Virus record (IMG/VR): IMGVR_UViG_3300021255_000128
Span: 1-64,000 of that record
Direction: 5' to 3' (one strand)
DNA: 64,000 nt
Source: a virus
Lineage: Duplodnaviria; Heunggongvirae; Uroviricota; Caudoviricetes
In this document: in pieces, positions 1-64,000 of the stretch
Position numbering within the stretch: position 1 is the stretch's first letter
How the letters are laid out: each line of letters starts with the position of its first letter
Position numbers and translations under genes: made by a program
Notes under the pieces: model-generated
What the model saw: only the letters and a program-made list of their open reading frames with translations
What the model was told of the DNA's origin: nothing
The model's database searches: none

Positions 1-435
1 GCCTTTACGCAGGATAGAGGCGAAACCTTTGAATTCTTCGATGGAGAAGTATTCGAACTTGTTCCTCAGAACAAGGTCAGATTCGCTCCTAAGAAGTTTG
101 ATGGAGGTGTGGCATTGTCAATGTCCATCATTCGTGGTGGAATGATTGACTGGATGCCAATCGCCATATTGCGTAGGACTACTGGTCTCGTCGAGGAGAG
201 AGAACTTCTCTCCAAAGAGAATGAGATTGGTAATCCGCTTCGTGCACAGATGAGTGATATTGCCCGTATCACTCTTCTGTACGAACTCGTTGGTGCGAAG
301 AAAATCCGCGCCAATGTAGTCAACGGTCTCCATCAGAACCGTTATGAGCGTGGCAAGTCTCCGATCTACGATTCTCCTAACATGGAGGAGAAGGATCGCA
401 GACCTCTGCGTGCATACAGATTCAATCTGGTTTAA
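1..435 (+). CDS. C-terminal part of a gene entering from upstream; hypothetical, possibly abundant or structural protein
   Basis: Open frame from base 1 (frame of ORF 109..435). GC clearly higher than the surroundings. Strong intrinsic terminator follows directly. Confidence 0.5.
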   Translation, partial: AFTQDRGETFEFFDGEVFELVPQNKVRFAPKKFDGGVALSMSIIRGGMIDWMPIAILRRTTGLVEERELLSKENEIGNPLRAQMSDIARITLLYELVGAKKIRANVVNGLHQNRYERGKSPIYDSPNMEEKDRRPLRAYRFNLV

Positions 436-444
436 TTAGATAAG

Positions 445-476
445 AGCCCTGTGTAAAAGCAGGGCTTTTATTTTTC
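445..476 (+). terminator. rho-independent terminator
   Basis: GCCCTG-N8-CAGGGC hairpin followed by a T-run. Confidence 0.7.
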
Positions 477-528
477 CTTTGGGAACTAAGACCCTAACAA
501 ACAATTAACAACAAATACTAAAAGAAAA

Positions 529-1098
529 ATGGCAAAAAATGTAAAAATTAACAATCTTCCGGAGCTGTATCAGGCTAATATCCGTAAACCGGAAGTTGTG
601 ACGTTGGATCAGCTTAAGGAGGTCAACGTCATTTTTGAGGGATACACTCCGCAGGTTGGAGATATCTATCGTTTCCCTGTACTTGAGGAAATGAAGTTCA
701 TGTCTCAGCCTGTCCGTACCGATGGTAACGGTAAGGTGTATTTCGTGAGCGCTCAGCTTGAGCGTGGTGGTGTTGTCACCGACACTTGGTTCAATCTTGG
801 TTTCCTTGCCAAGCGTGATGTCAATCAGGTTCCTGTCAACCCGACTTGGTACGCTCTCGGCAATGCTCAGGCTCGTGCTGCAGCTCTCGCCAAGATGGGT
901 GAGATCAAGGCCACCGGTTCCGTTGAGATCAATGTGCCTGTGTTCGACCGTGTAGCCAATCGCAACAAGGTTGTTCCCACGCTGGATCCTGCTACCGGTC
1001 TGCAGATGATTGACGAGTTCGGTACTGCGATGACTCATGTTGAGACTCGCAAGCAGAACTGCGTCGTTATCACGCCGTATGCTCCGGAGGGCAAGTAA
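529..1098 (+). CDS. hypothetical protein (higher-GC, likely highly expressed)
   Basis: 189-aa ORF with an atypically high-GC codon style and TGG tryptophans. An 11-bp perfect hairpin terminator follows. Confidence 0.6.
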   Translation: MAKNVKINNLPELYQANIRKPEVVTLDQLKEVNVIFEGYTPQVGDIYRFPVLEEMKFMSQPVRTDGNGKVYFVSAQLERGGVVTDTWFNLGFLAKRDVNQVPVNPTWYALGNAQARAAALAKMGEIKATGSVEINVPVFDRVANRNKVVPTLDPATGLQMIDEFGTAMTHVETRKQNCVVITPYAPEGK

Positions 1099-1107
1099 TC
1101 TTCCAAA

Positions 1108-1150
1108 TATAGTCACCGTGTACGGGCAATTACGCGGTGACTATATTTAT
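1108..1150 (+). terminator. rho-independent terminator
   Basis: TATAGTCACCG ... CGGTGACTATA 11-bp stem followed by a T-rich tract. Confidence 0.65.
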
Positions 1151-1537
1151 TGATTCCTTGGTTCTACAATTAAAGTCTCAAATCCCAATTCATTTAAGGC
1201 AGGTAAAGGGTATTGAGTACTTGAAACTGATGGAGTAAACTTCGGAATCGTGGATAAATTTCCAATCCCATAAAGAGTGAAATCGATATGGGGTTCTCAT
1301 AAAAACGTACAATAGTGTTTCTTTGTTCGCCATATTGGTTATTAGTCAGTTAGTTAGTAGTAACTCCAGTTTGTACGTTCTGGAGTTTTATAATTTGGCA
1401 TTTTGTGTTTAATTCGTTTTTTATAGGTTTGGGATTTAATTCATTTTTTTATAGATCCAATTCTGTCGTGAGATAAAATTGGATAAAATGCTCGTGTCGT
1501 CTAGCGATCTAGGACATCTGTCTCTCCGACCGATAAC

Positions 1538-1562
1538 TGTGGTTTGAATCCACACGCGAGTA
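1538..1562 (+). other. tRNA-like 3' fragment (T-arm plus acceptor strand) without a foldable anticodon arm
   Basis: TGTGG-TTTGAAT-CCACA T-arm followed by CGCGAGT-A. The upstream GCTCGTG can pair as an acceptor strand, but no anticodon stem forms. Confidence 0.3.
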
Positions 1563-1629
1563 CTAGTTTGTGTTAGTTGTGTATTGCAAAAAAACCCACA
1601 GCCTTATTCGGGTTGTGGGTTTTGATTTT

Positions 1630-2259
1630 CTAAAATTCAAAACTAACTTTTTCTTCTTTTCCTTCTTTGATATCAAGACGTCTTCTAAGTTCTTTAACTT
1701 CTTTTTGTAAGTCATTATAATTAGCACGAAGCTCTTGAATATCATCCGTATTGGATACAACTTGTTCAGTGATCTTTTTGGCCCATAAACCAAATTGTCC
1801 AAGTTTTTGCATATCGAAAGACATTTCTCGAATAGTAAGTCCTGCATCATCTTTGTAATGAGTTAATGATGTTGATAAATATCCAGATTCTTCAAGAATT
1901 CTATTATATTTTTTAACAGTAGGTCTACTAAGTCCTGTTAATTCAGCTAGTTCTGAATCAGAATAATGTGTGATTGCAACTTGTTGATCTTTATCATATA
2001 AAGTTTTTTGGATTTTCATAAAATATTCTTTAACTTTGGGAGGAAGTTTCATATCTAAAAATTCTTCACTGAACATTTCAAATTGATCTGTTTCAGGTGG
2101 GAAATAATATAGATTAGATGTTCCGATCCTTCGAGTTACTTGAATTAATCCAAAACTCTCTAAACGGTGTAGAGAATCATTAATAAAAGTTGTAGATAGA
2201 CCAGTAAGATCTTTCAGAGTAACCATTGATGGATAGCAAGTTCTAGTTTTCTTATTCAT
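1630..2259 (-). CDS. winged-helix DNA-binding protein (RepA-like initiator or transcription regulator)
   Basis: Only convincing minus-strand gene. Two HTH-like segments (for example LAELTGLSRPTVKKYNRILEESGYL). Faces the iteron array at 2429-2521. Confidence 0.5.
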   Translation of the reverse strand: MNKKTRTCYPSMVTLKDLTGLSTTFINDSLHRLESFGLIQVTRRIGTSNLYYFPPETDQFEMFSEEFLDMKLPPKVKEYFMKIQKTLYDKDQQVAITHYSDSELAELTGLSRPTVKKYNRILEESGYLSTSLTHYKDDAGLTIREMSFDMQKLGQFGLWAKKITEQVVSNTDDIQELRANYNDLQKEVKELRRRLDIKEGKEEKVSFEF

Positions 2260-2428
2260 GTGTCTTTTGACCTGTGCAAAGACTAGTTGATCACACCATT
2301 CTAATTTGGTTCAATCAAAATTTTGAGGAATTTCTGTATGTTTCATAAGCATTAAAAATTTTTGTTTAACATTATAATGCAAAGTTATAAAATATTTTTC
2401 AAATAAACAAAAAGTTAAACAAAAAAAT

Positions 2429-2521
2429 TCGCGTAATGCCCCTAAAAAATGGCGGTATGCCTATGAAAAATGGCGCAATACCCCTGAAAAATCGCGTAAT
2501 GCCTATGAAAAATCACGGTAT
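2429..2521. repeat. iteron array: four ~21-bp direct repeats (AAAAATGGCGGTATGCCTATG-like), followed by an AT-rich tract with TTTATAAAGA x2
   Basis: Direct repeats read from the sequence. They lie next to the 5' end of the minus-strand wHTH gene. Confidence 0.6.
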
Positions 2522-3299
2522 ATAACTATATTTATATATATTTATAAAGATTTATAAAGATTTAACTCAAACTATATTTATGCGCGAGGCGCAAAATTAA
2601 AAATCCAATATACTCAAAACATTTAAAACACAACTAACAATGAGCAAGAAATCTGCTTGGAAACAGTTTTGCCAAGACTGTGCAAATCATTTTGACAGAA
2701 AAACCCTTATAATGGGGTTACCACAATCCTCCAATCCATTTAAGATGAAGAAACACGCTAAAACTACTGGGAATTCTCCCAGTCCGAACAAGTTTTAGTA
2801 TTAACCTATATAATTATACGCGCGCGTAAGAAACAATTCTAGTATATGAAAACACGTTTTATTAACATTCAGCGGTGGGAAACCATCGTCACCGAAGAAG
2901 GTAAAGAGAAAAAGCAGAAAATTAATCTGCGAGTCAGAATTAATAATGCCATTCCGTTCTCACATTTTATGTGTGAAGGAAATAGAAGGGGCTAGGTTCT
3001 AAAATTTTTGGGTTGATTGGTAGAACGAGGGAGAGCGGAGTCTCCCATTCCCTCGGGATTCCTACAGTCGGTATTCAATGTTGAAATCTCGCTACAAAAC
3101 GCGGATACATTGTTTAGCTGTATTCTATCCAATCAATCCAAAAATAATCATTCTATAATCCATTTAAGAGTGAATTTATCATTTATATTCCCCATTTTTC
3201 CAGTATTTTTAAAATACTTCATAGTTCTCTCTTTATTTGGATATCTTATACAATTATATACAAAAGACATATTACTATAAGTTTAACATTTAAAAAATT

Positions 3300-3680
3300 G
3301 GTAAAATTGAGTTTGTTGCAAAATTATATTGTCTTTTGTATAGGGTCTTGTTAATCCAGATGTACCAACGTACACAAAATGAAGTGCAGAGCTGTGCGCT
3401 ATCATTAAACTGAGTTCTTTTATATACTGTTATAAAGTTGAAATAGCTTTACTTCGAAGATTTCAACTTTCATTCTCAATGCTAAACCGAGCGCAGAAAA
3501 CTACTACCTGGTATTTGATACTATCGGACTAGAGTAGGACCTCATTGAATCTAATGGAGAGTGGCGATAAGTCCAAGTTGAGTGCCATTGTAACAAACTT
3601 GGTTAGTAAGTAGATGAGAAAATCCTTGATGTTACGTATGAGTCAGGTCATTGAGAATTTTTAATTCCCATTGGAGTGAA
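3300..3680 (+). ncRNA. structured RNA with group-I-intron-like P7 (R-like TCGGACTAGAG, S-like GCGATAAGTCCAAG)
   Basis: GGACT/AGTCC can pair as P7. The region is non-coding and hairpin-rich. Boundaries are approximate. Confidence 0.35.
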
Positions 3681-3900
3681 ATCCTTTGGGAGTTCTAATT
3701 TAAAACAATTTATTATGTGTGCAACAGAAGAAGATATCAAAATGCTCGCTGAACTGAGAGCACAACTCGATCCCTCAAAAGAAATCTCTATTCCCAGGTC
3801 TGTACTTGAAGATGTTTGTGAGTATTGTGAATGTATGGGAATTTATGATGACCTTGGAAATTATGGAGATTTCTATTACAAAATTAAACAGCTCTTGTAA
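3676..3900 (+). CDS. hypothetical small protein
   Basis: 74-aa ORF with a TAA stop. Confidence 0.35.
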   Translation: MKSFGSSNLKQFIMCATEEDIKMLAELRAQLDPSKEISIPRSVLEDVCEYCECMGIYDDLGNYGDFYYKIKQLL

Positions 3901-3911
3901 AACTATTAGGT

Positions 3912-4346
3912 ATGAAATTTATTAAACAACTTTCTGAAGATGAGTTTGTTGTCAAGATGGGACCTGAGGATGGTAATAGAACGCGTAGAATTATTCTTGC
4001 TCATGATTATCTTCAACTCCAAGGCTTGGATTGGTATTGTACTGATTTGAGTAACTTGGATGCTCCTTGGGCATTTGGTAACGTAATTAATGTACAATCC
4101 AATATTCAGATTCCCATACGAATGGCACAAGATATGCTTGAAAAGGTTCTTACTTCAAATCGTAAGTATCTTAAGAAAGAGCATCTAATTTGTGATGGAA
4201 AACCTAATTATCGAGATCCAAATGGATTGTCATACTGTTATATTGACGATAATGGTAAAAAGATGATTGCGTTTTTCAATAGAGAAACATGTGAATATAT
4301 ACACATGGAGCAATCTATATATAATGCAATTAAAAATCCAGAATAA
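3912..4346 (+). CDS. hypothetical protein
   Basis: 144-aa ORF. Confidence 0.45.
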   Translation: MKFIKQLSEDEFVVKMGPEDGNRTRRIILAHDYLQLQGLDWYCTDLSNLDAPWAFGNVINVQSNIQIPIRMAQDMLEKVLTSNRKYLKKEHLICDGKPNYRDPNGLSYCYIDDNGKKMIAFFNRETCEYIHMEQSIYNAIKNPE

Positions 4347-4440
4347 ATCAACTCTGTAATAATAAATAAAAATCCAAAGACTGAGTTTTCAGAATCTTGG
4401 TGATGATCAATAGAGGTGTACAACTCTACAAAACATTTGT

Positions 4441-4500
4441 TCCTTGGCTTGATAACCAAGGCTCCTGCTAAGCATGATGCAGGCTAACATGATTGGAGTA
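4441..4500 (+). ncRNA. conserved two-hairpin RNA element, copy 1
   Basis: CCTTGG-CTTGATAA-CCAAGG then CTGCTAAGCATGATGCAG-GCTAACA. Copy 2 at 5842-5900 has compensatory changes in both stems. Confidence 0.5.
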
Positions 4501-4692
4501 ATATTGCAGTAATAATATCAAGAGATGAGCGTCAGTAGCATAAGTTGCACATAAATATTGGAATTGCGATTTGGAAAGTCCAATAATGCGCTTGATATTA
4601 GCTAGGCTAGGGGTAACCGATTAACAACCCTATTATTTAACTCTAGAAAGAGTGATATCAATCTAGAGTTCCAATATTAAAATATTATTACT

Positions 4693-5127
4693 ATGATTAA
4701 GTTGACTATTGAAGGTAAAGTTTATAACAAATTTGAATGTATTCTTAATAATAGTTATAGAGCAACTGACCTCTTGAGAATGTTATCCTCAATTCCCACA
4801 AACGAAACTTATTCAGTGAAAACTATCAAAATCGAAACTGATGTTGATCTTGTAGGAAAAGAGTATGATGTTTGTGACAATAGTTATTGTATCAATCTTG
4901 CCAATGGAAAGAGTGCTCAATTAATACAGAAAGTTGGACATTATTATAGTCCCGATGAAAATGAAAAGGGTGCAAGGTTTTTCATTGTCAAAGAACCTTA
5001 TATTGCAAAGGTAGATGTACCTTTAATTGGTGGTTTTTATATTATTTTTGTTAATGTGGTATCCACAAAAACAGGAAATATTTATAGAGTTATCTATAGT
5101 GAAGGTTGTGTTTATCATGAAAATTGA
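4693..5127 (+). CDS. hypothetical protein
   Basis: 144-aa ORF ending in TGA. It may read through 8 codons to TAA if TGA is decoded. Confidence 0.45.
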   Translation: MIKLTIEGKVYNKFECILNNSYRATDLLRMLSSIPTNETYSVKTIKIETDVDLVGKEYDVCDNSYCINLANGKSAQLIQKVGHYYSPDENEKGARFFIVKEPYIAKVDVPLIGGFYIIFVNVVSTKTGNIYRVIYSEGCVYHEN

Positions 5128-5147
5128 TTTAATAATCAAAAGATAAG

Positions 5148-5510
5148 ATGTGCTTAACAATTCATCCCAAACACAAACATTTTGGTTTATATATTGCCAA
5201 AAGAGCAAAAAGAGACATTGTTGTATACAAAGTTTTAAATAATAACAATACTTCTGATTGTAGAGAATATCAATATAAAAAGGGTTATAATTATCCTGAA
5301 AAGAAAGGATCAATTATTCAAAGAAACCCAGAAATTGGTGAAGGATTTTTGCATGCTCTTGTAGAAGATAAATATTGTATATATCTTTGGCTTGAAAGCG
5401 GTGAAAAGGTTGTAAGAATGGTAATTCCAAAAGGTACTTGGTACTTTGCAGGAATTTCTACATATTTAGGAACACATGATGTTTGTGCAACCTGTTTGAG
5501 ATACGATTAA
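5148..5510 (+). CDS. small protein, paralogue family A (with 6307..6687 and 8780..9208)
   Basis: Shared MC- start, basic N-terminus, G.GFLHA and IP.G motifs across the three ORFs. Confidence 0.5.
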   Translation: MCLTIHPKHKHFGLYIAKRAKRDIVVYKVLNNNNTSDCREYQYKKGYNYPEKKGSIIQRNPEIGEGFLHALVEDKYCIYLWLESGEKVVRMVIPKGTWYFAGISTYLGTHDVCATCLRYD

Positions 5511-5841
5511 TTTAAAATTTTATTCTTAACCACAACTCATTGAAACAAAGTGGAGCTTCATCACCTCGACTTGGAATACATAAGTGTGAAATGTGTAAAA
5601 AATGAAGGCTGTTAAAGCTACAATAATTGGGTGATTCCCATGCGGTTAAGAATTTTTTTAAGTAATAGGCTCACTATTTGTTTAATGGCTGTTCGTAAGT
5701 AGGGCACTTGTTGCTAACCATTAATATAAATAGTAGAATCCCTATTTTAAATCCAGAGCCGCTCTGATGTCTTATCAGGAGGCGGAGAACTGGTGGTGGT
5801 CAAAATAGTGTCGCATCCAGACATAAGTACTATTTGCAACA

Positions 5842-5900
5842 CCTTATTTCCTTAGCTTGACAACTAAGGCTCTCACTAGGCATTGATGTGAGCTAACAGT
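5842..5900 (+). ncRNA. conserved two-hairpin RNA element, copy 2
   Basis: CCTTAG-CTTGACAA-CTAAGG then CTCACTAGGCATTGATGTGAG-GCTAACA. Covaries with copy 1. Confidence 0.5.
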
Positions 5901-6211
5901 GTTGTATCATACATGCAGTAACGGATTCTTTATAGTTCTGCGGAACGATGATTAAAGATGATGGCTAGGTTGGTAACCAAATAACCATAAATAATATAAA
6001 ACAAATCAAAGGGCACTCAGGAATGAAGATTCCTTGCAAATACTCGCTTAAAGCCACTATCACGGTTTGCGCAATAGATGATAGTTGAATTATTTAGTGA
6101 AGGACATATAACTATAAAGATAGTGATCATATGCTTTATAGGAAGTTGTTCGGAAGAGTAGAAAAATAATCCGTAAAAAGCTACTTGAGAGTTGATTTGT
6201 TTTATATTTTT

Positions 6212-6285
6212 GCTCGGTTCGAATAGTGGTTTAATTCCCAGCCCTTTCAAGGCTGAAACGTTGGGTCCGATTCCCACACCGAGTA
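6212..6285 (+). tRNA. tRNA-Glu (anticodon TTC)
   Basis: Hand-folded cloverleaf: acceptor GCTCGGT/ACCGAGT, D GAAT/ATTC, anticodon stem CAGCC/GGCTG with loop CTTTCAA. One mismatch in the T stem. Confidence 0.65.
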
Positions 6286-6306
6286 CTAATTTTAAAATAT
6301 AACAAT

Positions 6307-6687
6307 ATGTGCTTTTTCAGTAAAACAAAGAAATTAAAAAGAGCTATAAGACCTATAAGAGTCTATAAATGGCTTAATAGTCGTAATCAATCGCCTTTTT
6401 ATGATTATGAGTATCAAAAAGGACTAAATGTTGCAAAAGGAAAAATACTTGAAATAGAGAAATATCCATATTATTCCTTTGGACAAGGAATGCTTCATGC
6501 ATTTAAAGATGATGATCATTTCGATATAATTAAGATGTATATTCCAATTGGTGCAAAATATAATGATAATGGTGCAATGGTAGTCGGTGATGTTGATTGT
6601 AGAGATCAAATCATATCTACAAAACTTTATTGGCCTAAAAACAAATTTGAAAAATGGTGGTATAATTTAATTAGCAAAAAATATTAA
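6307..6687 (+). CDS. small protein, paralogue family A
   Basis: See 5148..5510. Confidence 0.5.
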   Translation: MCFFSKTKKLKRAIRPIRVYKWLNSRNQSPFYDYEYQKGLNVAKGKILEIEKYPYYSFGQGMLHAFKDDDHFDIIKMYIPIGAKYNDNGAMVVGDVDCRDQIISTKLYWPKNKFEKWWYNLISKKY

Positions 6688-6689
6688 TT

Positions 6690-6965
6690 ATGGTACTATT
6701 AATAATCCTATTAGTTTTATCACTATTTGCAGTTATTTTCTGTTCTATTATGTTACATAACGAACCGGAAAATAATAGTTGGGTTGCACCAATCGTTGTA
6801 GCAGCTTTTATTATTGGAGTAACATTTTCATTAATTGCTTATGAAATAACGCCCCATAATCAGTTTAAAACAGATATTCTTCCACAAGTAGATACTGTAA
6901 TTACATACACATCATTAACAAAACAGTTCGATACAACTTATATTTATACATTTAAAAATGAGTAA
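6690..6965 (+). CDS. small membrane protein
   Basis: Hydrophobic N-terminal helix. Confidence 0.45.
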   Translation: MVLLIILLVLSLFAVIFCSIMLHNEPENNSWVAPIVVAAFIIGVTFSLIAYEITPHNQFKTDILPQVDTVITYTSLTKQFDTTYIYTFKNE

Positions 6966-7383
6966 GTTTTATTCAAGTCTTGATAAGACTCATATCAAAT
7001 TAAAAATTAAAAAAGAATCTACAATCGTCGATGAAAAGAATCATCGAGTAATTCACATTATTGATTGGGAGCTTGATATTTCTGATTTAATAAATATCCT
7101 ATTTTGGGGTATTCATAAGGATGAAGTGAATCTTTATGGTAGAGCAAAAGGTGTAGCTGTTTGTCATCCTGAAGATAAATTCGATCCTGAAATTGGTAAG
7201 AAATTAGCTCGTGCAATTGCAGAATCTAATGCTTACCATAATGCTGCTACAAGAATTCGTAAGCGTTTACGACAGCTTAATAAAATCGTTAATCAAATTT
7301 CCAATATTGGAGCGGATTTTATCATCAAAGCAAAAGATATTGAAATTCATAACAAAGAGTATCAAGATTCATTAATCAAATAA
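6958..7383 (+). CDS. hypothetical protein
   Basis: 141-aa ORF. Confidence 0.5.
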   Translation: MSKFYSSLDKTHIKLKIKKESTIVDEKNHRVIHIIDWELDISDLINILFWGIHKDEVNLYGRAKGVAVCHPEDKFDPEIGKKLARAIAESNAYHNAATRIRKRLRQLNKIVNQISNIGADFIIKAKDIEIHNKEYQDSLIK

Positions 7384-7384
7384 T

Positions 7385-8203
7385 ATGAAAAAGTTTATTT
7401 TCTTCATTGCAGCGATTTTCGTTGCACTTTCTGTAAGCAGTTGTGCTTGCTCTGTTATCGACAATTCAGAAGTCGGTATTAAGTTTAACAAGTTCAGTCT
7501 TACTGATCAGGGTAAGCTTCAGGCAGAGCCTGTAACAGGATGGATTTTCTATAATGGAATTACCCAGAAGGTTTTCAAGTATCCGGTTTTTATCCAGCGA
7601 GTGGATTATGATCCTTTTACTGTAACTACCAAGGATGCTGCTATTTTCTCAATGGATCCTGTTCTTGCATATCAGCTTAATCGTGATAAGGCCACTGATG
7701 TATTTACAAAGTATCGTAAGCCTCTTCGTGATATTGAAGCAGGTTATATGCGTACTTGTATTTATGACGCATATCGTATTACAGCAAATAATTATACTTC
7801 AGACGAATTAATGGCGTCACGTGCTAAATTTGAATCAGAAGTACGTGCAATGCTTGATAAGAGTCTTGGAGATGAAGGATTCATTGTTCAGGAATTTACT
7901 TCACAGATTGATCCTCCAGAATCTCTTCGTAGGATGATTGACTCCAAGAATGAGGCAGTACAAGCCAGTCTTAAGGCTGAAAATCTAGTAAAGGAGGCAG
8001 AAGCTAATGCTAAAATCGCTGTAGCAAAAGCACGAGGAGAAGCAGATGCTATGAAGATTCAGGCAGATGGTGAAGCATATTACAATCGAACAGTTGCTGC
8101 ATCATTGAATGAACTTCTTGTTCGTCAGTATGCAATTGAAAAATGGAATGGTGAGCTTCCTACTTATAATGGAGGACAGACACCGTTTATTAGTGTAAAG
8201 TAA
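7385..8203 (+). CDS. SPFH/band-7 (prohibitin/HflKC-like) domain lipoprotein
   Basis: Signal peptide with lipobox LSVSSC. SPFH-like core followed by an Ala/Glu/Lys-rich coiled coil typical of the family. Confidence 0.7.
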   Translation: MKKFIFFIAAIFVALSVSSCACSVIDNSEVGIKFNKFSLTDQGKLQAEPVTGWIFYNGITQKVFKYPVFIQRVDYDPFTVTTKDAAIFSMDPVLAYQLNRDKATDVFTKYRKPLRDIEAGYMRTCIYDAYRITANNYTSDELMASRAKFESEVRAMLDKSLGDEGFIVQEFTSQIDPPESLRRMIDSKNEAVQASLKAENLVKEAEANAKIAVAKARGEADAMKIQADGEAYYNRTVAASLNELLVRQYAIEKWNGELPTYNGGQTPFISVK

Positions 8204-8205
8204 CT

Positions 8206-8478
8206 ATGTCTTTCTTTGATTATCTTTTGACTATCTTTGTTTGTATTCTCTTTATTTGTATGTTCGTTTTTCTTACAGAAGATGAATGGGGAGAGAAACC
8301 AAAGATTTATTCTAAAGGATACATAATCTTATTCGGATTAGCATCATTTATTCCTTATTTTAATGCATTTCTTGCTATGGCATTAATGTTCATGTATATA
8401 GTGCTTAGAGCAAGTGGTGTATTAAAGCTCAAACGTACTAAATTTACTGAAAAATGGTTTGGTGTAACCGATGATTAA
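8206..8478 (+). CDS. small integral membrane protein
   Basis: Two or three hydrophobic segments. Confidence 0.5.
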   Translation: MSFFDYLLTIFVCILFICMFVFLTEDEWGEKPKIYSKGYIILFGLASFIPYFNAFLAMALMFMYIVLRASGVLKLKRTKFTEKWFGVTDD

Positions 8479-8779
8479 CGACCACGAACCGCACTATCCG
8501 TTGGAGATCGGGAAAGTACGTTTAGGTGACTCCTAAACCTCTGTAAAATTGTCTCGTCAACAGGCCGTTAATAAAGCATGTAAACATGTCGTATACCAGA
8601 AGCGTTAGGAAGGAAAGATATAAGACTGATAGCACTCGCTTATATTGGATTAAAAGAAGTTGTAGTCTGATAATAAATAAACAGCAAATTTCATCTGCAG
8701 TGAAATGGGATTTTTAGCTCTGTCCCGGAGCATATATAGAGGTGTATCCCCTCTGTCTTATACACAGTAGAAAGGGTAA

Positions 8780-9208
8780 TTGGTCGCATGTGGGATCATT
8801 CCCCACCACCTCTACAAAAACATTAAAATTCTTATTATGTGTTTAACTATTGATTTAAAGAAACATCCAGATCTTAAGCCAATCAAATTGGATAAAGATT
8901 TGATAGTTCGTAAATATCTTTGTAATAAAAACGACGTACCTGGTTATTACAGAAAACGTTTCATGACAAAATATGTAACTCCTTTTATGTATGTACGGGT
9001 ACACTTTTTATTCGGAAAAGCTATTCTTAGAGCGAAATTAGGCGAAGTGGATTCTGAAATTTATGAAGGAATTCATTCTACGACGGTTTATATCTATTCG
9101 GATCATCTTATTGAACATAAAGCTATTATTCCTAAAGGTTCTTTAGTATACTATGGAACGAATGGAGATATAGTTTCAAATAAGTTAATAATTTTTAAAA
9201 ATAAGTAA
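8780..9208 (+). CDS. small protein, paralogue family A
   Basis: See 5148..5510. Confidence 0.5.
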   Translation: MVACGIIPHHLYKNIKILIMCLTIDLKKHPDLKPIKLDKDLIVRKYLCNKNDVPGYYRKRFMTKYVTPFMYVRVHFLFGKAILRAKLGEVDSEIYEGIHSTTVYIYSDHLIEHKAIIPKGSLVYYGTNGDIVSNKLIIFKNK

Positions 9209-9720
9209 AATAATCTTAGATTTGAAACATTAATAACTATGAGTAAGACTCACAAAAGTCCAACCATTTGAAGGGTTGCTTATTTATGTGATAATATCTT
9301 AATAAATGTCGTAGATGAAAGTAGTTTGTGCATAGTTTCAAATCTAAGATTTTAAAATAAATATAAAAAAGTATTCCGGGATTGGCGAAATAGGTAAACG
9401 CAACAGACTTTGTGGAAATAAAAGAGCTATGAGGTGATGAGCACCTAAAACGAAAGTTTTAGTGTGAATGCTGGCTAACTCGGTGAAGGTATCAGCCTTA
9501 TAAATGATAATAACGCCGAACTAAATTGAATACAAATATTCATAAATGCGTAGAGACTATACACCAGCCACCTAAGTTCATTTGAATATGGTGAAGACAT
9601 AGTCCACAAGCTGTATTGGCTCACAGCTTCGAAAATCTGTCGAATCTTAAAAGATTCTTTCGAGTTCGATTCTCGAATCCCGGACGAATTCATACCAAAA
9701 ATTATTTGGAATATTCAAAA
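9209..9720 (+). ncRNA. group-I-intron-like ribozyme core 1
   Basis: P4-like CTAACTCGGTGAAGG; R-like GCGTAGAGACTATACA; P3' CCAGCC pairing with upstream GCTGG; P8 hairpin CACC..GGTG; S-like AAGACATAGTCC (P7 GACTA/TAGTC). A 17-bp inverted repeat lies at 9213-9229 / 9334-9350. Confidence 0.5.
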
Positions 9721-9839
9721 TTTTTAACTATCTTTGTGTATTAAAAATAAGTTTAATTTGAAAATGATTTGGTATGAAACAATGAAAAAATTTAGAAGAA
9801 TTAAAACAATGAGTTAGTGAATGCGATACAATCGCAGAA

Positions 9840-10781
9840 TTGTGTAGAAAATTAGAATTACAACCAAAAGGGGGTAATTATAATACTGTAAAAGCAATTA
9901 TTGAAGAAAACGGATTAGATATTTCTCATTTTAAAGGAAAGCATTCAGTTGTAAGAAAAAAGGGCATTTCTAGAATTAATTTATCTGATGTTTTAGAGGG
10001 AAACGTTGTATATGGTAATTCTAACGCACTTAAGGAAAGATTAATTAAAACAGAAGTAAAAGAAAGAAAGTGTGAGTGCTGTGGAAATACAATGTGATTA
10101 GGTCTACCAATTCCATTAGAACTCCATCATAAAAATGGAGATCATTATGATAATCACTTACAAAATTTAGAGTTACTTTGTCCTAACTGTCATGCACTTA
10201 CAGATTCATATCGTGGTAGAAAAATAGATAAAGAACTAGAAGATATAACAGAAGATGTTCAAGAATCCATAAATAAGTTAAAGGAAAAAGAACGTATTAG
10301 AGCTGAAGAAGTTTATAAGAATCATCTAAAAAATGGTGATATTGCAAAACCAAAAGCTACAATGAAAATCAAAAAACCTAAGTATTGTGAATATTGTGGT
10401 AAAGAAATTATCGGTAGAGGATCTAAATATTGCTCACACGAATGTGCATCAAATGCTGCTAAACAAAATATTGTATATGACGCAGATACATTATTAGAAC
10501 AAAGTAAAACTGTACAATCATTAATAGCATTAGCTAAATTATACAATATTACAGATAATGCTCTTAAAAAACATCTTGTTCGATTAAATATTTATGATGA
10601 AATTCGTGCAAATTTTAAATCTAAAACGAAAACTGTTTTGCAATTTGATTCTGATAACAATTTTATAAAAGAATGGGTCTCTGCAAAAGAAGCAGCAGAA
10701 GAGTTAAATCTTCAAAAAAGTAAAATTTTAGCTACGTGCAGAGGTGAACAAAAATCATCTGGTGGATTTGTTTGAAAATAT
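9840..10781 (+). CDS. HNH homing endonuclease with in-frame TGA read as Trp
   Basis: ORFs 9840..10097 and 10362..10775 share a frame and are separated only by TGA. No other stop lies between them. Contains HHKNG...LLCPNCH (HNH), C-terminal CxxC and DNA-binding-like modules. Confidence 0.75.
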
Positions 10782-10789
10782 AAAGAATA

Positions 10790-11450
10790 ATATAATATAA
10801 ACCATTAAGAAAACTAGTAAACAAGACGGTAGCTGTAATCAAGCTTATAGTTCAAATAACAAGAGAACAAAATGTTGCTAGAATTTGAAAGTGCACAACT
10901 TAATGGTTATTTGACTTCGTAGCATAATGGATAATGCAACAGACTTCTTAAAAGGAGTGCTATAGTTGAAAGATTATAGTAGAACCTCCCTAATTCGGTG
11001 AAAGCTAAGTGAATGATGAAAGCAAGATTGTACAGCCAACTCCCAGAAATGGGGAACTATGAAGCAGTTCTTAATGTGTGTACACTCATTTATATGCCAA
11101 TACCGAGCCAATGTTATTAGCAAGGATGACATCTCGAAAGAGTTCAGAAAATAAAAGTCGGAGCTATAGACAGTGTGTAGAGACTATACAGGAGGAATCT
11201 AAGTTGAAATTATTTTATTGTAATTGCAGCCGCCTATTCAATTAGGATAAAACGGAAACGAAGAACAATAAAGTATCTTGCAAGATTTCAATATGGTTAA
11301 GATAGAGTCCAGACCACAAACAGGTATGTAGATATAGGGCTAAACTCCTTATTTGCAACTGGTAGTGAAAACTATAGTGGTAAGCTAATCTGTAGATTGC
11401 GCGTTCGAGTCGCGCCGAAGTCACTAATAACAACTAATAACAATTAATAA
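10790..11450 (+). ncRNA. group-I-intron-like ribozyme core 2 (homologous to core 1)
   Basis: CCTCC-CTAATTCGGTGAAAG (P3/P4), R-like GTGTAGAGACTATACA, P3' GGAGG, S-like TTAAGATAGAGTCC. Shares the 14-nt R segment GTAGAGACTATACA exactly with core 1. Confidence 0.5.
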
Positions 11451-11469
11451 CAACTAAAAATAAACAAAA

Positions 11470-12282
11470 ATGAATAGAGAAGAAGCAATTAAGATACTTA
11501 AATATCGACACGACATTTCGCTACCTTTCGAGAGGGAAGCCCTTGAAACCCTCATTCCTGAATTCAAGGAGAGCGAAGATGAGAGAATAAGAAAAGAACT
11601 GGTGGTTGAATTTCAATGTTGGGAAGGTATTCCAGAAACTAAAAGAAGACAATATCTTGCTTACCTCGAAAAGCAGAAAGAGCAGAAGCCCGCAGATGAG
11701 CAATTCCCTCCGCTTGAAGGATTAGATGCAATTAAGGCTAAATACTACGATGATGGCTTCAAAAACGGATTTGATGAGGGTGTAGCATCCGTAAAGCCCA
11801 CTTGGAGCGTGGAGGATGAAAGTATGCACACAAGAATTATGGGTATTCTTGGAAAATGCTTAATTGGTGAGTTACCAAAAGAATGTAAAGAGGAACTTAA
11901 CTGGTTAAGAGACCTGCCAATCCGTTTAAATCTTCAACCAAAGCAGGAATGGAACGAAGAAAAAGAAAGAGCTTATCAAAAAGAAATATCCTATTTTCCA
12001 AAGATTACAAAAAACATTCCCCAGTCTCATTGGGAGCCCAGTGAGGAAGAACTTGTTGCATTAAAGCGTGTAGGAGGTATACTTCGTGATTATGGACATT
12101 CTGAGTTAGCAAAAATGGTCTTTATGATTGAAGGGAAATTAGCAAATCTGGCTGTTCTCAATAAATCAATATGGAAATCAAGTAAGGAACAATTAGAAGC
12201 ATTGAGAATTGCTATGGATAGAAACGACAGTGTCGGTTATAATTTAAATCAACTCTACGAACAACTCAAGAAACTGATGTAA
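11470..12282 (+). CDS. hypothetical protein
   Basis: 270-aa ORF rich in charged residues. Confidence 0.55.
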   Translation: MNREEAIKILKYRHDISLPFEREALETLIPEFKESEDERIRKELVVEFQCWEGIPETKRRQYLAYLEKQKEQKPADEQFPPLEGLDAIKAKYYDDGFKNGFDEGVASVKPTWSVEDESMHTRIMGILGKCLIGELPKECKEELNWLRDLPIRLNLQPKQEWNEEKERAYQKEISYFPKITKNIPQSHWEPSEEELVALKRVGGILRDYGHSELAKMVFMIEGKLANLAVLNKSIWKSSKEQLEALRIAMDRNDSVGYNLNQLYEQLKKLM

Positions 12283-12577
12283 AACCATAGGGTGTGGAAA
12301 ATTGAGGAGGAGCAGAAAACGTCCGAGATGGCGCTCACCGTGAGTACACACCCTCTTAATTGATTTATATATGATAGTAAACATTCAAAAGATATACAGA
12401 GTTGTTTGTGACGATAACTATCAAAGGACAACTCCAGAGACTTATTGGACTAAAGACAAGCAAGAGTGCGAGTCTTATATTCAAAATAGTTATTATAAAC
12501 ATTGTTTACGTATTGAAGAAGCGGTATTAACCGACAAGGTATTACCAGTAAATGGAATACGTTAAACGAGCTTTGAT

Positions 12578-12853
12578 ATGAAATATATTGATGTAGATAA
12601 ACTGAAAGAAGTAGTTGATAGGGTTTATAATCAGTATGTATATGATTATGGTCTATCTGCTGCTGGTTCAAATATGAGGTGGATATATAATGCTATCGAC
12701 TCTCTCCAGCAAGAAATGTGGAAACCAAGCGAGGAGCAGATCACCGCAGCAAAATCAGCTTATTCTGTCTTAAAATCACACGATACCTGGGGTGAAGATG
12801 AGCATCTTCCAATACTAATGTCACTTATTAACGACCTTCAAAAACTACTTTAG
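12578..12853 (+). CDS. small protein, paralogue family B (IDSLQQE motif)
   Basis: NAIDSLQQE motif shared with 12856..13209. Confidence 0.45.
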   Translation: MKYIDVDKLKEVVDRVYNQYVYDYGLSAAGSNMRWIYNAIDSLQQEMWKPSEEQITAAKSAYSVLKSHDTWGEDEHLPILMSLINDLQKLL

Positions 12854-12855
12854 TC

Positions 12856-13209
12856 ATGATAAGATACATTCCCGCAAAAAAACTGATTGAATATATAAAA
12901 AGCCGAAGAGATGGCGCACTCGAGAGACAAAAAAATCTTGAAAGGATAGGGCAGGAGACTGTCCTAAATGAAATGATTGCAGCAGAACTTAATAGGCTCA
13001 TTTCTTTCATCGACTCTCTCCAGCAGGAGCAGCCGGAGGTGGACTTGGAAAAATTCACCGAAAAGATAAAGACTTTCCAAGGAAGATATAAGCATCCCGA
13101 AATCGTATCAATAAAAGGCGCTATGTCGTTTATGGCAAGGATGTTCTATCAGTATCCTAATGTGGCAAGGCGGTGGTACGAGCAACTACCAAAAGTAACA
13201 ATGGACTAA
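12856..13209 (+). CDS. small protein, paralogue family B
   Basis: SFIDSLQQE motif. Confidence 0.45.
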   Translation: MIRYIPAKKLIEYIKSRRDGALERQKNLERIGQETVLNEMIAAELNRLISFIDSLQQEQPEVDLEKFTEKIKTFQGRYKHPEIVSIKGAMSFMARMFYQYPNVARRWYEQLPKVTMD

Positions 13210-13231
13210 CACAAGAAATGAGGACAAGTAA

Positions 13232-13477
13232 ATGGAACAAGAAACATTATTCAATCTTCTCACGGGACAATATGGTGAAATCCTCGAAACCCATGCAATG
13301 TGGGAGTGCATTTCCGCTCTTGGTATAAAGCCGTTCAAAGATGGGAATCAGTGGTGCTTCCTTTACGGTGAGAACATTCAAGAAGGCATCTGTGGCTTTG
13401 GCGACACTATATTCAAAGCCGCATGGGATTTTTACACAAATATCAAAACGGAAGAAGCAAGGAGGGAGGACAAGTAA
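13232..13477 (+). CDS. small protein ending ..REDK (tandem EDK array, member 1)
   Basis: Preceded by GAGGACAAGTAAATG. Its own end is ...AGGGAGGACAAGTAAATG, overlapping the next start. Confidence 0.45.
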   Translation: MEQETLFNLLTGQYGEILETHAMWECISALGIKPFKDGNQWCFLYGENIQEGICGFGDTIFKAAWDFYTNIKTEEARREDK

Positions 13478-13813
13478 ATGGGAAAAAGATTGATCATAAT
13501 AATTATCGCGACAGTATTTATTGCTGCATGCATTTGTGCGAATTTCGTGAACAGAACGGAACAGCCGCACAAAGTTTTATCAATCGACAAGATTGAAGCA
13601 ACAGAAGGAAATTCGGATGGATTCAACACAAGAATATACTACCAGGTCTCTACGGATAAAGGCGCATTCCATATTAGAACAGAAGGACTAAACGCGGCAC
13701 CACAATGCGCTGGTATAAAAAAAGATTCGACCTATGTCCTTGTAACAAGAGGAATAAGTGTGCCTATTATTGGTGTTTATCCTTGTATCATAGAAATCAA
13801 AGAGGACAAGTAA
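13478..13813 (+). CDS. small secreted or membrane protein ending ..KEDK (member 2)
   Basis: N-terminal hydrophobic segment. Same 3' junction motif. Confidence 0.45.
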   Translation: MGKRLIIIIIATVFIAACICANFVNRTEQPHKVLSIDKIEATEGNSDGFNTRIYYQVSTDKGAFHIRTEGLNAAPQCAGIKKDSTYVLVTRGISVPIIGVYPCIIEIKEDK

Positions 13814-14029
13814 ATGAGTTGGTATTGGATTGTTTTATTGGTGATATTCTACATAGTGATGTGGACTATTACGTCTACTATATTTTCACGGGTGTTCGAA
13901 AATTCTGATGAGGAAAGAATGTTAGTGGGTCTATTCTGGCCTTTAGCCTTACTTATTAGTCCTATTTTTATTATATACATTATTGTTGAAAAAATTGTTG
14001 ATATATACGGATATAGGGAGGACAAGTAA
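13814..14029 (+). CDS. small membrane protein ending ..REDK (member 3)
   Basis: Two hydrophobic helices. Same junction motif. Confidence 0.45.
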   Translation: MSWYWIVLLVIFYIVMWTITSTIFSRVFENSDEERMLVGLFWPLALLISPIFIIYIIVEKIVDIYGYREDK

Positions 14030-14221
14030 ATGAATGGATGGAGATTTACAAAAGTATGGCAGGTTGACCATAAACTTGTTATTGCTGATACTGTCGATGA
14101 GGCAGTAGAATTATTCAAGGCCTATATGGGGAAAGATTATTCTGATGAGCCTTATGAGATAAGGCGTATTGGAACAAATACAGCAATGTGTGACCATAAT
14201 GCTTTAATAAATGAAGACTAA
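14030..14221 (+). CDS. small protein (member 4)
   Basis: 63-aa ORF ending in TAA. Confidence 0.4.
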   Translation: MNGWRFTKVWQVDHKLVIADTVDEAVELFKAYMGKDYSDEPYEIRRIGTNTAMCDHNALINED

Positions 14222-14223
14222 GT

Positions 14224-14397
14224 ATGGCATATTTTCCAGCACATTGTGACTATAATTGCATAGAATGTTCGCAGAACAAATGTGGATGGTGTATATTTCG
14301 TGACTGCCCAACAGGAGGTGAATCGGTAACAGTTACAACTCATCCAGCAACTATAAACCCTTACAATTATTCGACAACAATAAAAGAGGACAAATAA
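14224..14397 (+). CDS. small Cys-rich (zinc-ribbon-like) protein ending ..KEDK (member 5)
   Basis: Below the ORF-track size cutoff. CDYNCIECSQNKCGWCIFRDC. Ends GAGGACAAATAAATG. Confidence 0.4.
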   Translation: MAYFPAHCDYNCIECSQNKCGWCIFRDCPTGGESVTVTTHPATINPYNYSTTIKEDK

Positions 14398-14688
14398 ATG
14401 GAAGCGCCGGATAAGATTTATGTAGCAGAATCACTTATAAAGACACCATATGGAAATGAGTGGTCTCCTACATCTTACGTATCAAGAGAAAACACTGAAT
14501 ACATCCGCAAGGATGTGGTTGATGAAACGATCAAGACTGCTGAAGATCACGCGTATTTTGCAGGACAAGAAAAACTGCGAGAGAAACTGATGGAATGGGC
14601 AAAATCCGAAAAAGAAAAATGTTCTAGTGAAACACATCCTTATGCCATGTTTATGAATGCATTAATTAAAAAACTTAATTCGGTTTAA
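14398..14688 (+). CDS. small protein (member 6)
   Basis: 96-aa ORF. Confidence 0.45.
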   Translation: MEAPDKIYVAESLIKTPYGNEWSPTSYVSRENTEYIRKDVVDETIKTAEDHAYFAGQEKLREKLMEWAKSEKEKCSSETHPYAMFMNALIKKLNSV

Positions 14689-15253
14689 ATGATATGGTTA
14701 GTATGTGGAGTAATAATTTTAATTATTGGATTAATAATTAATTATTATCGCTGTTATATTGAAAAATAATGGAACCTTATGAAATATTAGCGCTTATTCT
14801 CGGTTTAATTGTTTGTATCGGATTAGATAGAGTTTATCGTTTATTTAAAGATATTAAAGAAAACGGAATATTAAACCAAATAGAATATACAATAACTGAT
14901 GATAATATTCAGAATATTGTTGGAATTGTATTAACAGAATTAGAAAAGAAGAAAAATGTTAACAATGCAACAGAGGAGAAGTTACAATCTCCAGATTCTT
15001 AATGCATTACATGGCATTGTAGAAACATATCCAGATCTTAGATTTGGACAGATAATAGAGTGCTTTGCTAAAGATAAAGATATTGATTTCTTTAATGAAG
15101 AACCCGATTCTATTTATACTCGAATTATAAATAAATTAAATGAAACCAGATATTAAAGATCCAGATGTCATTGGATGGCAGGTAATTAATATGATGTTTC
15201 CTCCTGATGATCAACCAAATCTTGCTGAAATTGATGATCAAGAGGAAAATAAT

Positions 15254-15328
15254 GGGAGCGTAGCGTAGTTGGTTTAGCGCATCTGACTTACATTCAGAGG
15301 GTCACGTGTTCGAATCACGTCGTTCCCA
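15254..15328 (+). tRNA. tRNA-Val (anticodon TAC)
   Basis: Acceptor GGGAGCG/CGTTCCC (one G-U), D GCGT/GCGC, anticodon stem TCTGA/TCAGA with loop CTTACAT, T ACGTG-TTCGAAT-CACGT. Confidence 0.8.
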
Positions 15329-15480
15329 CAAAATTATTTTAATCATGAAAGAAAAAATATATGCTTTAGTTGCTCAAGGAGTTTTAACTAAAGAACAAGC
15401 TGATGCTGTATGGGATGTAATATGGCATTATGACCAAGATGATGAAGAAATATTAATTTCATTATCAGAATGTATATAAT

Positions 15481-15672
15481 ATGGAAGATAAAGAATTTTC
15501 TTTTGATACTAATATTATTTTAGCATCTTTTATTATCCTATTAGTTGCAAAACTTGTAGGATGGATTAGTTGGTCTTGGTGGTGGATATTTGCTCCATTT
15601 TGGCTTCTAGCTTTAATTTCTATTATTATTGTAGTTGTTCACAAATTCATCTTTTTTATTAAAAATAAATGA
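15481..15672 (+). CDS. small Trp-rich membrane protein
   Basis: WISWSWWWIF motif. Its TGA stop overlaps the ATG of the next paralogue (ATGA). Confidence 0.45.
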   Translation: MEDKEFSFDTNIILASFIILLVAKLVGWISWSWWWIFAPFWLLALISIIIVVVHKFIFFIKNK

Positions 15673-15833
15673 ATTTTGGTTTATGTGATATATTAGTTTT
15701 AATATTTATAATATTAAGATTATGTAATATTATTGACTGGGCATGGTATTGGATAATATCTCCATATTGGATATATTATTTTTTAGTATTACTGTCTGGT
15801 GCAATTAAAGCTATCTTTGACTGGTTTAAATAA
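15669..15833 (+). CDS. small Trp-rich membrane protein (paralogue of 15481)
   Basis: WAWYWIISPYW motif. Below the track cutoff. Confidence 0.4.
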   Translation: MNFGLCDILVLIFIILRLCNIIDWAWYWIISPYWIYYFLVLLSGAIKAIFDWFK

Positions 15834-16260
15834 AATTTCCATTGTATTTTTATTAAAGTACATGTTCCAAATTGTTAAAATTATGCAATCCTACGAACGT
15901 AGAATGAAACGTGGTACTCTTGGTGCAAAGCACAAGACTACCAAAAATCGTAAAGGTCAGCAGTATCGTATGCAGCTGATTACAATGTCCAATGTAGCTT
16001 CTGATGCAAATCAGAAACTTAACAAAACTCTATTCCACTATAATCCCGATTTTTAATATGGAAAAGCTTTATGGACTTTATTGTGTGATTTCTAACAAGA
16101 CTGTTAGAAGGAACGAAAAGAAATATAAGCGTTTCAAAAAGGATGGTGTTCCTGGAACTCTTGTAAAGACCAATCGTGGTTATTTTATCGATGGAAGAGA
16201 AGTCGATAAGAAATCCGTAGATACTTTCTTTGCTTTGTATAAAGCAAAGTAAATAATATT

Positions 16261-16375
16261 TGGGCAGTCGTCTAATGGTTAGGACACGTAAGTTTAGTAA
16301 TGATTCATTACTTACAATCTCGTTAACTGTTATCCTGTGGAGATCGTGATTTAGGTTCGAATCCTAGCTGCCCGA
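16261..16375 (+). ncRNA. tRNA-like gene with oversized central region (~115 nt)
   Basis: Good acceptor (TGGGCAG/CTGCCCG), D arm (GTCT-AATGGTTA-GGAC) and T arm (TTAGG-TTCGAAT-CCTAG). Between them lie two 5-bp stems, each enclosing 18 nt (GTAAG..CTTAC and ATCTC..GAGAT), instead of a 7-nt anticodon loop. Confidence 0.4.
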
Positions 16376-16623
16376 CTAATTTTAAAACAAATAATTATGA
16401 TTATATTTATTACAATAATATTACTTTTAATAGCGTGGCTATTATTATATATCGCATTATATCCAAGAGTCGGATATACTTATAAAGATGATTATCAGAA
16501 TTTAGTTAGAATAACTAATGTAAATGGATTTATTGTTACACTTGTTTACATTTTAGATGATGGACAAGAAGTAACAAGTCCTCAAAACTGGGATCTAATT
16601 GAATTTATAAAAACTTTTAGTCT

Positions 16624-17340
16624 ATGGAAGACATATTAATATGTCCTGATGTTCATTGTCGTAACTTCTATAAGCCTGTTTTAGAAATTAAAGATAAATA
16701 TATTATATTTCTTGGAGATTATCTTGATCCTTATCCTCAGGAAGGTTTTTCTTTTGAGAATGGATTAGCTAATCTTGAAGAGATTATTGATTTTAAAAAG
16801 CAAAGTCCTGATAGAGTTACATTGTTATTAGGAAATCACGATTTTAACGCATTATGGAAAATGAACTGGGCTTCTAGGCATAACTATAAGTTTCAGAACG
16901 ATTCTCATGTACTGTTTGAAGATAATTTAGATCTATTCGAACCCTATAAAGTCATAGGAAATATTTTATTTACTCATGCTGGAGTTTCTGAAGGATGGTA
17001 CAAAGAACATAATATTAGCAATATTATTGATTTCCTTGATAATCAGTGGAATTTATTCATTAATGGACCATTAGGTCCTTTTGAAGAATCATATCTTCCA
17101 ATTTTTGATTGTGGTCGTTCTAGAGGAGGATATGCTCCTTATGGAGGTATTTTCTGGCATGATGAATATGAATCGTATTGGACCAATCCAATAGATTATA
17201 CCCAGATCTATGGACATACGCAATTAGAAAGACCTGGAAAGATTGTAAACTATGTACAAGAAGGTAAACCAATGTATTGTTGTGATTCCAGAGCTATATT
17301 TGAATATAAAAATAATCAATTAACACGATATGAAAATTAA
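16624..17340 (+). CDS. calcineurin-like metallophosphoesterase
   Basis: PDVHC, GDYLD and GNHD motifs. Confidence 0.7.
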   Translation: MEDILICPDVHCRNFYKPVLEIKDKYIIFLGDYLDPYPQEGFSFENGLANLEEIIDFKKQSPDRVTLLLGNHDFNALWKMNWASRHNYKFQNDSHVLFEDNLDLFEPYKVIGNILFTHAGVSEGWYKEHNISNIIDFLDNQWNLFINGPLGPFEESYLPIFDCGRSRGGYAPYGGIFWHDEYESYWTNPIDYTQIYGHTQLERPGKIVNYVQEGKPMYCCDSRAIFEYKNNQLTRYEN

Positions 17341-17755
17341 TTTTACAAAAGAACACCTCGCTCAACTCAAGGCAAATATTGCTGAGTTAGTTCTTAATGG
17401 AACTATTATTACGGGTCCTTATGGACAGAATTATGATATTTTTAATATCGTAAATACGCTTTCTATTGCGTCTCTTCGTACAATTTCTGGATTTCTTCAG
17501 AAGAAGAAAGCAAGTCTTTCTGCTGATGACGAATGGGTAGAAAATCCTCATAAAGCAGAAGTTGAAGAACTCACGTTTATCACTGATACAATCTCTCTTG
17601 TTATAGGCTATAAGCTTAAGAATATTGAGATTGAAGACAATCGTCGTGAGAAAGCTCGTCTTGAGAAACAGCTTAATGAGCTTAAGGAATCTCAGAAGAG
17701 TCCTGCAGAACTCATTGCTGAACTCGAGGCAAAGATCACTGCAATTGATGCATAA
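17330..17755 (+). CDS. coiled-coil protein
   Basis: C-terminal heptad-like charged repeats. Confidence 0.45.
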   Translation: MKINFTKEHLAQLKANIAELVLNGTIITGPYGQNYDIFNIVNTLSIASLRTISGFLQKKKASLSADDEWVENPHKAEVEELTFITDTISLVIGYKLKNIEIEDNRREKARLEKQLNELKESQKSPAELIAELEAKITAIDA

Positions 17756-17785
17756 TATTTATTGTAGATACATTTAATGTAACTT

Positions 17786-19606
17786 ATGGTACAAGTAGAA
17801 TTTAATAAGAAGCAAGAAAATCCTTTCTATAAGCTTCAACATTGTCTTTCTATCTTCCAAGGAACTTCAATTACTGAAGGTTTACTTGATCGAGCCTGGC
17901 TTGAGGTTAGAGATGACAAAATAAAGAAAGAGATGTTTTATTCTCTTCTGTTTTCTATTGGAGATATTACCAATCGAGAGCATAATATCTTCCATAATAA
18001 GAAGATAGATTCTGGTGGTCAGGCAAGACGTTCAGAATTCTTTACTATTATGAATTGGATGATTAAAACAGATTACGAACAATTCAAGAAATTCCTTTTT
18101 GCAGGATTGTTTGATGAATATACTTGTTTTGATCATCTTTTCAAGAATAGAGTTCAAACCGCTCCAAAGACAAATCGAATAATTGCTGTTTATTCGATGC
18201 TTTCTAACGAGAAATATCGTCATGATCTTTCTGATTATGTGGTTAGCATTGTAAATGGCAAGAATCCATTTAAGAAGCAGCTTGTTGCAAAGTTTTTGAC
18301 GCTTCCTCGATTGGGCAAAAGAAGTAATCACAAGCAAATGATGGAGCCGACATTTAAGGCAATGAAGGATAAAGCATTGTTCTTAAAGGAAGTTTCTGAT
18401 AAGCTTGGATGGGAATATATCTTTACTAACAATTTCTGCAATTTTATTGGTTATCGTCACTGGAGAAAGGATTATAATTCTGATCTCGAGTCCGTTCTTT
18501 TCTCTACTGGAAAGATTAATGACTTTGATCAGGTAAGCTTTGTAGAATGGCTTGATAAACTTCCATCTCAGGCAAGATTCCGGGTTAAGAATCGTATATT
18601 CTATTCAAAGGATGCAAATGAAAACCTTAAGTGGAAGAAATTCCAGGATTGGTATACATCTTGGGAGAAATCTAAGGAATGTGCTCAAGCTGAACAGCGA
18701 GTTCTTCAGGAGAAGGTGAGACAGGGAATTGCTTCTATTGAAGATAAGGTCCGCCTAGAACAAGTAAAGAAAGAGGCAAAGGTTAATACTGGCGCTACTA
18801 ACTTTGATTCACTTTATCAGGAAATTCTTCGCGGAAATCCTGATAAATTGAAACTAGAAGCATTTGTTCAGAATAAGGTTAATCTTCCTTTCAATTTCTT
18901 AACTATTGTTGATGAGTCTGGTTCAATGCAGGGTGCACCATTCAATTTTGCAACATTCTTGGCTTCTGTACTTTTGTATAAGAATCCCGATGATATTGCG
19001 AGGAATTTGATTGGATTATTTGCTAATGAATCTAGATTTGTTTCAGCAATTGATAAAAGAGCATCAAGTATGCCTAATTCTTTCTGGACAAGAGCTACTG
19101 TAGCAGATATAGTTCCTGAACCATTTATTGTTCCAGAGATGAGTTTCTACGACAATTATCGGAGAATTTCAACATATCTCAGAACAATTTTTAGAAGTGG
19201 TGGAACTCATATTAATTCATTAGCTACAAGACTTAAAGAAATTTACTCAAGTAATCCTGAACTTATAGATGAACTTGCTAATTATCCTGTGTGGGTAATT
19301 TGTAGTGATGGAGACTTAAATAATAGTTTCTATGCTAGAGATTCAATTCTTGAACTTCAGCACGCTTGTAAGCAATACTTAGGTTTTGTTCCTTATCTTG
19401 TGATTATTGAGATTCAAAATTGGAATAACTATAATATCAATCATTTTGCAGATCTTGATCAGGTAATGTATATTCCTGGAAAGGTTGAACTGATTGAGCA
19501 AATGTTATCTAATTTTAGAGATATTGATGTCTTTGATGTCTATACTCCACTTCTCTCAATTTACCGAAGTAATAGATACGAATTAGTTAGAAATAATGTA
19601 ATTTAA
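17786..19606 (+). CDS. large vWA-domain protein
   Basis: MIDAS-like LTIVDESGSMQG. 606 aa. Confidence 0.55.
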   Translation: MVQVEFNKKQENPFYKLQHCLSIFQGTSITEGLLDRAWLEVRDDKIKKEMFYSLLFSIGDITNREHNIFHNKKIDSGGQARRSEFFTIMNWMIKTDYEQFKKFLFAGLFDEYTCFDHLFKNRVQTAPKTNRIIAVYSMLSNEKYRHDLSDYVVSIVNGKNPFKKQLVAKFLTLPRLGKRSNHKQMMEPTFKAMKDKALFLKEVSDKLGWEYIFTNNFCNFIGYRHWRKDYNSDLESVLFSTGKINDFDQVSFVEWLDKLPSQARFRVKNRIFYSKDANENLKWKKFQDWYTSWEKSKECAQAEQRVLQEKVRQGIASIEDKVRLEQVKKEAKVNTGATNFDSLYQEILRGNPDKLKLEAFVQNKVNLPFNFLTIVDESGSMQGAPFNFATFLASVLLYKNPDDIARNLIGLFANESRFVSAIDKRASSMPNSFWTRATVADIVPEPFIVPEMSFYDNYRRISTYLRTIFRSGGTHINSLATRLKEIYSSNPELIDELANYPVWVICSDGDLNNSFYARDSILELQHACKQYLGFVPYLVIIEIQNWNNYNINHFADLDQVMYIPGKVELIEQMLSNFRDIDVFDVYTPLLSIYRSNRYELVRNNVI

Positions 19607-19702
19607 TTTGCATTATTAAAAATTAATTTTTATCTTTGCAATCTTAATCCTCTGTTGTGTGATAATAGCAGAGGGTTCCATAAGACACTTACAACGTTTT
19701 AT

Positions 19703-19790
19703 AATTTTTTACACGAGTTCGAGTCTCGTATTGTTCACCATTTTTTCGAACGATTCGCCTAGTGGTTTTGGCAAAATTATAAGTGTCTTT
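19703..19790 (+). ncRNA. candidate permuted/split tRNA: 3' half (anticodon 3' strand, T arm, acceptor 3' strand, CCA) upstream of 5' half (acceptor 5' strand, D arm, anticodon 5' strand)
   Basis: 3' half: AATTT, ACGAG-TTCGAGT-CTCGT, ATTGTTC-A-CCA (19703-19740). After TTTTTT, the 5' half: GAACGAT-TC-GCC-TAGTGGTTTT-GGC-A-AAATT (19748-19778). The acceptor strands pair 7/7 (one G-U) and AAATT/AATTT pair 5/5. Confidence 0.4.
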
Positions 19791-19919
19791 TTATTTTTGA
19801 TTTAAGCCCTACTATTCCCTGGTTAATGTAAAAGATTATTCTTCACAAGCGCGCAGTCTAAGATTAATCATTTTAATCAAAGTAGTAGGTAGAAATATAA
19901 TATGTCACATACAATACTA

Positions 19920-19992
19920 ACTGTTTTAGCTCATTAGGTAGAGCGTCCGACTTATAATCAGAATGCAGTTGGTTCGATTCCAACAAACACTT
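19920..19992 (+). tRNA. tRNA-like, anticodon TAT (Ile-AUA type), imperfect
   Basis: D GCTC/GAGC and T GTTGG-TTCGATT-CCAAC are good. There is one C-C mismatch in the acceptor stem and one C-A in the anticodon stem. Loop is CTTATAA. Confidence 0.4.
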
Positions 19993-20318
19993 ATTTTGTG
20001 ACATAGACTTATAAAGGAGGGTGAGGGAGTGGCAAATCCCATCTATTGTAATGGGTCAGAAGTTGATCGCGGGTGACCGAATAATAAAGGATTAACGCCA
20101 TTGAACGATAGGAAAGTAGGTATGTAGCTACGATATAAAATGAATCCTACACTCACGGACTTCCGGGTTTCTTAAAGTCTTTCCTCCGGCTGATGAAATA
20201 AGACTTTTTAAGACCTTTCTTCCATTTTATATAAAATGTAACTTACAACTGTAAAACGTTCGCTGAATCGTATATCAGCTCCATGAAATTAGTATTACTT
20301 TTAAGTTACATTTAAAAT

Positions 20319-20390
20319 TGAGGCGTCATATAAAGGTTAATATACAGGATTTTGGTTCCTGGAATGTTGGTTCGATTCCAGCCGCCTCAA
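20319..20390 (+). tRNA. tRNA-Gln (anticodon TTG)
   Basis: Acceptor TGAGGCG/CGCCTCA, D ATAT/ATAT, anticodon stem CAGGA/TCCTG with loop TTTTGGT, T GTTGG-TTCGATT-CCAGC. Confidence 0.7.
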
Positions 20391-20398
20391 CTAAACAT

Positions 20399-20577
20399 AG
20401 CGGGATGATAGCAGTGGTAGCTAGACAGTCTCAATACAGTTTAACTCACTGTAACGAGTTAGTCTAATAGGTGCAAGTAGTGGACACCGGTGAATGGGTA
20501 ATTTGCCGAGCGTAGGTGCAAGTCCTACATTAGACTCTAAGCTGTAGGTCCCTGGTTCGATCCCAGGTCCCGCTACC
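20399..20577 (+). ncRNA. tRNA-like gene with ~100-nt central insertion and encoded CCA
   Basis: Acceptor AGCGGGA/TCCCGCT-A-CCA, D arm TAGC-AGTGGTA-GCTA, T arm CCTGG-TTCGATC-CCAGG. The middle contains ACAGT[18 nt]ACTGT and a long helix AGTCTAATAGG/CCTACATTAGACT. Confidence 0.4.
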
Positions 20578-20791
20578 ATTATGATACTTATAATACTATA
20601 TTAAAACAATAATCTTTTAAATTATGTAGTTGAAACAAGTATCATTGAAACTTAATATTTTAATGTGAAACAAAGTATCTAAAGACGTTTAGAGAAACGA
20701 AGTAACCGGGTTTGGCTACAACCACACTGGAAGAAACCAAAAAGCACAGTGTTTAAAGAGGTACCTGGGAACAGAAACCCTCTTTATTTAT

Positions 20792-20865
20792 GGGCCAGTA
20801 GCTCCAATTGGTAGAGCGCTAGATTTGCATTCTAGTTGTTGTGGGTTCGAATCCCATCCGGTCCA
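20792..20865 (+). tRNA. tRNA-Ala (anticodon TGC)
   Basis: G3-U70 pair present. Anticodon stem CTAGA/TCTAG with loop TTTGCAT. T GTGGG-TTCGAAT-CCCAT. Confidence 0.75.
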
Positions 20866-20869
20866 CAAT

Positions 20870-20943
20870 GGAGGTATGGTTTGAATGGTTACAATGCCGG
20901 CTTGTCACGCCGTGCGGTACGGGTTCGAATCCCGTTATCTCCG
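20870..20943 (+). tRNA. tRNA-Asp (anticodon GTC)
   Basis: Acceptor GGAGGTA/TATCTCC. Anticodon loop TTGTCAC. T ACGGG-TTCGAAT-CCCGT. Confidence 0.7.
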
Positions 20944-20950
20944 CTGGAAA

Positions 20951-21025
20951 GCGTTCATGGCGCAATTGGTTTAGCGCAACAGATTTTTAATCTGTGGGTT
21001 TCGGGTTCAAGTCCCGATGAACGCA
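20951..21025 (+). tRNA. tRNA-Lys (anticodon TTT)
   Basis: Acceptor GCGTTCA/TGAACGC, D GCGC-AATTGGTTTA-GCGC, anticodon stem ACAGA/TCTGT with loop TTTTTAA, T TCGGG-TTCAAGT-CCCGA. Confidence 0.85.
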
Positions 21026-21049
21026 CTATTTAATAAATAATAAAACAAA

Positions 21050-21535
21050 ATGAAGAATTTTTCTATTAAAATTGGTTCTCGCGAACACTGGATTAGCCGT
21101 TCTATGGCAGTTGTTGGATTTATAATCTGTGTTACTCGTAATACGATTTATGTTCTTGCAAATAAACGTGGTAATGGTGCACCTGATTATCAAGGTTTAT
21201 GGAATTGTCCTTGTGGATACCTTGATTATAACGAAACCTTAAAAGAAGGATGTGCACGAGAAATATACGAGGAAACTAACTTTAAAATTGATCCAGAACT
21301 ATTAAATCTTTGGAGTATTAATGATGATCCAAAAGATAGTTCTCGTCAAAATGTTACTTTTAGGTTTTTTGCTAAAGTTAATGATTCTGCATTAATTCAA
21401 CATATTTATGCTAAAGGACAAGAACAAGATGAAGTAGCAGATTGTATGTGGATCAATGTAAATGATATTGATAAGTATGAATGGGCATTTAATCATAAAC
21501 AACTTATCAAAGATTTACTATGTTATTTTAAATAA
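21050..21535 (+). CDS. NUDIX hydrolase
   Basis: Nudix box GYLDYNETLKEGCAREIYEETN (G.5E.7REUxEExGU pattern). Confidence 0.75.
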   Translation: MKNFSIKIGSREHWISRSMAVVGFIICVTRNTIYVLANKRGNGAPDYQGLWNCPCGYLDYNETLKEGCAREIYEETNFKIDPELLNLWSINDDPKDSSRQNVTFRFFAKVNDSALIQHIYAKGQEQDEVADCMWINVNDIDKYEWAFNHKQLIKDLLCYFK

Positions 21536-21542
21536 AAGTATA

Positions 21543-21749
21543 ATGATTACAATAATTATAATAATATTACTTGCAGTAATTGCCTGTATCGTAACATATA
21601 AAGAGGGTGAACTTCATGAACTTCATAAAACAAGAGCTGCTTTCGAGCATTATCTTGAAGCGCATGAATCCCTTAAAGAAGTTCTTGGTCCCGGTATAGA
21701 AGCTGCAAAAAATCTTGTCGATCAACTGGAAGAAGACGATAAAATATAA
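21543..21749 (+). CDS. small membrane protein
   Basis: Hydrophobic N-terminus. Start refined from track ORF 21462..21749. Confidence 0.4.
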   Translation: MITIIIIILLAVIACIVTYKEGELHELHKTRAAFEHYLEAHESLKEVLGPGIEAAKNLVDQLEEDDKI

Positions 21750-22335
21750 TATCTTTGGGCCTGACTAGAATTGAACGATATGAGATTGATAGAATAACAT
21801 GTACGAGCTGAACAACTCGTTTATCAACTATTCAAACAAATAAATTCCAAAAATCTTATTTCCGAAATTCGTAACAAGGTTATGGATTTCTGCAATAGTA
21901 TTGTAAATTTCTTTGCTCCTGAAGCAAGTTTTGCAATAGCTATCGCCTAGTTTCTTAATTCTATAAAAATTAAGTGGTGGAGATGGGGTGTCAAACTCCG
22001 TTAAATAATGCTGGGAACTCGCTAAACTGCTACCAGGGAAGATGAATGATGAGAATAGCCTTTTTTGCTGAGTATATTTATACTATCGTTTTACAAGGAA
22101 TGTTAAAACCAGCTAAACATGTAAATAATTATTCTATTGATACGTAGACGTGACTGAAGTGCGAATCTTCACAGGTCCACTATATTGGGATGTCGTATAA
22201 AGGTAATTACGATTGGCTGTTAACCAATTTATCACAGTTCAAGTCTGTGCGTCCCAGCAAATATGGAGGTATAGCAAAGATGGTCTATGCGGTGGACTGA
22301 AAATAAAAAGATTTTATTTATCGATTAATTAAAAA
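21750..22335 (+). ncRNA. possible group-I-like structured RNA upstream of an HNH gene
   Basis: GTCCAC / GTGGAC potential P7 (ACAGGTCCACTATA ... AAGATGGTCTATGCGGTGGAC). Weak. Confidence 0.25.
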
Positions 22336-22338
22336 ATT

Positions 22339-22809
22339 ATGCCAAACGCTTATTATAAATTAAAAACTAAAGAAGAACTTCAAGATTTGCTTGACAAATG
22401 TAATACACTTGCAGAATTTATGCGGGAATTAGGTTATTCTGGAAATAGAGGAAATTCAATTAATGGTTTAAAATTGTACTTAGACAAATTGGGTTTGGAT
22501 TATTCAAAATACTCTGTTCATAGTATTTATGCACATGAACATCCCAAATGAAAACTTGAAGACCTATTAACAGAAAACTGTTCTTATTCAAATCATACTA
22601 GATTAAAGGAACGACTTATTAAAGCAAATCTTTTGGAAACAAAATGTGCGATTTGTGGTATTAGTGAGTGATTAGGACAACCATTAGTTTTACAATTAGA
22701 TCATATTAATGGTAATAATAGAGATAATCGAATAGAAAATTTAAGATTACTTTGTCCTAATTGTCATTCTCAGACTGAAACATTTTGTCATAAAAATAGA
22801 AATATTTAA
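22339..22809 (+). CDS. HNH homing endonuclease with in-frame TGA codons
   Basis: Track ORF 22339..22551 ends in TGA and the frame continues to TAA at 22807. CAICGISE(W)LGQP...LDHINGNNRDNRIENLRLLCPNCH. N-terminal domain resembles that of the 9840 gene. Confidence 0.7.
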
Positions 22810-22859
22810 TTTATAATAATATATGATTCACTGCCTCCACAATTTTTAATATTTAAAAT

Positions 22860-23192
22860 ATGACTCTAAAATTATATAAGAAACTTACAAGATGGTACTT
22901 TAAATATCATAATGTTGAGTATTTTATCAATATGCCAAATACATTAAATACTTTAGAAGAAATAATGAATAAGACTAAAGTATTATATGTTAAACTTAAT
23001 TTTAATGATTCGTTTTGTGAGAATATTATAGGATTACACAAATGGGACGATTTATATTATACAAATTATCCTTTACATTTACTAATATTAATGTTTAATA
23101 AAGGATGTGAAGACGAACGTTTTTATGTTCCTTATGATTTAAGAGATTTACTTTCAAAATGTAATAGTATAATAATAGAAGCTGTTCATTAA
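22860..23192 (+). CDS. hypothetical protein
   Basis: 110-aa ORF. Confidence 0.4.
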   Translation: MTLKLYKKLTRWYFKYHNVEYFINMPNTLNTLEEIMNKTKVLYVKLNFNDSFCENIIGLHKWDDLYYTNYPLHLLILMFNKGCEDERFYVPYDLRDLLSKCNSIIIEAVH

Positions 23193-23286
23193 AGCTTAAA
23201 GTTATCTATATTTTACCTATATAGAGACAGTATGACATAGAGGTAAACATGTGATCATACAAGGCCCGTTAGCTTTGCGGGTGTGA

Positions 23287-23359
23287 GGATTCTTAGCTCA
23301 GTTGGTAGAGCACTTGACTGAAGATCAAGGTGTGCGTAGTTCGATTCTGCGAGAATCCG
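23287..23359 (+). tRNA. tRNA-Phe (anticodon GAA)
   Basis: Acceptor GGATTCT/AGAATCC, D GCTC-AGTTGGTA-GAGC, anticodon stem CTTGA/TCAAG with loop CTGAAGA. Confidence 0.85.
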
Positions 23360-23375
23360 CAAAAATTAGAAGATT

Positions 23376-23467
23376 GGGAATGTAACGGCGCAGGTCTGTA
23401 AAATCTGTCCTTTATAATCTGCCGTATTGGTTTAAGGTAAAGCGGTTCGAATCCACTCATTCCCACA
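23376..23467 (+). ncRNA. atypical tRNA-like element with Tyr-type anticodon hairpin (loop CTGTAAA) but no normal D arm
   Basis: Acceptor GGGAATG/CATTCCC-A, T AGCGG-TTCGAAT-CCACT (one mismatch), hairpin CAGGT-CTGTAAA-ATCTG directly after pos 9. An extra ~33 nt precedes the T arm. Confidence 0.35.
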
Positions 23468-23487
23468 AACAATTAAATTATTTATGA

Positions 23488-23889
23488 ATGACTAATAAGC
23501 AACTAGGAAGAATTGGATTAAGTATGGCCATAAACTATTTTACAATTGCCGGTTATACTGTTTCTTTACCAATTAATGATACGCAATGATATGATTTAAT
23601 TATAGAAAAAGATGGAGTTATCGAAACAGTTCAATGTAAATGTACAGATACTGATGAGGGAAGTATTGATTTAAGAAGTAAAGGAGGAACAAATGGAGGT
23701 GTTTATGACAATGTTATAGAACATGAACAATTAAATTGATTATTTTGTGTTGATAAAAATAGAAAATGCTTTTTAATTCCGGTTAAAGATTTAATTGGTA
23801 ATAATGTCCACCATTCCATTCGTTTAAGATATGAAAAAACTGTAAACGGACAGGGTTTTCAAACATTTCCTTATTTATTAAATATTTAA
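23488..23889 (+). CDS. putative PD-(D/E)XK-type endonuclease with two in-frame TGA codons
   Basis: WYDLIIEKDG...ETVQCK reads as a D-E-K motif. Sits between tRNA-like elements. Trp fits at both TGA positions. Confidence 0.45.
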
Positions 23890-23907
23890 TAAATCCTCAA
23901 CAGGACT

Positions 23908-23932
23908 GGGAGTTCGATTCTCTCTCTTCCCA
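23908..23932 (+). other. orphan tRNA 3' fragment (T arm plus acceptor strand)
   Basis: GGGAG-TTCGATT-CTCTC-TCTTCCC-A directly after the endonuclease ORF. No matching 5' half was found. Confidence 0.35.
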
Positions 23933-23941
23933 CAGATAATT

Positions 23942-24028
23942 GGAGAGTTGGCCGAGTGGTTGATGGCACCAGTCTTGAAAACTGGCTTACTCTTAGGGGT
24001 AACGGGGGTTCAAATCCCTCACTCTCCG
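23942..24028 (+). tRNA. tRNA-Ser (anticodon TGA), type II
   Basis: Acceptor GGAGAGT/ACTCTCC-G, D GCC-GAGTGGTTGAT-GGC, anticodon stem CCAGT/ACTGG with loop CTTGAAA, long variable arm, T GGGGG-TTCAAAT-CCCTC. Confidence 0.85.
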
Positions 24029-24047
24029 CAAAAATAATTTAATATGT

Positions 24048-24314
24048 ATGAAAGGAATAGATTTAATTAGAGAAGAGAGAGAAAAACAAATTGTTAAACA
24101 CAATTATGATAGAAATCATGACAACTCTCACAGAAATAAAGAACTTTTATTTGGGGCTCTTGCCTATTTAAAATCTTCAATTTATGGTACTGAAGTAGGC
24201 CGTAAAGATTGGCCTTTTGAAAATAAATATTGGCATCCTGAAGGATACATTGACTGCTTGAAAAAAGCAGGTGCATTTATTGCTGCTGAATTAGATAGAT
24301 TAGATTGTAATTAA
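24048..24314 (+). CDS. hypothetical protein
   Basis: 88-aa ORF. Confidence 0.4.
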   Translation: MKGIDLIREEREKQIVKHNYDRNHDNSHRNKELLFGALAYLKSSIYGTEVGRKDWPFENKYWHPEGYIDCLKKAGAFIAAELDRLDCN

Positions 24315-24315
24315 T

Positions 24316-25431
24316 ATGAAACAACCTACAAGAACTTTACCACAAACTGTAAAGTTATTTCCTAAATCTTGGTCAGAAGTTCTTCATGACAATATTCCTG
24401 ATAATTTTTATAATTTATCTTGGGAACAAAAATATAAAAATTGTAAATCATATAATAGTACATATTATTGTTCCAATAAAGATGGTAGAATTTTCTTTGG
24501 ATTGCGAACAAAAACAATATGTAGAGCTGGAACCAAATTTTATCCAAAAATTGATTGGGCCGATACCATTGTAATAGATGGAAGGAAAATATCGATTCAC
24601 AAATTAACTTTTGCTGGAATATCTAAGTTTGTATCTATTATTGGAATAAATTTAGAATTTGCTCACAATCTTCCTGTAAATTTAAGAAGGTACTTATTCA
24701 AAGAATGTGTTATTGCAGACATTCTTCGTAAAAAAGTCTATAATGAAGAAACTTTATGTAAATGTGTTCTTTCCAAAATATATCATTTAAAGGGATTTGA
24801 TTGGAAACTATTTTTCCATTATAACAACTGTATAAATTATTTATCAATTCCTGATCTTCAAGCGTTTACAAAAGATTTAGCAAAAAGTATAAGTGTTCTA
24901 GTTCATGAAGGGGAATATTATAATCCAGCTTACAGAGATTTATTGGATTGTGCTGTTCAATTAAATGAAATTGTAGATTTTACTTGGTCTCAAAAGAGAA
25001 TTAAAGAAGAACATCAACGGCAAATCAACGAGTTAAATCGTAAAGAAATTGAAGCAAAAGAACAAGTTCCTGTATTTGATGTATGTTTAGATGAACCACA
25101 TATTCATATGTTAAATACGGAAAAAGAAGTATTTCTTGAAGGAACTAATATGCACCATTGTCTATATAAGTGTTATTGGAATCGAATCAAATCTAAAGAT
25201 TATATAGCTTTCCATATGTCTGTTCCGCAAGATTGTACATTTAGTTTTAAAGTACTTAATAATAAAGTTGTATTAGATCAAGCATTTCTTGCCTACGATA
25301 GACAAATTTCAGACATAACTAAAGCAGCAATTGTAGATTTCCAGAACAGAAATGAAGCAGATTTATACAAATTACTTACTGGAGAATACAAAGCTTGTTG
25401 GCCACCTGAAGAAATAGATTTACCTTACTGA
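24316..25431 (+). CDS. hypothetical protein
   Basis: 371-aa ORF. Ends in TGA, with TAA nine codons further on overlapping the next start. Confidence 0.5.
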   Translation: MKQPTRTLPQTVKLFPKSWSEVLHDNIPDNFYNLSWEQKYKNCKSYNSTYYCSNKDGRIFFGLRTKTICRAGTKFYPKIDWADTIVIDGRKISIHKLTFAGISKFVSIIGINLEFAHNLPVNLRRYLFKECVIADILRKKVYNEETLCKCVLSKIYHLKGFDWKLFFHYNNCINYLSIPDLQAFTKDLAKSISVLVHEGEYYNPAYRDLLDCAVQLNEIVDFTWSQKRIKEEHQRQINELNRKEIEAKEQVPVFDVCLDEPHIHMLNTEKEVFLEGTNMHHCLYKCYWNRIKSKDYIAFHMSVPQDCTFSFKVLNNKVVLDQAFLAYDRQISDITKAAIVDFQNRNEADLYKLLTGEYKACWPPEEIDLPY

Positions 25432-25447
25432 ACATTAGAAATTAACC

Positions 25448-25711
25448 ATGATTAATGCAGAACAAGCGCATCAAATGGCCCAGATGAGAAATCGTGATTT
25501 ATGGGTTAATGATGAAATAAACAAAATATTTAAATTAATTGAAGAATCTGCCAAAAAAGGTTTACATGAATGTAAAATTAATATAACTTTTAAAGGTGCA
25601 GAAGATCTTTACGAAGTATCTACTATGCTTTGCATGATTGCAAATGTATTAGAAGATAATGGGTTTGAGCATTATGTTACCTTGGAAGGTGAATTAGTCA
25701 TTCAATGGTAA
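25448..25711 (+). CDS. hypothetical protein
   Basis: 87-aa ORF. Confidence 0.45.
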   Translation: MINAEQAHQMAQMRNRDLWVNDEINKIFKLIEESAKKGLHECKINITFKGAEDLYEVSTMLCMIANVLEDNGFEHYVTLEGELVIQW

Positions 25712-25723
25712 TATAAACGGAAT

Positions 25724-25799
25724 AGGGTAGTGCGGTAGTTGGTCACCGGCCACATTTGGGATGTGGACATTCACGCAGGTTCGAGTCCTGTCTACCCTA
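25724..25799 (+). tRNA. tRNA-Pro (anticodon TGG)
   Basis: Acceptor AGGGTAG/CTACCCT, D CGGT/ACCG, anticodon stem CCACA/TGTGG with loop TTTGGGA, T GCAGG-TTCGAGT-CCTGT. Confidence 0.7.
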
Positions 25800-25937
25800 C
25801 AGTAAATGCACAATTTTTGGCGCTTTACCAGAGAAATCTAAGGTAGAAGACGTTTTAAACGGGTAGGCTAACCGTCCTGCGAGGGTCGAAATTGTATTAA
25901 ATTTAAAGTTAATGATACTTACAATGCTATAAAACAA

Positions 25938-26008
25938 TATAAATTCGTCTAGTGGTTGGACACAATTTTTGGGTAATTGCAACATAGGTTCGATTCCTAT
26001 ATTTATTA
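25938..26008 (+). tRNA. second tRNA-like with anticodon TGG; weak all-AT acceptor stem
   Basis: D GTC-TAGTGGTTG-GAC, anticodon stem CAATT/AATTG with loop TTTGGGT, T ATAGG-TTCGATT-CCTAT. Mismatch at acceptor pair 1-72. Confidence 0.35.
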
Positions 26009-26025
26009 GTTAAGTATCATATAAT

Positions 26026-26097
26026 AGAGCTATCATCTAATGGTTAGGATCCCACGCTGATAACGTGGACATTCTGGTTCAAATCCAGGTGGCTCTA
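26026..26097 (+). tRNA. tRNA-Ile (anticodon GAT)
   Basis: Acceptor AGAGCTA/TGGCTCT, anticodon stem CCACG/CGTGG with loop CTGATAA, T TCTGG-TTCAAAT-CCAGG. Confidence 0.7.
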
Positions 26098-26150
26098 CAA
26101 TTATAAAGCATATTCTGAAGAAAAAAACTCCATTTGTAATTTAAAATTAT

Positions 26151-26222
26151 GCCCCATTAGTATAAAGGTTATTATAAGTGATTTGTAATCTCTAGATGAT
26201 CGTTCGATTCGGTCATGGGGCT
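26151..26222 (+). tRNA. tRNA-Thr (anticodon TGT)
   Basis: Acceptor GCCCCAT/ATGGGGC perfect. Anticodon stem AGTGA/TCTCT (one U-U) with loop TTTGTAA. T GATCG-TTCGATT-CGGTC. Confidence 0.6.
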
Positions 26223-26411
26223 CAAAAAATTATGGTTTATATTAAACGAAATAAAGATAAAAGATTCAATGCCAAATGGATTGTTGTAAATAGTAAGCTT
26301 AAAAGTAGAGATTTAGTTGAAACTTTTGGTGATGCTATTCGATTCTTTCTTTGGCATTTAGGTGTTCCTGCAAGAATTATATTTAAAAAAATCTACTCTG
26401 CAACACAATAA
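26196..26411 (+). CDS. hypothetical small protein (overlaps the 3' end of tRNA-Thr; start uncertain)
   Basis: 71-aa ORF from the track. Confidence 0.3.
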   Translation: MIVRFGHGAQKIMVYIKRNKDKRFNAKWIVVNSKLKSRDLVETFGDAIRFFLWHLGVPARIIFKKIYSATQ

Positions 26412-26552
26412 TAAGCCCTAAGTACATGGGAACGAAGATAGGAAGGCCTCTTCAAGAATGCTTACTTTCCTCCAAATCGTAGGTTGGCACAGTTACGTCT
26501 CTGAGGTTATTCTAAAAGACGATTTTAATTTTAACTTTTAATTTTATTTATT

Positions 26553-27263
26553 ATGGCAAAATTAGACAAAATTGATTCAAACTTAATTAAAGAAATTATT
26601 AAAAGAAGTAAAAGTTGAGAAAACGTTTGTACTAACTTAGGATTATGTAATAATTCATACAATAATAAGTGACTAAAATCATTTGTAGAAAGAGAAAATT
26701 TAAATGTGTCTCATTTTATAAAAAGATTAACAAAACGTCAATATGAATTAAATCCTAAAGTGTGTAAGAATTGTGGTAAAATAATACCGTGAGAGCATAG
26801 AGAAAATGAATATTGTTCTAGTAGTTGCGCGGCACAAATTACAAACTTAGGTCAACGAAGAGTTCATTCTAATAGATTTTGTAAAAATTGTGGTAAAGAA
26901 TTACTTTCGTCACAAAAGAAATATTGTTCAATGGATTGTCAGCAAGAGTTTGAACAGAAAGAATATATTCAACGATGAAAAGATGGATTAGAAACTGGAT
27001 TATCTGGTAAGTACGGAATAAGTGAAAGACTTAGAAGATATTTCTTTGATAAATATAATTGTAAATGTCAAAACTGTGGATGAGGAGAAGAAAACCCCAT
27101 AACACATAAAATACCATTACAGTTACATCATATTGATGGAGATTGTACAAACAATAGAGAGGAAAATCTTAAATTACTTTGCCCCAATTGTCATGCATTA
27201 ACTGAAAATTTTGGTAGCTTAAATAAAAACGCTACTCGTATTGATAATAGAAAAAGGTATTAA
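26553..27263 (+). CDS. HNH homing endonuclease with 5 in-frame TGA codons
   Basis: Continuous frame if TGA is sense. Repeated CxxC zinc-finger pairs and C-terminal LQLHHIDGDCTNNREENLKLLCPNCH. Confidence 0.7.
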
Positions 27264-27270
27264 AAGTATT

Positions 27271-27348
27271 GCGGTATTAGTGTAGTTGCTGGTGCACGTC
27301 AGATTTCCAATCTGAAGGCTTGCGTGGGTTGGAATCCCACATACCGCT
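27271..27348 (+). tRNA. tRNA-Gly (anticodon TCC)
   Basis: Acceptor GCGGTAT/ATACCGC, D GTGT/GCAC, anticodon stem TCAGA/TCTGA with loop TTTCCAA, T GTGGG-TTGGAAT-CCCAC. Confidence 0.75.
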
Positions 27349-27424
27349 CAAAGTAGTAATTTTACTACAATCAATTTTGTCTTAAACAGCGTTGTCGTGA
27401 GATACCGCTGTTATTTTTATTTAT

Positions 27425-27513
27425 GTCGAGGTGTCCGAATGGTAAGGGCCAGGTCTGCAAAACCTAGGAGAGTAGTGAATACTTTGGAGGTTCGAATCCT
27501 CTTCTCGACTCCA
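27425..27513 (+). tRNA. type II (long variable arm) tRNA with anticodon GCA by my fold; isotype uncertain; CCA encoded
   Basis: Acceptor GTCGAGG/TCTCGAC-T-CCA, D TCC-GAATGGTAA-GGG, anticodon stem (C)AGGT/ACCT(A) with loop CTGCAAA, variable arm with AGTA/TACT stem, T GGAGG-TTCGAAT-CCTCT. Confidence 0.55.
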
Positions 27514-27541
27514 ACTACAGCACATTTAAATTAATTAATTT

Positions 27542-28564
27542 ATGAACAAGATTTTAGTTTACACTTCAAACCTCAAAAGTAAGCCTAAGAGTCTTACTGA
27601 TGTTATTAATTTCGCAAAAGAGAACGATAAGTTCCGTATTTGCAATGTTGGGCTTAATGCTCATCTTGGAAACGTTAAGCCTGGTGATAATATTATCACA
27701 GGTAAAGGCAATTCCATTTATGTAATTAAGGCTTTTGATCAGGAGATTGAGAATCTCTCTGGCGAAGATCGTAATTACATTGATAATCTTACTCGCAATT
27801 ATGATATCAAGAAGGTTGGTATCACGAGTGTTTCTGCCGTTATTAAGTACGGTGATTGGTGCAAATTTGCAAAACCGCTTCTCAATGAAGCAAATAATAA
27901 CAAAACAACGATGAATAATAATTCTATTAAGGGTTTCTCCGCCCGTCTTAAGGAGATGTTTATGCCTTCTGAGGCAAAGGATGTTCGTATTGCAACTGAT
28001 GGTAACATCTGTGTAGCTACTTCTAATGGTTATGTTGCCATTGGCGCTGATAATACTCTGGTTTCTTATCCTGAGGAGTTGACTCTGGATCTGCCCGTGT
28101 TTATCGTAAGTAAGCCTATTGATCAGCTTAAGGTTGGTGACGTTATTGCTCGTGACCGTAGCTATGCTAAGGTTAAGTCTATCGCTGATAACAAGATTGG
28201 TGTTATTAGTTATAGCGGTAACGGTTCTCAGGTTTATCCGATCAAGGACTTCCTTCTTGGCCAGTCTGTAGTACGTGTTGTTATATCCCTTGCCGGTTCT
28301 ATCAACGGTTCTATCAATCCTATGGTACTTCTTGCCCTGAGCCAGGATAAGAAGCAAGATTCTTTGCTCCCTCTTCTGCTTATGAGTCAGAATGGTGGTG
28401 CCCTTGGTGCTAACCCTATGCTTATGTATGCAATGATGGGAGATGGTGAGATGGATATGAAGAGTCTCTTCATGATGTCCGCTCTTTCTGGTGGTGCAAA
28501 TCCGTTTGCAAACCTCTTTGGTCAACCTGCTGCTCAGGTTGCAGAACCTGGTGCAAAGGCCTAA
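27542..28564 (+). CDS. hypothetical protein (higher GC, Met/Leu/Gly-rich low-complexity C-terminus)
   Basis: 340-aa ORF. Codon style like the other high-GC genes. Strong terminator follows. Confidence 0.6.
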   Translation: MNKILVYTSNLKSKPKSLTDVINFAKENDKFRICNVGLNAHLGNVKPGDNIITGKGNSIYVIKAFDQEIENLSGEDRNYIDNLTRNYDIKKVGITSVSAVIKYGDWCKFAKPLLNEANNNKTTMNNNSIKGFSARLKEMFMPSEAKDVRIATDGNICVATSNGYVAIGADNTLVSYPEELTLDLPVFIVSKPIDQLKVGDVIARDRSYAKVKSIADNKIGVISYSGNGSQVYPIKDFLLGQSVVRVVISLAGSINGSINPMVLLALSQDKKQDSLLPLLLMSQNGGALGANPMLMYAMMGDGEMDMKSLFMMSALSGGANPFANLFGQPAAQVAEPGAKA

Positions 28565-28576
28565 ATATAATACAAA

Positions 28577-28619
28577 TCCCCTGAGAGAAAGCTGTAGTTC
28601 TTTCAGGGGATTTTTTTTA
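28577..28619 (+). terminator. rho-independent terminator
   Basis: CCCCTGA ... TCAGGGG hairpin followed by T9. Confidence 0.7.
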
Positions 28620-28625
28620 TTTATT

Positions 28626-29345
28626 ATGGAACTAAAATATTTGAATTACGATACTACGTATTCTGTAAATGTAAACGGACGCCAATACAATTTTAACCAC
28701 GAAGCGTGTTTTAGTGATGTATTCAAAAGAATAACTATTACATGTAATGATTTGTGTGTTTATACAATTTGGATAAACCGTTCAGAAGAATATGTAAGAA
28801 GTAGTAACCATGATAATTATTGTTTTCTTACTCCAGAAGAACTTCGTAATCATATTAAAATAGTAAAAAGGCTTTTTGATTTTAAGTATTCTATTAAAGC
28901 TTTTGAAGATCATTATGAAGTAACGATAACAATACAAGGTCCAAAAATACGACATAAATATCTACTTACTTGGATTAGATATACGTACGAATGTCCAATG
29001 AATGTAATGTTTGTTGATATAAATCTACTTAAAAAGGAAAAATTATTTAAGTTTACATCTAAGGCAAACTTATTCTTATTACTTTCTTATGCAAGTGGAA
29101 GTTGGCACCATTATAGAGACATTCATTGTATACCAGAAGGTAATTCTGGTAGATTTTTAACCAATGACGAATTGGCAAATCGTCTTTTCAAGAAGATTTG
29201 TTTAAATGACATTTATACTGGTTCATATAATTTTAGATTTAATGTTCCTGCAGTCTATGACACGGATATAAACAAAATTATTAATACTTATCCAGAACGT
29301 CGTAGTATTTACATAGATAAATATTTAAAATATATAAAGAAATGA
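28626..29345 (+). CDS. hypothetical protein
   Basis: Start refined to the ATG at 28626. TGA stop overlaps the next start (ATGA). Confidence 0.5.
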   Translation: MELKYLNYDTTYSVNVNGRQYNFNHEACFSDVFKRITITCNDLCVYTIWINRSEEYVRSSNHDNYCFLTPEELRNHIKIVKRLFDFKYSIKAFEDHYEVTITIQGPKIRHKYLLTWIRYTYECPMNVMFVDINLLKKEKLFKFTSKANLFLLLSYASGSWHHYRDIHCIPEGNSGRFLTNDELANRLFKKICLNDIYTGSYNFRFNVPAVYDTDINKIINTYPERRSIYIDKYLKYIKK

Positions 29346-29956
29346 AAGTTTATGTAGTTGGTCCTGCAACACACTATACAAACTTTATGTCGAATGTAGA
29401 ATTAACAGACGATATAAAAAAGGCAAAAGTAATTCTTTTTACAGGTGGAGAAGATGTAGATCCATCTATCTACGGTAAAAGAAAACATCCAGAAACGCAT
29501 AGTAATCTTAAACGAGATCTTAAAGAAAAAGAAATCTTTGAAAAGATTCGTCCTGATCAACTAGCTGTGGGAGTCTGCCGTGGATCTCAGCTTCTCTGTG
29601 CTTTAAATGGTGGAAATCTTGTTCAGGATTGTAGTGGACACGCACTATATACAACACACCCTATCTATAGTTTTGAAGGAGACATGGTCTATGAAATAAC
29701 GTCTACACATCATCAGATGCAATATCCTTTTGATTTACCTAATAATGAATATCAAATTTTGTATTATGGTGTAGATGGAAGAGATTTTCGAGGTGATGGT
29801 ATTGACAGTAGATATTTAAATGGATGTAATCCCGAAATTGTTTTATACAAAAGACCTGGATTACCTAAATGTCTTGCAATTCAAGGACATCCTGAAATGA
29901 TTCCAAATAGTCCTGTTGCAAAAATGTTAGATAAATTAATCAAATCATTATGTTAA
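29342..29956 (+). CDS. class-I glutamine amidotransferase-like / peptidase C26 (gamma-glutamyl hydrolase-like)
   Basis: Nucleophile elbow GVCRGSQLL and C-terminal QGHPE (His-Glu) motif typical of GATase1/C26. Confidence 0.65.
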   Translation: MKVYVVGPATHYTNFMSNVELTDDIKKAKVILFTGGEDVDPSIYGKRKHPETHSNLKRDLKEKEIFEKIRPDQLAVGVCRGSQLLCALNGGNLVQDCSGHALYTTHPIYSFEGDMVYEITSTHHQMQYPFDLPNNEYQILYYGVDGRDFRGDGIDSRYLNGCNPEIVLYKRPGLPKCLAIQGHPEMIPNSPVAKMLDKLIKSLC

Positions 29957-30741
29957 TTACAGATTTTACAATTGGAGCTGATCCAGAATTATTTATTGTT
30001 AATTCTAAAACTGGAAAGGTTGTATCATCAATTGGATTGATTCCTGGTGTTAAGGGAGATCCTTATGTTGATGAATGTATGCCTAGAGGATTTGGCCTTG
30101 AAACAGATAATATTCTTGCAGAATTTAACATCCCTGTTTGTAAGACTAAAGAAGAATTTGTCAATAGTATAGAGTGGATGAAGAATTATATTCGTAGTTT
30201 CATTCAAGCTAAAGATCCAGATCTTGATATTAAATGTTCTGCAAGTGAAATAGTTGATGATGATCAACTTCAGAGTGATGAGGCAAAACTTTTTGGATGT
30301 TCTATAGATTATAATGTTTATACAGAGTCTGCAAATCCTAAACCGAAGGGCGAAACAACTAATCTTAGAAGTGCAGGAATGCATATTCATTGTGGGTATG
30401 ATGGATATAATACGAATACATCATTAGAGTTAATTAGGTTATTTGATTTGTTTATTGGAGTCCCTTCTGTACTTTTTGATGAAGATAAACGAAGAAGAGA
30501 TCTTTATGGAAAAGCTGGAGCATTTAGACTTACACCATATGGGTTTGAATATCGAGTACTTTCTAGTTACATGATGTCTTCTGTAGAACTTCTGGAGAAA
30601 GTATGGGCTCAAATTATTCATGCACTATATGCATTTAATCATGGAATTAGATGTAGAGATACTAATTCTGTAATTAATGCAATAAATAATAGTGATAAAA
30701 AATTAGCAAAATTACTTTGCACAAAATATAATCTTTTATAA
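29950..30741 (+). CDS. putative amidoligase-like protein (GS/GCS2-like fold)
   Basis: IGADPELF, GLETDN..AEFNIP, AGMHIHCG and GFEYRV motifs parallel those of the 32003 gene. Confidence 0.4.
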   Translation: MLITDFTIGADPELFIVNSKTGKVVSSIGLIPGVKGDPYVDECMPRGFGLETDNILAEFNIPVCKTKEEFVNSIEWMKNYIRSFIQAKDPDLDIKCSASEIVDDDQLQSDEAKLFGCSIDYNVYTESANPKPKGETTNLRSAGMHIHCGYDGYNTNTSLELIRLFDLFIGVPSVLFDEDKRRRDLYGKAGAFRLTPYGFEYRVLSSYMMSSVELLEKVWAQIIHALYAFNHGIRCRDTNSVINAINNSDKKLAKLLCTKYNLL

Positions 30742-30743
30742 AA

Positions 30744-32015
30744 ATGTGTGGAATATTTGGTATTGTTAGAGAACATCCTGCACAATTTGATTATTCTACG
30801 TTTTGCACACTAGGTATTGCCAACGATTCAAGAGGTGGTGATTCATGTGGTGTATTTATTGATGGAAGTGTTGAGTATGGTATAAAAGATGAGAAGTTAT
30901 TTCAAGACTTTTTTACAAAGAGTGTAGTTTTACAAAATACACATTATTCAACAATTGCATTAGGCCATTGTAGAAAAGCTTCGATCGGAGCAATTAATAT
31001 GAGCACCGCTCAACCAGTTGTAATACAAAATGAAAATAATGAAACTGAATTTGTAGTTCTTCATAATGGAACTATTCATAACTATCAAGATCTTGCTGAA
31101 AAGTATATTCCTGATGTAGACATTAAAGGAATGACTGATAGTCAAGTAATGGCTAGGATCTTCTATTATAAAGGTTATGATGTTCTTGAAGAATATACAG
31201 GTGGTGCTGTATTTTTCATTGTAGATTATCGTGAAGATAAGCCGAGAATAATGTTCTTTAAAGGTGCTTCTAAGAAATACATTAGTGATTTGGAGCTTAC
31301 TGAAGAACGTCCATTATACTTCTGTATTACAGATGATGAAATGGTGTTTTCATCAATTCCCTCATACTTATTAGCACTTCGACCTGATGCAATTTTGTAT
31401 ACTCCTGCAGAAAATGTTCTTGGCGAATTCAAAAACGGAAAACCTGTTGCTATTAAAAAGTATGATCGTAGTGACTGTTTACAACAGAAACTAGGAGGTT
31501 ATTATAATACAACACCTGTAGCAAAATATATGGATTATTTGATGTATAATGCTAATGGATGTTTTCATACAGTTTCCTTCAAAAGAATTAGTGGTGAATA
31601 CTTTATATCAAGTTGGGGTGGTGTATATGAAGGTAAACCTGGTTATTTAGCAACTGAAAAGTTATATCTATTTAACGGTATTCCATTTTTTGATAAGAAA
31701 TATTATGATTTTGTATGTAAATATTTCAGGAAGTCAAATAAAGATATAGATGAATTTACAAAAGACAATGAATACTTAATTAGATATTTAAGTGTTTATC
31801 GTTTATATGTAAAGGATGGAGTTTTATATCTTTTAAAGGAACCTGATATATTAGAACCGTATACGGGTGATTTATCTCCTATTGGGGGTACCAGAACAAG
31901 AAAATATAAAAACGGAACATTTGTTTGTGAGATATATGAACCATATCATCACCCAACAAATAATAGCGTTACAGAAGTAAACTTAAAAGCACTTAAAAAC
32001 TTATGGAAGCTATAA
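30744..32015 (+). CDS. class-II (Ntn) glutamine amidotransferase domain protein with unknown C-terminal domain
   Basis: N-terminal MCGIFG with catalytic Cys2 and a GAT-II-like core. No PP-loop SGGxDS seen, so not asparagine-synthase or QueC-like. Confidence 0.65.
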   Translation: MCGIFGIVREHPAQFDYSTFCTLGIANDSRGGDSCGVFIDGSVEYGIKDEKLFQDFFTKSVVLQNTHYSTIALGHCRKASIGAINMSTAQPVVIQNENNETEFVVLHNGTIHNYQDLAEKYIPDVDIKGMTDSQVMARIFYYKGYDVLEEYTGGAVFFIVDYREDKPRIMFFKGASKKYISDLELTEERPLYFCITDDEMVFSSIPSYLLALRPDAILYTPAENVLGEFKNGKPVAIKKYDRSDCLQQKLGGYYNTTPVAKYMDYLMYNANGCFHTVSFKRISGEYFISSWGGVYEGKPGYLATEKLYLFNGIPFFDKKYYDFVCKYFRKSNKDIDEFTKDNEYLIRYLSVYRLYVKDGVLYLLKEPDILEPYTGDLSPIGGTRTRKYKNGTFVCEIYEPYHHPTNNSVTEVNLKALKNLWKL

Positions 32016-33232
32016 ACGAGTTTACTGGATTAAAAATCTCTAGTCGAATTGTTCGATTTGTAACAGACATTGTAGAAAATATTCTAATTTATGGATATAC
32101 AAATTCATCTAAAGATTTAAGTGAGGGGTTGTTTATCATGGCTGATGGAAACTCTGTCACATCATATTATGATCCTAATCACTTACACTTAGATTGGAGT
32201 CCATATTTTCAGAAGTATTACTGTCTTTTATATGATTGTAAAGATAATCCCAGTTTCTTAATTGATGTATCTAAGTCATTAAAACCTGGAGTATACAGTT
32301 ATTCCTTTGAACGAAAATACGAAGCTGTTCAAAACTTTAAATTGTTTGATAATAAACAATTGAAGATTGAATCGGAAGAATTTCCTATCGCAAAGCATGT
32401 TAAACGTACAATTGGAATAGAATTTGAAACATCTTTGGGATATATTTCAGAAAGAGACTGTTTTAATTATGGATTAATTCCATTAAGAGATGGTTCTATT
32501 TCAGGAATTGAATATTCAACTGTTATATTACAAGGAAACTCCGGATTTAATCTTTTAAAGAAACAGTTAGATTTACTTCGAAATTATACTCATTTTAATA
32601 AAGAGTGCTCACTTCATATTCATTTTGGTAATTTCCCTCTTGATGTAACCAAGATATCTCGACTTTACTCAATATTGTTGAGAATTCAAGACCAGATGGA
32701 ATGGTATGTTCCAGCATTAACATTCCGTACAAATGAATATAAAGCAAATGGAAAATCTTATTGTAAGAAATTGCCTGAATTTGCTAGCTTTGATCAAATG
32801 TTTTATAATTTTACAAGTATGGCATTTTTCGGGAGTTTTGTACAACCACATCCAGATGATTTAACTAGAACTCATAAGTGGAATGTTCACTCTCGTTATT
32901 ATTGGTGTAATTTTGTAAATCTTCTGTGCTACAATGTTAATAAGACAGTAGAGTTTAGATTTTTACGTCCAACTTATAATCTTGAGAAGATATTGACTTG
33001 GATTTATATTCTTAATGGTATTTTAACTTATGCGGAAGGTAACGGTAAAATACAGGGTATTGATTTAAAATATATCTTGAATTCTGTTTATCCTACTGAT
33101 ACTGCAAACATACTACATTATGAATGTACAAAGTTAGTATCTCTTCAGAAAGCTCAATATGATAATGGCGATTTGATTGGTGCAGATCTTACGTTAGAGA
33201 ATAGATTTTTTGAATCTAATAAAATTATTTAA
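32003..33232 (+). CDS. putative amidoligase (Amidoligase_2/GCS2-like)
   Basis: TIGIEFET, RDGSISGIEYST, ECSLHIHFG and TVEFRFL motifs resemble glutamine-synthetase-like COOH-NH2 ligases. Confidence 0.5.
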   Translation: MEAINEFTGLKISSRIVRFVTDIVENILIYGYTNSSKDLSEGLFIMADGNSVTSYYDPNHLHLDWSPYFQKYYCLLYDCKDNPSFLIDVSKSLKPGVYSYSFERKYEAVQNFKLFDNKQLKIESEEFPIAKHVKRTIGIEFETSLGYISERDCFNYGLIPLRDGSISGIEYSTVILQGNSGFNLLKKQLDLLRNYTHFNKECSLHIHFGNFPLDVTKISRLYSILLRIQDQMEWYVPALTFRTNEYKANGKSYCKKLPEFASFDQMFYNFTSMAFFGSFVQPHPDDLTRTHKWNVHSRYYWCNFVNLLCYNVNKTVEFRFLRPTYNLEKILTWIYILNGILTYAEGNGKIQGIDLKYILNSVYPTDTANILHYECTKLVSLQKAQYDNGDLIGADLTLENRFFESNKII

Positions 33233-33254
33233 TATGTACTGATTTTGATAGTAT

Positions 33255-33305
33255 AGCGCATCGTTTTATGGTAACTTTAAGAGGTTCGAATCCTTTGATG
33301 CGCTC
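33255..33305 (+). ncRNA. mini tRNA-like element (acceptor-like stem enclosing a T-arm-like hairpin; no anticodon arm)
   Basis: AGCGCATC ... GATGCGCT 8-bp stem. Internal AGAGG-TTCGAAT-CCTTT. Confidence 0.35.
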
Positions 33306-33322
33306 TAATTTATTTTATAATT

Positions 33323-33592
33323 ATGGAAAAAAGTATGTTTTTTAAAGCGGGACTTATAATAGTCTTACTTTTGGTAATTTGTTATTGTATTGCAATCCCT
33401 ATTGTAAAAGAAAGAGAAAAAGCTTCTCAATTTTATAACGTTGTATATCATACCGGTGATATAAGTATTGAATACAACGATGTAACAAACCTATATTATG
33501 ATAAAGTTGGAATATATTTTACAACTTGTGATAGTACAACTGTTATATTAAGTGGAGGAGCTGTTGAGATTATACCTTTAGATTTAGATTAA
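33323..33592 (+). CDS. small membrane-anchored protein
   Basis: N-terminal hydrophobic helix. Confidence 0.4.
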   Translation: MEKSMFFKAGLIIVLLLVICYCIAIPIVKEREKASQFYNVVYHTGDISIEYNDVTNLYYDKVGIYFTTCDSTTVILSGGAVEIIPLDLD

Positions 33593-33594
33593 TT

Positions 33595-34209
33595 ATGATA
33601 ACAAAATTTAGTGGAAATAATTTATTTCTGACTTCAGATACACATTTCGGACATCAAAATATCCTTAGATTATGCGAACGTCCGTTTGATACAATAGAAG
33701 AACACGATCAAAAACTTATTGAAAATTGGAATTCTGTTGTAGGTCCAGAAGATACTGTATTCCATCTTGGAGATTTCTGTTTTGGTGGAGCTCAAAAATG
33801 GAAAGAGATACGTGACCAATTAAATGGTCATATAATTCTTATCTTGGGTAATCACGACATTAAGAATGCATCTCAAGGTATGTTAACGATGTTTGATTAT
33901 GTGTCCCAACAAATGCGAATTCAAATAGATGGTAGGAATGTTTATTTGAATCATTTTCCGTTTCTAACATTTGCTCATTGGAATCCAGAGGTGTATCAAC
34001 GTGATGCATTAACTTTTGCACTTTCTGGACATACTCATATTCGTAAGGGTAATACCGGATTTGATGCACAATTCACTTCTTTATATAAACCTACGCAATA
34101 TGATGTAGGTGTTGATTTAAATGATTACAAACCTGTTCCTTGGAAAGAGGTTAATAGGCGAATTCAATATCAAATAGATCATCATTGTAATTTGACTAAT
34201 TGGATGTAA
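33595..34209 (+). CDS. calcineurin-like metallophosphoesterase
   Basis: SDTHFGH, GDF and GNHD motifs. Confidence 0.7.
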   Translation: MITKFSGNNLFLTSDTHFGHQNILRLCERPFDTIEEHDQKLIENWNSVVGPEDTVFHLGDFCFGGAQKWKEIRDQLNGHIILILGNHDIKNASQGMLTMFDYVSQQMRIQIDGRNVYLNHFPFLTFAHWNPEVYQRDALTFALSGHTHIRKGNTGFDAQFTSLYKPTQYDVGVDLNDYKPVPWKEVNRRIQYQIDHHCNLTNWM

Positions 34210-34646
34210 TTATGACCCAAGAAGAGAAAGAATTATTATTTAAAGATCTTTGTGCAAGATTACCTTATGGAGCTAAAGGATTACATAGAGGACAGGTTCA
34301 TGAACTTTTTACTATTGATGGTAGAGAAGTAAATAGTGCTTGTATACAAGTGGACGGTTATGATGCCTGGTTTCCTGTAGAAACATTCATACCATATCTT
34401 CGTCCAATGTCAAGTATGACTGAGGAAGAAAGAAAAGAATATGAATCATTTTTTAGTATTGGTGAATATTCTTGTGGAGGCTCTCTTTATGGAGAAGAAT
34501 ACGAATACATCAATGATGATTATGACGATATAATGCAATCAGTATCCTTGATAGATTGGCTTAATGCTCATCATTTCGACTATCGTGGATTGATTGAGAA
34601 ATCGTTGGCTATAATTGCTCCAGTAGATATATATAAAACTGAATAG
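34200..34646 (+). CDS. hypothetical acidic protein
   Basis: 148-aa ORF. Confidence 0.45.
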   Translation: MDVIMTQEEKELLFKDLCARLPYGAKGLHRGQVHELFTIDGREVNSACIQVDGYDAWFPVETFIPYLRPMSSMTEEERKEYESFFSIGEYSCGGSLYGEEYEYINDDYDDIMQSVSLIDWLNAHHFDYRGLIEKSLAIIAPVDIYKTE

Positions 34647-34648
34647 CT

Positions 34649-34864
34649 ATGATTAATAAGTTAACTCAAAGACACTGTTATGATAGTGTTGAGGATTACA
34701 AAAACTATGTAATCAAATGCCCATGTTGTGAAACTATCATGAATTTTGGAAAAGATGATGTATATAAAGATGAAGATGATATGTGTATTCATCATGAATA
34801 TATAGATTGTCCAGAATGTAATGAAAAGATTCAATTGGATGATGATTTTTATTTTGGATATTAG
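34649..34864 (+). CDS. small zinc-ribbon protein
   Basis: CPCC ... CPEC Cys pairs. Confidence 0.45.
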   Translation: MINKLTQRHCYDSVEDYKNYVIKCPCCETIMNFGKDDVYKDEDDMCIHHEYIDCPECNEKIQLDDDFYFGY

Positions 34865-34866
34865 AT

Positions 34867-35280
34867 ATGATTGTCGAAGATTACGTCTCTTTTGAAACCG
34901 CCAAATTATTGAAAGAGAAAGGGTTTGACTCTGAAAATGTAAGCGAGTTTGGCGGTTACTATTTTGATTACAATCATAACGGACAAAATGTGGGAATTGT
35001 TAATGAATCAATGATGCTTAATAAAACCCTTGAAGATTGGGAGTATTTACGTCCCACTCTCCAAATGGCAATGAAATGGTTGAGAGAAGTGTACAATGTC
35101 TTTATTGATATATCATCACGATTTTCTAAAAATGCAGATAAGGATGTGTGCTTCTCATATAGTTGTAAAAAACTTATAAGCACATATAAAAGCTCTTATG
35201 AAATTGGAGATGGAGAATGGCCGAATTATGAAGAAGCTTGTGAAGCTGCGATTAAATATTGTCTTGAAAAATTAATTTAG
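34867..35280 (+). CDS. hypothetical protein
   Basis: 137-aa ORF. Confidence 0.45.
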   Translation: MIVEDYVSFETAKLLKEKGFDSENVSEFGGYYFDYNHNGQNVGIVNESMMLNKTLEDWEYLRPTLQMAMKWLREVYNVFIDISSRFSKNADKDVCFSYSCKKLISTYKSSYEIGDGEWPNYEEACEAAIKYCLEKLI

Positions 35281-35282
35281 TT

Positions 35283-35654
35283 ATGACACGAGAAGAAGCA
35301 AGAAAACATCTTATAGACTGGATTAACTATGTTAATGATCCGAGCCTAGTAGCATTTATAAACGAACCGTGTAGTAGTGAGGAAATTTTAGAAGCTATGA
35401 TAATCGATGCAGAAGCTCTCTCTCAATATTCCCTTCCTGAAGATCTTGATGAAGCGGCAAATAGTTATGCTTCCAAAACAGAGTGTGCTGTTGTTGCGTG
35501 TAGAGGTTTTAAAGCTGGAGCTAAGTGGATGGCGTGGCAGGGATATATAAAAGAAGGAATTGCACGTCCAGATGATCGCGAAATCTGGGTTGATCTTACT
35601 GATACCGATATTAAAGATGGTGATAAAGTAATAGTTCAAATCCGAAAGAAATAA
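35283..35654 (+). CDS. hypothetical protein
   Basis: 123-aa ORF. Confidence 0.45.
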   Translation: MTREEARKHLIDWINYVNDPSLVAFINEPCSSEEILEAMIIDAEALSQYSLPEDLDEAANSYASKTECAVVACRGFKAGAKWMAWQGYIKEGIARPDDREIWVDLTDTDIKDGDKVIVQIRKK

Positions 35655-35656
35655 GC

Positions 35657-35839
35657 TATGAGTAACAATCCATACAAAGACTACTATGATGCTATGTCCA
35701 GCGGTGATGAATGGGCCGGCATTCGGGCAGTAAAAGCATCAAAAAGAATTAAGGAAATTAAAGAAATTGCTTCATGGAATGGTATCTCCGAAGAAGCAGT
35801 AATGGCCCAAATGTCAAACAACGAAATGGGAGGATAATA
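35657..35839 (+). CDS. hypothetical small protein
   Basis: 60-aa ORF (MSNNPYKDYYDAM...) found by hand translation. Not in the ORF track. Confidence 0.35.
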
Positions 35840-36453
35840 TGAAAATACCATTTGATATCAAATACCGTGACAAGATTGAGTCCGGTAAGTATAAGGTGAA
35901 GACCAGAGATGGATGTCCAGTAAGGATTATTTGTTGGGACAGAGTAGACGTTCAACCTGTTGTTGCCCTAATTAGTGGCAAAGACGGAACAGAATTTACC
36001 GGTGAATTCACGATAGAAGGAAACTATTGGCTAAGCAAAATGGAATCTCATAAAGATCTTTTCGTCGTAATCCAAGATCCTGAGATGAGCAAGTTTGAGA
36101 AGGCAGTATCAAAATATCGTCCTCAGTCAGATACTTTGGAAACCATTCAACGCATTGCCGCTGAACTTCTTTCCCTTGCACGGAATGAATTTAATAAACA
36201 GATAGAGAACGATTATCGAGAAATTATTCACAATGCCTATGAAAAAGGTAAAACTGATACCTTGAGGGACTTGCCGAGGTGGAAGATTTGGAGTAATGGT
36301 GCCTGTGGGAATAGTGAAGGGTATCCAATTGCACTTGTTCATCGAGGTTGTGGATTTAATTTAGTCAGTACCCTTGGTATTGACGGAGAGAAGTACATAA
36401 TGCTTTCTGATCTTGAGAAATTACCCGGATTTAAGGAGGAAAACCATGAGTAG
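35839..36453 (+). CDS. hypothetical protein
   Basis: 204-aa ORF. Confidence 0.5.
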   Translation: MKIPFDIKYRDKIESGKYKVKTRDGCPVRIICWDRVDVQPVVALISGKDGTEFTGEFTIEGNYWLSKMESHKDLFVVIQDPEMSKFEKAVSKYRPQSDTLETIQRIAAELLSLARNEFNKQIENDYREIIHNAYEKGKTDTLRDLPRWKIWSNGACGNSEGYPIALVHRGCGFNLVSTLGIDGEKYIMLSDLEKLPGFKEENHE

Positions 36454-36664
36454 AGCAGAAGACGCAGCATTTAAGGCTGAATCTGGAACATCTTATAGCG
36501 AACGTGTTTATCGCGATGCTTTTCTTGATGGCTATGAGCAGTCCAATAAAGACGTCATATCCCTCATCGAATCCCGCATCGGAGAAATCCTGGGGGATGC
36601 CCAGCCAGCTCCGGTCTTAAGAGCAGAATTAAGAGAACTGATCAATAAAATCAAAGAGAAATGA
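36450..36664 (+). CDS. hypothetical small protein
   Basis: Start refined to MSRAEDAA. Confidence 0.4.
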
Positions 36665-37089
36665 AAGCAAAATTATTAAACCATCTCACTGTTGGCATGC
36701 TCAATATAGTTGGCGACTATGGACATGTTATTCCAGACGAAGAAGTCGAGGTGTTGTGTGGTCCGTTCATATCGACAATCGGTAATTCTCCGATGCTTGC
36801 TTGGTGTCTTTGCGAAGCGAAAGATGGACGTAAATACTACATAGAAGCGACAAATCTTCAAAAGTTAGAACCTTCACTGGAAGATTGGACAAAAGGTGTC
36901 GGGAAGATATTCTCCACACCTGTCGATTTGGACGCTTTTCGCAGGGAGGCGGCTAAAGACATACTTGCAGGATTTGCCGGATCAGTAATGAGGGATGATG
37001 AAATTCTTGAAGATAAAACGGTCAAAGACCTCGTTAAAACTGCGGTAATGTGGACCGACGAACTAATCAAACAGCTTAAAGAAAAATAA
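36661..37089 (+). CDS. hypothetical protein
   Basis: 142-aa ORF. Confidence 0.45.
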   Translation: MKAKLLNHLTVGMLNIVGDYGHVIPDEEVEVLCGPFISTIGNSPMLAWCLCEAKDGRKYYIEATNLQKLEPSLEDWTKGVGKIFSTPVDLDAFRREAAKDILAGFAGSVMRDDEILEDKTVKDLVKTAVMWTDELIKQLKEK

Positions 37090-37597
37090 TTTTTTTATTT
37101 CAATCTTTTTAGTTATATTTGTATGAATTTTTCAACGTTTTCTAAATCGTCATTAATAGCATACCTTAAATATTTTACAACAATGCTATGTCATAAAGAA
37201 GACAAAAATGTAATTAACTTTTTAGAAGATTGTAAAAAAGAATTAAGTAAAAGAAATTAACCTGGCAAGGTTGCATACGTTCAATAGCGTATTATGTTTA
37301 AAACCATTCCGTAGTATAATCAACACAATATTGTTGAGGACGTAAGCCAGACAACGGAAAAAAGGGCTATAATAAGAGTAGAAACCTGAGCCCTTGAACC
37401 TGACTCGCTGGAGGGAGTACGTACGGGAAACCTCAAAACTTTAATCCAGTTGAAAGGTGACAGACCACGGGGTAATTCCCTAGGAGTGCAGTAGACTACT
37501 AAACGTTTTAACTGGTGTGTATGGGACTGGGTAGACCATACTCCGTAATTATTGTAAATCGGACGTAATATCAGACCGCGTAAGAGTCTGGTTTTAA

Positions 37598-37682
37598 CTC
37601 CCAGTGGCGCAATTGGCGAGACGCGCATGTCTTAGGAACATGTACATTAGAAACACTGTAAGTCCGAATCTTACCTGGGAGA
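37598..37682 (+). tRNA. tRNA-Leu (anticodon TAG), type II
   Basis: Acceptor CTCCCAG/CTGGGAG-A, D GCG-CAATTGGCGAGA-CGC, anticodon stem CATGT/ACATG with loop CTTAGGA, long variable arm, T GTAAG-TCCGAAT-CTTAC. Confidence 0.7.
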
Positions 37683-37697
37683 CAAATATTTAATAAT

Positions 37698-38318
37698 ATG
37701 AAAATAGTTGATAATTTTGATCTCTTTCGAGAGAAAATGAATTGGAATTCACCCGATGAATTCTATTTCGTACAAATTCTTATTAGAGGAAAAGATGGAC
37801 ATACGGAACCAGGAGTAAATGGGAATAATAAGAATAGATTGATTAAGATTTATACGGTTAGATCTTTAGAGGATTTAAATAAGTTTGAACCTGAAATTAA
37901 ATCTATTTGTGAAGCCATTAATGGGAGAGCGTATATCCATCCTACTAAAAGGAGTTTTAATGAAGTTGCAGATGAATGTTTACGTGTAACTACTGATGTT
38001 TATCTTTCTAAAACAAATAATGTAGGATTAAAAGCAGCATATTCTACAGCTTGCGGAAAATCATTTATATCATCTGATAAGAAATTTATTATTGATTTGG
38101 ATGACGACGATGTTAATAAAAAAGATGAAATTATTGAATTTATAGAATATCATTGTGAACCATTTAATTGTATAAAATATCAATATGATGTTCCAACTGC
38201 ACACGGTATTCATTTAATAACGCGTGCGTTTAATCGTCAGAAATTTTGTGAGCATTTTCCAGGAATAGATGTTCATACAAATAATCCGACATTGCTATAC
38301 TTTAAATGTTTAAATTAA
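37698..38318 (+). CDS. hypothetical protein
   Basis: 206-aa ORF. Confidence 0.5.
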   Translation: MKIVDNFDLFREKMNWNSPDEFYFVQILIRGKDGHTEPGVNGNNKNRLIKIYTVRSLEDLNKFEPEIKSICEAINGRAYIHPTKRSFNEVADECLRVTTDVYLSKTNNVGLKAAYSTACGKSFISSDKKFIIDLDDDDVNKKDEIIEFIEYHCEPFNCIKYQYDVPTAHGIHLITRAFNRQKFCEHFPGIDVHTNNPTLLYFKCLN

Positions 38319-38759
38319 TCTCCTAACAATATAAGGCACTTACAATACAAAATTGCTATTGATTCGATCAATTACTTAATATTTAACAACTCTATGCTGG
38401 TCATAGCGTGCGACACGCGTTAGTTTCCGTATCTAAAATACGTTATTTAAGTGGCTTGTAAGTGAAAAGTAACTTTCAGTGCCTTTTTAGATTTATTTTA
38501 ACAATATTTTTAAATCAAATGCCTAAGGTATCTGATTATGAACTTGAACATTTATCTGATAATGAATCTAATTTTCAGAAAGTTCGTAGTAAAAAACCTA
38601 AATCTTTAAAAGAACCAAAATACCCGGATAAAAAGAAAAATCGGGAAAAGAAAATTGACTTTTGAGATTTAGAAGAAAAAGAGTTTTAAAAGTTAATGAT
38701 ACATACAAATAAAAATCATTTATATTGCATTAATATTACTTGATTTGTATCATAAATAT

Positions 38760-38831
38760 GTGGTTGTTACGCCAGTGGTAAGCGGACAGATTGTGGCTCT
38801 GTTGAGATCGGTTCGATTCCGATACAATCAC
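38760..38831 (+). tRNA. tRNA-His (anticodon GTG) with G-1
   Basis: Extra 5' G pairs with discriminator C. Anticodon stem ACAGA/TCTGT with loop TTGTGGC. T ATCGG-TTCGATT-CCGAT. Confidence 0.75.
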
Positions 38832-38853
38832 CCAATCATTAAATTAAAGTTAT

Positions 38854-39135
38854 ATGTTTGAAAAAATAAAAAATATATTTAAATATAAAGAACCTGTAAA
38901 ATCTACACCTCTTAAAACATTGAGAGATGTAGATTTTTTTGATACTGTTTGGGTTAAAGATAAATCTGGAATTGTTTATGAAGGTTGGATTTATGATAAG
39001 ACTAGAAAGCATCTTATCGTAACAGCTGTTACAGAGGAAGGTATATATAAAGACTATCGATTTATTACAAATAAATGTAATAGAACTGTAACAGAAATTG
39101 AACAAAATCATAATATTTTATATTTTAACAAATAA
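38854..39135 (+). CDS. hypothetical small protein
   Basis: 93-aa ORF. Confidence 0.4.
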   Translation: MFEKIKNIFKYKEPVKSTPLKTLRDVDFFDTVWVKDKSGIVYEGWIYDKTRKHLIVTAVTEEGIYKDYRFITNKCNRTVTEIEQNHNILYFNK

Positions 39136-39326
39136 TGGTTGCTGGAGACATTGTATACTTTCCATATAAAAATGGATTTATAAGATATAAAATTAGAAAA
39201 ATTATGGAAGACACTTTATTAGTACTTACATATAAAAGTGATGTAATGAATTGTATTCCTATTGATGATGTATTAACAACAGAACAATTTACAAAAATAT
39301 ATAAAAATGAAAAAATCTATGAGTAG
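39135..39326 (+). CDS. hypothetical small protein
   Basis: 63-aa ORF. Confidence 0.35.
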   Translation: MVAGDIVYFPYKNGFIRYKIRKIMEDTLLVLTYKSDVMNCIPIDDVLTTEQFTKIYKNEKIYE

Positions 39327-40407
39327 TTTTGATAGGTATTACATATCTCCTGCATTAGTTTCTGATATAGAACATCGCTCAGAGTGTGTACCTTATTATA
39401 ACGCTTTTTATTCTGATGAACAAGGTGGTTGGTGTTTAAGTGGAGCTCATCTTCCAATCTTTGTTGCACCAATGGCATGTATTATTGATGAACATAATTA
39501 CATGAAATTTGATAATGAAGGATTAAATCCAATTATTCCAAGAACTGTTGATTTTCAGAAGAGACTTGAAATAATGAAACAGATGATTTGGATTGCTGTT
39601 GGATTAGATGAATTGGATTGGATTATTGATAATTATGAGCATTTTGATTCAGAGGTTTATATTTGTGTGGACATTGCAAATGGGCACATGAGAAAACTTC
39701 TTGATAAATGTAAGCAAGCAAAGCTTAAATTTGGACAAAATCTAAATTTAATGGCTGGTAATATTGCAAATCCATATACATATATAGAATATGCGAAAGC
39801 TGGCATTGATTATGTTAGATGCACTATTGGTGATGGACAAGCTTGTGCTACTGCTGATCTAACAGGAATTAGTCAGAATACACCAGAATTTATTAATGTT
39901 ATTAAAAAAATTAAAACATCGATTACAGAAAATTTTATAGAAAATAAAGAATATCTTTCTATTCCTAAAATTGTAATTGATGGCGGTATTTCTAAAATTA
40001 GAGACATTGTTATTGCCCTTGCCCTTGGTGCTGATTATGTAATGTGTGGAAAGATTTTTGCTCAATCTGAAGAAGCTTGTGGAGAAATCTTTGAAAAATT
40101 AATACCTGTAACAAGAGAGGAAATTTGTGATACATGTATTCCGAAAAAGATTAATACAGTAACTGTATCAGAATGGATTCCTGGAAGAATGTATTATGGA
40201 ATGTCTACACAGCGCGCTCAAAAAGAAATGGGAAACAAGCGATTAAAATCTTCTGAAGGTTATGAATATTGGGTTCCTATTGAATATAAACTTTCGGATT
40301 GGGTAAAACAATTTGTTGATGTGATAGCTTCTACAATGAGTTATTGTAATTGTACTCAACTTGGAGAATTTATTGGAAAAGTCGCTTGGCTTGAATATAA
40401 AAAATAA
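39307..40407 (+). CDS. IMP dehydrogenase/GMP reductase family TIM-barrel protein (GuaC-like)
   Basis: VDIANGH (cf. DTAHGH), catalytic-loop-like TIGDGQACATADLTG, and IVIDGGISKIRDIVIALALGADYVMCG (cf. IADGGI..GDI.KALAAGA..VM.G). Confidence 0.6.
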   Translation: MKKSMSSFDRYYISPALVSDIEHRSECVPYYNAFYSDEQGGWCLSGAHLPIFVAPMACIIDEHNYMKFDNEGLNPIIPRTVDFQKRLEIMKQMIWIAVGLDELDWIIDNYEHFDSEVYICVDIANGHMRKLLDKCKQAKLKFGQNLNLMAGNIANPYTYIEYAKAGIDYVRCTIGDGQACATADLTGISQNTPEFINVIKKIKTSITENFIENKEYLSIPKIVIDGGISKIRDIVIALALGADYVMCGKIFAQSEEACGEIFEKLIPVTREEICDTCIPKKINTVTVSEWIPGRMYYGMSTQRAQKEMGNKRLKSSEGYEYWVPIEYKLSDWVKQFVDVIASTMSYCNCTQLGEFIGKVAWLEYKK

Positions 40408-40464
40408 ATTTGGAAAATTAAAATATTTTTCGTAACTTTGTTTTATGATACTTATAATCCTAAT

Positions 40465-40544
40465 TAATTGTTGGTTCGAATCCAACTTCTGCTTTATCTT
40501 AGCTGAATGGCGAAATTGGTTTACGCGAATGACTTGAAATCATT
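40465..40544 (+). ncRNA. second candidate permuted/split tRNA (T arm plus acceptor 3' strand, then acceptor 5' strand, D arm and anticodon arm with loop CTTGAAA)
   Basis: GTTGG-TTCGAAT-CCAAC-TTCTGCT-T (40470-40494), a 6-nt spacer, then AGCTGAA-TG-GCG-AAATTGGTTTA-CGC-G-AATGA-CTTGAAA-TCATT. The acceptor strands pair 6/7. No T arm follows the 5' half and no 5' half precedes the 3' half. Confidence 0.35.
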
Positions 40545-40620
40545 TTTTATTAATAAGTATCATTTAAAAATAACTGTTTGTCTCAACAGTAAAATGAGAT
40601 GTTAGCATTCATAGTGTTCC

Positions 40621-40660
40621 TCAACGCAATGCGCATTAAAGCGTTGAGGAATTTTCTATG
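40621..40660 (+). other. strong hairpin (9-bp stem CCTCAACGC/GCGTTGAGG) upstream of an HNH gene
   Basis: Inverted repeat read from the sequence. Terminator or processing-site candidate. Confidence 0.4.
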
Positions 40661-40699
40661 AAGAAGAAAGAGACTTATTAAATAATTAAATTGTTATGA

Positions 40700-41563
40700 A
40701 TGTTAACAAAAGATGATTTAACTCCAGAATTATTACAAAAAGAATTTGATTCTGGACTTTGACACATTGAAATAGGAGAAAAATATCATGTGTCATCAAG
40801 AACTATTTATGATTACGTTAAGAAATGAAATCTAAACGTTCCTCGTAAAAATAAAAAGAAAGAGGTTATAAAATTTGTATGTAAAAATTGTGGCAAAGAA
40901 TTTACTAAACTTGAACCAGAGGGTATTTGTTGAAACTGTAAACAAAAAAGAGATACTTTAGTAAACCAAGTACCTATTGAAAATAATAGTAATAGTAAAT
41001 ATCTTACAAATGTTTTAAAATTAAGAGCTGAAGGTTTATCTTATAAAAAGATTGCTGAAAAACTTGGGTGTAGTACATCAACGATATCTTATTTGTTATC
41101 AGATAAAACTAGAGAAAAACGCAAAGTACGATTAGAAAAATATAAAGACAATTGATATTTTTATTTAAAAAGACGTTTATCTGATTTTAGAACTAGAACT
41201 CCTGGCAATAATGTGACAATTAAGTGTGTCGATTGAAAAATAAAATTACAAAAAGGAATACAACGATTTAAAAATAGAAATAATATTATGCCTACGACAA
41301 ATTTTACATACAAAGATGTTCTTGATAAATTTGGAACAGTTGTTCAATGTGAACTAACCGGTAGAACAATTGATTTAACCAAAGATGATTACAATATTGA
41401 TCATATTATACCAGTTTCAAAAGGTGGTACAAATAATTTAGATAATTTAGCTTTTACCACTCCTGAAGCAAATGCTGCCAAAAATGGGCTTACCAATGAA
41501 GAGTTTGTAGCATTATGTAAAGAGGTTTGTGAACATTTTGGGTATACGGTAGTAAAAAATTAA
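40700..41563 (+). CDS. HNH endonuclease with HTH domain and 6 in-frame TGA codons
   Basis: LuxR/sigma-like HTH LSYKKIAEKLGCSTSTISYLL. HNH DHIIPVSKGGTNNLDNLAFTTPEANAAKNG. The frame is continuous only if TGA is sense. Confidence 0.7.
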
Positions 41564-41580
41564 TATAACATAAAAATATT

Positions 41581-41657
41581 CGTCTTGTCGTCCAATGGAA
41601 TTAGGACAGCTGTCTTCAAAATAGCCAATCAGGGTTTGAGTCCTTGCAAGACGACCA
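41581..41657 (+). tRNA. opal suppressor tRNA (anticodon TCA, reads UGA); Trp-like; CCA encoded
   Basis: Acceptor CGTCTTG/CAAGACG-A-CCA, D GTCC-AATGGAATTA-GGAC, anticodon stem GCTGT/ATAGC (one G-U) with loop CTTCAAA, T CAGGG-TTTGAGT-CCTTG. Confidence 0.75.
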
Positions 41658-41670
41658 TTAAAGTAATAAT

Positions 41671-42141
41671 ATGCCTGTAAATTACGATCAAAAATATAAA
41701 GAATTAACGAGTGGTCTTTTAAAATGTGTAGAACCATTGTCGGATAAATATTCCGAACTGTCTGGATTTGAGAAATGTGTTATAGTACTTAGATTAAATG
41801 AATATTCATACAGGGATATTCAATTAAAATTAGGAATGCCCGCTAAAAAATTAATTCGAGAAGTATTATTGAAAGTAAATCCAGAATTAATTAATACAGA
41901 ACAATTAAGAAAAATAAGAACTACTCCTGAATTACGAATCAAAGGAATTCTTGAAGCAAATAATGTTTGGGAATTTGATTTGGATGAATTTGGTGAATCT
42001 GTATTTGAAATAAAAAATGGTGAATTGTGGTTCACTGATGAATCAGGTTATTCATCTAAAATTAAAGGATATGATGAAAGAACTCAAAGGAGTATTCTAA
42101 AAAATATTAGTGATATTTTACATCTTGGAATTGAAGTTTAA
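41671..42141 (+). CDS. hypothetical protein
   Basis: 156-aa ORF. Confidence 0.5.
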   Translation: MPVNYDQKYKELTSGLLKCVEPLSDKYSELSGFEKCVIVLRLNEYSYRDIQLKLGMPAKKLIREVLLKVNPELINTEQLRKIRTTPELRIKGILEANNVWEFDLDEFGESVFEIKNGELWFTDESGYSSKIKGYDERTQRSILKNISDILHLGIEV

Positions 42142-42316
42142 TATGGAAATTTTATTTATTTATTCGATTCCTTGTATCATAAGTTTTTTACTTATGAATC
42201 AATGTTATAAGAAAAAATTGTTAGATTATCCAATGCTTTCTGCATTAAGTTGTATTATTCCTTTTGTAAATTGGATTGGATTAATATGTTTTATATGTAA
42301 ATTAATAAATGGTTAA
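42110..42316 (+). CDS. small membrane protein
   Basis: Hydrophobic. Confidence 0.4.
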   Translation: MIFYILELKFNMEILFIYSIPCIISFLLMNQCYKKKLLDYPMLSALSCIIPFVNWIGLICFICKLING

Positions 42317-43895
42317 TGAATTAAAGTTTGGGAAATATGCGAAAGATTCTCTTCTAGCAGGAATGTCAAAAATTGCTGAAGCAGTTGGATCAACTCTTGG
42401 TCCAAAAGGAAAATGTGTAATTCTCGATAATTATTCTAACGGTCTTCCACATGTGACTAAAGATGGAGTCACAGTTGCAAAAAATATTTTTCTTGAAAAT
42501 AAATTTGAAAATGTTGGTGCAACTTTACTAAAACAAGCTGCATTAAATACCGTACGCTCTGTTGGTGATGCAACTACATCTTCAACAGTTTTAGCATATA
42601 AGATGGTAGCTAATGCATACCCAATGCTTGAAGGACACAATTTGTCGTTAATTAAAAAAGGTATATCTAAAGCAGCAACCCACGTTCAAGAAACTATTCA
42701 AAATTCTTCAATGCCTGTTAATTGGGAGGAATTAGAAAAAATTGCAACAATTTCTGCAAATAATGATATAGAAATAGGAAAAATTGTAGCAGATGCTTTT
42801 AATAAAGTTGGATTGGATGGTGTAATTACGGTTGAAGAATCTCCAAACAATAAAACAACAATTGATATTATTAATGGTATGCAATTTGATCGAGGGTTTG
42901 AATCACACTGGTTTATTACAGATAAATCTAAGGGCGAATGTGTTCTTGAAAATCCATTAATTCTTATAACTGATCAAAAAGTACAATTAACTAGAGAAAT
43001 TCTTCCTGCTGCAGAATATTGTGCAAAAAATGGCAGAGCCATGTTAATTATTGCACAAGATTTCGATGATGAAGTTGTTCAAAATCTTCGAATAAATCAT
43101 CTTCAAGGAAATATTAAATGTTGTCTTGTAAAAGCACCATCGTTTGGAGATTATAGAAAATATGTTTTAGATGATTTAGCATTACTTACAAATGCAAAAT
43201 TAGCTACATATGACAATGGAATCGAACTACAAAAAGTAGACGGTTCTATGCTTGGATCTTGTGGTAAAGTAGTAATTACTAAAGATTCTACTACAATTTT
43301 AAACGGTGCTGGTGATGCAAAACTTATAGCAGAACGAGTTTCAGAAATTAAAACTCTTTTATCAACACTTCAATCTGGAGAAGAAGTTTTACAAAAATTT
43401 CATAAAGAACGTATTGCTCGTTTAGTTGGTGGAATTTGTTCAATTAAAGTTGGAGCTACTTCTGAACTTGAAATGAAAGAAAAGAAAGATAGAGTTGATG
43501 ATGCTGTTTGTGCAACAAGAGCTGCTTGTGAAGAAGGTATTGTTCCTGGTGGAGGAATTACATTTATGAAGGCATTTTTAACTATGCCTACAAGTGATGT
43601 TCGTGATGAACAGATTGGAATAGATATTATTAAAAACGCATTAACATCTGTATTTGATAAGATTGTTGATAACGCAGGTTACAATCCAAGAGAAATTGGA
43701 CAACAAGTATATCCTGAAGATAATATATCTTGGAATGCTGATACAGAAAAATATGAAAACTTCCTTGATGCTGGAATAATTAATCCTGCTAAGGCTGACA
43801 GACTTGCATTTGAAAATGCAATAGGTGTACTAAATATGTTTATTTCTACTAATTGTATAATTACAGAAAAAGATGTGTTTGCAGAAATTAAATAA
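42309..43895 (+). CDS. groEL-like: GroEL-like chaperonin (Cpn60 family)
   Basis: N-terminus aligns motif-for-motif with GroEL (KFG..A..LL.G...AEAVGSTLGPKG..V.LD......P.VTKDGVTVAK.I.LE.KFEN.GA.LLK). Length 528 aa. Confidence 0.85.
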   Translation: MVNELKFGKYAKDSLLAGMSKIAEAVGSTLGPKGKCVILDNYSNGLPHVTKDGVTVAKNIFLENKFENVGATLLKQAALNTVRSVGDATTSSTVLAYKMVANAYPMLEGHNLSLIKKGISKAATHVQETIQNSSMPVNWEELEKIATISANNDIEIGKIVADAFNKVGLDGVITVEESPNNKTTIDIINGMQFDRGFESHWFITDKSKGECVLENPLILITDQKVQLTREILPAAEYCAKNGRAMLIIAQDFDDEVVQNLRINHLQGNIKCCLVKAPSFGDYRKYVLDDLALLTNAKLATYDNGIELQKVDGSMLGSCGKVVITKDSTTILNGAGDAKLIAERVSEIKTLLSTLQSGEEVLQKFHKERIARLVGGICSIKVGATSELEMKEKKDRVDDAVCATRAACEEGIVPGGGITFMKAFLTMPTSDVRDEQIGIDIIKNALTSVFDKIVDNAGYNPREIGQQVYPEDNISWNADTEKYENFLDAGIINPAKADRLAFENAIGVLNMFISTNCIITEKDVFAEIK

Positions 43896-44604
43896 ATACG
43901 ATGTTTATGCAACATCGGATTTACATGGAATTCTACCAAAAATAGATACTCCTTTTGATTTATTACTTCTTGCAGGAGATTTAGTGAATCTTTATATGCA
44001 AAGAGATATGGGAGATACTATAGAATGGTATGAAGGTCCATTTGTAAATTGGATTAATACTCTTCCATTTAAAGATGAAAGCGGTAAAGTTCTTTGGATT
44101 GCGGGAAATCATGAAGTTGGTTGGGAAAAACTTGTTCCAGAAGGAAGAAGAAAAATTGCAAACCATATGACAGAATTAACTAATGGTAGAGCAATTTATC
44201 TTGAAGACGATTTATACGATTTTAATGGTATAAAAGTGTATGGAACACCATGGTGTAAAATCTTTGGAAATTGGGCATTTATGAAAAATGAGGACGGTTT
44301 AAAAGAAGTTTATTCTCAAATTCCAGAGGATGTAGATATTCTTTTAACACATGATGCTCCATACGGAACTTCAGATTTATGTTTTGAATGGATAGCTTGG
44401 GGAAAAACTCCATATCACATAGGTAATAAACCACTAAGAGATATAATTATTGAAAAATGTCCTGATTTTAATTTACATGGACATCTTCATTCAGCAAATC
44501 ATGCTGAAGAAGTACTTAATAATACTAAAGTTTTTAACGTTAGTTTAGTTGATGAAGCTTATAAGGAGGCATATTCTCCTTTATATCTAGAAATAATAAA
44601 ATAA
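43873..44604 (+). CDS. calcineurin-like metallophosphoesterase
   Basis: SDLHG, AGDLV, GNHE and GHLH motifs. Confidence 0.7.
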   Translation: MCLQKLNKYDVYATSDLHGILPKIDTPFDLLLLAGDLVNLYMQRDMGDTIEWYEGPFVNWINTLPFKDESGKVLWIAGNHEVGWEKLVPEGRRKIANHMTELTNGRAIYLEDDLYDFNGIKVYGTPWCKIFGNWAFMKNEDGLKEVYSQIPEDVDILLTHDAPYGTSDLCFEWIAWGKTPYHIGNKPLRDIIIEKCPDFNLHGHLHSANHAEEVLNNTKVFNVSLVDEAYKEAYSPLYLEIIK

Positions 44605-44609
44605 AAATT

Positions 44610-44966
44610 ATGGGTATTAAGTATTATTATTCCGCTCCGACACAGATTCGGTGCGGATTTTTTATCGCAGATGCAGAAGGTAATTGGCTTAATGATCTTC
44701 CCATTAAGTCCATGTTAGTGAAAAACCTTCCTAGAGTTGTTATTTGTAGCATTCTTGATGGAAATAAGCTTTCCTTTGGATTTGCTACATGTTCAAGTAA
44801 AGAACAATATTGTAAGAAACGTGGGCAACGTATTGCTTATGCACGTGCTATTGGAAAACCTTACAAAGTTGTAGAACTTGAAGACATTAAAACAATTCAC
44901 GATGTTTCTGCTCAAGTAATAGATGAGATTTTTGATCTCGAAACAAAGCGCATTTACGGAGTTTAA
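44610..44966 (+). CDS. hypothetical protein
   Basis: 118-aa ORF. Confidence 0.5.
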   Translation: MGIKYYYSAPTQIRCGFFIADAEGNWLNDLPIKSMLVKNLPRVVICSILDGNKLSFGFATCSSKEQYCKKRGQRIAYARAIGKPYKVVELEDIKTIHDVSAQVIDEIFDLETKRIYGV

Positions 44967-45104
44967 TGTTTCACATAATAATTCGTGGTAAAATTGAATC
45001 TGAAAATAAAGAATTTGCAGAAGAATTAGATAAATTTATATCTGAACATAATAAACTTGATGGAAAGATATATGTTTATGAAATATCTAAAATAAAATCA
45101 GAAA

Positions 45105-45497
45105 ATGATTAAAATTGAAGAGAGATATATACCTATTTACCATCAATTAGTTTATTTTATATTAGGTGATCCGTATGAGGTTCAAGATTATCTTACAGAT
45201 GTGTATAGGGATAATTTTGAATTTAATCCTCAAACAGCCAATGCTGTAGTATTACATAATCATTTAACCAGTTGAATTTGATTTGATCATAAGAATATTA
45301 CAGTTCCTATAATAGCTCATGAATTAGATCATGCTGTATTTGATTTAATGATAGATCTTGGCTTAGAGTTAACAGATCAAGAAGCATTTTGCTATTTAGA
45401 TGAATGATTAATGGAACAATGTGTAGATATATTTGTTATACAGATGGCTCCTATCAATCTAGTAGAGGATCAGGAGGATGAGCAAGCATCATCTTAG
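45105..45497 (+). CDS. putative zinc metallopeptidase (HExxH) with 3 in-frame TGA codons
   Basis: IIAHELDHAVFDL. ORF is continuous only with TGA as sense. Ends at TAG. Confidence 0.45.
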
Positions 45498-45871
45498 ATG
45501 AAAATGAACAAGTTATAACAAAATTATATCAGGGTAAAACCCATACAACAAATAATCGTATGGAATTAACAGCTGTTCTTGAAACATTAAAATATTTTAA
45601 AGAGCCAACTGATATAACAATTGTTTCAGATTCACAATATGTAATCGGAGGAATTAATGGTTCTGCTAAAAAATGAATCGAAGATTCTGATTTAACTAAA
45701 AAGAATTTAGATCTTTGGTTTCAAGTTGTTGAATTACTTGAAAAACACAAAGTTACAACAATTTGAACCAAAGGTCATATTGGAAACAAATGAAACGAAG
45801 AAGCGGATCGTTTGTGTGTGTTTGCAGCACAATGTTATAATTTAGAGAGAGATGTATGAACTATCGAATAA
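45419..45871 (+). CDS. rnh: ribonuclease H (RNase HI-like), 4-5 in-frame TGA codons
   Basis: MCRYICYTDGS...GSGG(W)ASII, TAVLETL, SDSQYV, DLWF, TTI(W)TKGH, NEEADRL. TGA falls where E. coli RNase HI has aromatic or Trp residues. Confidence 0.8.
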
Positions 45872-46227
45872 GATTTAAAAAATTAGGATCAAATTGGTAT
45901 CCTGATATAGAGCACAATGATCCATATTCTTTAATATTGGATGAAAAGATTGAAAAAACTTTAGATTTGTTTAATAAAAGTAAATCTGGAGTAATAGACA
46001 TTAATTTTTGGGAAACATATACTGTAATAGATAATGCTACCATCATATTTAATGATTCAGATATATTGCGTTATCTAACAACAGATGATGATTTTGATAT
46101 TGAGTTTTATGTTGATGATCATCAATATGTAATATCTTCTAATTTATTTTATTTATTAGAAGCAAATTATAATTTTAATTTCCATAAATCTTTTTATAGA
46201 ATTGAAATACTTGATAGAGCAATTTAG
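45856..46227 (+). CDS. hypothetical protein
   Basis: 123-aa ORF. Confidence 0.4.
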   Translation: MNYRIRFKKLGSNWYPDIEHNDPYSLILDEKIEKTLDLFNKSKSGVIDINFWETYTVIDNATIIFNDSDILRYLTTDDDFDIEFYVDDHQYVISSNLFYLLEANYNFNFHKSFYRIEILDRAI

Positions 46228-46346
46228 ATGGGAAGGTAAAAGTTACTACCATCTTATTAATAGTAAGATTTTTAATTCTGATAAATTTATTAAAGAACGA
46301 TCTTATTCTAAAGGAAATTCATACTTTAAGATAACAAAATTAGAGG

Positions 46347-46862
46347 ATGAAGTTCAAAAACCAAGAAGAAAAAGAGGATAAAGTATTAATTTCTAAAGAA
46401 CTATATTCTGCTTTTTCAGATATTTTACAAATTGAGGAAGAAAAACTTGCACTTGTTGAAGCTGCAAAAATGTATTCTTTTATACATGGAAACATGAATG
46501 AAAAGAAATTCTTTAAATACTTGTTTGAAAAGTGTTTAGAAAATAAGTACTGTATTCTTGCTCATTTATACATGAATGAAGCACCTTCTCCAGAAAGAAC
46601 TATACATTCTATTAATTTGAAGAATTTTGAAAACTCCGAGAAATTCTTTGAATTGTTAGCATCAGCAGAAGATGATTATGTAAATATTTTAACTTCTGCT
46701 ATAAATATAGCATATAAAGATTATAATTGGGAGATGCTTATATATCTATTAAAGAAACTTGAATCTGTTGATCATTTGTGTTGTAGAGCATATGAAGCTG
46801 TTAAAAATGGAAATGATCCACTAACTTTAATTCCATGCGAACAACATTCTTCGGAGAAGTAG
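46347..46862 (+). CDS. hypothetical protein
   Basis: 171-aa ORF with TAG stop. Confidence 0.5.
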   Translation: MKFKNQEEKEDKVLISKELYSAFSDILQIEEEKLALVEAAKMYSFIHGNMNEKKFFKYLFEKCLENKYCILAHLYMNEAPSPERTIHSINLKNFENSEKFFELLASAEDDYVNILTSAINIAYKDYNWEMLIYLLKKLESVDHLCCRAYEAVKNGNDPLTLIPCEQHSSEK

Positions 46863-47151
46863 TTGCTACACAACCAGGGCAATATAAGATGTACGTGTTT
46901 AAAAATTTGGATGAACAGGATAGCAGTTTATTAAGATATTTTACTGTTACACAACCTCCAAATTGAAATATAGAAGATCTTGATATTGGTGACAAAGGTT
47001 ATGTAGAATGTGAATATGTTAATGCTGGAGATTCATATTATCAAGTTTCTACTCAGGAAATACAAACGTATAATTATACCGTTTGTTATTTATTAAATTT
47101 TATAAAACAAAAACCTAAAATAACTAATAAAGATTTTAAATTTTAAAGATT

Positions 47152-48003
47152 ATGAGTGATTTACAAGAAAAGTTGACACAGGCATTTGACGATCGAGATA
47201 AAGATATCAATCGTTGAACTTGAAAAATGTCTAATGGTACGGAAATAAAAATGGTTGACATGACATACGATCAACTTCAAAGAGCATATTGACATGTAAT
47301 TGATATGCTTTATAATAAAGATCCGTATCATCCTGGTGTACAACGTAAAAGAGATCAAGTAAGACGAATGTGGGATTGTGCTAATACAGAATTACTACTT
47401 CGTTATATTCTGCATGAATGTAGAGTTGATATTCTTAAAACAAATAAAGATTTACTTGATTTTATAAGTGCTCATAAAAGAGAGCATGGACTGAAAAATT
47501 CAGATACTGTTGATAAGATTTTTACTGGATTACCTGATGTATTTAGTTCTGTTACAATAGATATGTTGTTATCAGCTTGTCTAGATTCTTTAGATGCTTT
47601 TAATAGAAGATTGATTTCTGATAAATTTATTTTATCTTTAGGAATTTGACTTACTGAAGATGAAAAGAAAGATTTGACAGAATATGATAGTAATGGTAGA
47701 TATCGTAGTAAAAAGGATGTTATTAAGGAAAGATTGTTTTTGAATAATAATGTCGAATTACGATTTAATCCTCAAGGTTTGTCTTATAATGAATTTAGAT
47801 CAATTGTTCGATTAGAAGGAAGACCTAAATTCTCAAACATTCCTACTAATACTATAACTTTACTTCGAGATAAACTATTGTTACTATTGGATCATGATTT
47901 GGAATATCATATTAATCGTTGAAGTGTGCTAAAGGAAAAGATTGAAGCTGTCGCAATGCAGAACAATTTTATTCTAAAGCCTAGAGATGATAATCAAAGG
48001 TAA
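47152..48003 (+). CDS. hypothetical protein with 6 in-frame TGA codons
   Basis: Track ORFs 47305..47649 and 47674..47922 and the upstream ATG at 47152 share one frame, interrupted only by TGA. Confidence 0.5.
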
Positions 48004-49891
48004 AACGGCATTTGTTTATGATATTGAAGTATTTCCTAATTTCTTTAGTGTTGCAATAAAAAATACTGAATCTGGTAACATTCGTACATTTCAAATTTCA
48101 GAATGACAAAATGATATTGGAACAATAATACAATTATTTTTAAATCAAAATATATATTGAGTTGGATATAACTCAATTCATTATGATGCTCCAATTATAT
48201 CATATATTATTCTCAATTATCAAAAATTATCATCACAACCAGTTTGATTAACAAATCAGGAATTAAAACGATTCAGTGATTTAATCATTGAATCAAAAAC
48301 ATCTGCTTCATGAAAGAAATATAAATACGCTAATTTATTTGCAAATCTTGATTTATTAACAATGATGTTTGCAGAAAAATTACGAGTTTCATTAAAAGCA
48401 CTACAAGTAACAATGGAATATCGTAATGTTGAAGAGTATGATGGTAATTTTAATGATTTTCTTCCAAAGTCAGATGTAGAAAAATTAATTAATTATAATA
48501 TTAATGATATTTTATCAACTGAAGAACTTTTAAATAGGTTAAAAGGAGAAATTGATCTTCGTTTGGGAATAGAATCAAGTCTTGGTGTAAACGTATTAAA
48601 CCAGGATGGTGTTAATCTTGGTGTAGAAGTTATTAAAAACAGTTATTTGAAAGATACTGGAAAATCTTGATATGAAATTAAGGATTTAAGAAGTCCGTGT
48701 CATGAAGTAGATTTAAAAGATATCTATTTCGATTTTATAAATTTTAAAACACCATTATTTCAAGAGTTTTATAAAGAACTTTATAATACTCATATCAATC
48801 TCGACACAGAAAAACTTAAAAAGACAGCAGAACGATGAAAGAAAACGCTTAGAGTAAATGATCTTGAAATAACATATTCTTTAGGAGGTATTCATACTAA
48901 AAATAAACCAGAAATCTATAAAACAGATGATAAATGAATTGTTGTAGATTCGGATTGTGCCTCGATGTATCCAAGTGCTATTATAAATTTTGGATTGTAT
49001 CCTCAACATCTCGGACCAGAGTTTTTAAGAACCTATAAGAAGATTCGTGAGGACAGAATTAAAGCTAAACACAATGGCGACAAAATCATGAATCAAACTT
49101 ATAAATTAGCACTTAATGGTATTTCTGGAATGCTACAAAATGAGTATAGTTGATGCTATGATCCAAAAACAGTTATAAGACTCCGATTGAATTGTCAAGC
49201 AATGTTATTAATGCTTACAGAACGTTTAATAATGCTTGGATGTCGTATTGGACAACTTAATACAGATGGTGCATTATATTTAGCTCCTAGAGACAAATTT
49301 AATGATGTAATGCAAACCTGTAAAGAGTGAGAGGAAGAAACACAATTTCAGTTAGAGCATGAATACTTTGAAGTATTTTATCAATATGCTGTAAATGATT
49401 ATATAGGCGTGTATAAAGGTTATTCTGAATCACATGATCCCAAGTTAATAAAGACAAAAGGATTATTTATTCGTGAACCAATTCTTGGCAAAGGAATGGC
49501 GCCTCAAATTATTGCGGAAGCATTAGTACAGTATTTTGTAAATAATGTTCCAGTAAATGATACGTTATATAACTGTAATGACATTAAGAAGTTTTTAACG
49601 TTTCAAAAAGTAAGTCGAGATTTTAGTGTTGAATATAATGGTCAACTTTTAACGCACATTAACCGATATTATATGTCCATTAATGGACATAAAATTCGTA
49701 AATGTAAAATCGATGAAAACGGTAAACGATATGATTATGAGGATATGTGTGCAACTTCTGGAGTTACCTTGTTTAATGTATTAGAAGATATATCTCCAAA
49801 AGACGCTAAAATTAATTATAGTTGATACCGTAATGAAATATATAAAATAATTTATGCTATTGAGGATAGCTTAAATCCAAAATTATTCTAA
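47987..49891 (+). CDS. polB: family-B DNA polymerase with 3'-5' exonuclease domain; all 10 Trp codons are TGA
   Basis: Exo motif FVYDIEVFPN, exo II-like YNSIHYDAPI, Pol motif A DSDCASMYPSAI, motif C-like QLNTDGALY. Continuous 634-codon frame only when TGA is sense. Confidence 0.8.
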
Positions 49892-50814
49892 TGAAATTAG
49901 ATTTAAACTTATTAAAGAGAGCGCTGTCAATAAATCATCCGTCTAAAAAAGAATGGCCAATGTTATCATTTATAATAAATGAATGCTATAAAATTGGAGG
50001 ACTTTCTTTTGAACAAGATGGATATTGTAATATCTTTATAACCAAAAATACATCTAACCCTGATTATTATCCTTGTGTTGTTTGTCATACAGATCACGTT
50101 GTATCTTGTGACAACAAAGAGGTTAAAATTAAAAATAATAAAATATGGGGTAGAGATAAAATAACTGGAAAACAAACGGCTCTTGGTGCAGATGATACTA
50201 ATGGTATTTGCTGTGCAATTCAGTTATTAAAAGAAATTCCTGATTTAAAAGTTTGTTTTACTACAGAAGAAGAAGTTGGATTTTTAGGAGCGGATTATGC
50301 TTCTGATAATGTAGATTTTTTCTATAATGTAGCTTATATGATACAAGCTGATAGACATGGAAAATCTGACCTTATTACTTATACAAATGGTATTTATTCT
50401 GCATCAGAAATATGGTTGCAAGAAATATCTGGTATAATGGCTGAATATGGTTATAAAGAAGAATATGGATTAGGGACAGATATTGGTGTTCTTGCTGAAA
50501 AATTGCAATTATCTGGTGTAAATATTTCTTGTGGTTATTATGAAGAACATAAAGTTACAGAATATACTATTATACCAGAACTACAGAATTGTTTAAATTT
50601 TATGGAAGCAATTCTAAAGACAGTTCCTCTTGATAAACAATATGAAATTAAGATTGATTATAAGGCGTATAATAAATACTTTGATTATGAGCCTAGTTAT
50701 AGACAACCTTCTAATAATTATTTTGATGATTATCCTAGAGATGAATATGACTATTTAGCTTGTGATCATTGTCAGTCTTATGATTGTATGAATTGTAAAA
50801 TATATCCAATGTAA
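49891..50814 (+). CDS. M42/M20-like metallopeptidase-family protein (standard code, TGG only)
   Basis: CHTDHV, LGADDTNGI and EEEVGFLGA motifs. C-terminal Cys-rich tail. Confidence 0.5.
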   Translation: MKLDLNLLKRALSINHPSKKEWPMLSFIINECYKIGGLSFEQDGYCNIFITKNTSNPDYYPCVVCHTDHVVSCDNKEVKIKNNKIWGRDKITGKQTALGADDTNGICCAIQLLKEIPDLKVCFTTEEEVGFLGADYASDNVDFFYNVAYMIQADRHGKSDLITYTNGIYSASEIWLQEISGIMAEYGYKEEYGLGTDIGVLAEKLQLSGVNISCGYYEEHKVTEYTIIPELQNCLNFMEAILKTVPLDKQYEIKIDYKAYNKYFDYEPSYRQPSNNYFDDYPRDEYDYLACDHCQSYDCMNCKIYPM

Positions 50815-52033
50815 ATGGATAGAACAGAACGACAAAAACTCTGTTTAAAACGATGATTAAACTCTGGAGGCAAAGCAAGTATTGAGGCTTGCACAGGGTT
50901 TCGGAAAAACTAGAGTAGCTTTAAATCTTATAGATGCATTTACTGCTAAAAATCCAGAAGCTCAGACATTAGTAGTTGTTCCTACTCAAATCCTCAAAGA
51001 TCAATGAATACAACAAATCGATGAAAGAGGATTAGGATTAAATGCTAGAGTTGAGATAATTAATTCAGTTATTAAATTGGATTGGATTTGTGATCTTCTT
51101 GTAGTAGATGAGGTTCATGTTTGTGGAAGTGATACTTTTCAAAGAGTGTTTCAATGTGTAAATTATAAGTTTATTCTTTGTTTAACTGGAACAATGGAAC
51201 GATTGGATATGAGACATCTTCTCATTGAAAAATTTGCTCCAATTTGTGATAGAGTTACAATTGAAGAAGCGGAACAAAATGGATGAGTGTCTCCACATAA
51301 AGAATACCTTGTACTATTAAATGTAGATCTTACTGAATATAATGAATGGACTCGTAAATTTAATAATTATTTTTCTTATATGAATTATGATTTTTCATTA
51401 GGTATGAAGTTAGCAACAGATCCAATTTTTAGAAATTCATGAGCTAAAACAATGGGATTGGATTCTAAAAAGACAGCTGCTATTGCAATGGATTGGATGA
51501 GAATGATGAAAAATCGAAAGAATTTTATTCAAAATCATCCTAAAAAGTTAGAAGTTGCAAAGAAAATAATTGAAGCAAGAAAGGATAAAAAGATAATGAC
51601 CTTTTCTGCTACAATTAAACAAGCAGAGTCTTTTGGATTTGGATATGTAGTTCATTCTGATAAAAAATCAAAAGAAAATAAGGAAACACTTGAAGCGTTT
51701 AACAATGCTGAATCTGGAGTTTTACACTCCTCAAAAGCATGTAATACTGGATTGGATTTAAAAGGAATTAACTGTGAAATCATTATGAACACAGATTCTT
51801 CCAAAATCAAAAAAGTACAAACTGTTGGAAGAAGTTTAAGATTTGAGCAAGGTAAAACCGCTGAAATTTTTACACTTGTTTTGGCAGGTACACAAGAAGT
51901 AAAATGATTTACGAATAGTAAAGCATCTAAAGTAATAACAATTAATGAAGATCAGTTAGATAAAATACTAGCTGGTGAAAATATTGAAACTCGGGAAAGA
52001 AATTATTCCGAAAATTTAACATTTAGATTTTAA
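50815..52033 (+). CDS. SF2 (DEAD/DEVH-box) helicase; needs a +1 frame change near 50897-50903 plus 4 TGA as Trp
   Basis: Frame 1 MDRTERQ...IEACTGF, then frame 2 FGKTRVAL... together give motif I ACTGFGKT across the GGGTTTC homopolymer junction. DEVH box VVDEVH. Motif VI TVGRSLR. Confidence 0.6.
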
Positions 52034-52127
52034 CAGTTTCAGCCTAAAGGTATTTAAAGTACTATGGAACGTTAAATTAATCACTTAATTTAACAATAAT
52101 TTGGAACTAGACACAATTTTAAATCTA

Positions 52128-52697
52128 ATGATATCATATAGACTCACTGCTGACGAACTCCTATTGGTTTATTTAACGTTTCTAGCCCAAGAGGAGGAAG
52201 GACATCCTGAGTTTTTAGCAAAGTGATTTTCTAATGGTGGCGGGTCTAAACTAAAAGGATTATTTGAATCCTTGAAAGAAAAAGGTATTATTCATAAAGA
52301 TTATAATCCGGAATCATATAATCCAGACGATATAGAATTTAATAAAAATTTTCTAAAAGGATGAGTTAAGAATTCTGGAGAACTTGGAAAGGAATTATTT
52401 GAAGCATACCCTCCTTTTCTAACAATACAAGGAAGAACTTATCCACTTAAAAACATCGCAAAGAAATTTAATTCTTTAGATGATTTTTTCTTCCATTATA
52501 GTAGCCAAATAAAACACAATCCGGAAAAACATAAGGAAATTATGGAAATATTAGATTGAGCAAAAGCAAATAATAAAATTACTAGTGGTATTTTAGAATT
52601 TGTTTGTAGTAATGGATGGGATAGCTTAAAATATCTTAAAGAGCATCCACAAGAGGGTCAAGTGGAAAGTACATTTAATGTATATGAAAGTATTTAA
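52128..52697 (+). CDS. hypothetical replication-module protein with 3 in-frame TGA codons
   Basis: 189-aa frame continuous with TGA as sense. Confidence 0.45.
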
Positions 52698-53830
52698 TGA
52701 CAGATCTTGATCTTCTTTGAACTCTCATAGATAAAGGTAAAAAGGGTGATAACGTAGGTATTTCTTCGGGATTATCTAAATTAGATAAATTAATAGGAGG
52801 TATTCAGCCGCACCGATATTATTTATGTGGTGCAGCTTCATCTGTAGGTAAAACAGCCTTTATTCTCTTTATTATGTATAACATTTTAAAGAATGAAGAT
52901 AAAAAACGTCCTGTATATTTTCAATATTATAGTTTGGAAATTGGAGCAGATGTTTTACTTGCAAAATTGATGGGATTGTATTGTGCAGAAGAATTTGGAA
53001 TTTATTTAACAATAAATGATATTTTATCTTTTGAACATCCGATTTCAGATGAATATTATGAATACCTAAAACAAGCTAAAAAATGACTTTCAACCGTTAC
53101 AGAATATATAGATATTGTTGATACGAATGTTAGCGCTGATGTTTTATATGCTCGCACTTGTAAATTTGCAGAAACAATTGGCCATTTCGAAGTAATTGAT
53201 GGTAAAAAAGTTTTTATAGCAGATAATCCAAATGCTATAATTATTGGAGTCATTGATCATTTTGCATTAATGAATGTACAAGCTGGAAGAACACTAAAAC
53301 AAGAAATTGATTTAGCATCTTCTTATATGGTAACTTTAAAACGAAAATTACCGTTATCTTGATTTGCATTAATGCAACAAAATAGAGCTTCATCTGATAT
53401 CGAACGTCGTAAATTAGATTTGAGCGAACCAGGTCTTAATGATTTAAAAGATAGTGGTTCACCAAGTCAGGATTCAGACGTTGTGATGCAATTATTTTAT
53501 CCATTTAGAGAGAAGCTAGCTACGTATCGCGGTTATCGAATTCTTGGTGAAAACGGAATTGGACAAAACCATAGATCCTTAATTTTAAGTAAAAATCGTT
53601 ATGGTATTGCTAATCAGGTAATAAATCTTGGTTTTTATGGTTCTGTAGGATGGTGAATTCAACTTCCACCTCCAGAAAAAATTACGGATTATACACAATT
53701 TCATTCTGAAAATGGAAACATACCTTTAAAAAATAAAAAAGAAACATTAATAGAAGATGATTCTACTCCACAACGAGTAGATGAGAAAAAGCCTATAAAA
53801 TTTAATTTTAATGGCTATCGAATTACCTAA
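52697..53830 (+). CDS. DnaB-like replicative helicase (RecA-fold C-terminal domain), 5 in-frame TGA codons
   Basis: Walker A GAASSVGKT, IGVIDHFALM and QQNRASSDIERR...DLKDSGSPSQDSDVVMQLFYPF typical of DnaB/gp4-type helicases. Confidence 0.7.
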
Positions 53831-54554
53831 AACAAAAGTTAAGGCAGAATTACAGGATCCTAAGTACTTAATTGTATTTGGGCGTCCGAAAATCGGGAAG
53901 TCAACAGCCCTTGCTGCCCTTCCAAACAATCTTATAGTTGATCTTGAAAGTGGTTATAAGTATATTGATGCTCTTAAAGTCGAAGCAAATAATTTAAATG
54001 ATTTAAAGGAAATTGCAATAGCTATAAAAGAAGCTGGTTGCCCATATAAATATCTCACACTTGATACTATTACAAAACTAGAAGAAATTGTAAAACCTTT
54101 AGCATTAAAGCTATATCTCGATACTCCAGCTGGTAGTAAATTTACCGGTAAAGATGTTTTAGATGCACCAATGGGAGCTGGATATAGTAAAATTAGAGAA
54201 GCTATTGAGATGATAATCGATATGTTTCAGAAGGTTGTACCAAATATTATTTTAGTATGCCATGTTAAAGATTCTGCCGTAGCTAACAGTGATGTAACTG
54301 CAAAAGTTATTGATTTAACTGGTAAAACTGGTAGAGTACTAGCATCTAGATCAGATGCAATTGGATATTTATATAGAGATGATTTCTCTAATTCAATTTT
54401 AAGCTTTAATAGTAATGATAAATTTGTAGAATGTGGTTCTAGACCAGAACATCTTCGCAATAAGGATATTGTTCTTGGAGAAATGCAAGATGATGGAACC
54501 ATTATTTATCATTGGGAACGTATATTCCCATCAGAATCCACTAATAATGCTTAA
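53811..54554 (+). CDS. P-loop ATPase (AAA_24 / Sak4-like recombination ATPase), standard code
   Basis: LIVFGRPKIGKST Walker A. Size and context with the exonuclease and helicases. Confidence 0.55.
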   Translation: MAIELPKTKVKAELQDPKYLIVFGRPKIGKSTALAALPNNLIVDLESGYKYIDALKVEANNLNDLKEIAIAIKEAGCPYKYLTLDTITKLEEIVKPLALKLYLDTPAGSKFTGKDVLDAPMGAGYSKIREAIEMIIDMFQKVVPNIILVCHVKDSAVANSDVTAKVIDLTGKTGRVLASRSDAIGYLYRDDFSNSILSFNSNDKFVECGSRPEHLRNKDIVLGEMQDDGTIIYHWERIFPSESTNNA

Positions 54555-54831
54555 AATATCATTTGTTTTTGATGAAACATCTGGAGCAGTATCCAATGTA
54601 AAAGTGGACGGATATAAACCAAAAATCAAGGAAGTAAATGCTCCTTGTACAGATGTTGATCTTGAAGTACAAGAAAACAAACTCAAGTTGTCTAAAAATG
54701 CATTACAAAAACTTAATGCAAAAGCAGATGACAGAATATCAATTCAGTATTGACAAGAAGGTATAGGTAAATCTGTACCTATTATTGGAAAAGCTGAAAT
54801 GTTCACCGATAGATTAGATGGTAAAAAATAA
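54547..54831 (+). CDS. small protein with one in-frame TGA
   Basis: 94-aa frame. Confidence 0.35.
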
Positions 54832-54925
54832 GAAATTAATATATTTTCTTGTAAAAATTAAAAAATTTCCGTACATTTGTAATGTAAAATATAAGATTTT
54901 AGAATAAATATGAAAATTATAATGT

Positions 54926-56047
54926 ATGGATAAAACAGAACAAATTTTAAATTTAGTAAAAACAACAGAGTTAAATATAACAGATATTGCAAAAAAAGTT
55001 GAATTATCAAAAGAAGATGTTATAAAAATTCTTATACATAACGAATATTATAGACTTGCCGATAATCCAAGAGCAAAATTTTTTTCTGTTAAGAAACTGC
55101 ATGACGCTGCTATTGATTATATAAATAATTTTAATGGAACGTTATCAATTAATACATTCATTAAAGAACGAGGTGTAGAAGCACAAGTTTTTAGGGAATA
55201 TATTAGGAAATGATATCCAGATAATCAAGCTATAAGATACAGCCGATATAATGCAACAATATTTGATAATATAGATACAGAAGAAAAAGCGTATTGACTT
55301 GGATTTATTTTTGCCGATGGATACATTACAGATCCTGAAACATCAACATCACATCGTTATAAATTTGAATTATCTTTATCAAGTAAAGATGAGGAACATT
55401 TAAGAAAATTTGCAAGATTCGTTGATTTTACTGGTGCAATTGAGCATAGAACAATTAAATCTTGTCCTACTGGAAATAAAAACTCGTATCCGACTGTAAG
55501 AATTATATTGAACGGTCAGCATTTATGAGAAACATTAAATTCTTATGGATGTACTCCAAGAAAAAGTCTTACACTTAAATTTCCAGATATATCTATATTT
55601 AAAAATATGTCTTTGATTCGACATTTTATTCGTGGATATTTTGATGGAGATGGTACAATTGGTATTTATGACTCAAAGGGCTGTTATAATGGAAAAGAGT
55701 ATAATTATAGTCATAACAAATGTCAATGTGGAATGTTGGGCACACAGGAATTTCTAAGCACTATGTGTAAGTACTTACCTTTTGATAATAAAATTTCTTT
55801 ACACGGTAATGAAAAACATCCATGCAATGCTTATAATATTCAATTTGTATGTAAAGAAGCGTTTGCTATTGCATTTTATTTATATTATAAAAGTTCTGTT
55901 TATTTAGATAGAAAATATGTCAAATTTTTAGAATATTGCCGTTTATATAAGGAATTATATAAAATATTAGAGGGCAGTATCGGGGAAGACTGTGATGTTG
56001 ATCCCGAGCTAATTAAATCTATTACGAAAGGAGATTTAATAGCGTAA
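54926..56047 (+). CDS. double-motif LAGLIDADG homing endonuclease with 3 in-frame TGA codons
   Basis: LGFIFADGYI and IRGYFDGDGTI motifs. Track ORFs 54926..55213 and 55607..56047 share a frame. Confidence 0.75.
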
Positions 56048-56153
56048 CGCGTAGGTCTTGAATAAATATAATAGACCCAAGAGTGTCCTCTACCCCAACT
56101 GAAATAAGTGGGTAAAAAGGTACGCTGAACTACGAAGAAACGAATTCGTAGAA

Positions 56154-56429
56154 ATGTGTATAAAAAGACACATGATAACAAAATTGAATCGATTAACTAA
56201 AGTCGGTACTGTTTCATTTAGAGGAGAAAAGCGTACAACGTTACTTGAGTTTGGAACGTATTTTAATTTAGAAGAATTTAAAGATGGAATTTGGAAACTT
56301 GTTTCTATTAAAATAGAAGAGAATAAAGATGATCTTTCTGAGGAACAAGAAGATGCAGAAGCTTTAAATGATTCTGAAATTGATAAAGAGATAGAAAATA
56401 TTATGGCAGACGATGATCTGCCCTTTTAA
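56154..56429 (+). CDS. small acidic protein
   Basis: 91-aa ORF. Confidence 0.4.
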   Translation: MCIKRHMITKLNRLTKVGTVSFRGEKRTTLLEFGTYFNLEEFKDGIWKLVSIKIEENKDDLSEEQEDAEALNDSEIDKEIENIMADDDLPF

Positions 56430-56448
56430 CATATAATAAAGTTATACT

Positions 56449-57138
56449 ATGGGAATGTTTAATTTAGGCTCTACCACCGGCCTTTCTGAAGGTGGTAAGT
56501 TTCTTAGTGCTGGTATTCACAATGCAAAGTTTAATGGATTGGCTTTAAGTGAAATTACATCTCAAAAAGATGGTACTGTTTATAATACTATGCAGTTAAC
56601 ACTTAATGTTGATGGTTATGGTGATTTTGTTCATAATTTCTTTGAGCCTACATCTACGGAAAGAACCCAGTCTCAATTTGGAGAAAATCCTTCACAGGTA
56701 GAACAGTTTATGGTAGCCCTTCGTCAAATTCTTGATGCTCTTGATCCTGCAATTGGTGAAGCTATTGATAACGATAACGTAGTCGTTCAGGGTAAGAAGA
56801 TTAATATTGGGAACATGGACTTTGGTCCACTTGTAAGACTCTGTGCCGTTCTTACTAAACCTTATATTGGAAAGGAAGTTGAAGTAAAGCTTGTTCCTCA
56901 GTCTAATGGATTTAACAGTATTCCTGGTTTCCCTGCAAAGATTAATCGTGCTGGTGCTCTTGGAATTGCTACTAGATTTATTGGTCACGATCTTTCTCTT
57001 TCTCAGAGCGAACAGAGAAGAATTGAACAGGCTCAGAACAATCGACCTACAAACATGGCAACATCTGTAAGTAATACAACACTTGACGGTGTAGCAGATG
57101 CTCTTGGCGTTAATACTAGTACAGATCTTCCATTTTAG
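56449..57138 (+). CDS. hypothetical protein (higher GC)
   Basis: 229-aa ORF, codon style like other high-GC genes. Confidence 0.5.
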   Translation: MGMFNLGSTTGLSEGGKFLSAGIHNAKFNGLALSEITSQKDGTVYNTMQLTLNVDGYGDFVHNFFEPTSTERTQSQFGENPSQVEQFMVALRQILDALDPAIGEAIDNDNVVVQGKKINIGNMDFGPLVRLCAVLTKPYIGKEVEVKLVPQSNGFNSIPGFPAKINRAGALGIATRFIGHDLSLSQSEQRRIEQAQNNRPTNMATSVSNTTLDGVADALGVNTSTDLPF

Positions 57139-57144
57139 TAATTA

Positions 57145-58149
57145 ATGAAATTTTCATTAGAGCCAATCACGATAACAAAGGAATTAATTTTAAATAGAAT
57201 TCCTGAAGAACAGATTATGGAACACTATTTAGGCGTAAAAATTCAAAAAGGTCTATTTAGAAGTCCCCTTAGAAAAGATCAGAAACCAACTGCGAGTTTC
57301 TATAGAGATCGACGTGGTAGGTTAATAATGAAAGATTTTTCTGGAGCATTTAGTGGCGACTGTTTTGCAGTTGTCATGGAACGATTCCAGTGTAGTTATT
57401 ATATGGCTCTTCAAATAATAGCAAATGATTTCGGAATAATTCGACGTAACGATTTAACTAAACATAAACCAAAAATCGAATATTCCGGAATCAAATTTGA
57501 AGAGAAAGAATCTGCTAAAATTCAAATAAAAACTCGTGATTTTACAGAAGATGAATTAAATTGATGGTTAAAATACGGAATCACTAAACAAACTCTTGAA
57601 AAATTTAGAGTTTATCCTGTAGATGCTGTATGATTAAACGATCAATTATTTTATCAAAATTTAGATAAAAAACCTGTATTTGGATATTATGGAGGAATAA
57701 AGAATGGACTCGAACAATGAAGAATTTATTTTCCAGGCAATACAAGATACAAGTTTATATCTAATTGAAAACAAGAACAAATTCAAGGAGCGCATATGCT
57801 TTCTAAAGAAGGTGGTGATTACATTATAATTACAAAGTCTTTAAAAGATGTTATGGCTTTATATGAATTTGGAGTACCTGCAATAGCACCATGTTCTGAA
57901 AATTTATTTGTTACTAAAGCTCAATATGAACAATTAAAAAAGCATTATAAACATATATATGTTTATTATGATAACGATTTACCTGGTGTTCAAGCCATGC
58001 GAAAAATACATAAACAGTTTCCAGAAGTAACCTGTATAATGTTACATAGAGAAGATGCAAAGGATTTTTCTGATTATAGAAAAGCCTTTGGTTATAAAAA
58101 GACTTTGGAATTGGTTAATAAAGCAAAAGAATACTATGGCGAAACGTAA
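57145..58149 (+). CDS. DnaG-like primase (zinc-binding-like N-terminus plus TOPRIM-like core), 4 in-frame TGA codons
   Basis: FRSPLRKDQKPTASFY...GDCFAVV resembles the primase zinc-binding region. ITKSLKDVMALYEFG..AIAP.SE is TOPRIM-like. Track ORFs 57145..57564 and 57796..58149 are in-frame. Confidence 0.5.
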
Positions 58150-58462
58150 AAAAGAAATCGAACTTCCAACTGAAGAAGATATTGAAAAAAAGCCAAAAAG
58201 AAGAGGAATTGGAGCGAGAAATAAGGCTAGAGGTAACGAATATGAATGTAGAATTGCAAAAGAACTTCGAGAATTAGGATTTACAGGAGTTGTTACATCA
58301 CGTAGTGAATCTAAAAGAACAGATGATAATAAAGTTGATTTAATTGATACAGAGCATCGTTTGCCTTTTAATATTCAACTTAAACGTACTCAAACTACCC
58401 CTCAATATTTTAAAATTCGAGAAGAATCTACAGTTGATCCAGAATCATTTGTTTTAATTTGA
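58136..58462 (+). CDS. small basic protein, possible nuclease; ends in TGA
   Basis: MAKRKKEIEL...RGNEYECRIAKELRELGF...DLIDTEH. Confidence 0.35.
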   Translation: MAKRKKEIELPTEEDIEKKPKRRGIGARNKARGNEYECRIAKELRELGFTGVVTSRSESKRTDDNKVDLIDTEHRLPFNIQLKRTQTTPQYFKIREESTVDPESFVLI

Positions 58463-58602
58463 AATAAACAGGAGAAAGCAAACGTGAACTTTTTATCGGT
58501 AGGTGAAGTAGTCATGCTTGATAAAAAGACATTTTATAAACTAATTAAACCTTATGCAAAATCCGAGAGCGAATAACTTTCGGATTTTTAGTATATTATC
58601 GT

Positions 58603-58797
58603 ATGAAACAATTTAAGATTGCAGTTAGCACACCTGATAGAGCAATCATTATTCCAATGGAGTATGATGATCAACAGGATGTTGTAGAAATTAAAGAATT
58701 ACAGGTAGAACCTGTTCCTGATAAAGACGAGGACCTTTCTAAGGACCCCGCATTTTTTATTGTACAAAAAATATTAAAAGCGTTTTATAATGACTAA
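58603..58797 (+). CDS. hypothetical small protein
   Basis: 64-aa ORF. Confidence 0.35.
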   Translation: MKQFKIAVSTPDRAIIIPMEYDDQQDVVEIKELQVEPVPDKDEDLSKDPAFFIVQKILKAFYND

Positions 58798-60133
58798 ATT
58801 ATATCCTTTCTTAAGTGGAACATTACGTCAGATTATTTCAGAACTTGTTCAGAAACAAAATCCTATTGCAAAAGAAATATTAAGAATTGATACGGATGTT
58901 GAGGATACATTAAGAGTTTATAATTATATACCAGCAAATCTACGTGAGAAAATCATTGAAAAAGTTATTAATCCATCTTTAACTGGAGAGGTGTCAATGA
59001 TTTCTATAAGAGTTGGAGGTGAAGATCCGAATGTGTCATTTCTTCCTAAAGATAAAGAGCCAGAATATACTCCCGATGGAACTTGGGCTAGAAGAAATAG
59101 ACAAGAAGGAAAACCAGCTCGAATATTTCAGAAGGCTATAGTAAAGGAATTTAAACAACAAGAATGGGAAATATTTTCCAATCTTTTTAAAGCAGAAGTT
59201 TGTAATTGTAATAATTTTGAATTAGTATCTGGAGAAGACATTCGTAAATGGTATTTTGAAGCAAATTATTATGATTGTAAGGGAACTCTTGGAAATAGTT
59301 GTATGCGTTATGAAAGTGCGCAAGACTATTTTGATGTCTATGTAGATAAGGCGAAAATGCTTATCACAAAGAAAGCTGGTAAATTAACCGGTCGTGCAAT
59401 TGTATGGGAAATTGATGAAAATACAACAATTCTTGATAGAGTTTATACGTGTTTTGATTATTTGTATAATTGTTTCATCGATTATGCTAAAGAAAACAAA
59501 TGGATTATCAGAGAAGATAATTCTCTTTTACATACTGGGGATGAACAATATTGGTTAGTTCCTGAAGACAATTATACTACTTCGAGACATCTTTCCTTTA
59601 AAATAAAACTAGACAAGGATTATGAATTCTTCCCTTATGTAGATTCGTTTAGATACTATAACCAAACTGGAAATTATCTAACAACAGAGCTTTCTGAATG
59701 CGCATTGGATAGTACCGATGGTGATTATTGCAGATGTTCTGTTCAATGTGATCATTGTGGAAGAACATTCTTTGGTTACGATGACGATGATTTACCTGAC
59801 GAACTTCATTGGTCTGAATGGTCTGATGAATATTTATGTGATGATTGTTGTTTTTGGTCTGATAGATTAGAACAGTATATCCCAAATTCAGTAGAACACG
59901 TCTTTGTACACACAGGATCTATAGCGGGAGACAATGTACCTCTATGTGAGATAGAATCTGATATTGTTAGTAATCCTGAAGAAGCAGAAAACATTGAAGA
60001 TCCTATTGTAATCATAGACGAAAAGTACTATTATTTAAACGAATGTAAAAATATAATTGCATTCAGTTTTGATAAAAATTGTTATGTTTTAGTATCATCT
60101 CCTCAAGGTACAAACAGACCAGCTGATATTTGA
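58790..60133 (+). CDS. hypothetical Cys-rich protein
   Basis: 447-aa ORF. C-terminal Cys clusters (CRCSVQCDHCGRTF..., CDDCCFW). Confidence 0.5.
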   Translation: MTKLYPFLSGTLRQIISELVQKQNPIAKEILRIDTDVEDTLRVYNYIPANLREKIIEKVINPSLTGEVSMISIRVGGEDPNVSFLPKDKEPEYTPDGTWARRNRQEGKPARIFQKAIVKEFKQQEWEIFSNLFKAEVCNCNNFELVSGEDIRKWYFEANYYDCKGTLGNSCMRYESAQDYFDVYVDKAKMLITKKAGKLTGRAIVWEIDENTTILDRVYTCFDYLYNCFIDYAKENKWIIREDNSLLHTGDEQYWLVPEDNYTTSRHLSFKIKLDKDYEFFPYVDSFRYYNQTGNYLTTELSECALDSTDGDYCRCSVQCDHCGRTFFGYDDDDLPDELHWSEWSDEYLCDDCCFWSDRLEQYIPNSVEHVFVHTGSIAGDNVPLCEIESDIVSNPEEAENIEDPIVIIDEKYYYLNECKNIIAFSFDKNCYVLVSSPQGTNRPADI

Positions 60134-60167
60134 GTAGATGTAGGGAACCGAATCTTTTCTTATAATT

Positions 60168-60926
60168 ATGCAGATGCGATATGATCTAATTCCAACTAGA
60201 GGAATTGAGGAAGTACACAAAGTTTTAAATTCTAAACTAGAAGATCACTGTCCAGGAGAGTGGAAACAAGGTTTATCCTGGACAAGTGTTCTTTCTAATT
60301 TAAAGAAACATTTACTTGATTTTGAAAAAGGTACTGATTTCCTACAAGACGGTACTCTTTCAATTGCACATGTTGCGGCAGATGCATTAATGCTTGCCGA
60401 ATACTTTTCTATCAATCCTGCTGGAGATGATAGACAATTTTTACCAATAAATAAACCGATTGTAGCGTTAGACATTGACGATGTTTGTTTAGATTTTATT
60501 GGTGGATTTGAAAAGAAAACCGGAATCAAATGTAATGATTACTGGAATGGTACATATGAGATGCGATCTAAGTTAGATGAACTTTCTAAAGATGAAGAGT
60601 TTTGGACAACTTTGGAAACAAAACATATGCCTACATTTGAACCAGATCTTTATATTACAAGTCGTTCTATTCCAGTAGAATGGACTAAGAAAAATCTGGA
60701 ACGAAACGGTTTTCCATGTGCACCAGTTTATTGTGTTCCTTGGAATGAAAGCAAGGTTCAATTAATGAAAGAACACAATGTTTCAATACTTATTGATGAC
60801 AAATTTGCTAATTACAAAGACGCAATTGATAACGGAGTTTTCTGCTATTTAATGGATGCTCCGCACAATAAATATTATAATGTAGGACATCGTAGAATTT
60901 ACGATTTAAATCTTTCTATAAAATAA
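60168..60926 (+). CDS. putative nucleotide-processing fusion: MazG-like N-terminal region plus HAD-type 5'(3')-deoxyribonucleotidase-like C-terminus
   Basis: HAD motif I IVALDIDDVCLDF in the C-terminal half. N-terminal helical region is MazG-like only weakly. Confidence 0.4.
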   Translation: MQMRYDLIPTRGIEEVHKVLNSKLEDHCPGEWKQGLSWTSVLSNLKKHLLDFEKGTDFLQDGTLSIAHVAADALMLAEYFSINPAGDDRQFLPINKPIVALDIDDVCLDFIGGFEKKTGIKCNDYWNGTYEMRSKLDELSKDEEFWTTLETKHMPTFEPDLYITSRSIPVEWTKKNLERNGFPCAPVYCVPWNESKVQLMKEHNVSILIDDKFANYKDAIDNGVFCYLMDAPHNKYYNVGHRRIYDLNLSIK

Positions 60927-61252
60927 TGAGTAATTTATATGAAAAGCTTATCCTTTCAAAGAATCCAAAGCTCAAAGAGGAAGATCTTGAAATGCTTGAT
61001 AAGCTGCATAAAGAATTTGATGTAATTGGAATATATGATAAAGTTTTTGACTATGATATAGAAACAATATTATCTTGGCTTATTGTGAACAAATTACCTT
61101 ATGACTGTGCTTCTCGAATGGTCACTCATAATTTTCAATTATATTATCCAATCGTATGTGTTGAAAATGGGAAAGTAAAACCTGTTTTAGACAATGATAT
61201 GATTGCACAATTAACAGTAAAAATGAATCAGTTATTGGGATATGCGAGTTAA
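60926..61252 (+). CDS. hypothetical protein
   Basis: 108-aa ORF. Confidence 0.45.
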   Translation: MSNLYEKLILSKNPKLKEEDLEMLDKLHKEFDVIGIYDKVFDYDIETILSWLIVNKLPYDCASRMVTHNFQLYYPIVCVENGKVKPVLDNDMIAQLTVKMNQLLGYAS

Positions 61253-62297
61253 ATTTTCAGATTTTGAGATTATTCCAGTAACGAGATCGATAAAACGACT
61301 GGATATTAGCGATGAAGAATATTTCAGTTCTAAGTATCGTGATTATATTAGTAATAGCCGTTTAAAATACATAAATCCAACTGAAAACGGTACACCTGGA
61401 CTTTATAAAGCTCCTCCTAGATTTACAACTCAGAGTTTAAAAATAGGAAGTGCTCTTCATGAAATGTTATTACAACCCGATTCATTTACATTGCTTCCAA
61501 AGATGGGTAGACCTACAGCAAAGTTAGGAGATGTAGTAGAAATGGTCTACAATCTTGAAAAAGATGGAATGGATAGGATTGAAGCTATTAGAAAAGCCTG
61601 TAATGATGTTGGATATTATGTGAATCAGATAGATAAGAAAATTCCTATGATTATTGAAAAAGGAATTCCGTTTTGGGAAGCACTTGATGCACCAAGATGG
61701 AAAGATGCAAGTAAGGAAGAAATTTTATTATCTGATTCCGATTATGATGTTGTATCAGGATGTTTAGAATCTTGTTACAACAACGATCAAATTATGAATA
61801 AACTTCATCCAACCAATAAATCCGGAAAGCCAATTGAATCATATAACGAAATTGCATTTTTTATTGATTTTCTTGTAATATATAAAGGAAAAGAATCTAA
61901 AAAGCTAAAATTTAAAATGAAAGCTGATAATTACACCGTTGATACAGACAGTAAAAGAATCACACTCAATGATGTAAAAACTACAGGTAAAGCAGCTAGA
62001 TGGTTTATGAATGAAGAATTCGGATCACTCGTACATTATCACTATTATCGTCAACTAGCTCTTTATTTATGGGTCTTAGAATTATATTGTTTGAATCAAT
62101 ATGGTGCAAGTAAAAATGCAGGTTGGACATCCGAATGTAATTTCCTTGTTGTTCAAACATTTCCCGATTATGAAAGTCAATGTTATAAATTAAATAGTTA
62201 TTGGCTTAAGAAAGGGAAACTTGAAGCGGAAGAGTTACTAAAACGTATTGCCGCTTATAAAATGTTTGGTTGGAATTCCAAAATAGAATTTGAATAA
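61242..62297 (+). CDS. putative PD-(D/E)XK exonuclease (YqaJ/lambda-exo/RecB-like)
   Basis: D...E.K-like pattern (FIDFLVIY..K ... LNDVKTTGK). Adjacent to the AAA_24 ATPase, as in phage recombination modules. Confidence 0.45.
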   Translation: MRVKFSDFEIIPVTRSIKRLDISDEEYFSSKYRDYISNSRLKYINPTENGTPGLYKAPPRFTTQSLKIGSALHEMLLQPDSFTLLPKMGRPTAKLGDVVEMVYNLEKDGMDRIEAIRKACNDVGYYVNQIDKKIPMIIEKGIPFWEALDAPRWKDASKEEILLSDSDYDVVSGCLESCYNNDQIMNKLHPTNKSGKPIESYNEIAFFIDFLVIYKGKESKKLKFKMKADNYTVDTDSKRITLNDVKTTGKAARWFMNEEFGSLVHYHYYRQLALYLWVLELYCLNQYGASKNAGWTSECNFLVVQTFPDYESQCYKLNSYWLKKGKLEAEELLKRIAAYKMFGWNSKIEFE

Positions 62298-62448
62298 AAA
62301 TTCAAAATATTTTTGGAAAATTCAAAAATTTGTTGTATCTTTGTATTACTGATTTCGAGAGATACATAGTTATAAAGAAATCAGAATCTCTTTACAAGGG
62401 ATAGAGATGGTAAAGAACCCTTATGGATTAATATGTTAAAAATTTTAA

Positions 62449-62979
62449 TTGATTATGAAGCGTTTTGAAATTAATGCTTTCTCTATTGAGGAAGCCAAGG
62501 CTAAGGCCGCTGAAATGGGTTTAACTGTTGTACGTAATGTTACTATGAGCTGGAAGAATGCAGGTTCTCCTGTTACCGATAAGTCTTTCAAGGAATTTGC
62601 AGTAGATTCTCTCCAGAGAAATCATCTTGCTAACGCAGAAGGTGTTGGTCTGATGGTTGTTGTTAGTGGTGGTTCCGCTGACACCCGTGAGCGTCCTTAC
62701 AAGTATGTCAACAATGTAGTTGAGGGTAAGAAGAATATCGAGCGTGTTTATGAGGTTCGTAGAAAGGATACAGGTGCTGTTCTTGCTACAGCTACCATGA
62801 AGGCTGATGCTGAGAAGAAAGCTAAGGCTCTTATGGCTGATGTAAAGACTGATCTTGAGTGCGTGATCGTTTATCATGTCACTGAGGGTAAGGATCTTGC
62901 TTTCACGCTGAATTATACTCCTTCTACTTCTACCAAGGAAGGTACGTATATCGTATTTGGTAATGAGCGTCAGTTCTAG
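62449..62979 (+). CDS. hypothetical protein (higher GC, likely highly expressed)
   Basis: 176-aa ORF. Terminator follows. Confidence 0.55.
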   Translation: MIMKRFEINAFSIEEAKAKAAEMGLTVVRNVTMSWKNAGSPVTDKSFKEFAVDSLQRNHLANAEGVGLMVVVSGGSADTRERPYKYVNNVVEGKKNIERVYEVRRKDTGAVLATATMKADAEKKAKALMADVKTDLECVIVYHVTEGKDLAFTLNYTPSTSTKEGTYIVFGNERQF

Positions 62980-63007
62980 TTTTAGTTAACGGCTAAGTAA
63001 GAAATAT

Positions 63008-63047
63008 AGGCCGGGTATCTTTGTGGTACTCGGCCTTATTTTTTTAT
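63008..63047 (+). terminator. rho-independent terminator
   Basis: GGCCGGGTATC...GTACTCGGCC hairpin followed by T8. Confidence 0.65.
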
Positions 63048-63059
63048 ATAAAGAAGAAT

Positions 63060-63584
63060 ATGGATTTTAGGCTTAAATTAAAAGACCGCTGGTGCGAATG
63101 ATATAAATGTTGAGTTACATTCAACTACCTGCGTGATACAGATCCTTTATTCAAGATAAGAGATAATTCCGTAGATGAATTCGGAAAACAAGATAGAGAT
63201 TTTTGTGTTTATTTTGTTTTTGATGGTGCTGGTAGAATTATTTATATTGGTAAGGGACGATATTGGCATTATGAAAAGTATGGATTTGATTTGTTTTGAG
63301 AATCTAGGCCATTTACACATGATGATTTTTTAGCGGATCAAATAACAAGTGATTGTAAGATTGGTATAATTCATTACGGTCTTACGGATTTAGAAGCAAA
63401 ACTACTTGAAGCATATTATATATTTGATGCTCTAATGCATGGGCGAACACTTACAAAAACAAAAGCACAAACATGAAACGGCTATTCACTCATAAATAAG
63501 AAGCGAGAAATGGTTTCAAATTTTTATGATGTGGCTAGCACATATTTAATTAATCGCTTATGGAGATCGATAGAGATCTATTAA
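63060..63584 (+). CDS. GIY-YIG homing endonuclease with 5 in-frame TGA codons
   Basis: CVYFVFDGAGRIIYIGKG (GIY ... YIG spacing). The frame is continuous only when TGA is sense. Confidence 0.6.
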
Positions 63585-64000
63585 TGAAGGGAAAGCCAAC
63601 GATTATTAAAGGTAAAGAATATTTACCAACATCGGATTATGTAAGTCCGTTCTTTGACGAAATGTCAAAATTTACTGATAAATTTATTATAAAGGTACAA
63701 ACTCCAAATCAAGTTACTGTAACGGATGGTGACGAAGATATGACCTATAATAGAGTTTGAATTCAGGCCGTAATGCCCGATAAATATTGCATTGACAATC
63801 ATGATGAAGTTTATAGCCTTTTATATGGATTGGATGTTAGAACACCCGTATATAAACTTTATCGTGGTACACTTAATAGAGCTTGTACAAACTTATGTGT
63901 TTTCTCTCCAGATTGGTTAGATGTACAACCAATTGAAGAAGGAAATACTTTTAAATATTCTATTAAGAATATGATGCAAAAGACGAGTGATATACAAGTT
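63560..64000 (+). CDS. hypothetical protein, partial (runs off the window end), contains an in-frame TGA
   Basis: The frame continues past TGA at 63758. Confidence 0.35.

Follow-up and report, generated by a model that had tools for sequence, protein, structure and literature searches.

Two genetic dialects in an apparently Zeta-type crAss-like gut phage: support for TGA as tryptophan in part of the genes

The window analyzed here, a stretch of 64,000 nt, matches a scaffold of 175,784 bp and represents about one third of the genome, of which about 84 kb out of 176 kb were read. The ~176-kb gut phage looks like a crAss-like phage of the Zeta type, and a close nucleotide relative was not found in the GenBank phage collection. 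The GC content is low (about 32%) and all window genes described are encoded on the + strand (Table 1). The first ~45 kb of the forward gene block harbor about 20 tRNA genes and an opal-suppressor tRNA(UCA) together with auxiliary and early-type genes; some of the tRNA genes contain introns. Many of the TGG-only genes have a host-like look (GroEL, IMPDH, NUDIX, amidotransferases, peptidase). The gene annotations were confirmed against Pfam and PHROGs with the exception of the polymerase family. A preliminary description of this DNA had named a family-B polymerase: the protein is a DNA polymerase according to its end-to-end match to phrog_1252, which spans all 10 TGAs, whereas family B found no confirmation in Pfam or PDB searches. 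B-family motifs were seen in it by eye only.

Table 1. Features of the window, with in-frame TGA and TGG codons.
Feature	Position	Strand	TGA/TGG	Remarks
TGG-only genes, apparent TGA stops	4693-5127, 24316-25431, 38519-38665, 58790-60133	+
HNH + NUMOD homing endonuclease	9774..10790	+	4/1	inside standard-code block
TGG-only genes, apparent TGA stops	15481-15672, 36446-36664	+		both ATGA overlaps
HNH endonuclease	22339..22809	+	2/0	among tRNA genes
PD-(D/E)XK_5 endonuclease	23488..23889	+	2/0
HNH-motif endonuclease	26553..27263	+	5/0	weak Pfam match
TGG-only gene, apparent TGA stop	28626..29345	+		ATGA overlap with gene 29342; backup TAG 4 codons on
HNH + HTH endonuclease	40700..41563	+	5/0	directly upstream of suppressor tRNA
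Opal-suppressor tRNA, anticodon UCA	41581..41657	+		Rfam tRNA, 50.7 bits; in standard-code block
HExxH-motif ORF	45105..45497	+	3/0	2 TGA internal; phrog_1365 (function unknown)
RNase H	45404..45871	+	5/1
ORF 45856	45856	+	0/2	TGG-only
ORF 46347	46347	+	0/1	TGG-only
103-aa ORF	46835..47146	+	1/0
283-aa ORF	47152..48003	+	5/1	recoded in relatives as well
DNA polymerase (polB)	47987..49891	+	10/0	phrog_1252, E 3e-136
M28/M20/M42-like peptidase	49891..50814	+	0/3	TGG-only
SF2 (ResIII/DEAD) helicase	50815..52033	+	5/3	two reading frames
189-aa ORF	52128..52697	+	3/1
DnaB-like helicase	52697..53830	+	4/1
AAA_24 / Sak4-like annealing protein	53811..54554	+	0/1	TGG-only; overlaps recoded neighbors
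SSB-like gene, exon 1	54547..54822	+		one TGA (54751)
Intervening sequence	54823..56186	+		about 1364 nt; boundaries within 2 nt
LAGLIDADG endonuclease ORF	54926-56047	+	3/0	within intervening sequence
SSB-like gene, exon 2	56187..56429	+
ORF 56449	56449	+	0/0	no Trp codon
Toprim primase	57145..58149	+	4/1
RusA-like resolvase candidate	58136..58576	+	1/0
GIY-YIG-like ORF	63060..63584	+	4/3	motif by eye

The ORFs at 54490-54831 and 56154-56429, which had been taken as separate, belong to a single SSB-like gene as its two exons; the joined product has 171 aa and the C-terminus DDDLPF. The LAGLIDADG intervening sequence is missing from the 97%-identical strain L006, and the TGA of exon 1 is kept in the uninterrupted allele. 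In related strains, a different sequence is found in place of the segment 9363-10796 with the HNH + NUMOD endonuclease, a gene that was first thought to start at 9840. The ORF at 63060 had been counted among the homing endonucleases, but family searches with it gave no match. The SF2 helicase does require TGA to be read through, as proposed, but this is not sufficient for a continuous product: it is encoded in the frames 50815-50901 and 50903-52033, and a +1 frameshift is also needed at the extra nucleotide C50902 within the Walker A codons (GGG TTT C GGA AAA ACT). This Walker A frameshift is conserved, and sister strains carry an in-frame allele. Between helicase alleles there are 14 synonymous versus two non-synonymous changes. 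As in programmed +1 frameshifting of the prfB / Ty1 type, the P-site codon can re-pair in +1 (UUU to UUC) and the next codon is CGG, the rarest Arg codon. Unlike these systems, the helicase frameshift, a candidate by its sequence, has an in-frame allele in sister strains and coincides with an intron-homing site.

The distribution of Trp codons divides the genes into two classes. Within 1-45.1 kb, the 47 genes that are 80 aa or longer and do not encode endonucleases contain 127 TGG and not a single internal TGA in 8,779 codons, besides two terminal TGAs, whereas 25 TGA and four TGG are present in the seven endonuclease-type ORFs (Fisher test, 4e-25) and 41 TGA and 16 TGG in the replication block at 45.1-58.2 kb (3e-28). 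The gene-selective recoding claimed in the preliminary description is thus borne out, including for all seven endonuclease-type ORFs, for the polymerase with 10 of 10 Trp codons being TGA, and for the TGG-only genes interleaved at 49891 and 53811. Its count of four TGA and one TGG for RNase H is fair, as the fifth and last TGA (45857) overlaps the ATG of the next gene. Similarly, the third TGA of the HExxH ORF (45405), part of an ATGA that also contains the start codon of RNase H, may be the stop of this ORF. Reading TGA as sense (table 4) instead of using code 11 raises the coding density of the replication block from 56.5% to 93.7%, and the recoded ORFs are interrupted exclusively by TGA, never by TAA or TAG. 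Within the block the TGA/TGG ratio is heterogeneous between genes (permutation p = 0.005), and several TGG-only genes there have few Trp codons (one to three each), a number on which the TGG-only status of the M28-like and AAA_24 genes, too, depends. About two thirds of the genes lack TGA. Late genes of the virion/lysis side, located immediately upstream of the window on the other strand, are recoded as well, among them those for a 1370-aa protein (31 TGA/22 TGG) and a 560-aa lysozyme-domain protein (10/0), and so are NrdD, ligase and part of the nucleotide-metabolism genes downstream. Recoded genes occur in at least three separate places (late block, replication block, NrdD/ligase), plus every mobile endonuclease. 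Apart from TGA itself, codon usage differs as well: recoded genes, endonucleases and late genes have a higher A3 (0.39-0.47 vs 0.33) with AAA/Lys and CAA/Gln also raised, and recoded genes generally are more A3-rich with a lower GC3; per gene the effect is modest (Mann-Whitney p = 0.02-0.005), the early genes forming a heterogeneous set.

Comparison with relatives supports that TGA stands for Trp in this defined subset of genes. At the TGA sites of the window, IMG/VR relatives have TGA in 43 cases, TGG in six and F/Y in three, and TGG sites of the recoded genes align with TGA of relatives eight times. In DnaB, two close strains have TGG in place of the TGA at 53654. The expected position of TGA at Trp or aromatic sites was found for RNase H, whose TGAs coincide with W/Y residues in solved RNase HI structures, and for eight of the 10 polymerase TGAs. 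In the alignment with six Suoliviridae polymerases of standard code, these eight occupy W/F/Y columns, three of which are mostly TGG; the exceptions are two polymerase sites at which R or E is invariant and a site in DnaB that aligns with V/I. The suspected suppressor tRNA is indeed present in the window, having a canonical cloverleaf, a short variable loop, discriminator A and an encoded CCA. In bacterial tRNA-Trp the discriminator is typically G. ARAGORN labels the tRNA(UCA) "SeC", which is owed to the anticodon alone, as the cloverleaf is ordinary. Within the TGG-only genes, TGA is confined to the last 2-14% of the ORF, with a backup TAA or TAG a few codons on. Three of these TGAs form ATGA stop/start overlaps, and two more ATGA are found where recoded genes end (45404, 45856). 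Several TGG-only genes therefore appear to stop at TGA, which argues, in agreement with the preliminary description, that this is not a plain code-4 genome.

The partition per gene, as well as the gene order, is kept in relatives at 50-90% protein identity. The M28-like peptidase is TGG-only in two diverged relatives too, with 0 TGA/3 TGG in two further lineages, and the relatives of other TGG-only genes show the same (TGA/TGG: u447 0/10-11; dGTPase-like 0/4-6; PDDEXK 0/7; GroEL 0/3). Among 25 Trp sites conserved in TGG-only genes there was not one TGG-to-TGA swap, versus 14 swaps in recoded genes, and Trp codons newly gained in M28-like orthologues are TGG every time.

Partial opal recoding, the recoded polymerase and intron ORFs of Zeta phages and the preferential recoding of an intron endonuclease are all published already. 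Zeta crAss-like phages share with this phage the ~176-kb genome, a forward tRNA array and replication block with a reverse virion block, an abundance of introns and homing endonucleases, a tRNA-Sup(UCA), the use of TGA for Trp in only part of the genes, and frameshifts within conserved motifs (PMC7886860; PMC12386605). Their polymerase and its intron ORFs also have multiple TGA (Yutin 2021, PMC7886860, Fig. 7c). In phage Lera the recoded ORFs are mostly structural (PMC12386605), whereas this phage has recoded nearly its whole replication module too. Alternatively coded gut phages likewise combine standard early genes, a phage suppressor and recoded late genes, with variable recoding of replication genes, which are mostly recoded in Lak phages (Ivanova 2014; 10.1101/2021.08.26.457843). 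An endonuclease of Agate phages, encoded by a group I intron within an early gene, prefers TGA, which was read as delaying endonuclease production (10.1101/2021.08.26.457843). In contrast to alternatively coded phages, all seven endonuclease-type ORFs are affected here, including free-standing ones in the tRNA array, and TGG-only genes are interleaved singly in the recoded replication cluster. Code 11 and code 4 are also mixed in the dual-coding genomes of Mgcod, with in-frame TGA aligning with TGA/TGG of relatives, but there the non-reassigned genes include replication genes (10.1101/2022.06.29.495998), whereas in this phage the replication module is downstream of the boundary and the alternation is finer than the block scale modeled. 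As in Mycoplasma and Spiroplasma with code 4, a tRNA(UCA) would read TGA as Trp in an AT-rich genome; unlike there, most genes lack TGA and some apparently still terminate with it.

The reading of the TGA-containing ORFs as decaying pseudogenes can be regarded as refuted: the helicase does have a frameshift besides its TGAs, but TGA is the sole type of stop codon interrupting these ORFs, domain matches continue across the TGAs, TGA sites are conserved or exchanged with TGG, and the changes between the helicase alleles are mostly synonymous. It is also very improbable that genome and host use code 4 throughout and that TGG-only genes reflect the codon bias of highly expressed genes. A public gene caller did translate the entire scaffold with TGA as sense, and the GC content is low, but true code-4 genomes have 80-90% TGA among their Trp codons (Mgcod; Pfennig et al., 10.1101/2022.06.29.495998) compared to none internally in the early block, the TGAs of TGG-only genes lie at ORF ends only, and Bacteroidota, the hosts of crAss-like phages, use the standard code. 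Mosaic acquisition, suggested in the preliminary description, would mean that the replication module and the endonucleases came from a fully code-4 phage or organism into a standard-code backbone, or that TGG-only genes are recent imports from a standard-code host. The different codon usage of the two classes, the host-derived look of many TGG-only genes and the known polymerase swapping among crAss-like phages would fit, but we consider it unlikely, because genes of the two classes alternate singly, their stop and start codons overlapping at 49891 (TAATG, polB stop and M28-like start) and 53811, because the late block, NrdD and ligase are recoded as well, and the pattern persists to about 50% protein identity, which gave ample time for codon amelioration.

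The best explanation, to which we assign a probability of roughly 0.7, is a Zeta-type genome in two dialects in which the suppressor tRNA would gate the recoded proteins after the standard-code early genes. Beside a standard-compatible early block, the genome has TGA as the predominant Trp codon in most replication genes, the late genes, part of the nucleotide-metabolism genes and all mobile endonuclease ORFs. This codon partition, Trp as the meaning of TGA, the encoded suppressor tRNA and the persistence of the partition in relatives are shown by the sequences; the temporal gating itself we infer. Timing through the suppressor tRNA, the other suggestion of the preliminary description, is compatible with all observations and is the published model. 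The same early-standard/later-recoded model was proposed for similar cases (Yutin 2021, PMC7886860), and a code switch regulating late genes by Borges/Peters (10.1101/2021.08.26.457843). A less probable but serious competitor is neutral drift, by which, given an efficient suppressor, AT-biased mutation turned TGG into TGA in genes unneeded in the first minutes, so that the partition would be a passive footprint of selection for suppressor-independent translation, or of few Trp codons, and no timing device. The A3-rich and GC3-poor recoded genes, the free TGA/TGG exchange at their orthologous sites and the low Trp number of several TGG-only block genes are in line with it. However, it overlaps largely with the gating model, as TGG-only genes would still be read before or without the suppressor, and the lack of swaps at conserved Trp sites together with the all-TGG gains in the M28-like orthologues points to active avoidance of TGA.

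According to the gating model, release factor 2 of a standard-code host would cut the recoded proteins short until the phage suppressor tRNA builds up, whereupon they would become full length. AT-biased G3-to-A3 pressure may have changed TGG into TGA in all genes that need not be translated ahead of the suppressor, while purifying selection would retain TGG in genes that the naive host must read. The endonucleases are presumably recoded since recoded phages are the only ones among which they spread, and since early expression would bring them no benefit. The M28-like and AAA_24 genes abut or overlap recoded neighbors and are probably co-transcribed with them, so that any timing difference between them would be purely translational.

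The genes of the window fall into two sets according to their tryptophan codons, one with TGG only and one in which TGA stands for Trp; a suppressor tRNA is encoded inside the standard-code block, and the partition is conserved in relatives. The TGA and TGG counts of the preliminary description turned out to be essentially correct on a per-gene tabulation, in which the early genes differ from the endonuclease-type ORFs (Fisher test, 4e-25) as well as from the replication block (3e-28). The ORF cover of the replication block is 56.5% when TGA is a stop (code 11) and 93.7% when it is sense, which answers the comparison of codes suggested there. Within the block five genes, with eight Trp codons, use TGG throughout and the remaining genes have 41 TGA and eight TGG codons (permutation G-test for heterogeneity, p = 0.005). 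Moreover, late genes are recoded, since the three minus-strand late-block genes that were read upstream of the window have TGA/TGG counts of 31/22, 10/0, and 3/0. Downstream of the window NrdD (6/8), a ligase (2/2), and a 126-aa ORF (6/0) are recoded, and other genes there are not. As recoded genes are found in the late block, in the replication block and downstream, the recoded set is dispersed and does not form one module.

Features of the window with their positions and, where counted, their in-frame tryptophan codons
Feature	Position	TGA	TGG	Relatives (TGA/TGG) or remarks
Non-endonuclease genes (≥80 aa; n = 47)	1-45.1 kb	0 internal, 2 terminal	127	
Seven endonuclease-type ORFs		25	4	
Replication block	45.1-58.2 kb	41	16	
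M28-like peptidase				0/3 in both lineages (66-71% identity)
u447				0/10-11
dGTPase-like				0/4-6
PDDEXK				0/7
GroEL				0/3
AAA_24				0/1
RNase H, u283 (ORF 47152), polymerase, SF2 helicase, u189 (ORF 52128), DnaB, primase				recoded in all relatives
HTH_36 gene, minus strand	1630-2346			one in-frame TGA at codon 12
19 tRNA genes	6.2-41.6 kb			
tRNA-Leu(UAA)	9376-9685			predicted 221-nt intron in anticodon loop
Sub-threshold group I intron match	9418-9623			Rfam, 39.7 bits, E 1e-6; coincides with the tRNA-Leu(UAA) intron
tRNA-Arg(UCU)	10913-11424			predicted 438-nt intron
Sub-threshold tmRNA match	21757-22182			Rfam RF00023, 33 bits (gathering score 47), E 1.5e-9
T-arm motifs outside annotated tRNA genes	16261-16375, 23370-23466, 33210-33305, about 40400-40495			perfect GGTTCGAATCC
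340-aa gene	27542-28564			
Strong terminator-like hairpin	28570-28620			CCCCTGAGAGAAAGC...GGGG, then T8; directly after the 340-aa gene
Peptide-ligase-type cluster	29342-33232			every gene TGG-only
tRNA(UCA)	41581-41657			last of the 19 tRNA genes
ATGA overlaps, TGG-only genes	15669, 29342, 36661			
ATGA overlaps, recoded genes	45404, 45856			
Helicase codons in other frame	50815-50901			29 N-terminal codons
Helicase shift site	50896-50905			extra nucleotide C50902
SSB-like gene with LAGLIDADG intervening sequence (~1364 nt)	54547-56429			gene split by the intervening sequence
229-aa ORF	56449-57138			ends DLPF; zero Trp codons

An ENA scaffold of 175,784 bp (ERZ28612978, scaffold_63) encodes the GroEL protein, and the window is identical to it wherever both were compared; sister genomes are ERZ28612951 scaffold_50 and ERZ28655795 scaffold_57. 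Upstream of the window, genes for a 1370-aa protein and for a protein with a lysozyme domain belong to a minus-strand block of this scaffold; NrdD/NrdG, dUTPase, and ligase are encoded downstream. All credible genes of the window lie on the plus strand except for one for an HTH_36 protein, which lies in a gap of 2.4 kb where the forward block begins; the GC content is unusually high at 1-2 kb (0.41). According to Pfam and PHROGs the first ~45 kb harbor auxiliary genes (SPFH/Band 7, metallophosphatases, PcfJ-like, IMPDH-like, NUDIX, GroEL) and a COOH-NH2 ligase/amidotransferase/amidoligase cluster. This cluster, with peptidase C26/GATase, COOH-NH2 ligase, class II amidotransferase, and amidoligase, resembles the phiEco32-like peptide-ligase set. 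The replication module at 45-58 kb comprises RNase H, DNA polymerase, SF2 helicase, DnaB-like helicase, Sak4-like AAA_24, Toprim primase, and RusA-like resolvase, and the endonuclease-type ORFs are spread over both regions. To most of the unknown recoded ORFs PHROGs assigned no function. Judged by size, block layout, richness in introns and endonucleases, and polymerase identity, the genome looks like a candidate Zeta-group crAss-like phage. Zeta-group genomes have 145-192 kb and many introns and homing endonucleases, which is matched here by the size of the scaffold and, within 64 kb, by two tRNA genes with introns and a LAGLIDADG intervening sequence besides the seven endonuclease-type ORFs. 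Furthermore, Zeta phages and this genome share a forward tRNA/replication block and a reverse virion block (Yutin 2021, PMC7886860; 2025 Zeta paper, PMC12386605). The closest polymerases are those of the Suoliviridae with 40-43% identity, the sole link to crAss-like phages via gene identity, and no GenBank phage matched 24 kb of the window in megablast. The enzyme had been described as a family-B polymerase; it stands as a DNA polymerase, and since it has neither a Pfam nor a PDB sequence match, its placement in family B comes from motifs read by eye.

Four independent lines of sequence evidence indicate that in-frame TGA is Trp. Opposite the TGA sites of the window, three IMG/VR relatives (L016-L018) have TGA 43 times, TGG six times, F/Y three times, and K/Q twice, and opposite window TGG sites within recoded genes TGA is found eight times. 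At DnaB codon 53654 two strains with 97-98% identity have TGG instead of the TGA of the window. The claim that TGA falls where homologs have Trp or an aromatic residue holds for RNase H, whose TGAs align with W or Y in structures of RNase HI, among them the conserved W that precedes KGH, and it holds in part for two further proteins. In the polymerase eight of the ten TGAs lie on W/F/Y columns of six standard-code crAss-like polymerases, three of these columns being predominantly TGG, but two lie on an invariant R or E. In DnaB another TGA lies on a V/I column of the PDB DnaB alignments, weak counter-evidence that is outweighed by the TGA/TGG polymorphism at codon 53654. By eye, the HNH ORFs 9774, 22339, and 26553 have a common TGA right after the second zinc-finger Cys pair.

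Other readings of the TGA codons were rejected. A reading as Gly (code 25) is contradicted by the TGA sites, which align with W/F/Y or TGG and show no Gly column. For selenocysteine there is the label "SeC" that ARAGORN gives to the phage-encoded tRNA with anticodon UCA. However, this tRNA is an ordinary cloverleaf with a 7-bp acceptor stem, a 5-bp T stem, and a 4-nt variable loop, and has neither the long variable arm nor the extended 8+5 or 9+4 acceptor/T helix of a selenocysteine tRNA, so that the label reflects the anticodon convention only; BLAST gave no match to it among phage records, and it may descend from a tRNA-Trp or a tRNA-Arg. The TGA-bearing ORFs are not decaying pseudogenes either, as they are otherwise intact and their Pfam and PHROGs matches run across the in-frame TGAs. 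A uniform code 4, with TGA as Trp in essentially all genes and never as stop, is incompatible with the substantial TGA-free set of 47 genes, in which TGA is confined to ORF ends, and the genome is, as previously proposed, not a plain code-4 genome. TGG-only genes have TGA only close to their end, where it lies in the final 2-14% of the ORF as bounded by TAA or TAG. Three of these terminal TGAs form an ATGA overlap with the next start, two further ATGA overlaps are located at the ends of recoded genes, and a backup TAA or TAG follows 4-30 codons beyond each terminal TGA. Therefore, about seven early-type genes very probably still end at TGA, and their products would receive short extensions once suppression begins.

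The strongest answer on whether the gene-by-gene partition is real comes from the relatives, in which the same genes are TGG-only or recoded, respectively (see the table). TGG-only genes show no TGG-to-TGA swap over 25 conserved Trp sites and recoded genes show 14 swaps; moreover, the newly gained Trp codons of the M28-like peptidase orthologs are TGG. Thus, it is the same genes that avoid TGA even in diverged relatives, a sign of selection. Codon usage differs as well between recoded genes, endonucleases, and late genes on the one hand and TGG-only genes on the other (A3 0.39-0.47 vs. 0.33, AAA/Lys ~0.8 vs. 0.66, CAA/Gln ~0.8 vs. 0.6), a contrast with modest per-gene significance and a heterogeneous early set.

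The endonuclease elements are uniformly written with TGA and, as their presence, absence and replacement among strains indicate, actively mobile. The intervening sequence that holds the LAGLIDADG ORF has no Rfam intron match and splits a 171-aa SSB-like gene with the C-terminus DDDLPF; a 97%-identical strain (L006) lacks it and has the gene intact (3461-3976). The segment with the 9774 HNH ORF is swapped for different sequence in other strains. Four sister strains (L022, L023, L024, and L026) carry an extra insertion of ~1.3 kb in the helicase gene, encoding a NUMOD1 endonuclease of 318 aa, at window position ~51111, which the window genome does not have. The 229-aa ORF next to the SSB-like gene ends in a similar C-terminus. 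When introns are allowed, ARAGORN adds tRNA-Leu(UAA) and tRNA-Arg(UCU) to the 19 tRNA genes, and an HNH+NUMOD endonuclease sits between these two. The tmRNA-like match was not called by ARAGORN. Intergenic k-mer counts gave nothing besides tRNA T-arm motifs; the stray T-arm motifs, one of which coincides with a 115-nt Rfam tRNA match (33.9 bits), may belong to degenerate, split or unusual tRNA genes.

The SF2 helicase has no in-frame start, its N-terminal codons being in another frame, and the extra nucleotide breaks the codons of Walker A (GGG TTT C GGA AAA ACT). Six or more independent assemblies share this very allele; the sister strains and L017, a relative with 77% identity, carry an allele that is in frame, and in L016 a GIY-YIG intron separates the G and K codons of this motif. 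Downstream of the shift, 14 synonymous vs. two non-synonymous changes separate the frameshifted strains, and the N-terminal part is invariant among them. The site GGG UUU CGG combines a re-pairable slippery P-site codon with a slow A-site codon, CGG being the rarest Arg codon (0.58 per 1000 codons). It is plausible from this arrangement that tRNA-Phe slips by +1 from UUU to UUC at the hungry CGG codon, which would restore GFGKT. The shift site is a candidate for a programmed +1 frameshift or for an endonuclease-resistant scar allele.

If the host uses the standard code, the recoded proteins would be truncated until tRNA(UCA) accumulates, leading to a translational delay of replication, late functions and endonucleases, and AT-biased mutation would turn TGG into TGA where early translation is unnecessary. 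The same suppressor-dependent delay model has been proposed before (Yutin 2021, PMC7886860; Borges/Peters preprint, 10.1101/2021.08.26.457843). Since the peptidase and AAA_24 genes overlap or abut recoded neighbors, any timing difference there must be translational; a scan of 40-60 kb for sigma-70 promoters and terminators stayed at or below the shuffle expectation and was uninformative on transcription units. A farther-reaching reading, to which we give roughly one chance in four and which we thus regard as unlikely, is a translational program at single-gene resolution with the +1 frameshift at UUU-CGG in the helicase Walker A motif as a second recoding layer. The TGG-only M28-like peptidase, the Sak4-like annealing protein, and the SSB-like proteins would then be made at once, whereas their TGA-bearing neighbors in co-transcribed replication operons would await the suppressor tRNA, and the helicase frameshift would belong to the "unknown expression mechanisms" suspected in Zeta phages (Yutin et al., PMC7886860). 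In this reading the frameshift may stem from an allele that resists a homing endonuclease at an intron insertion site.

Because the dual-coding principle is already published, the partition opens no new question, and the helicase frameshift is the sole element that could lead to something new. Replication genes are reported to be usually among the non-reassigned genes (Mgcod, 10.1101/2022.06.29.495998). Replication-gene recoding is described as variable, and an intron endonuclease in an early gene has been found TGA-enriched (Borges/Peters preprint, 10.1101/2021.08.26.457843). Compared to the Mgcod cases, a standard/recoded boundary upstream of the replication module is less common, yet inside the described range. 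With a single code, an annotation pipeline would either break up the replication genes or extend early genes past their TGA stops. For this abundant group of gut phages the window is a clean and well-resolved case of dual genetic coding, in which mobile endonucleases within the standard-code region are uniformly recoded and the boundary can fall upstream of the replication module and not solely at the late genes.
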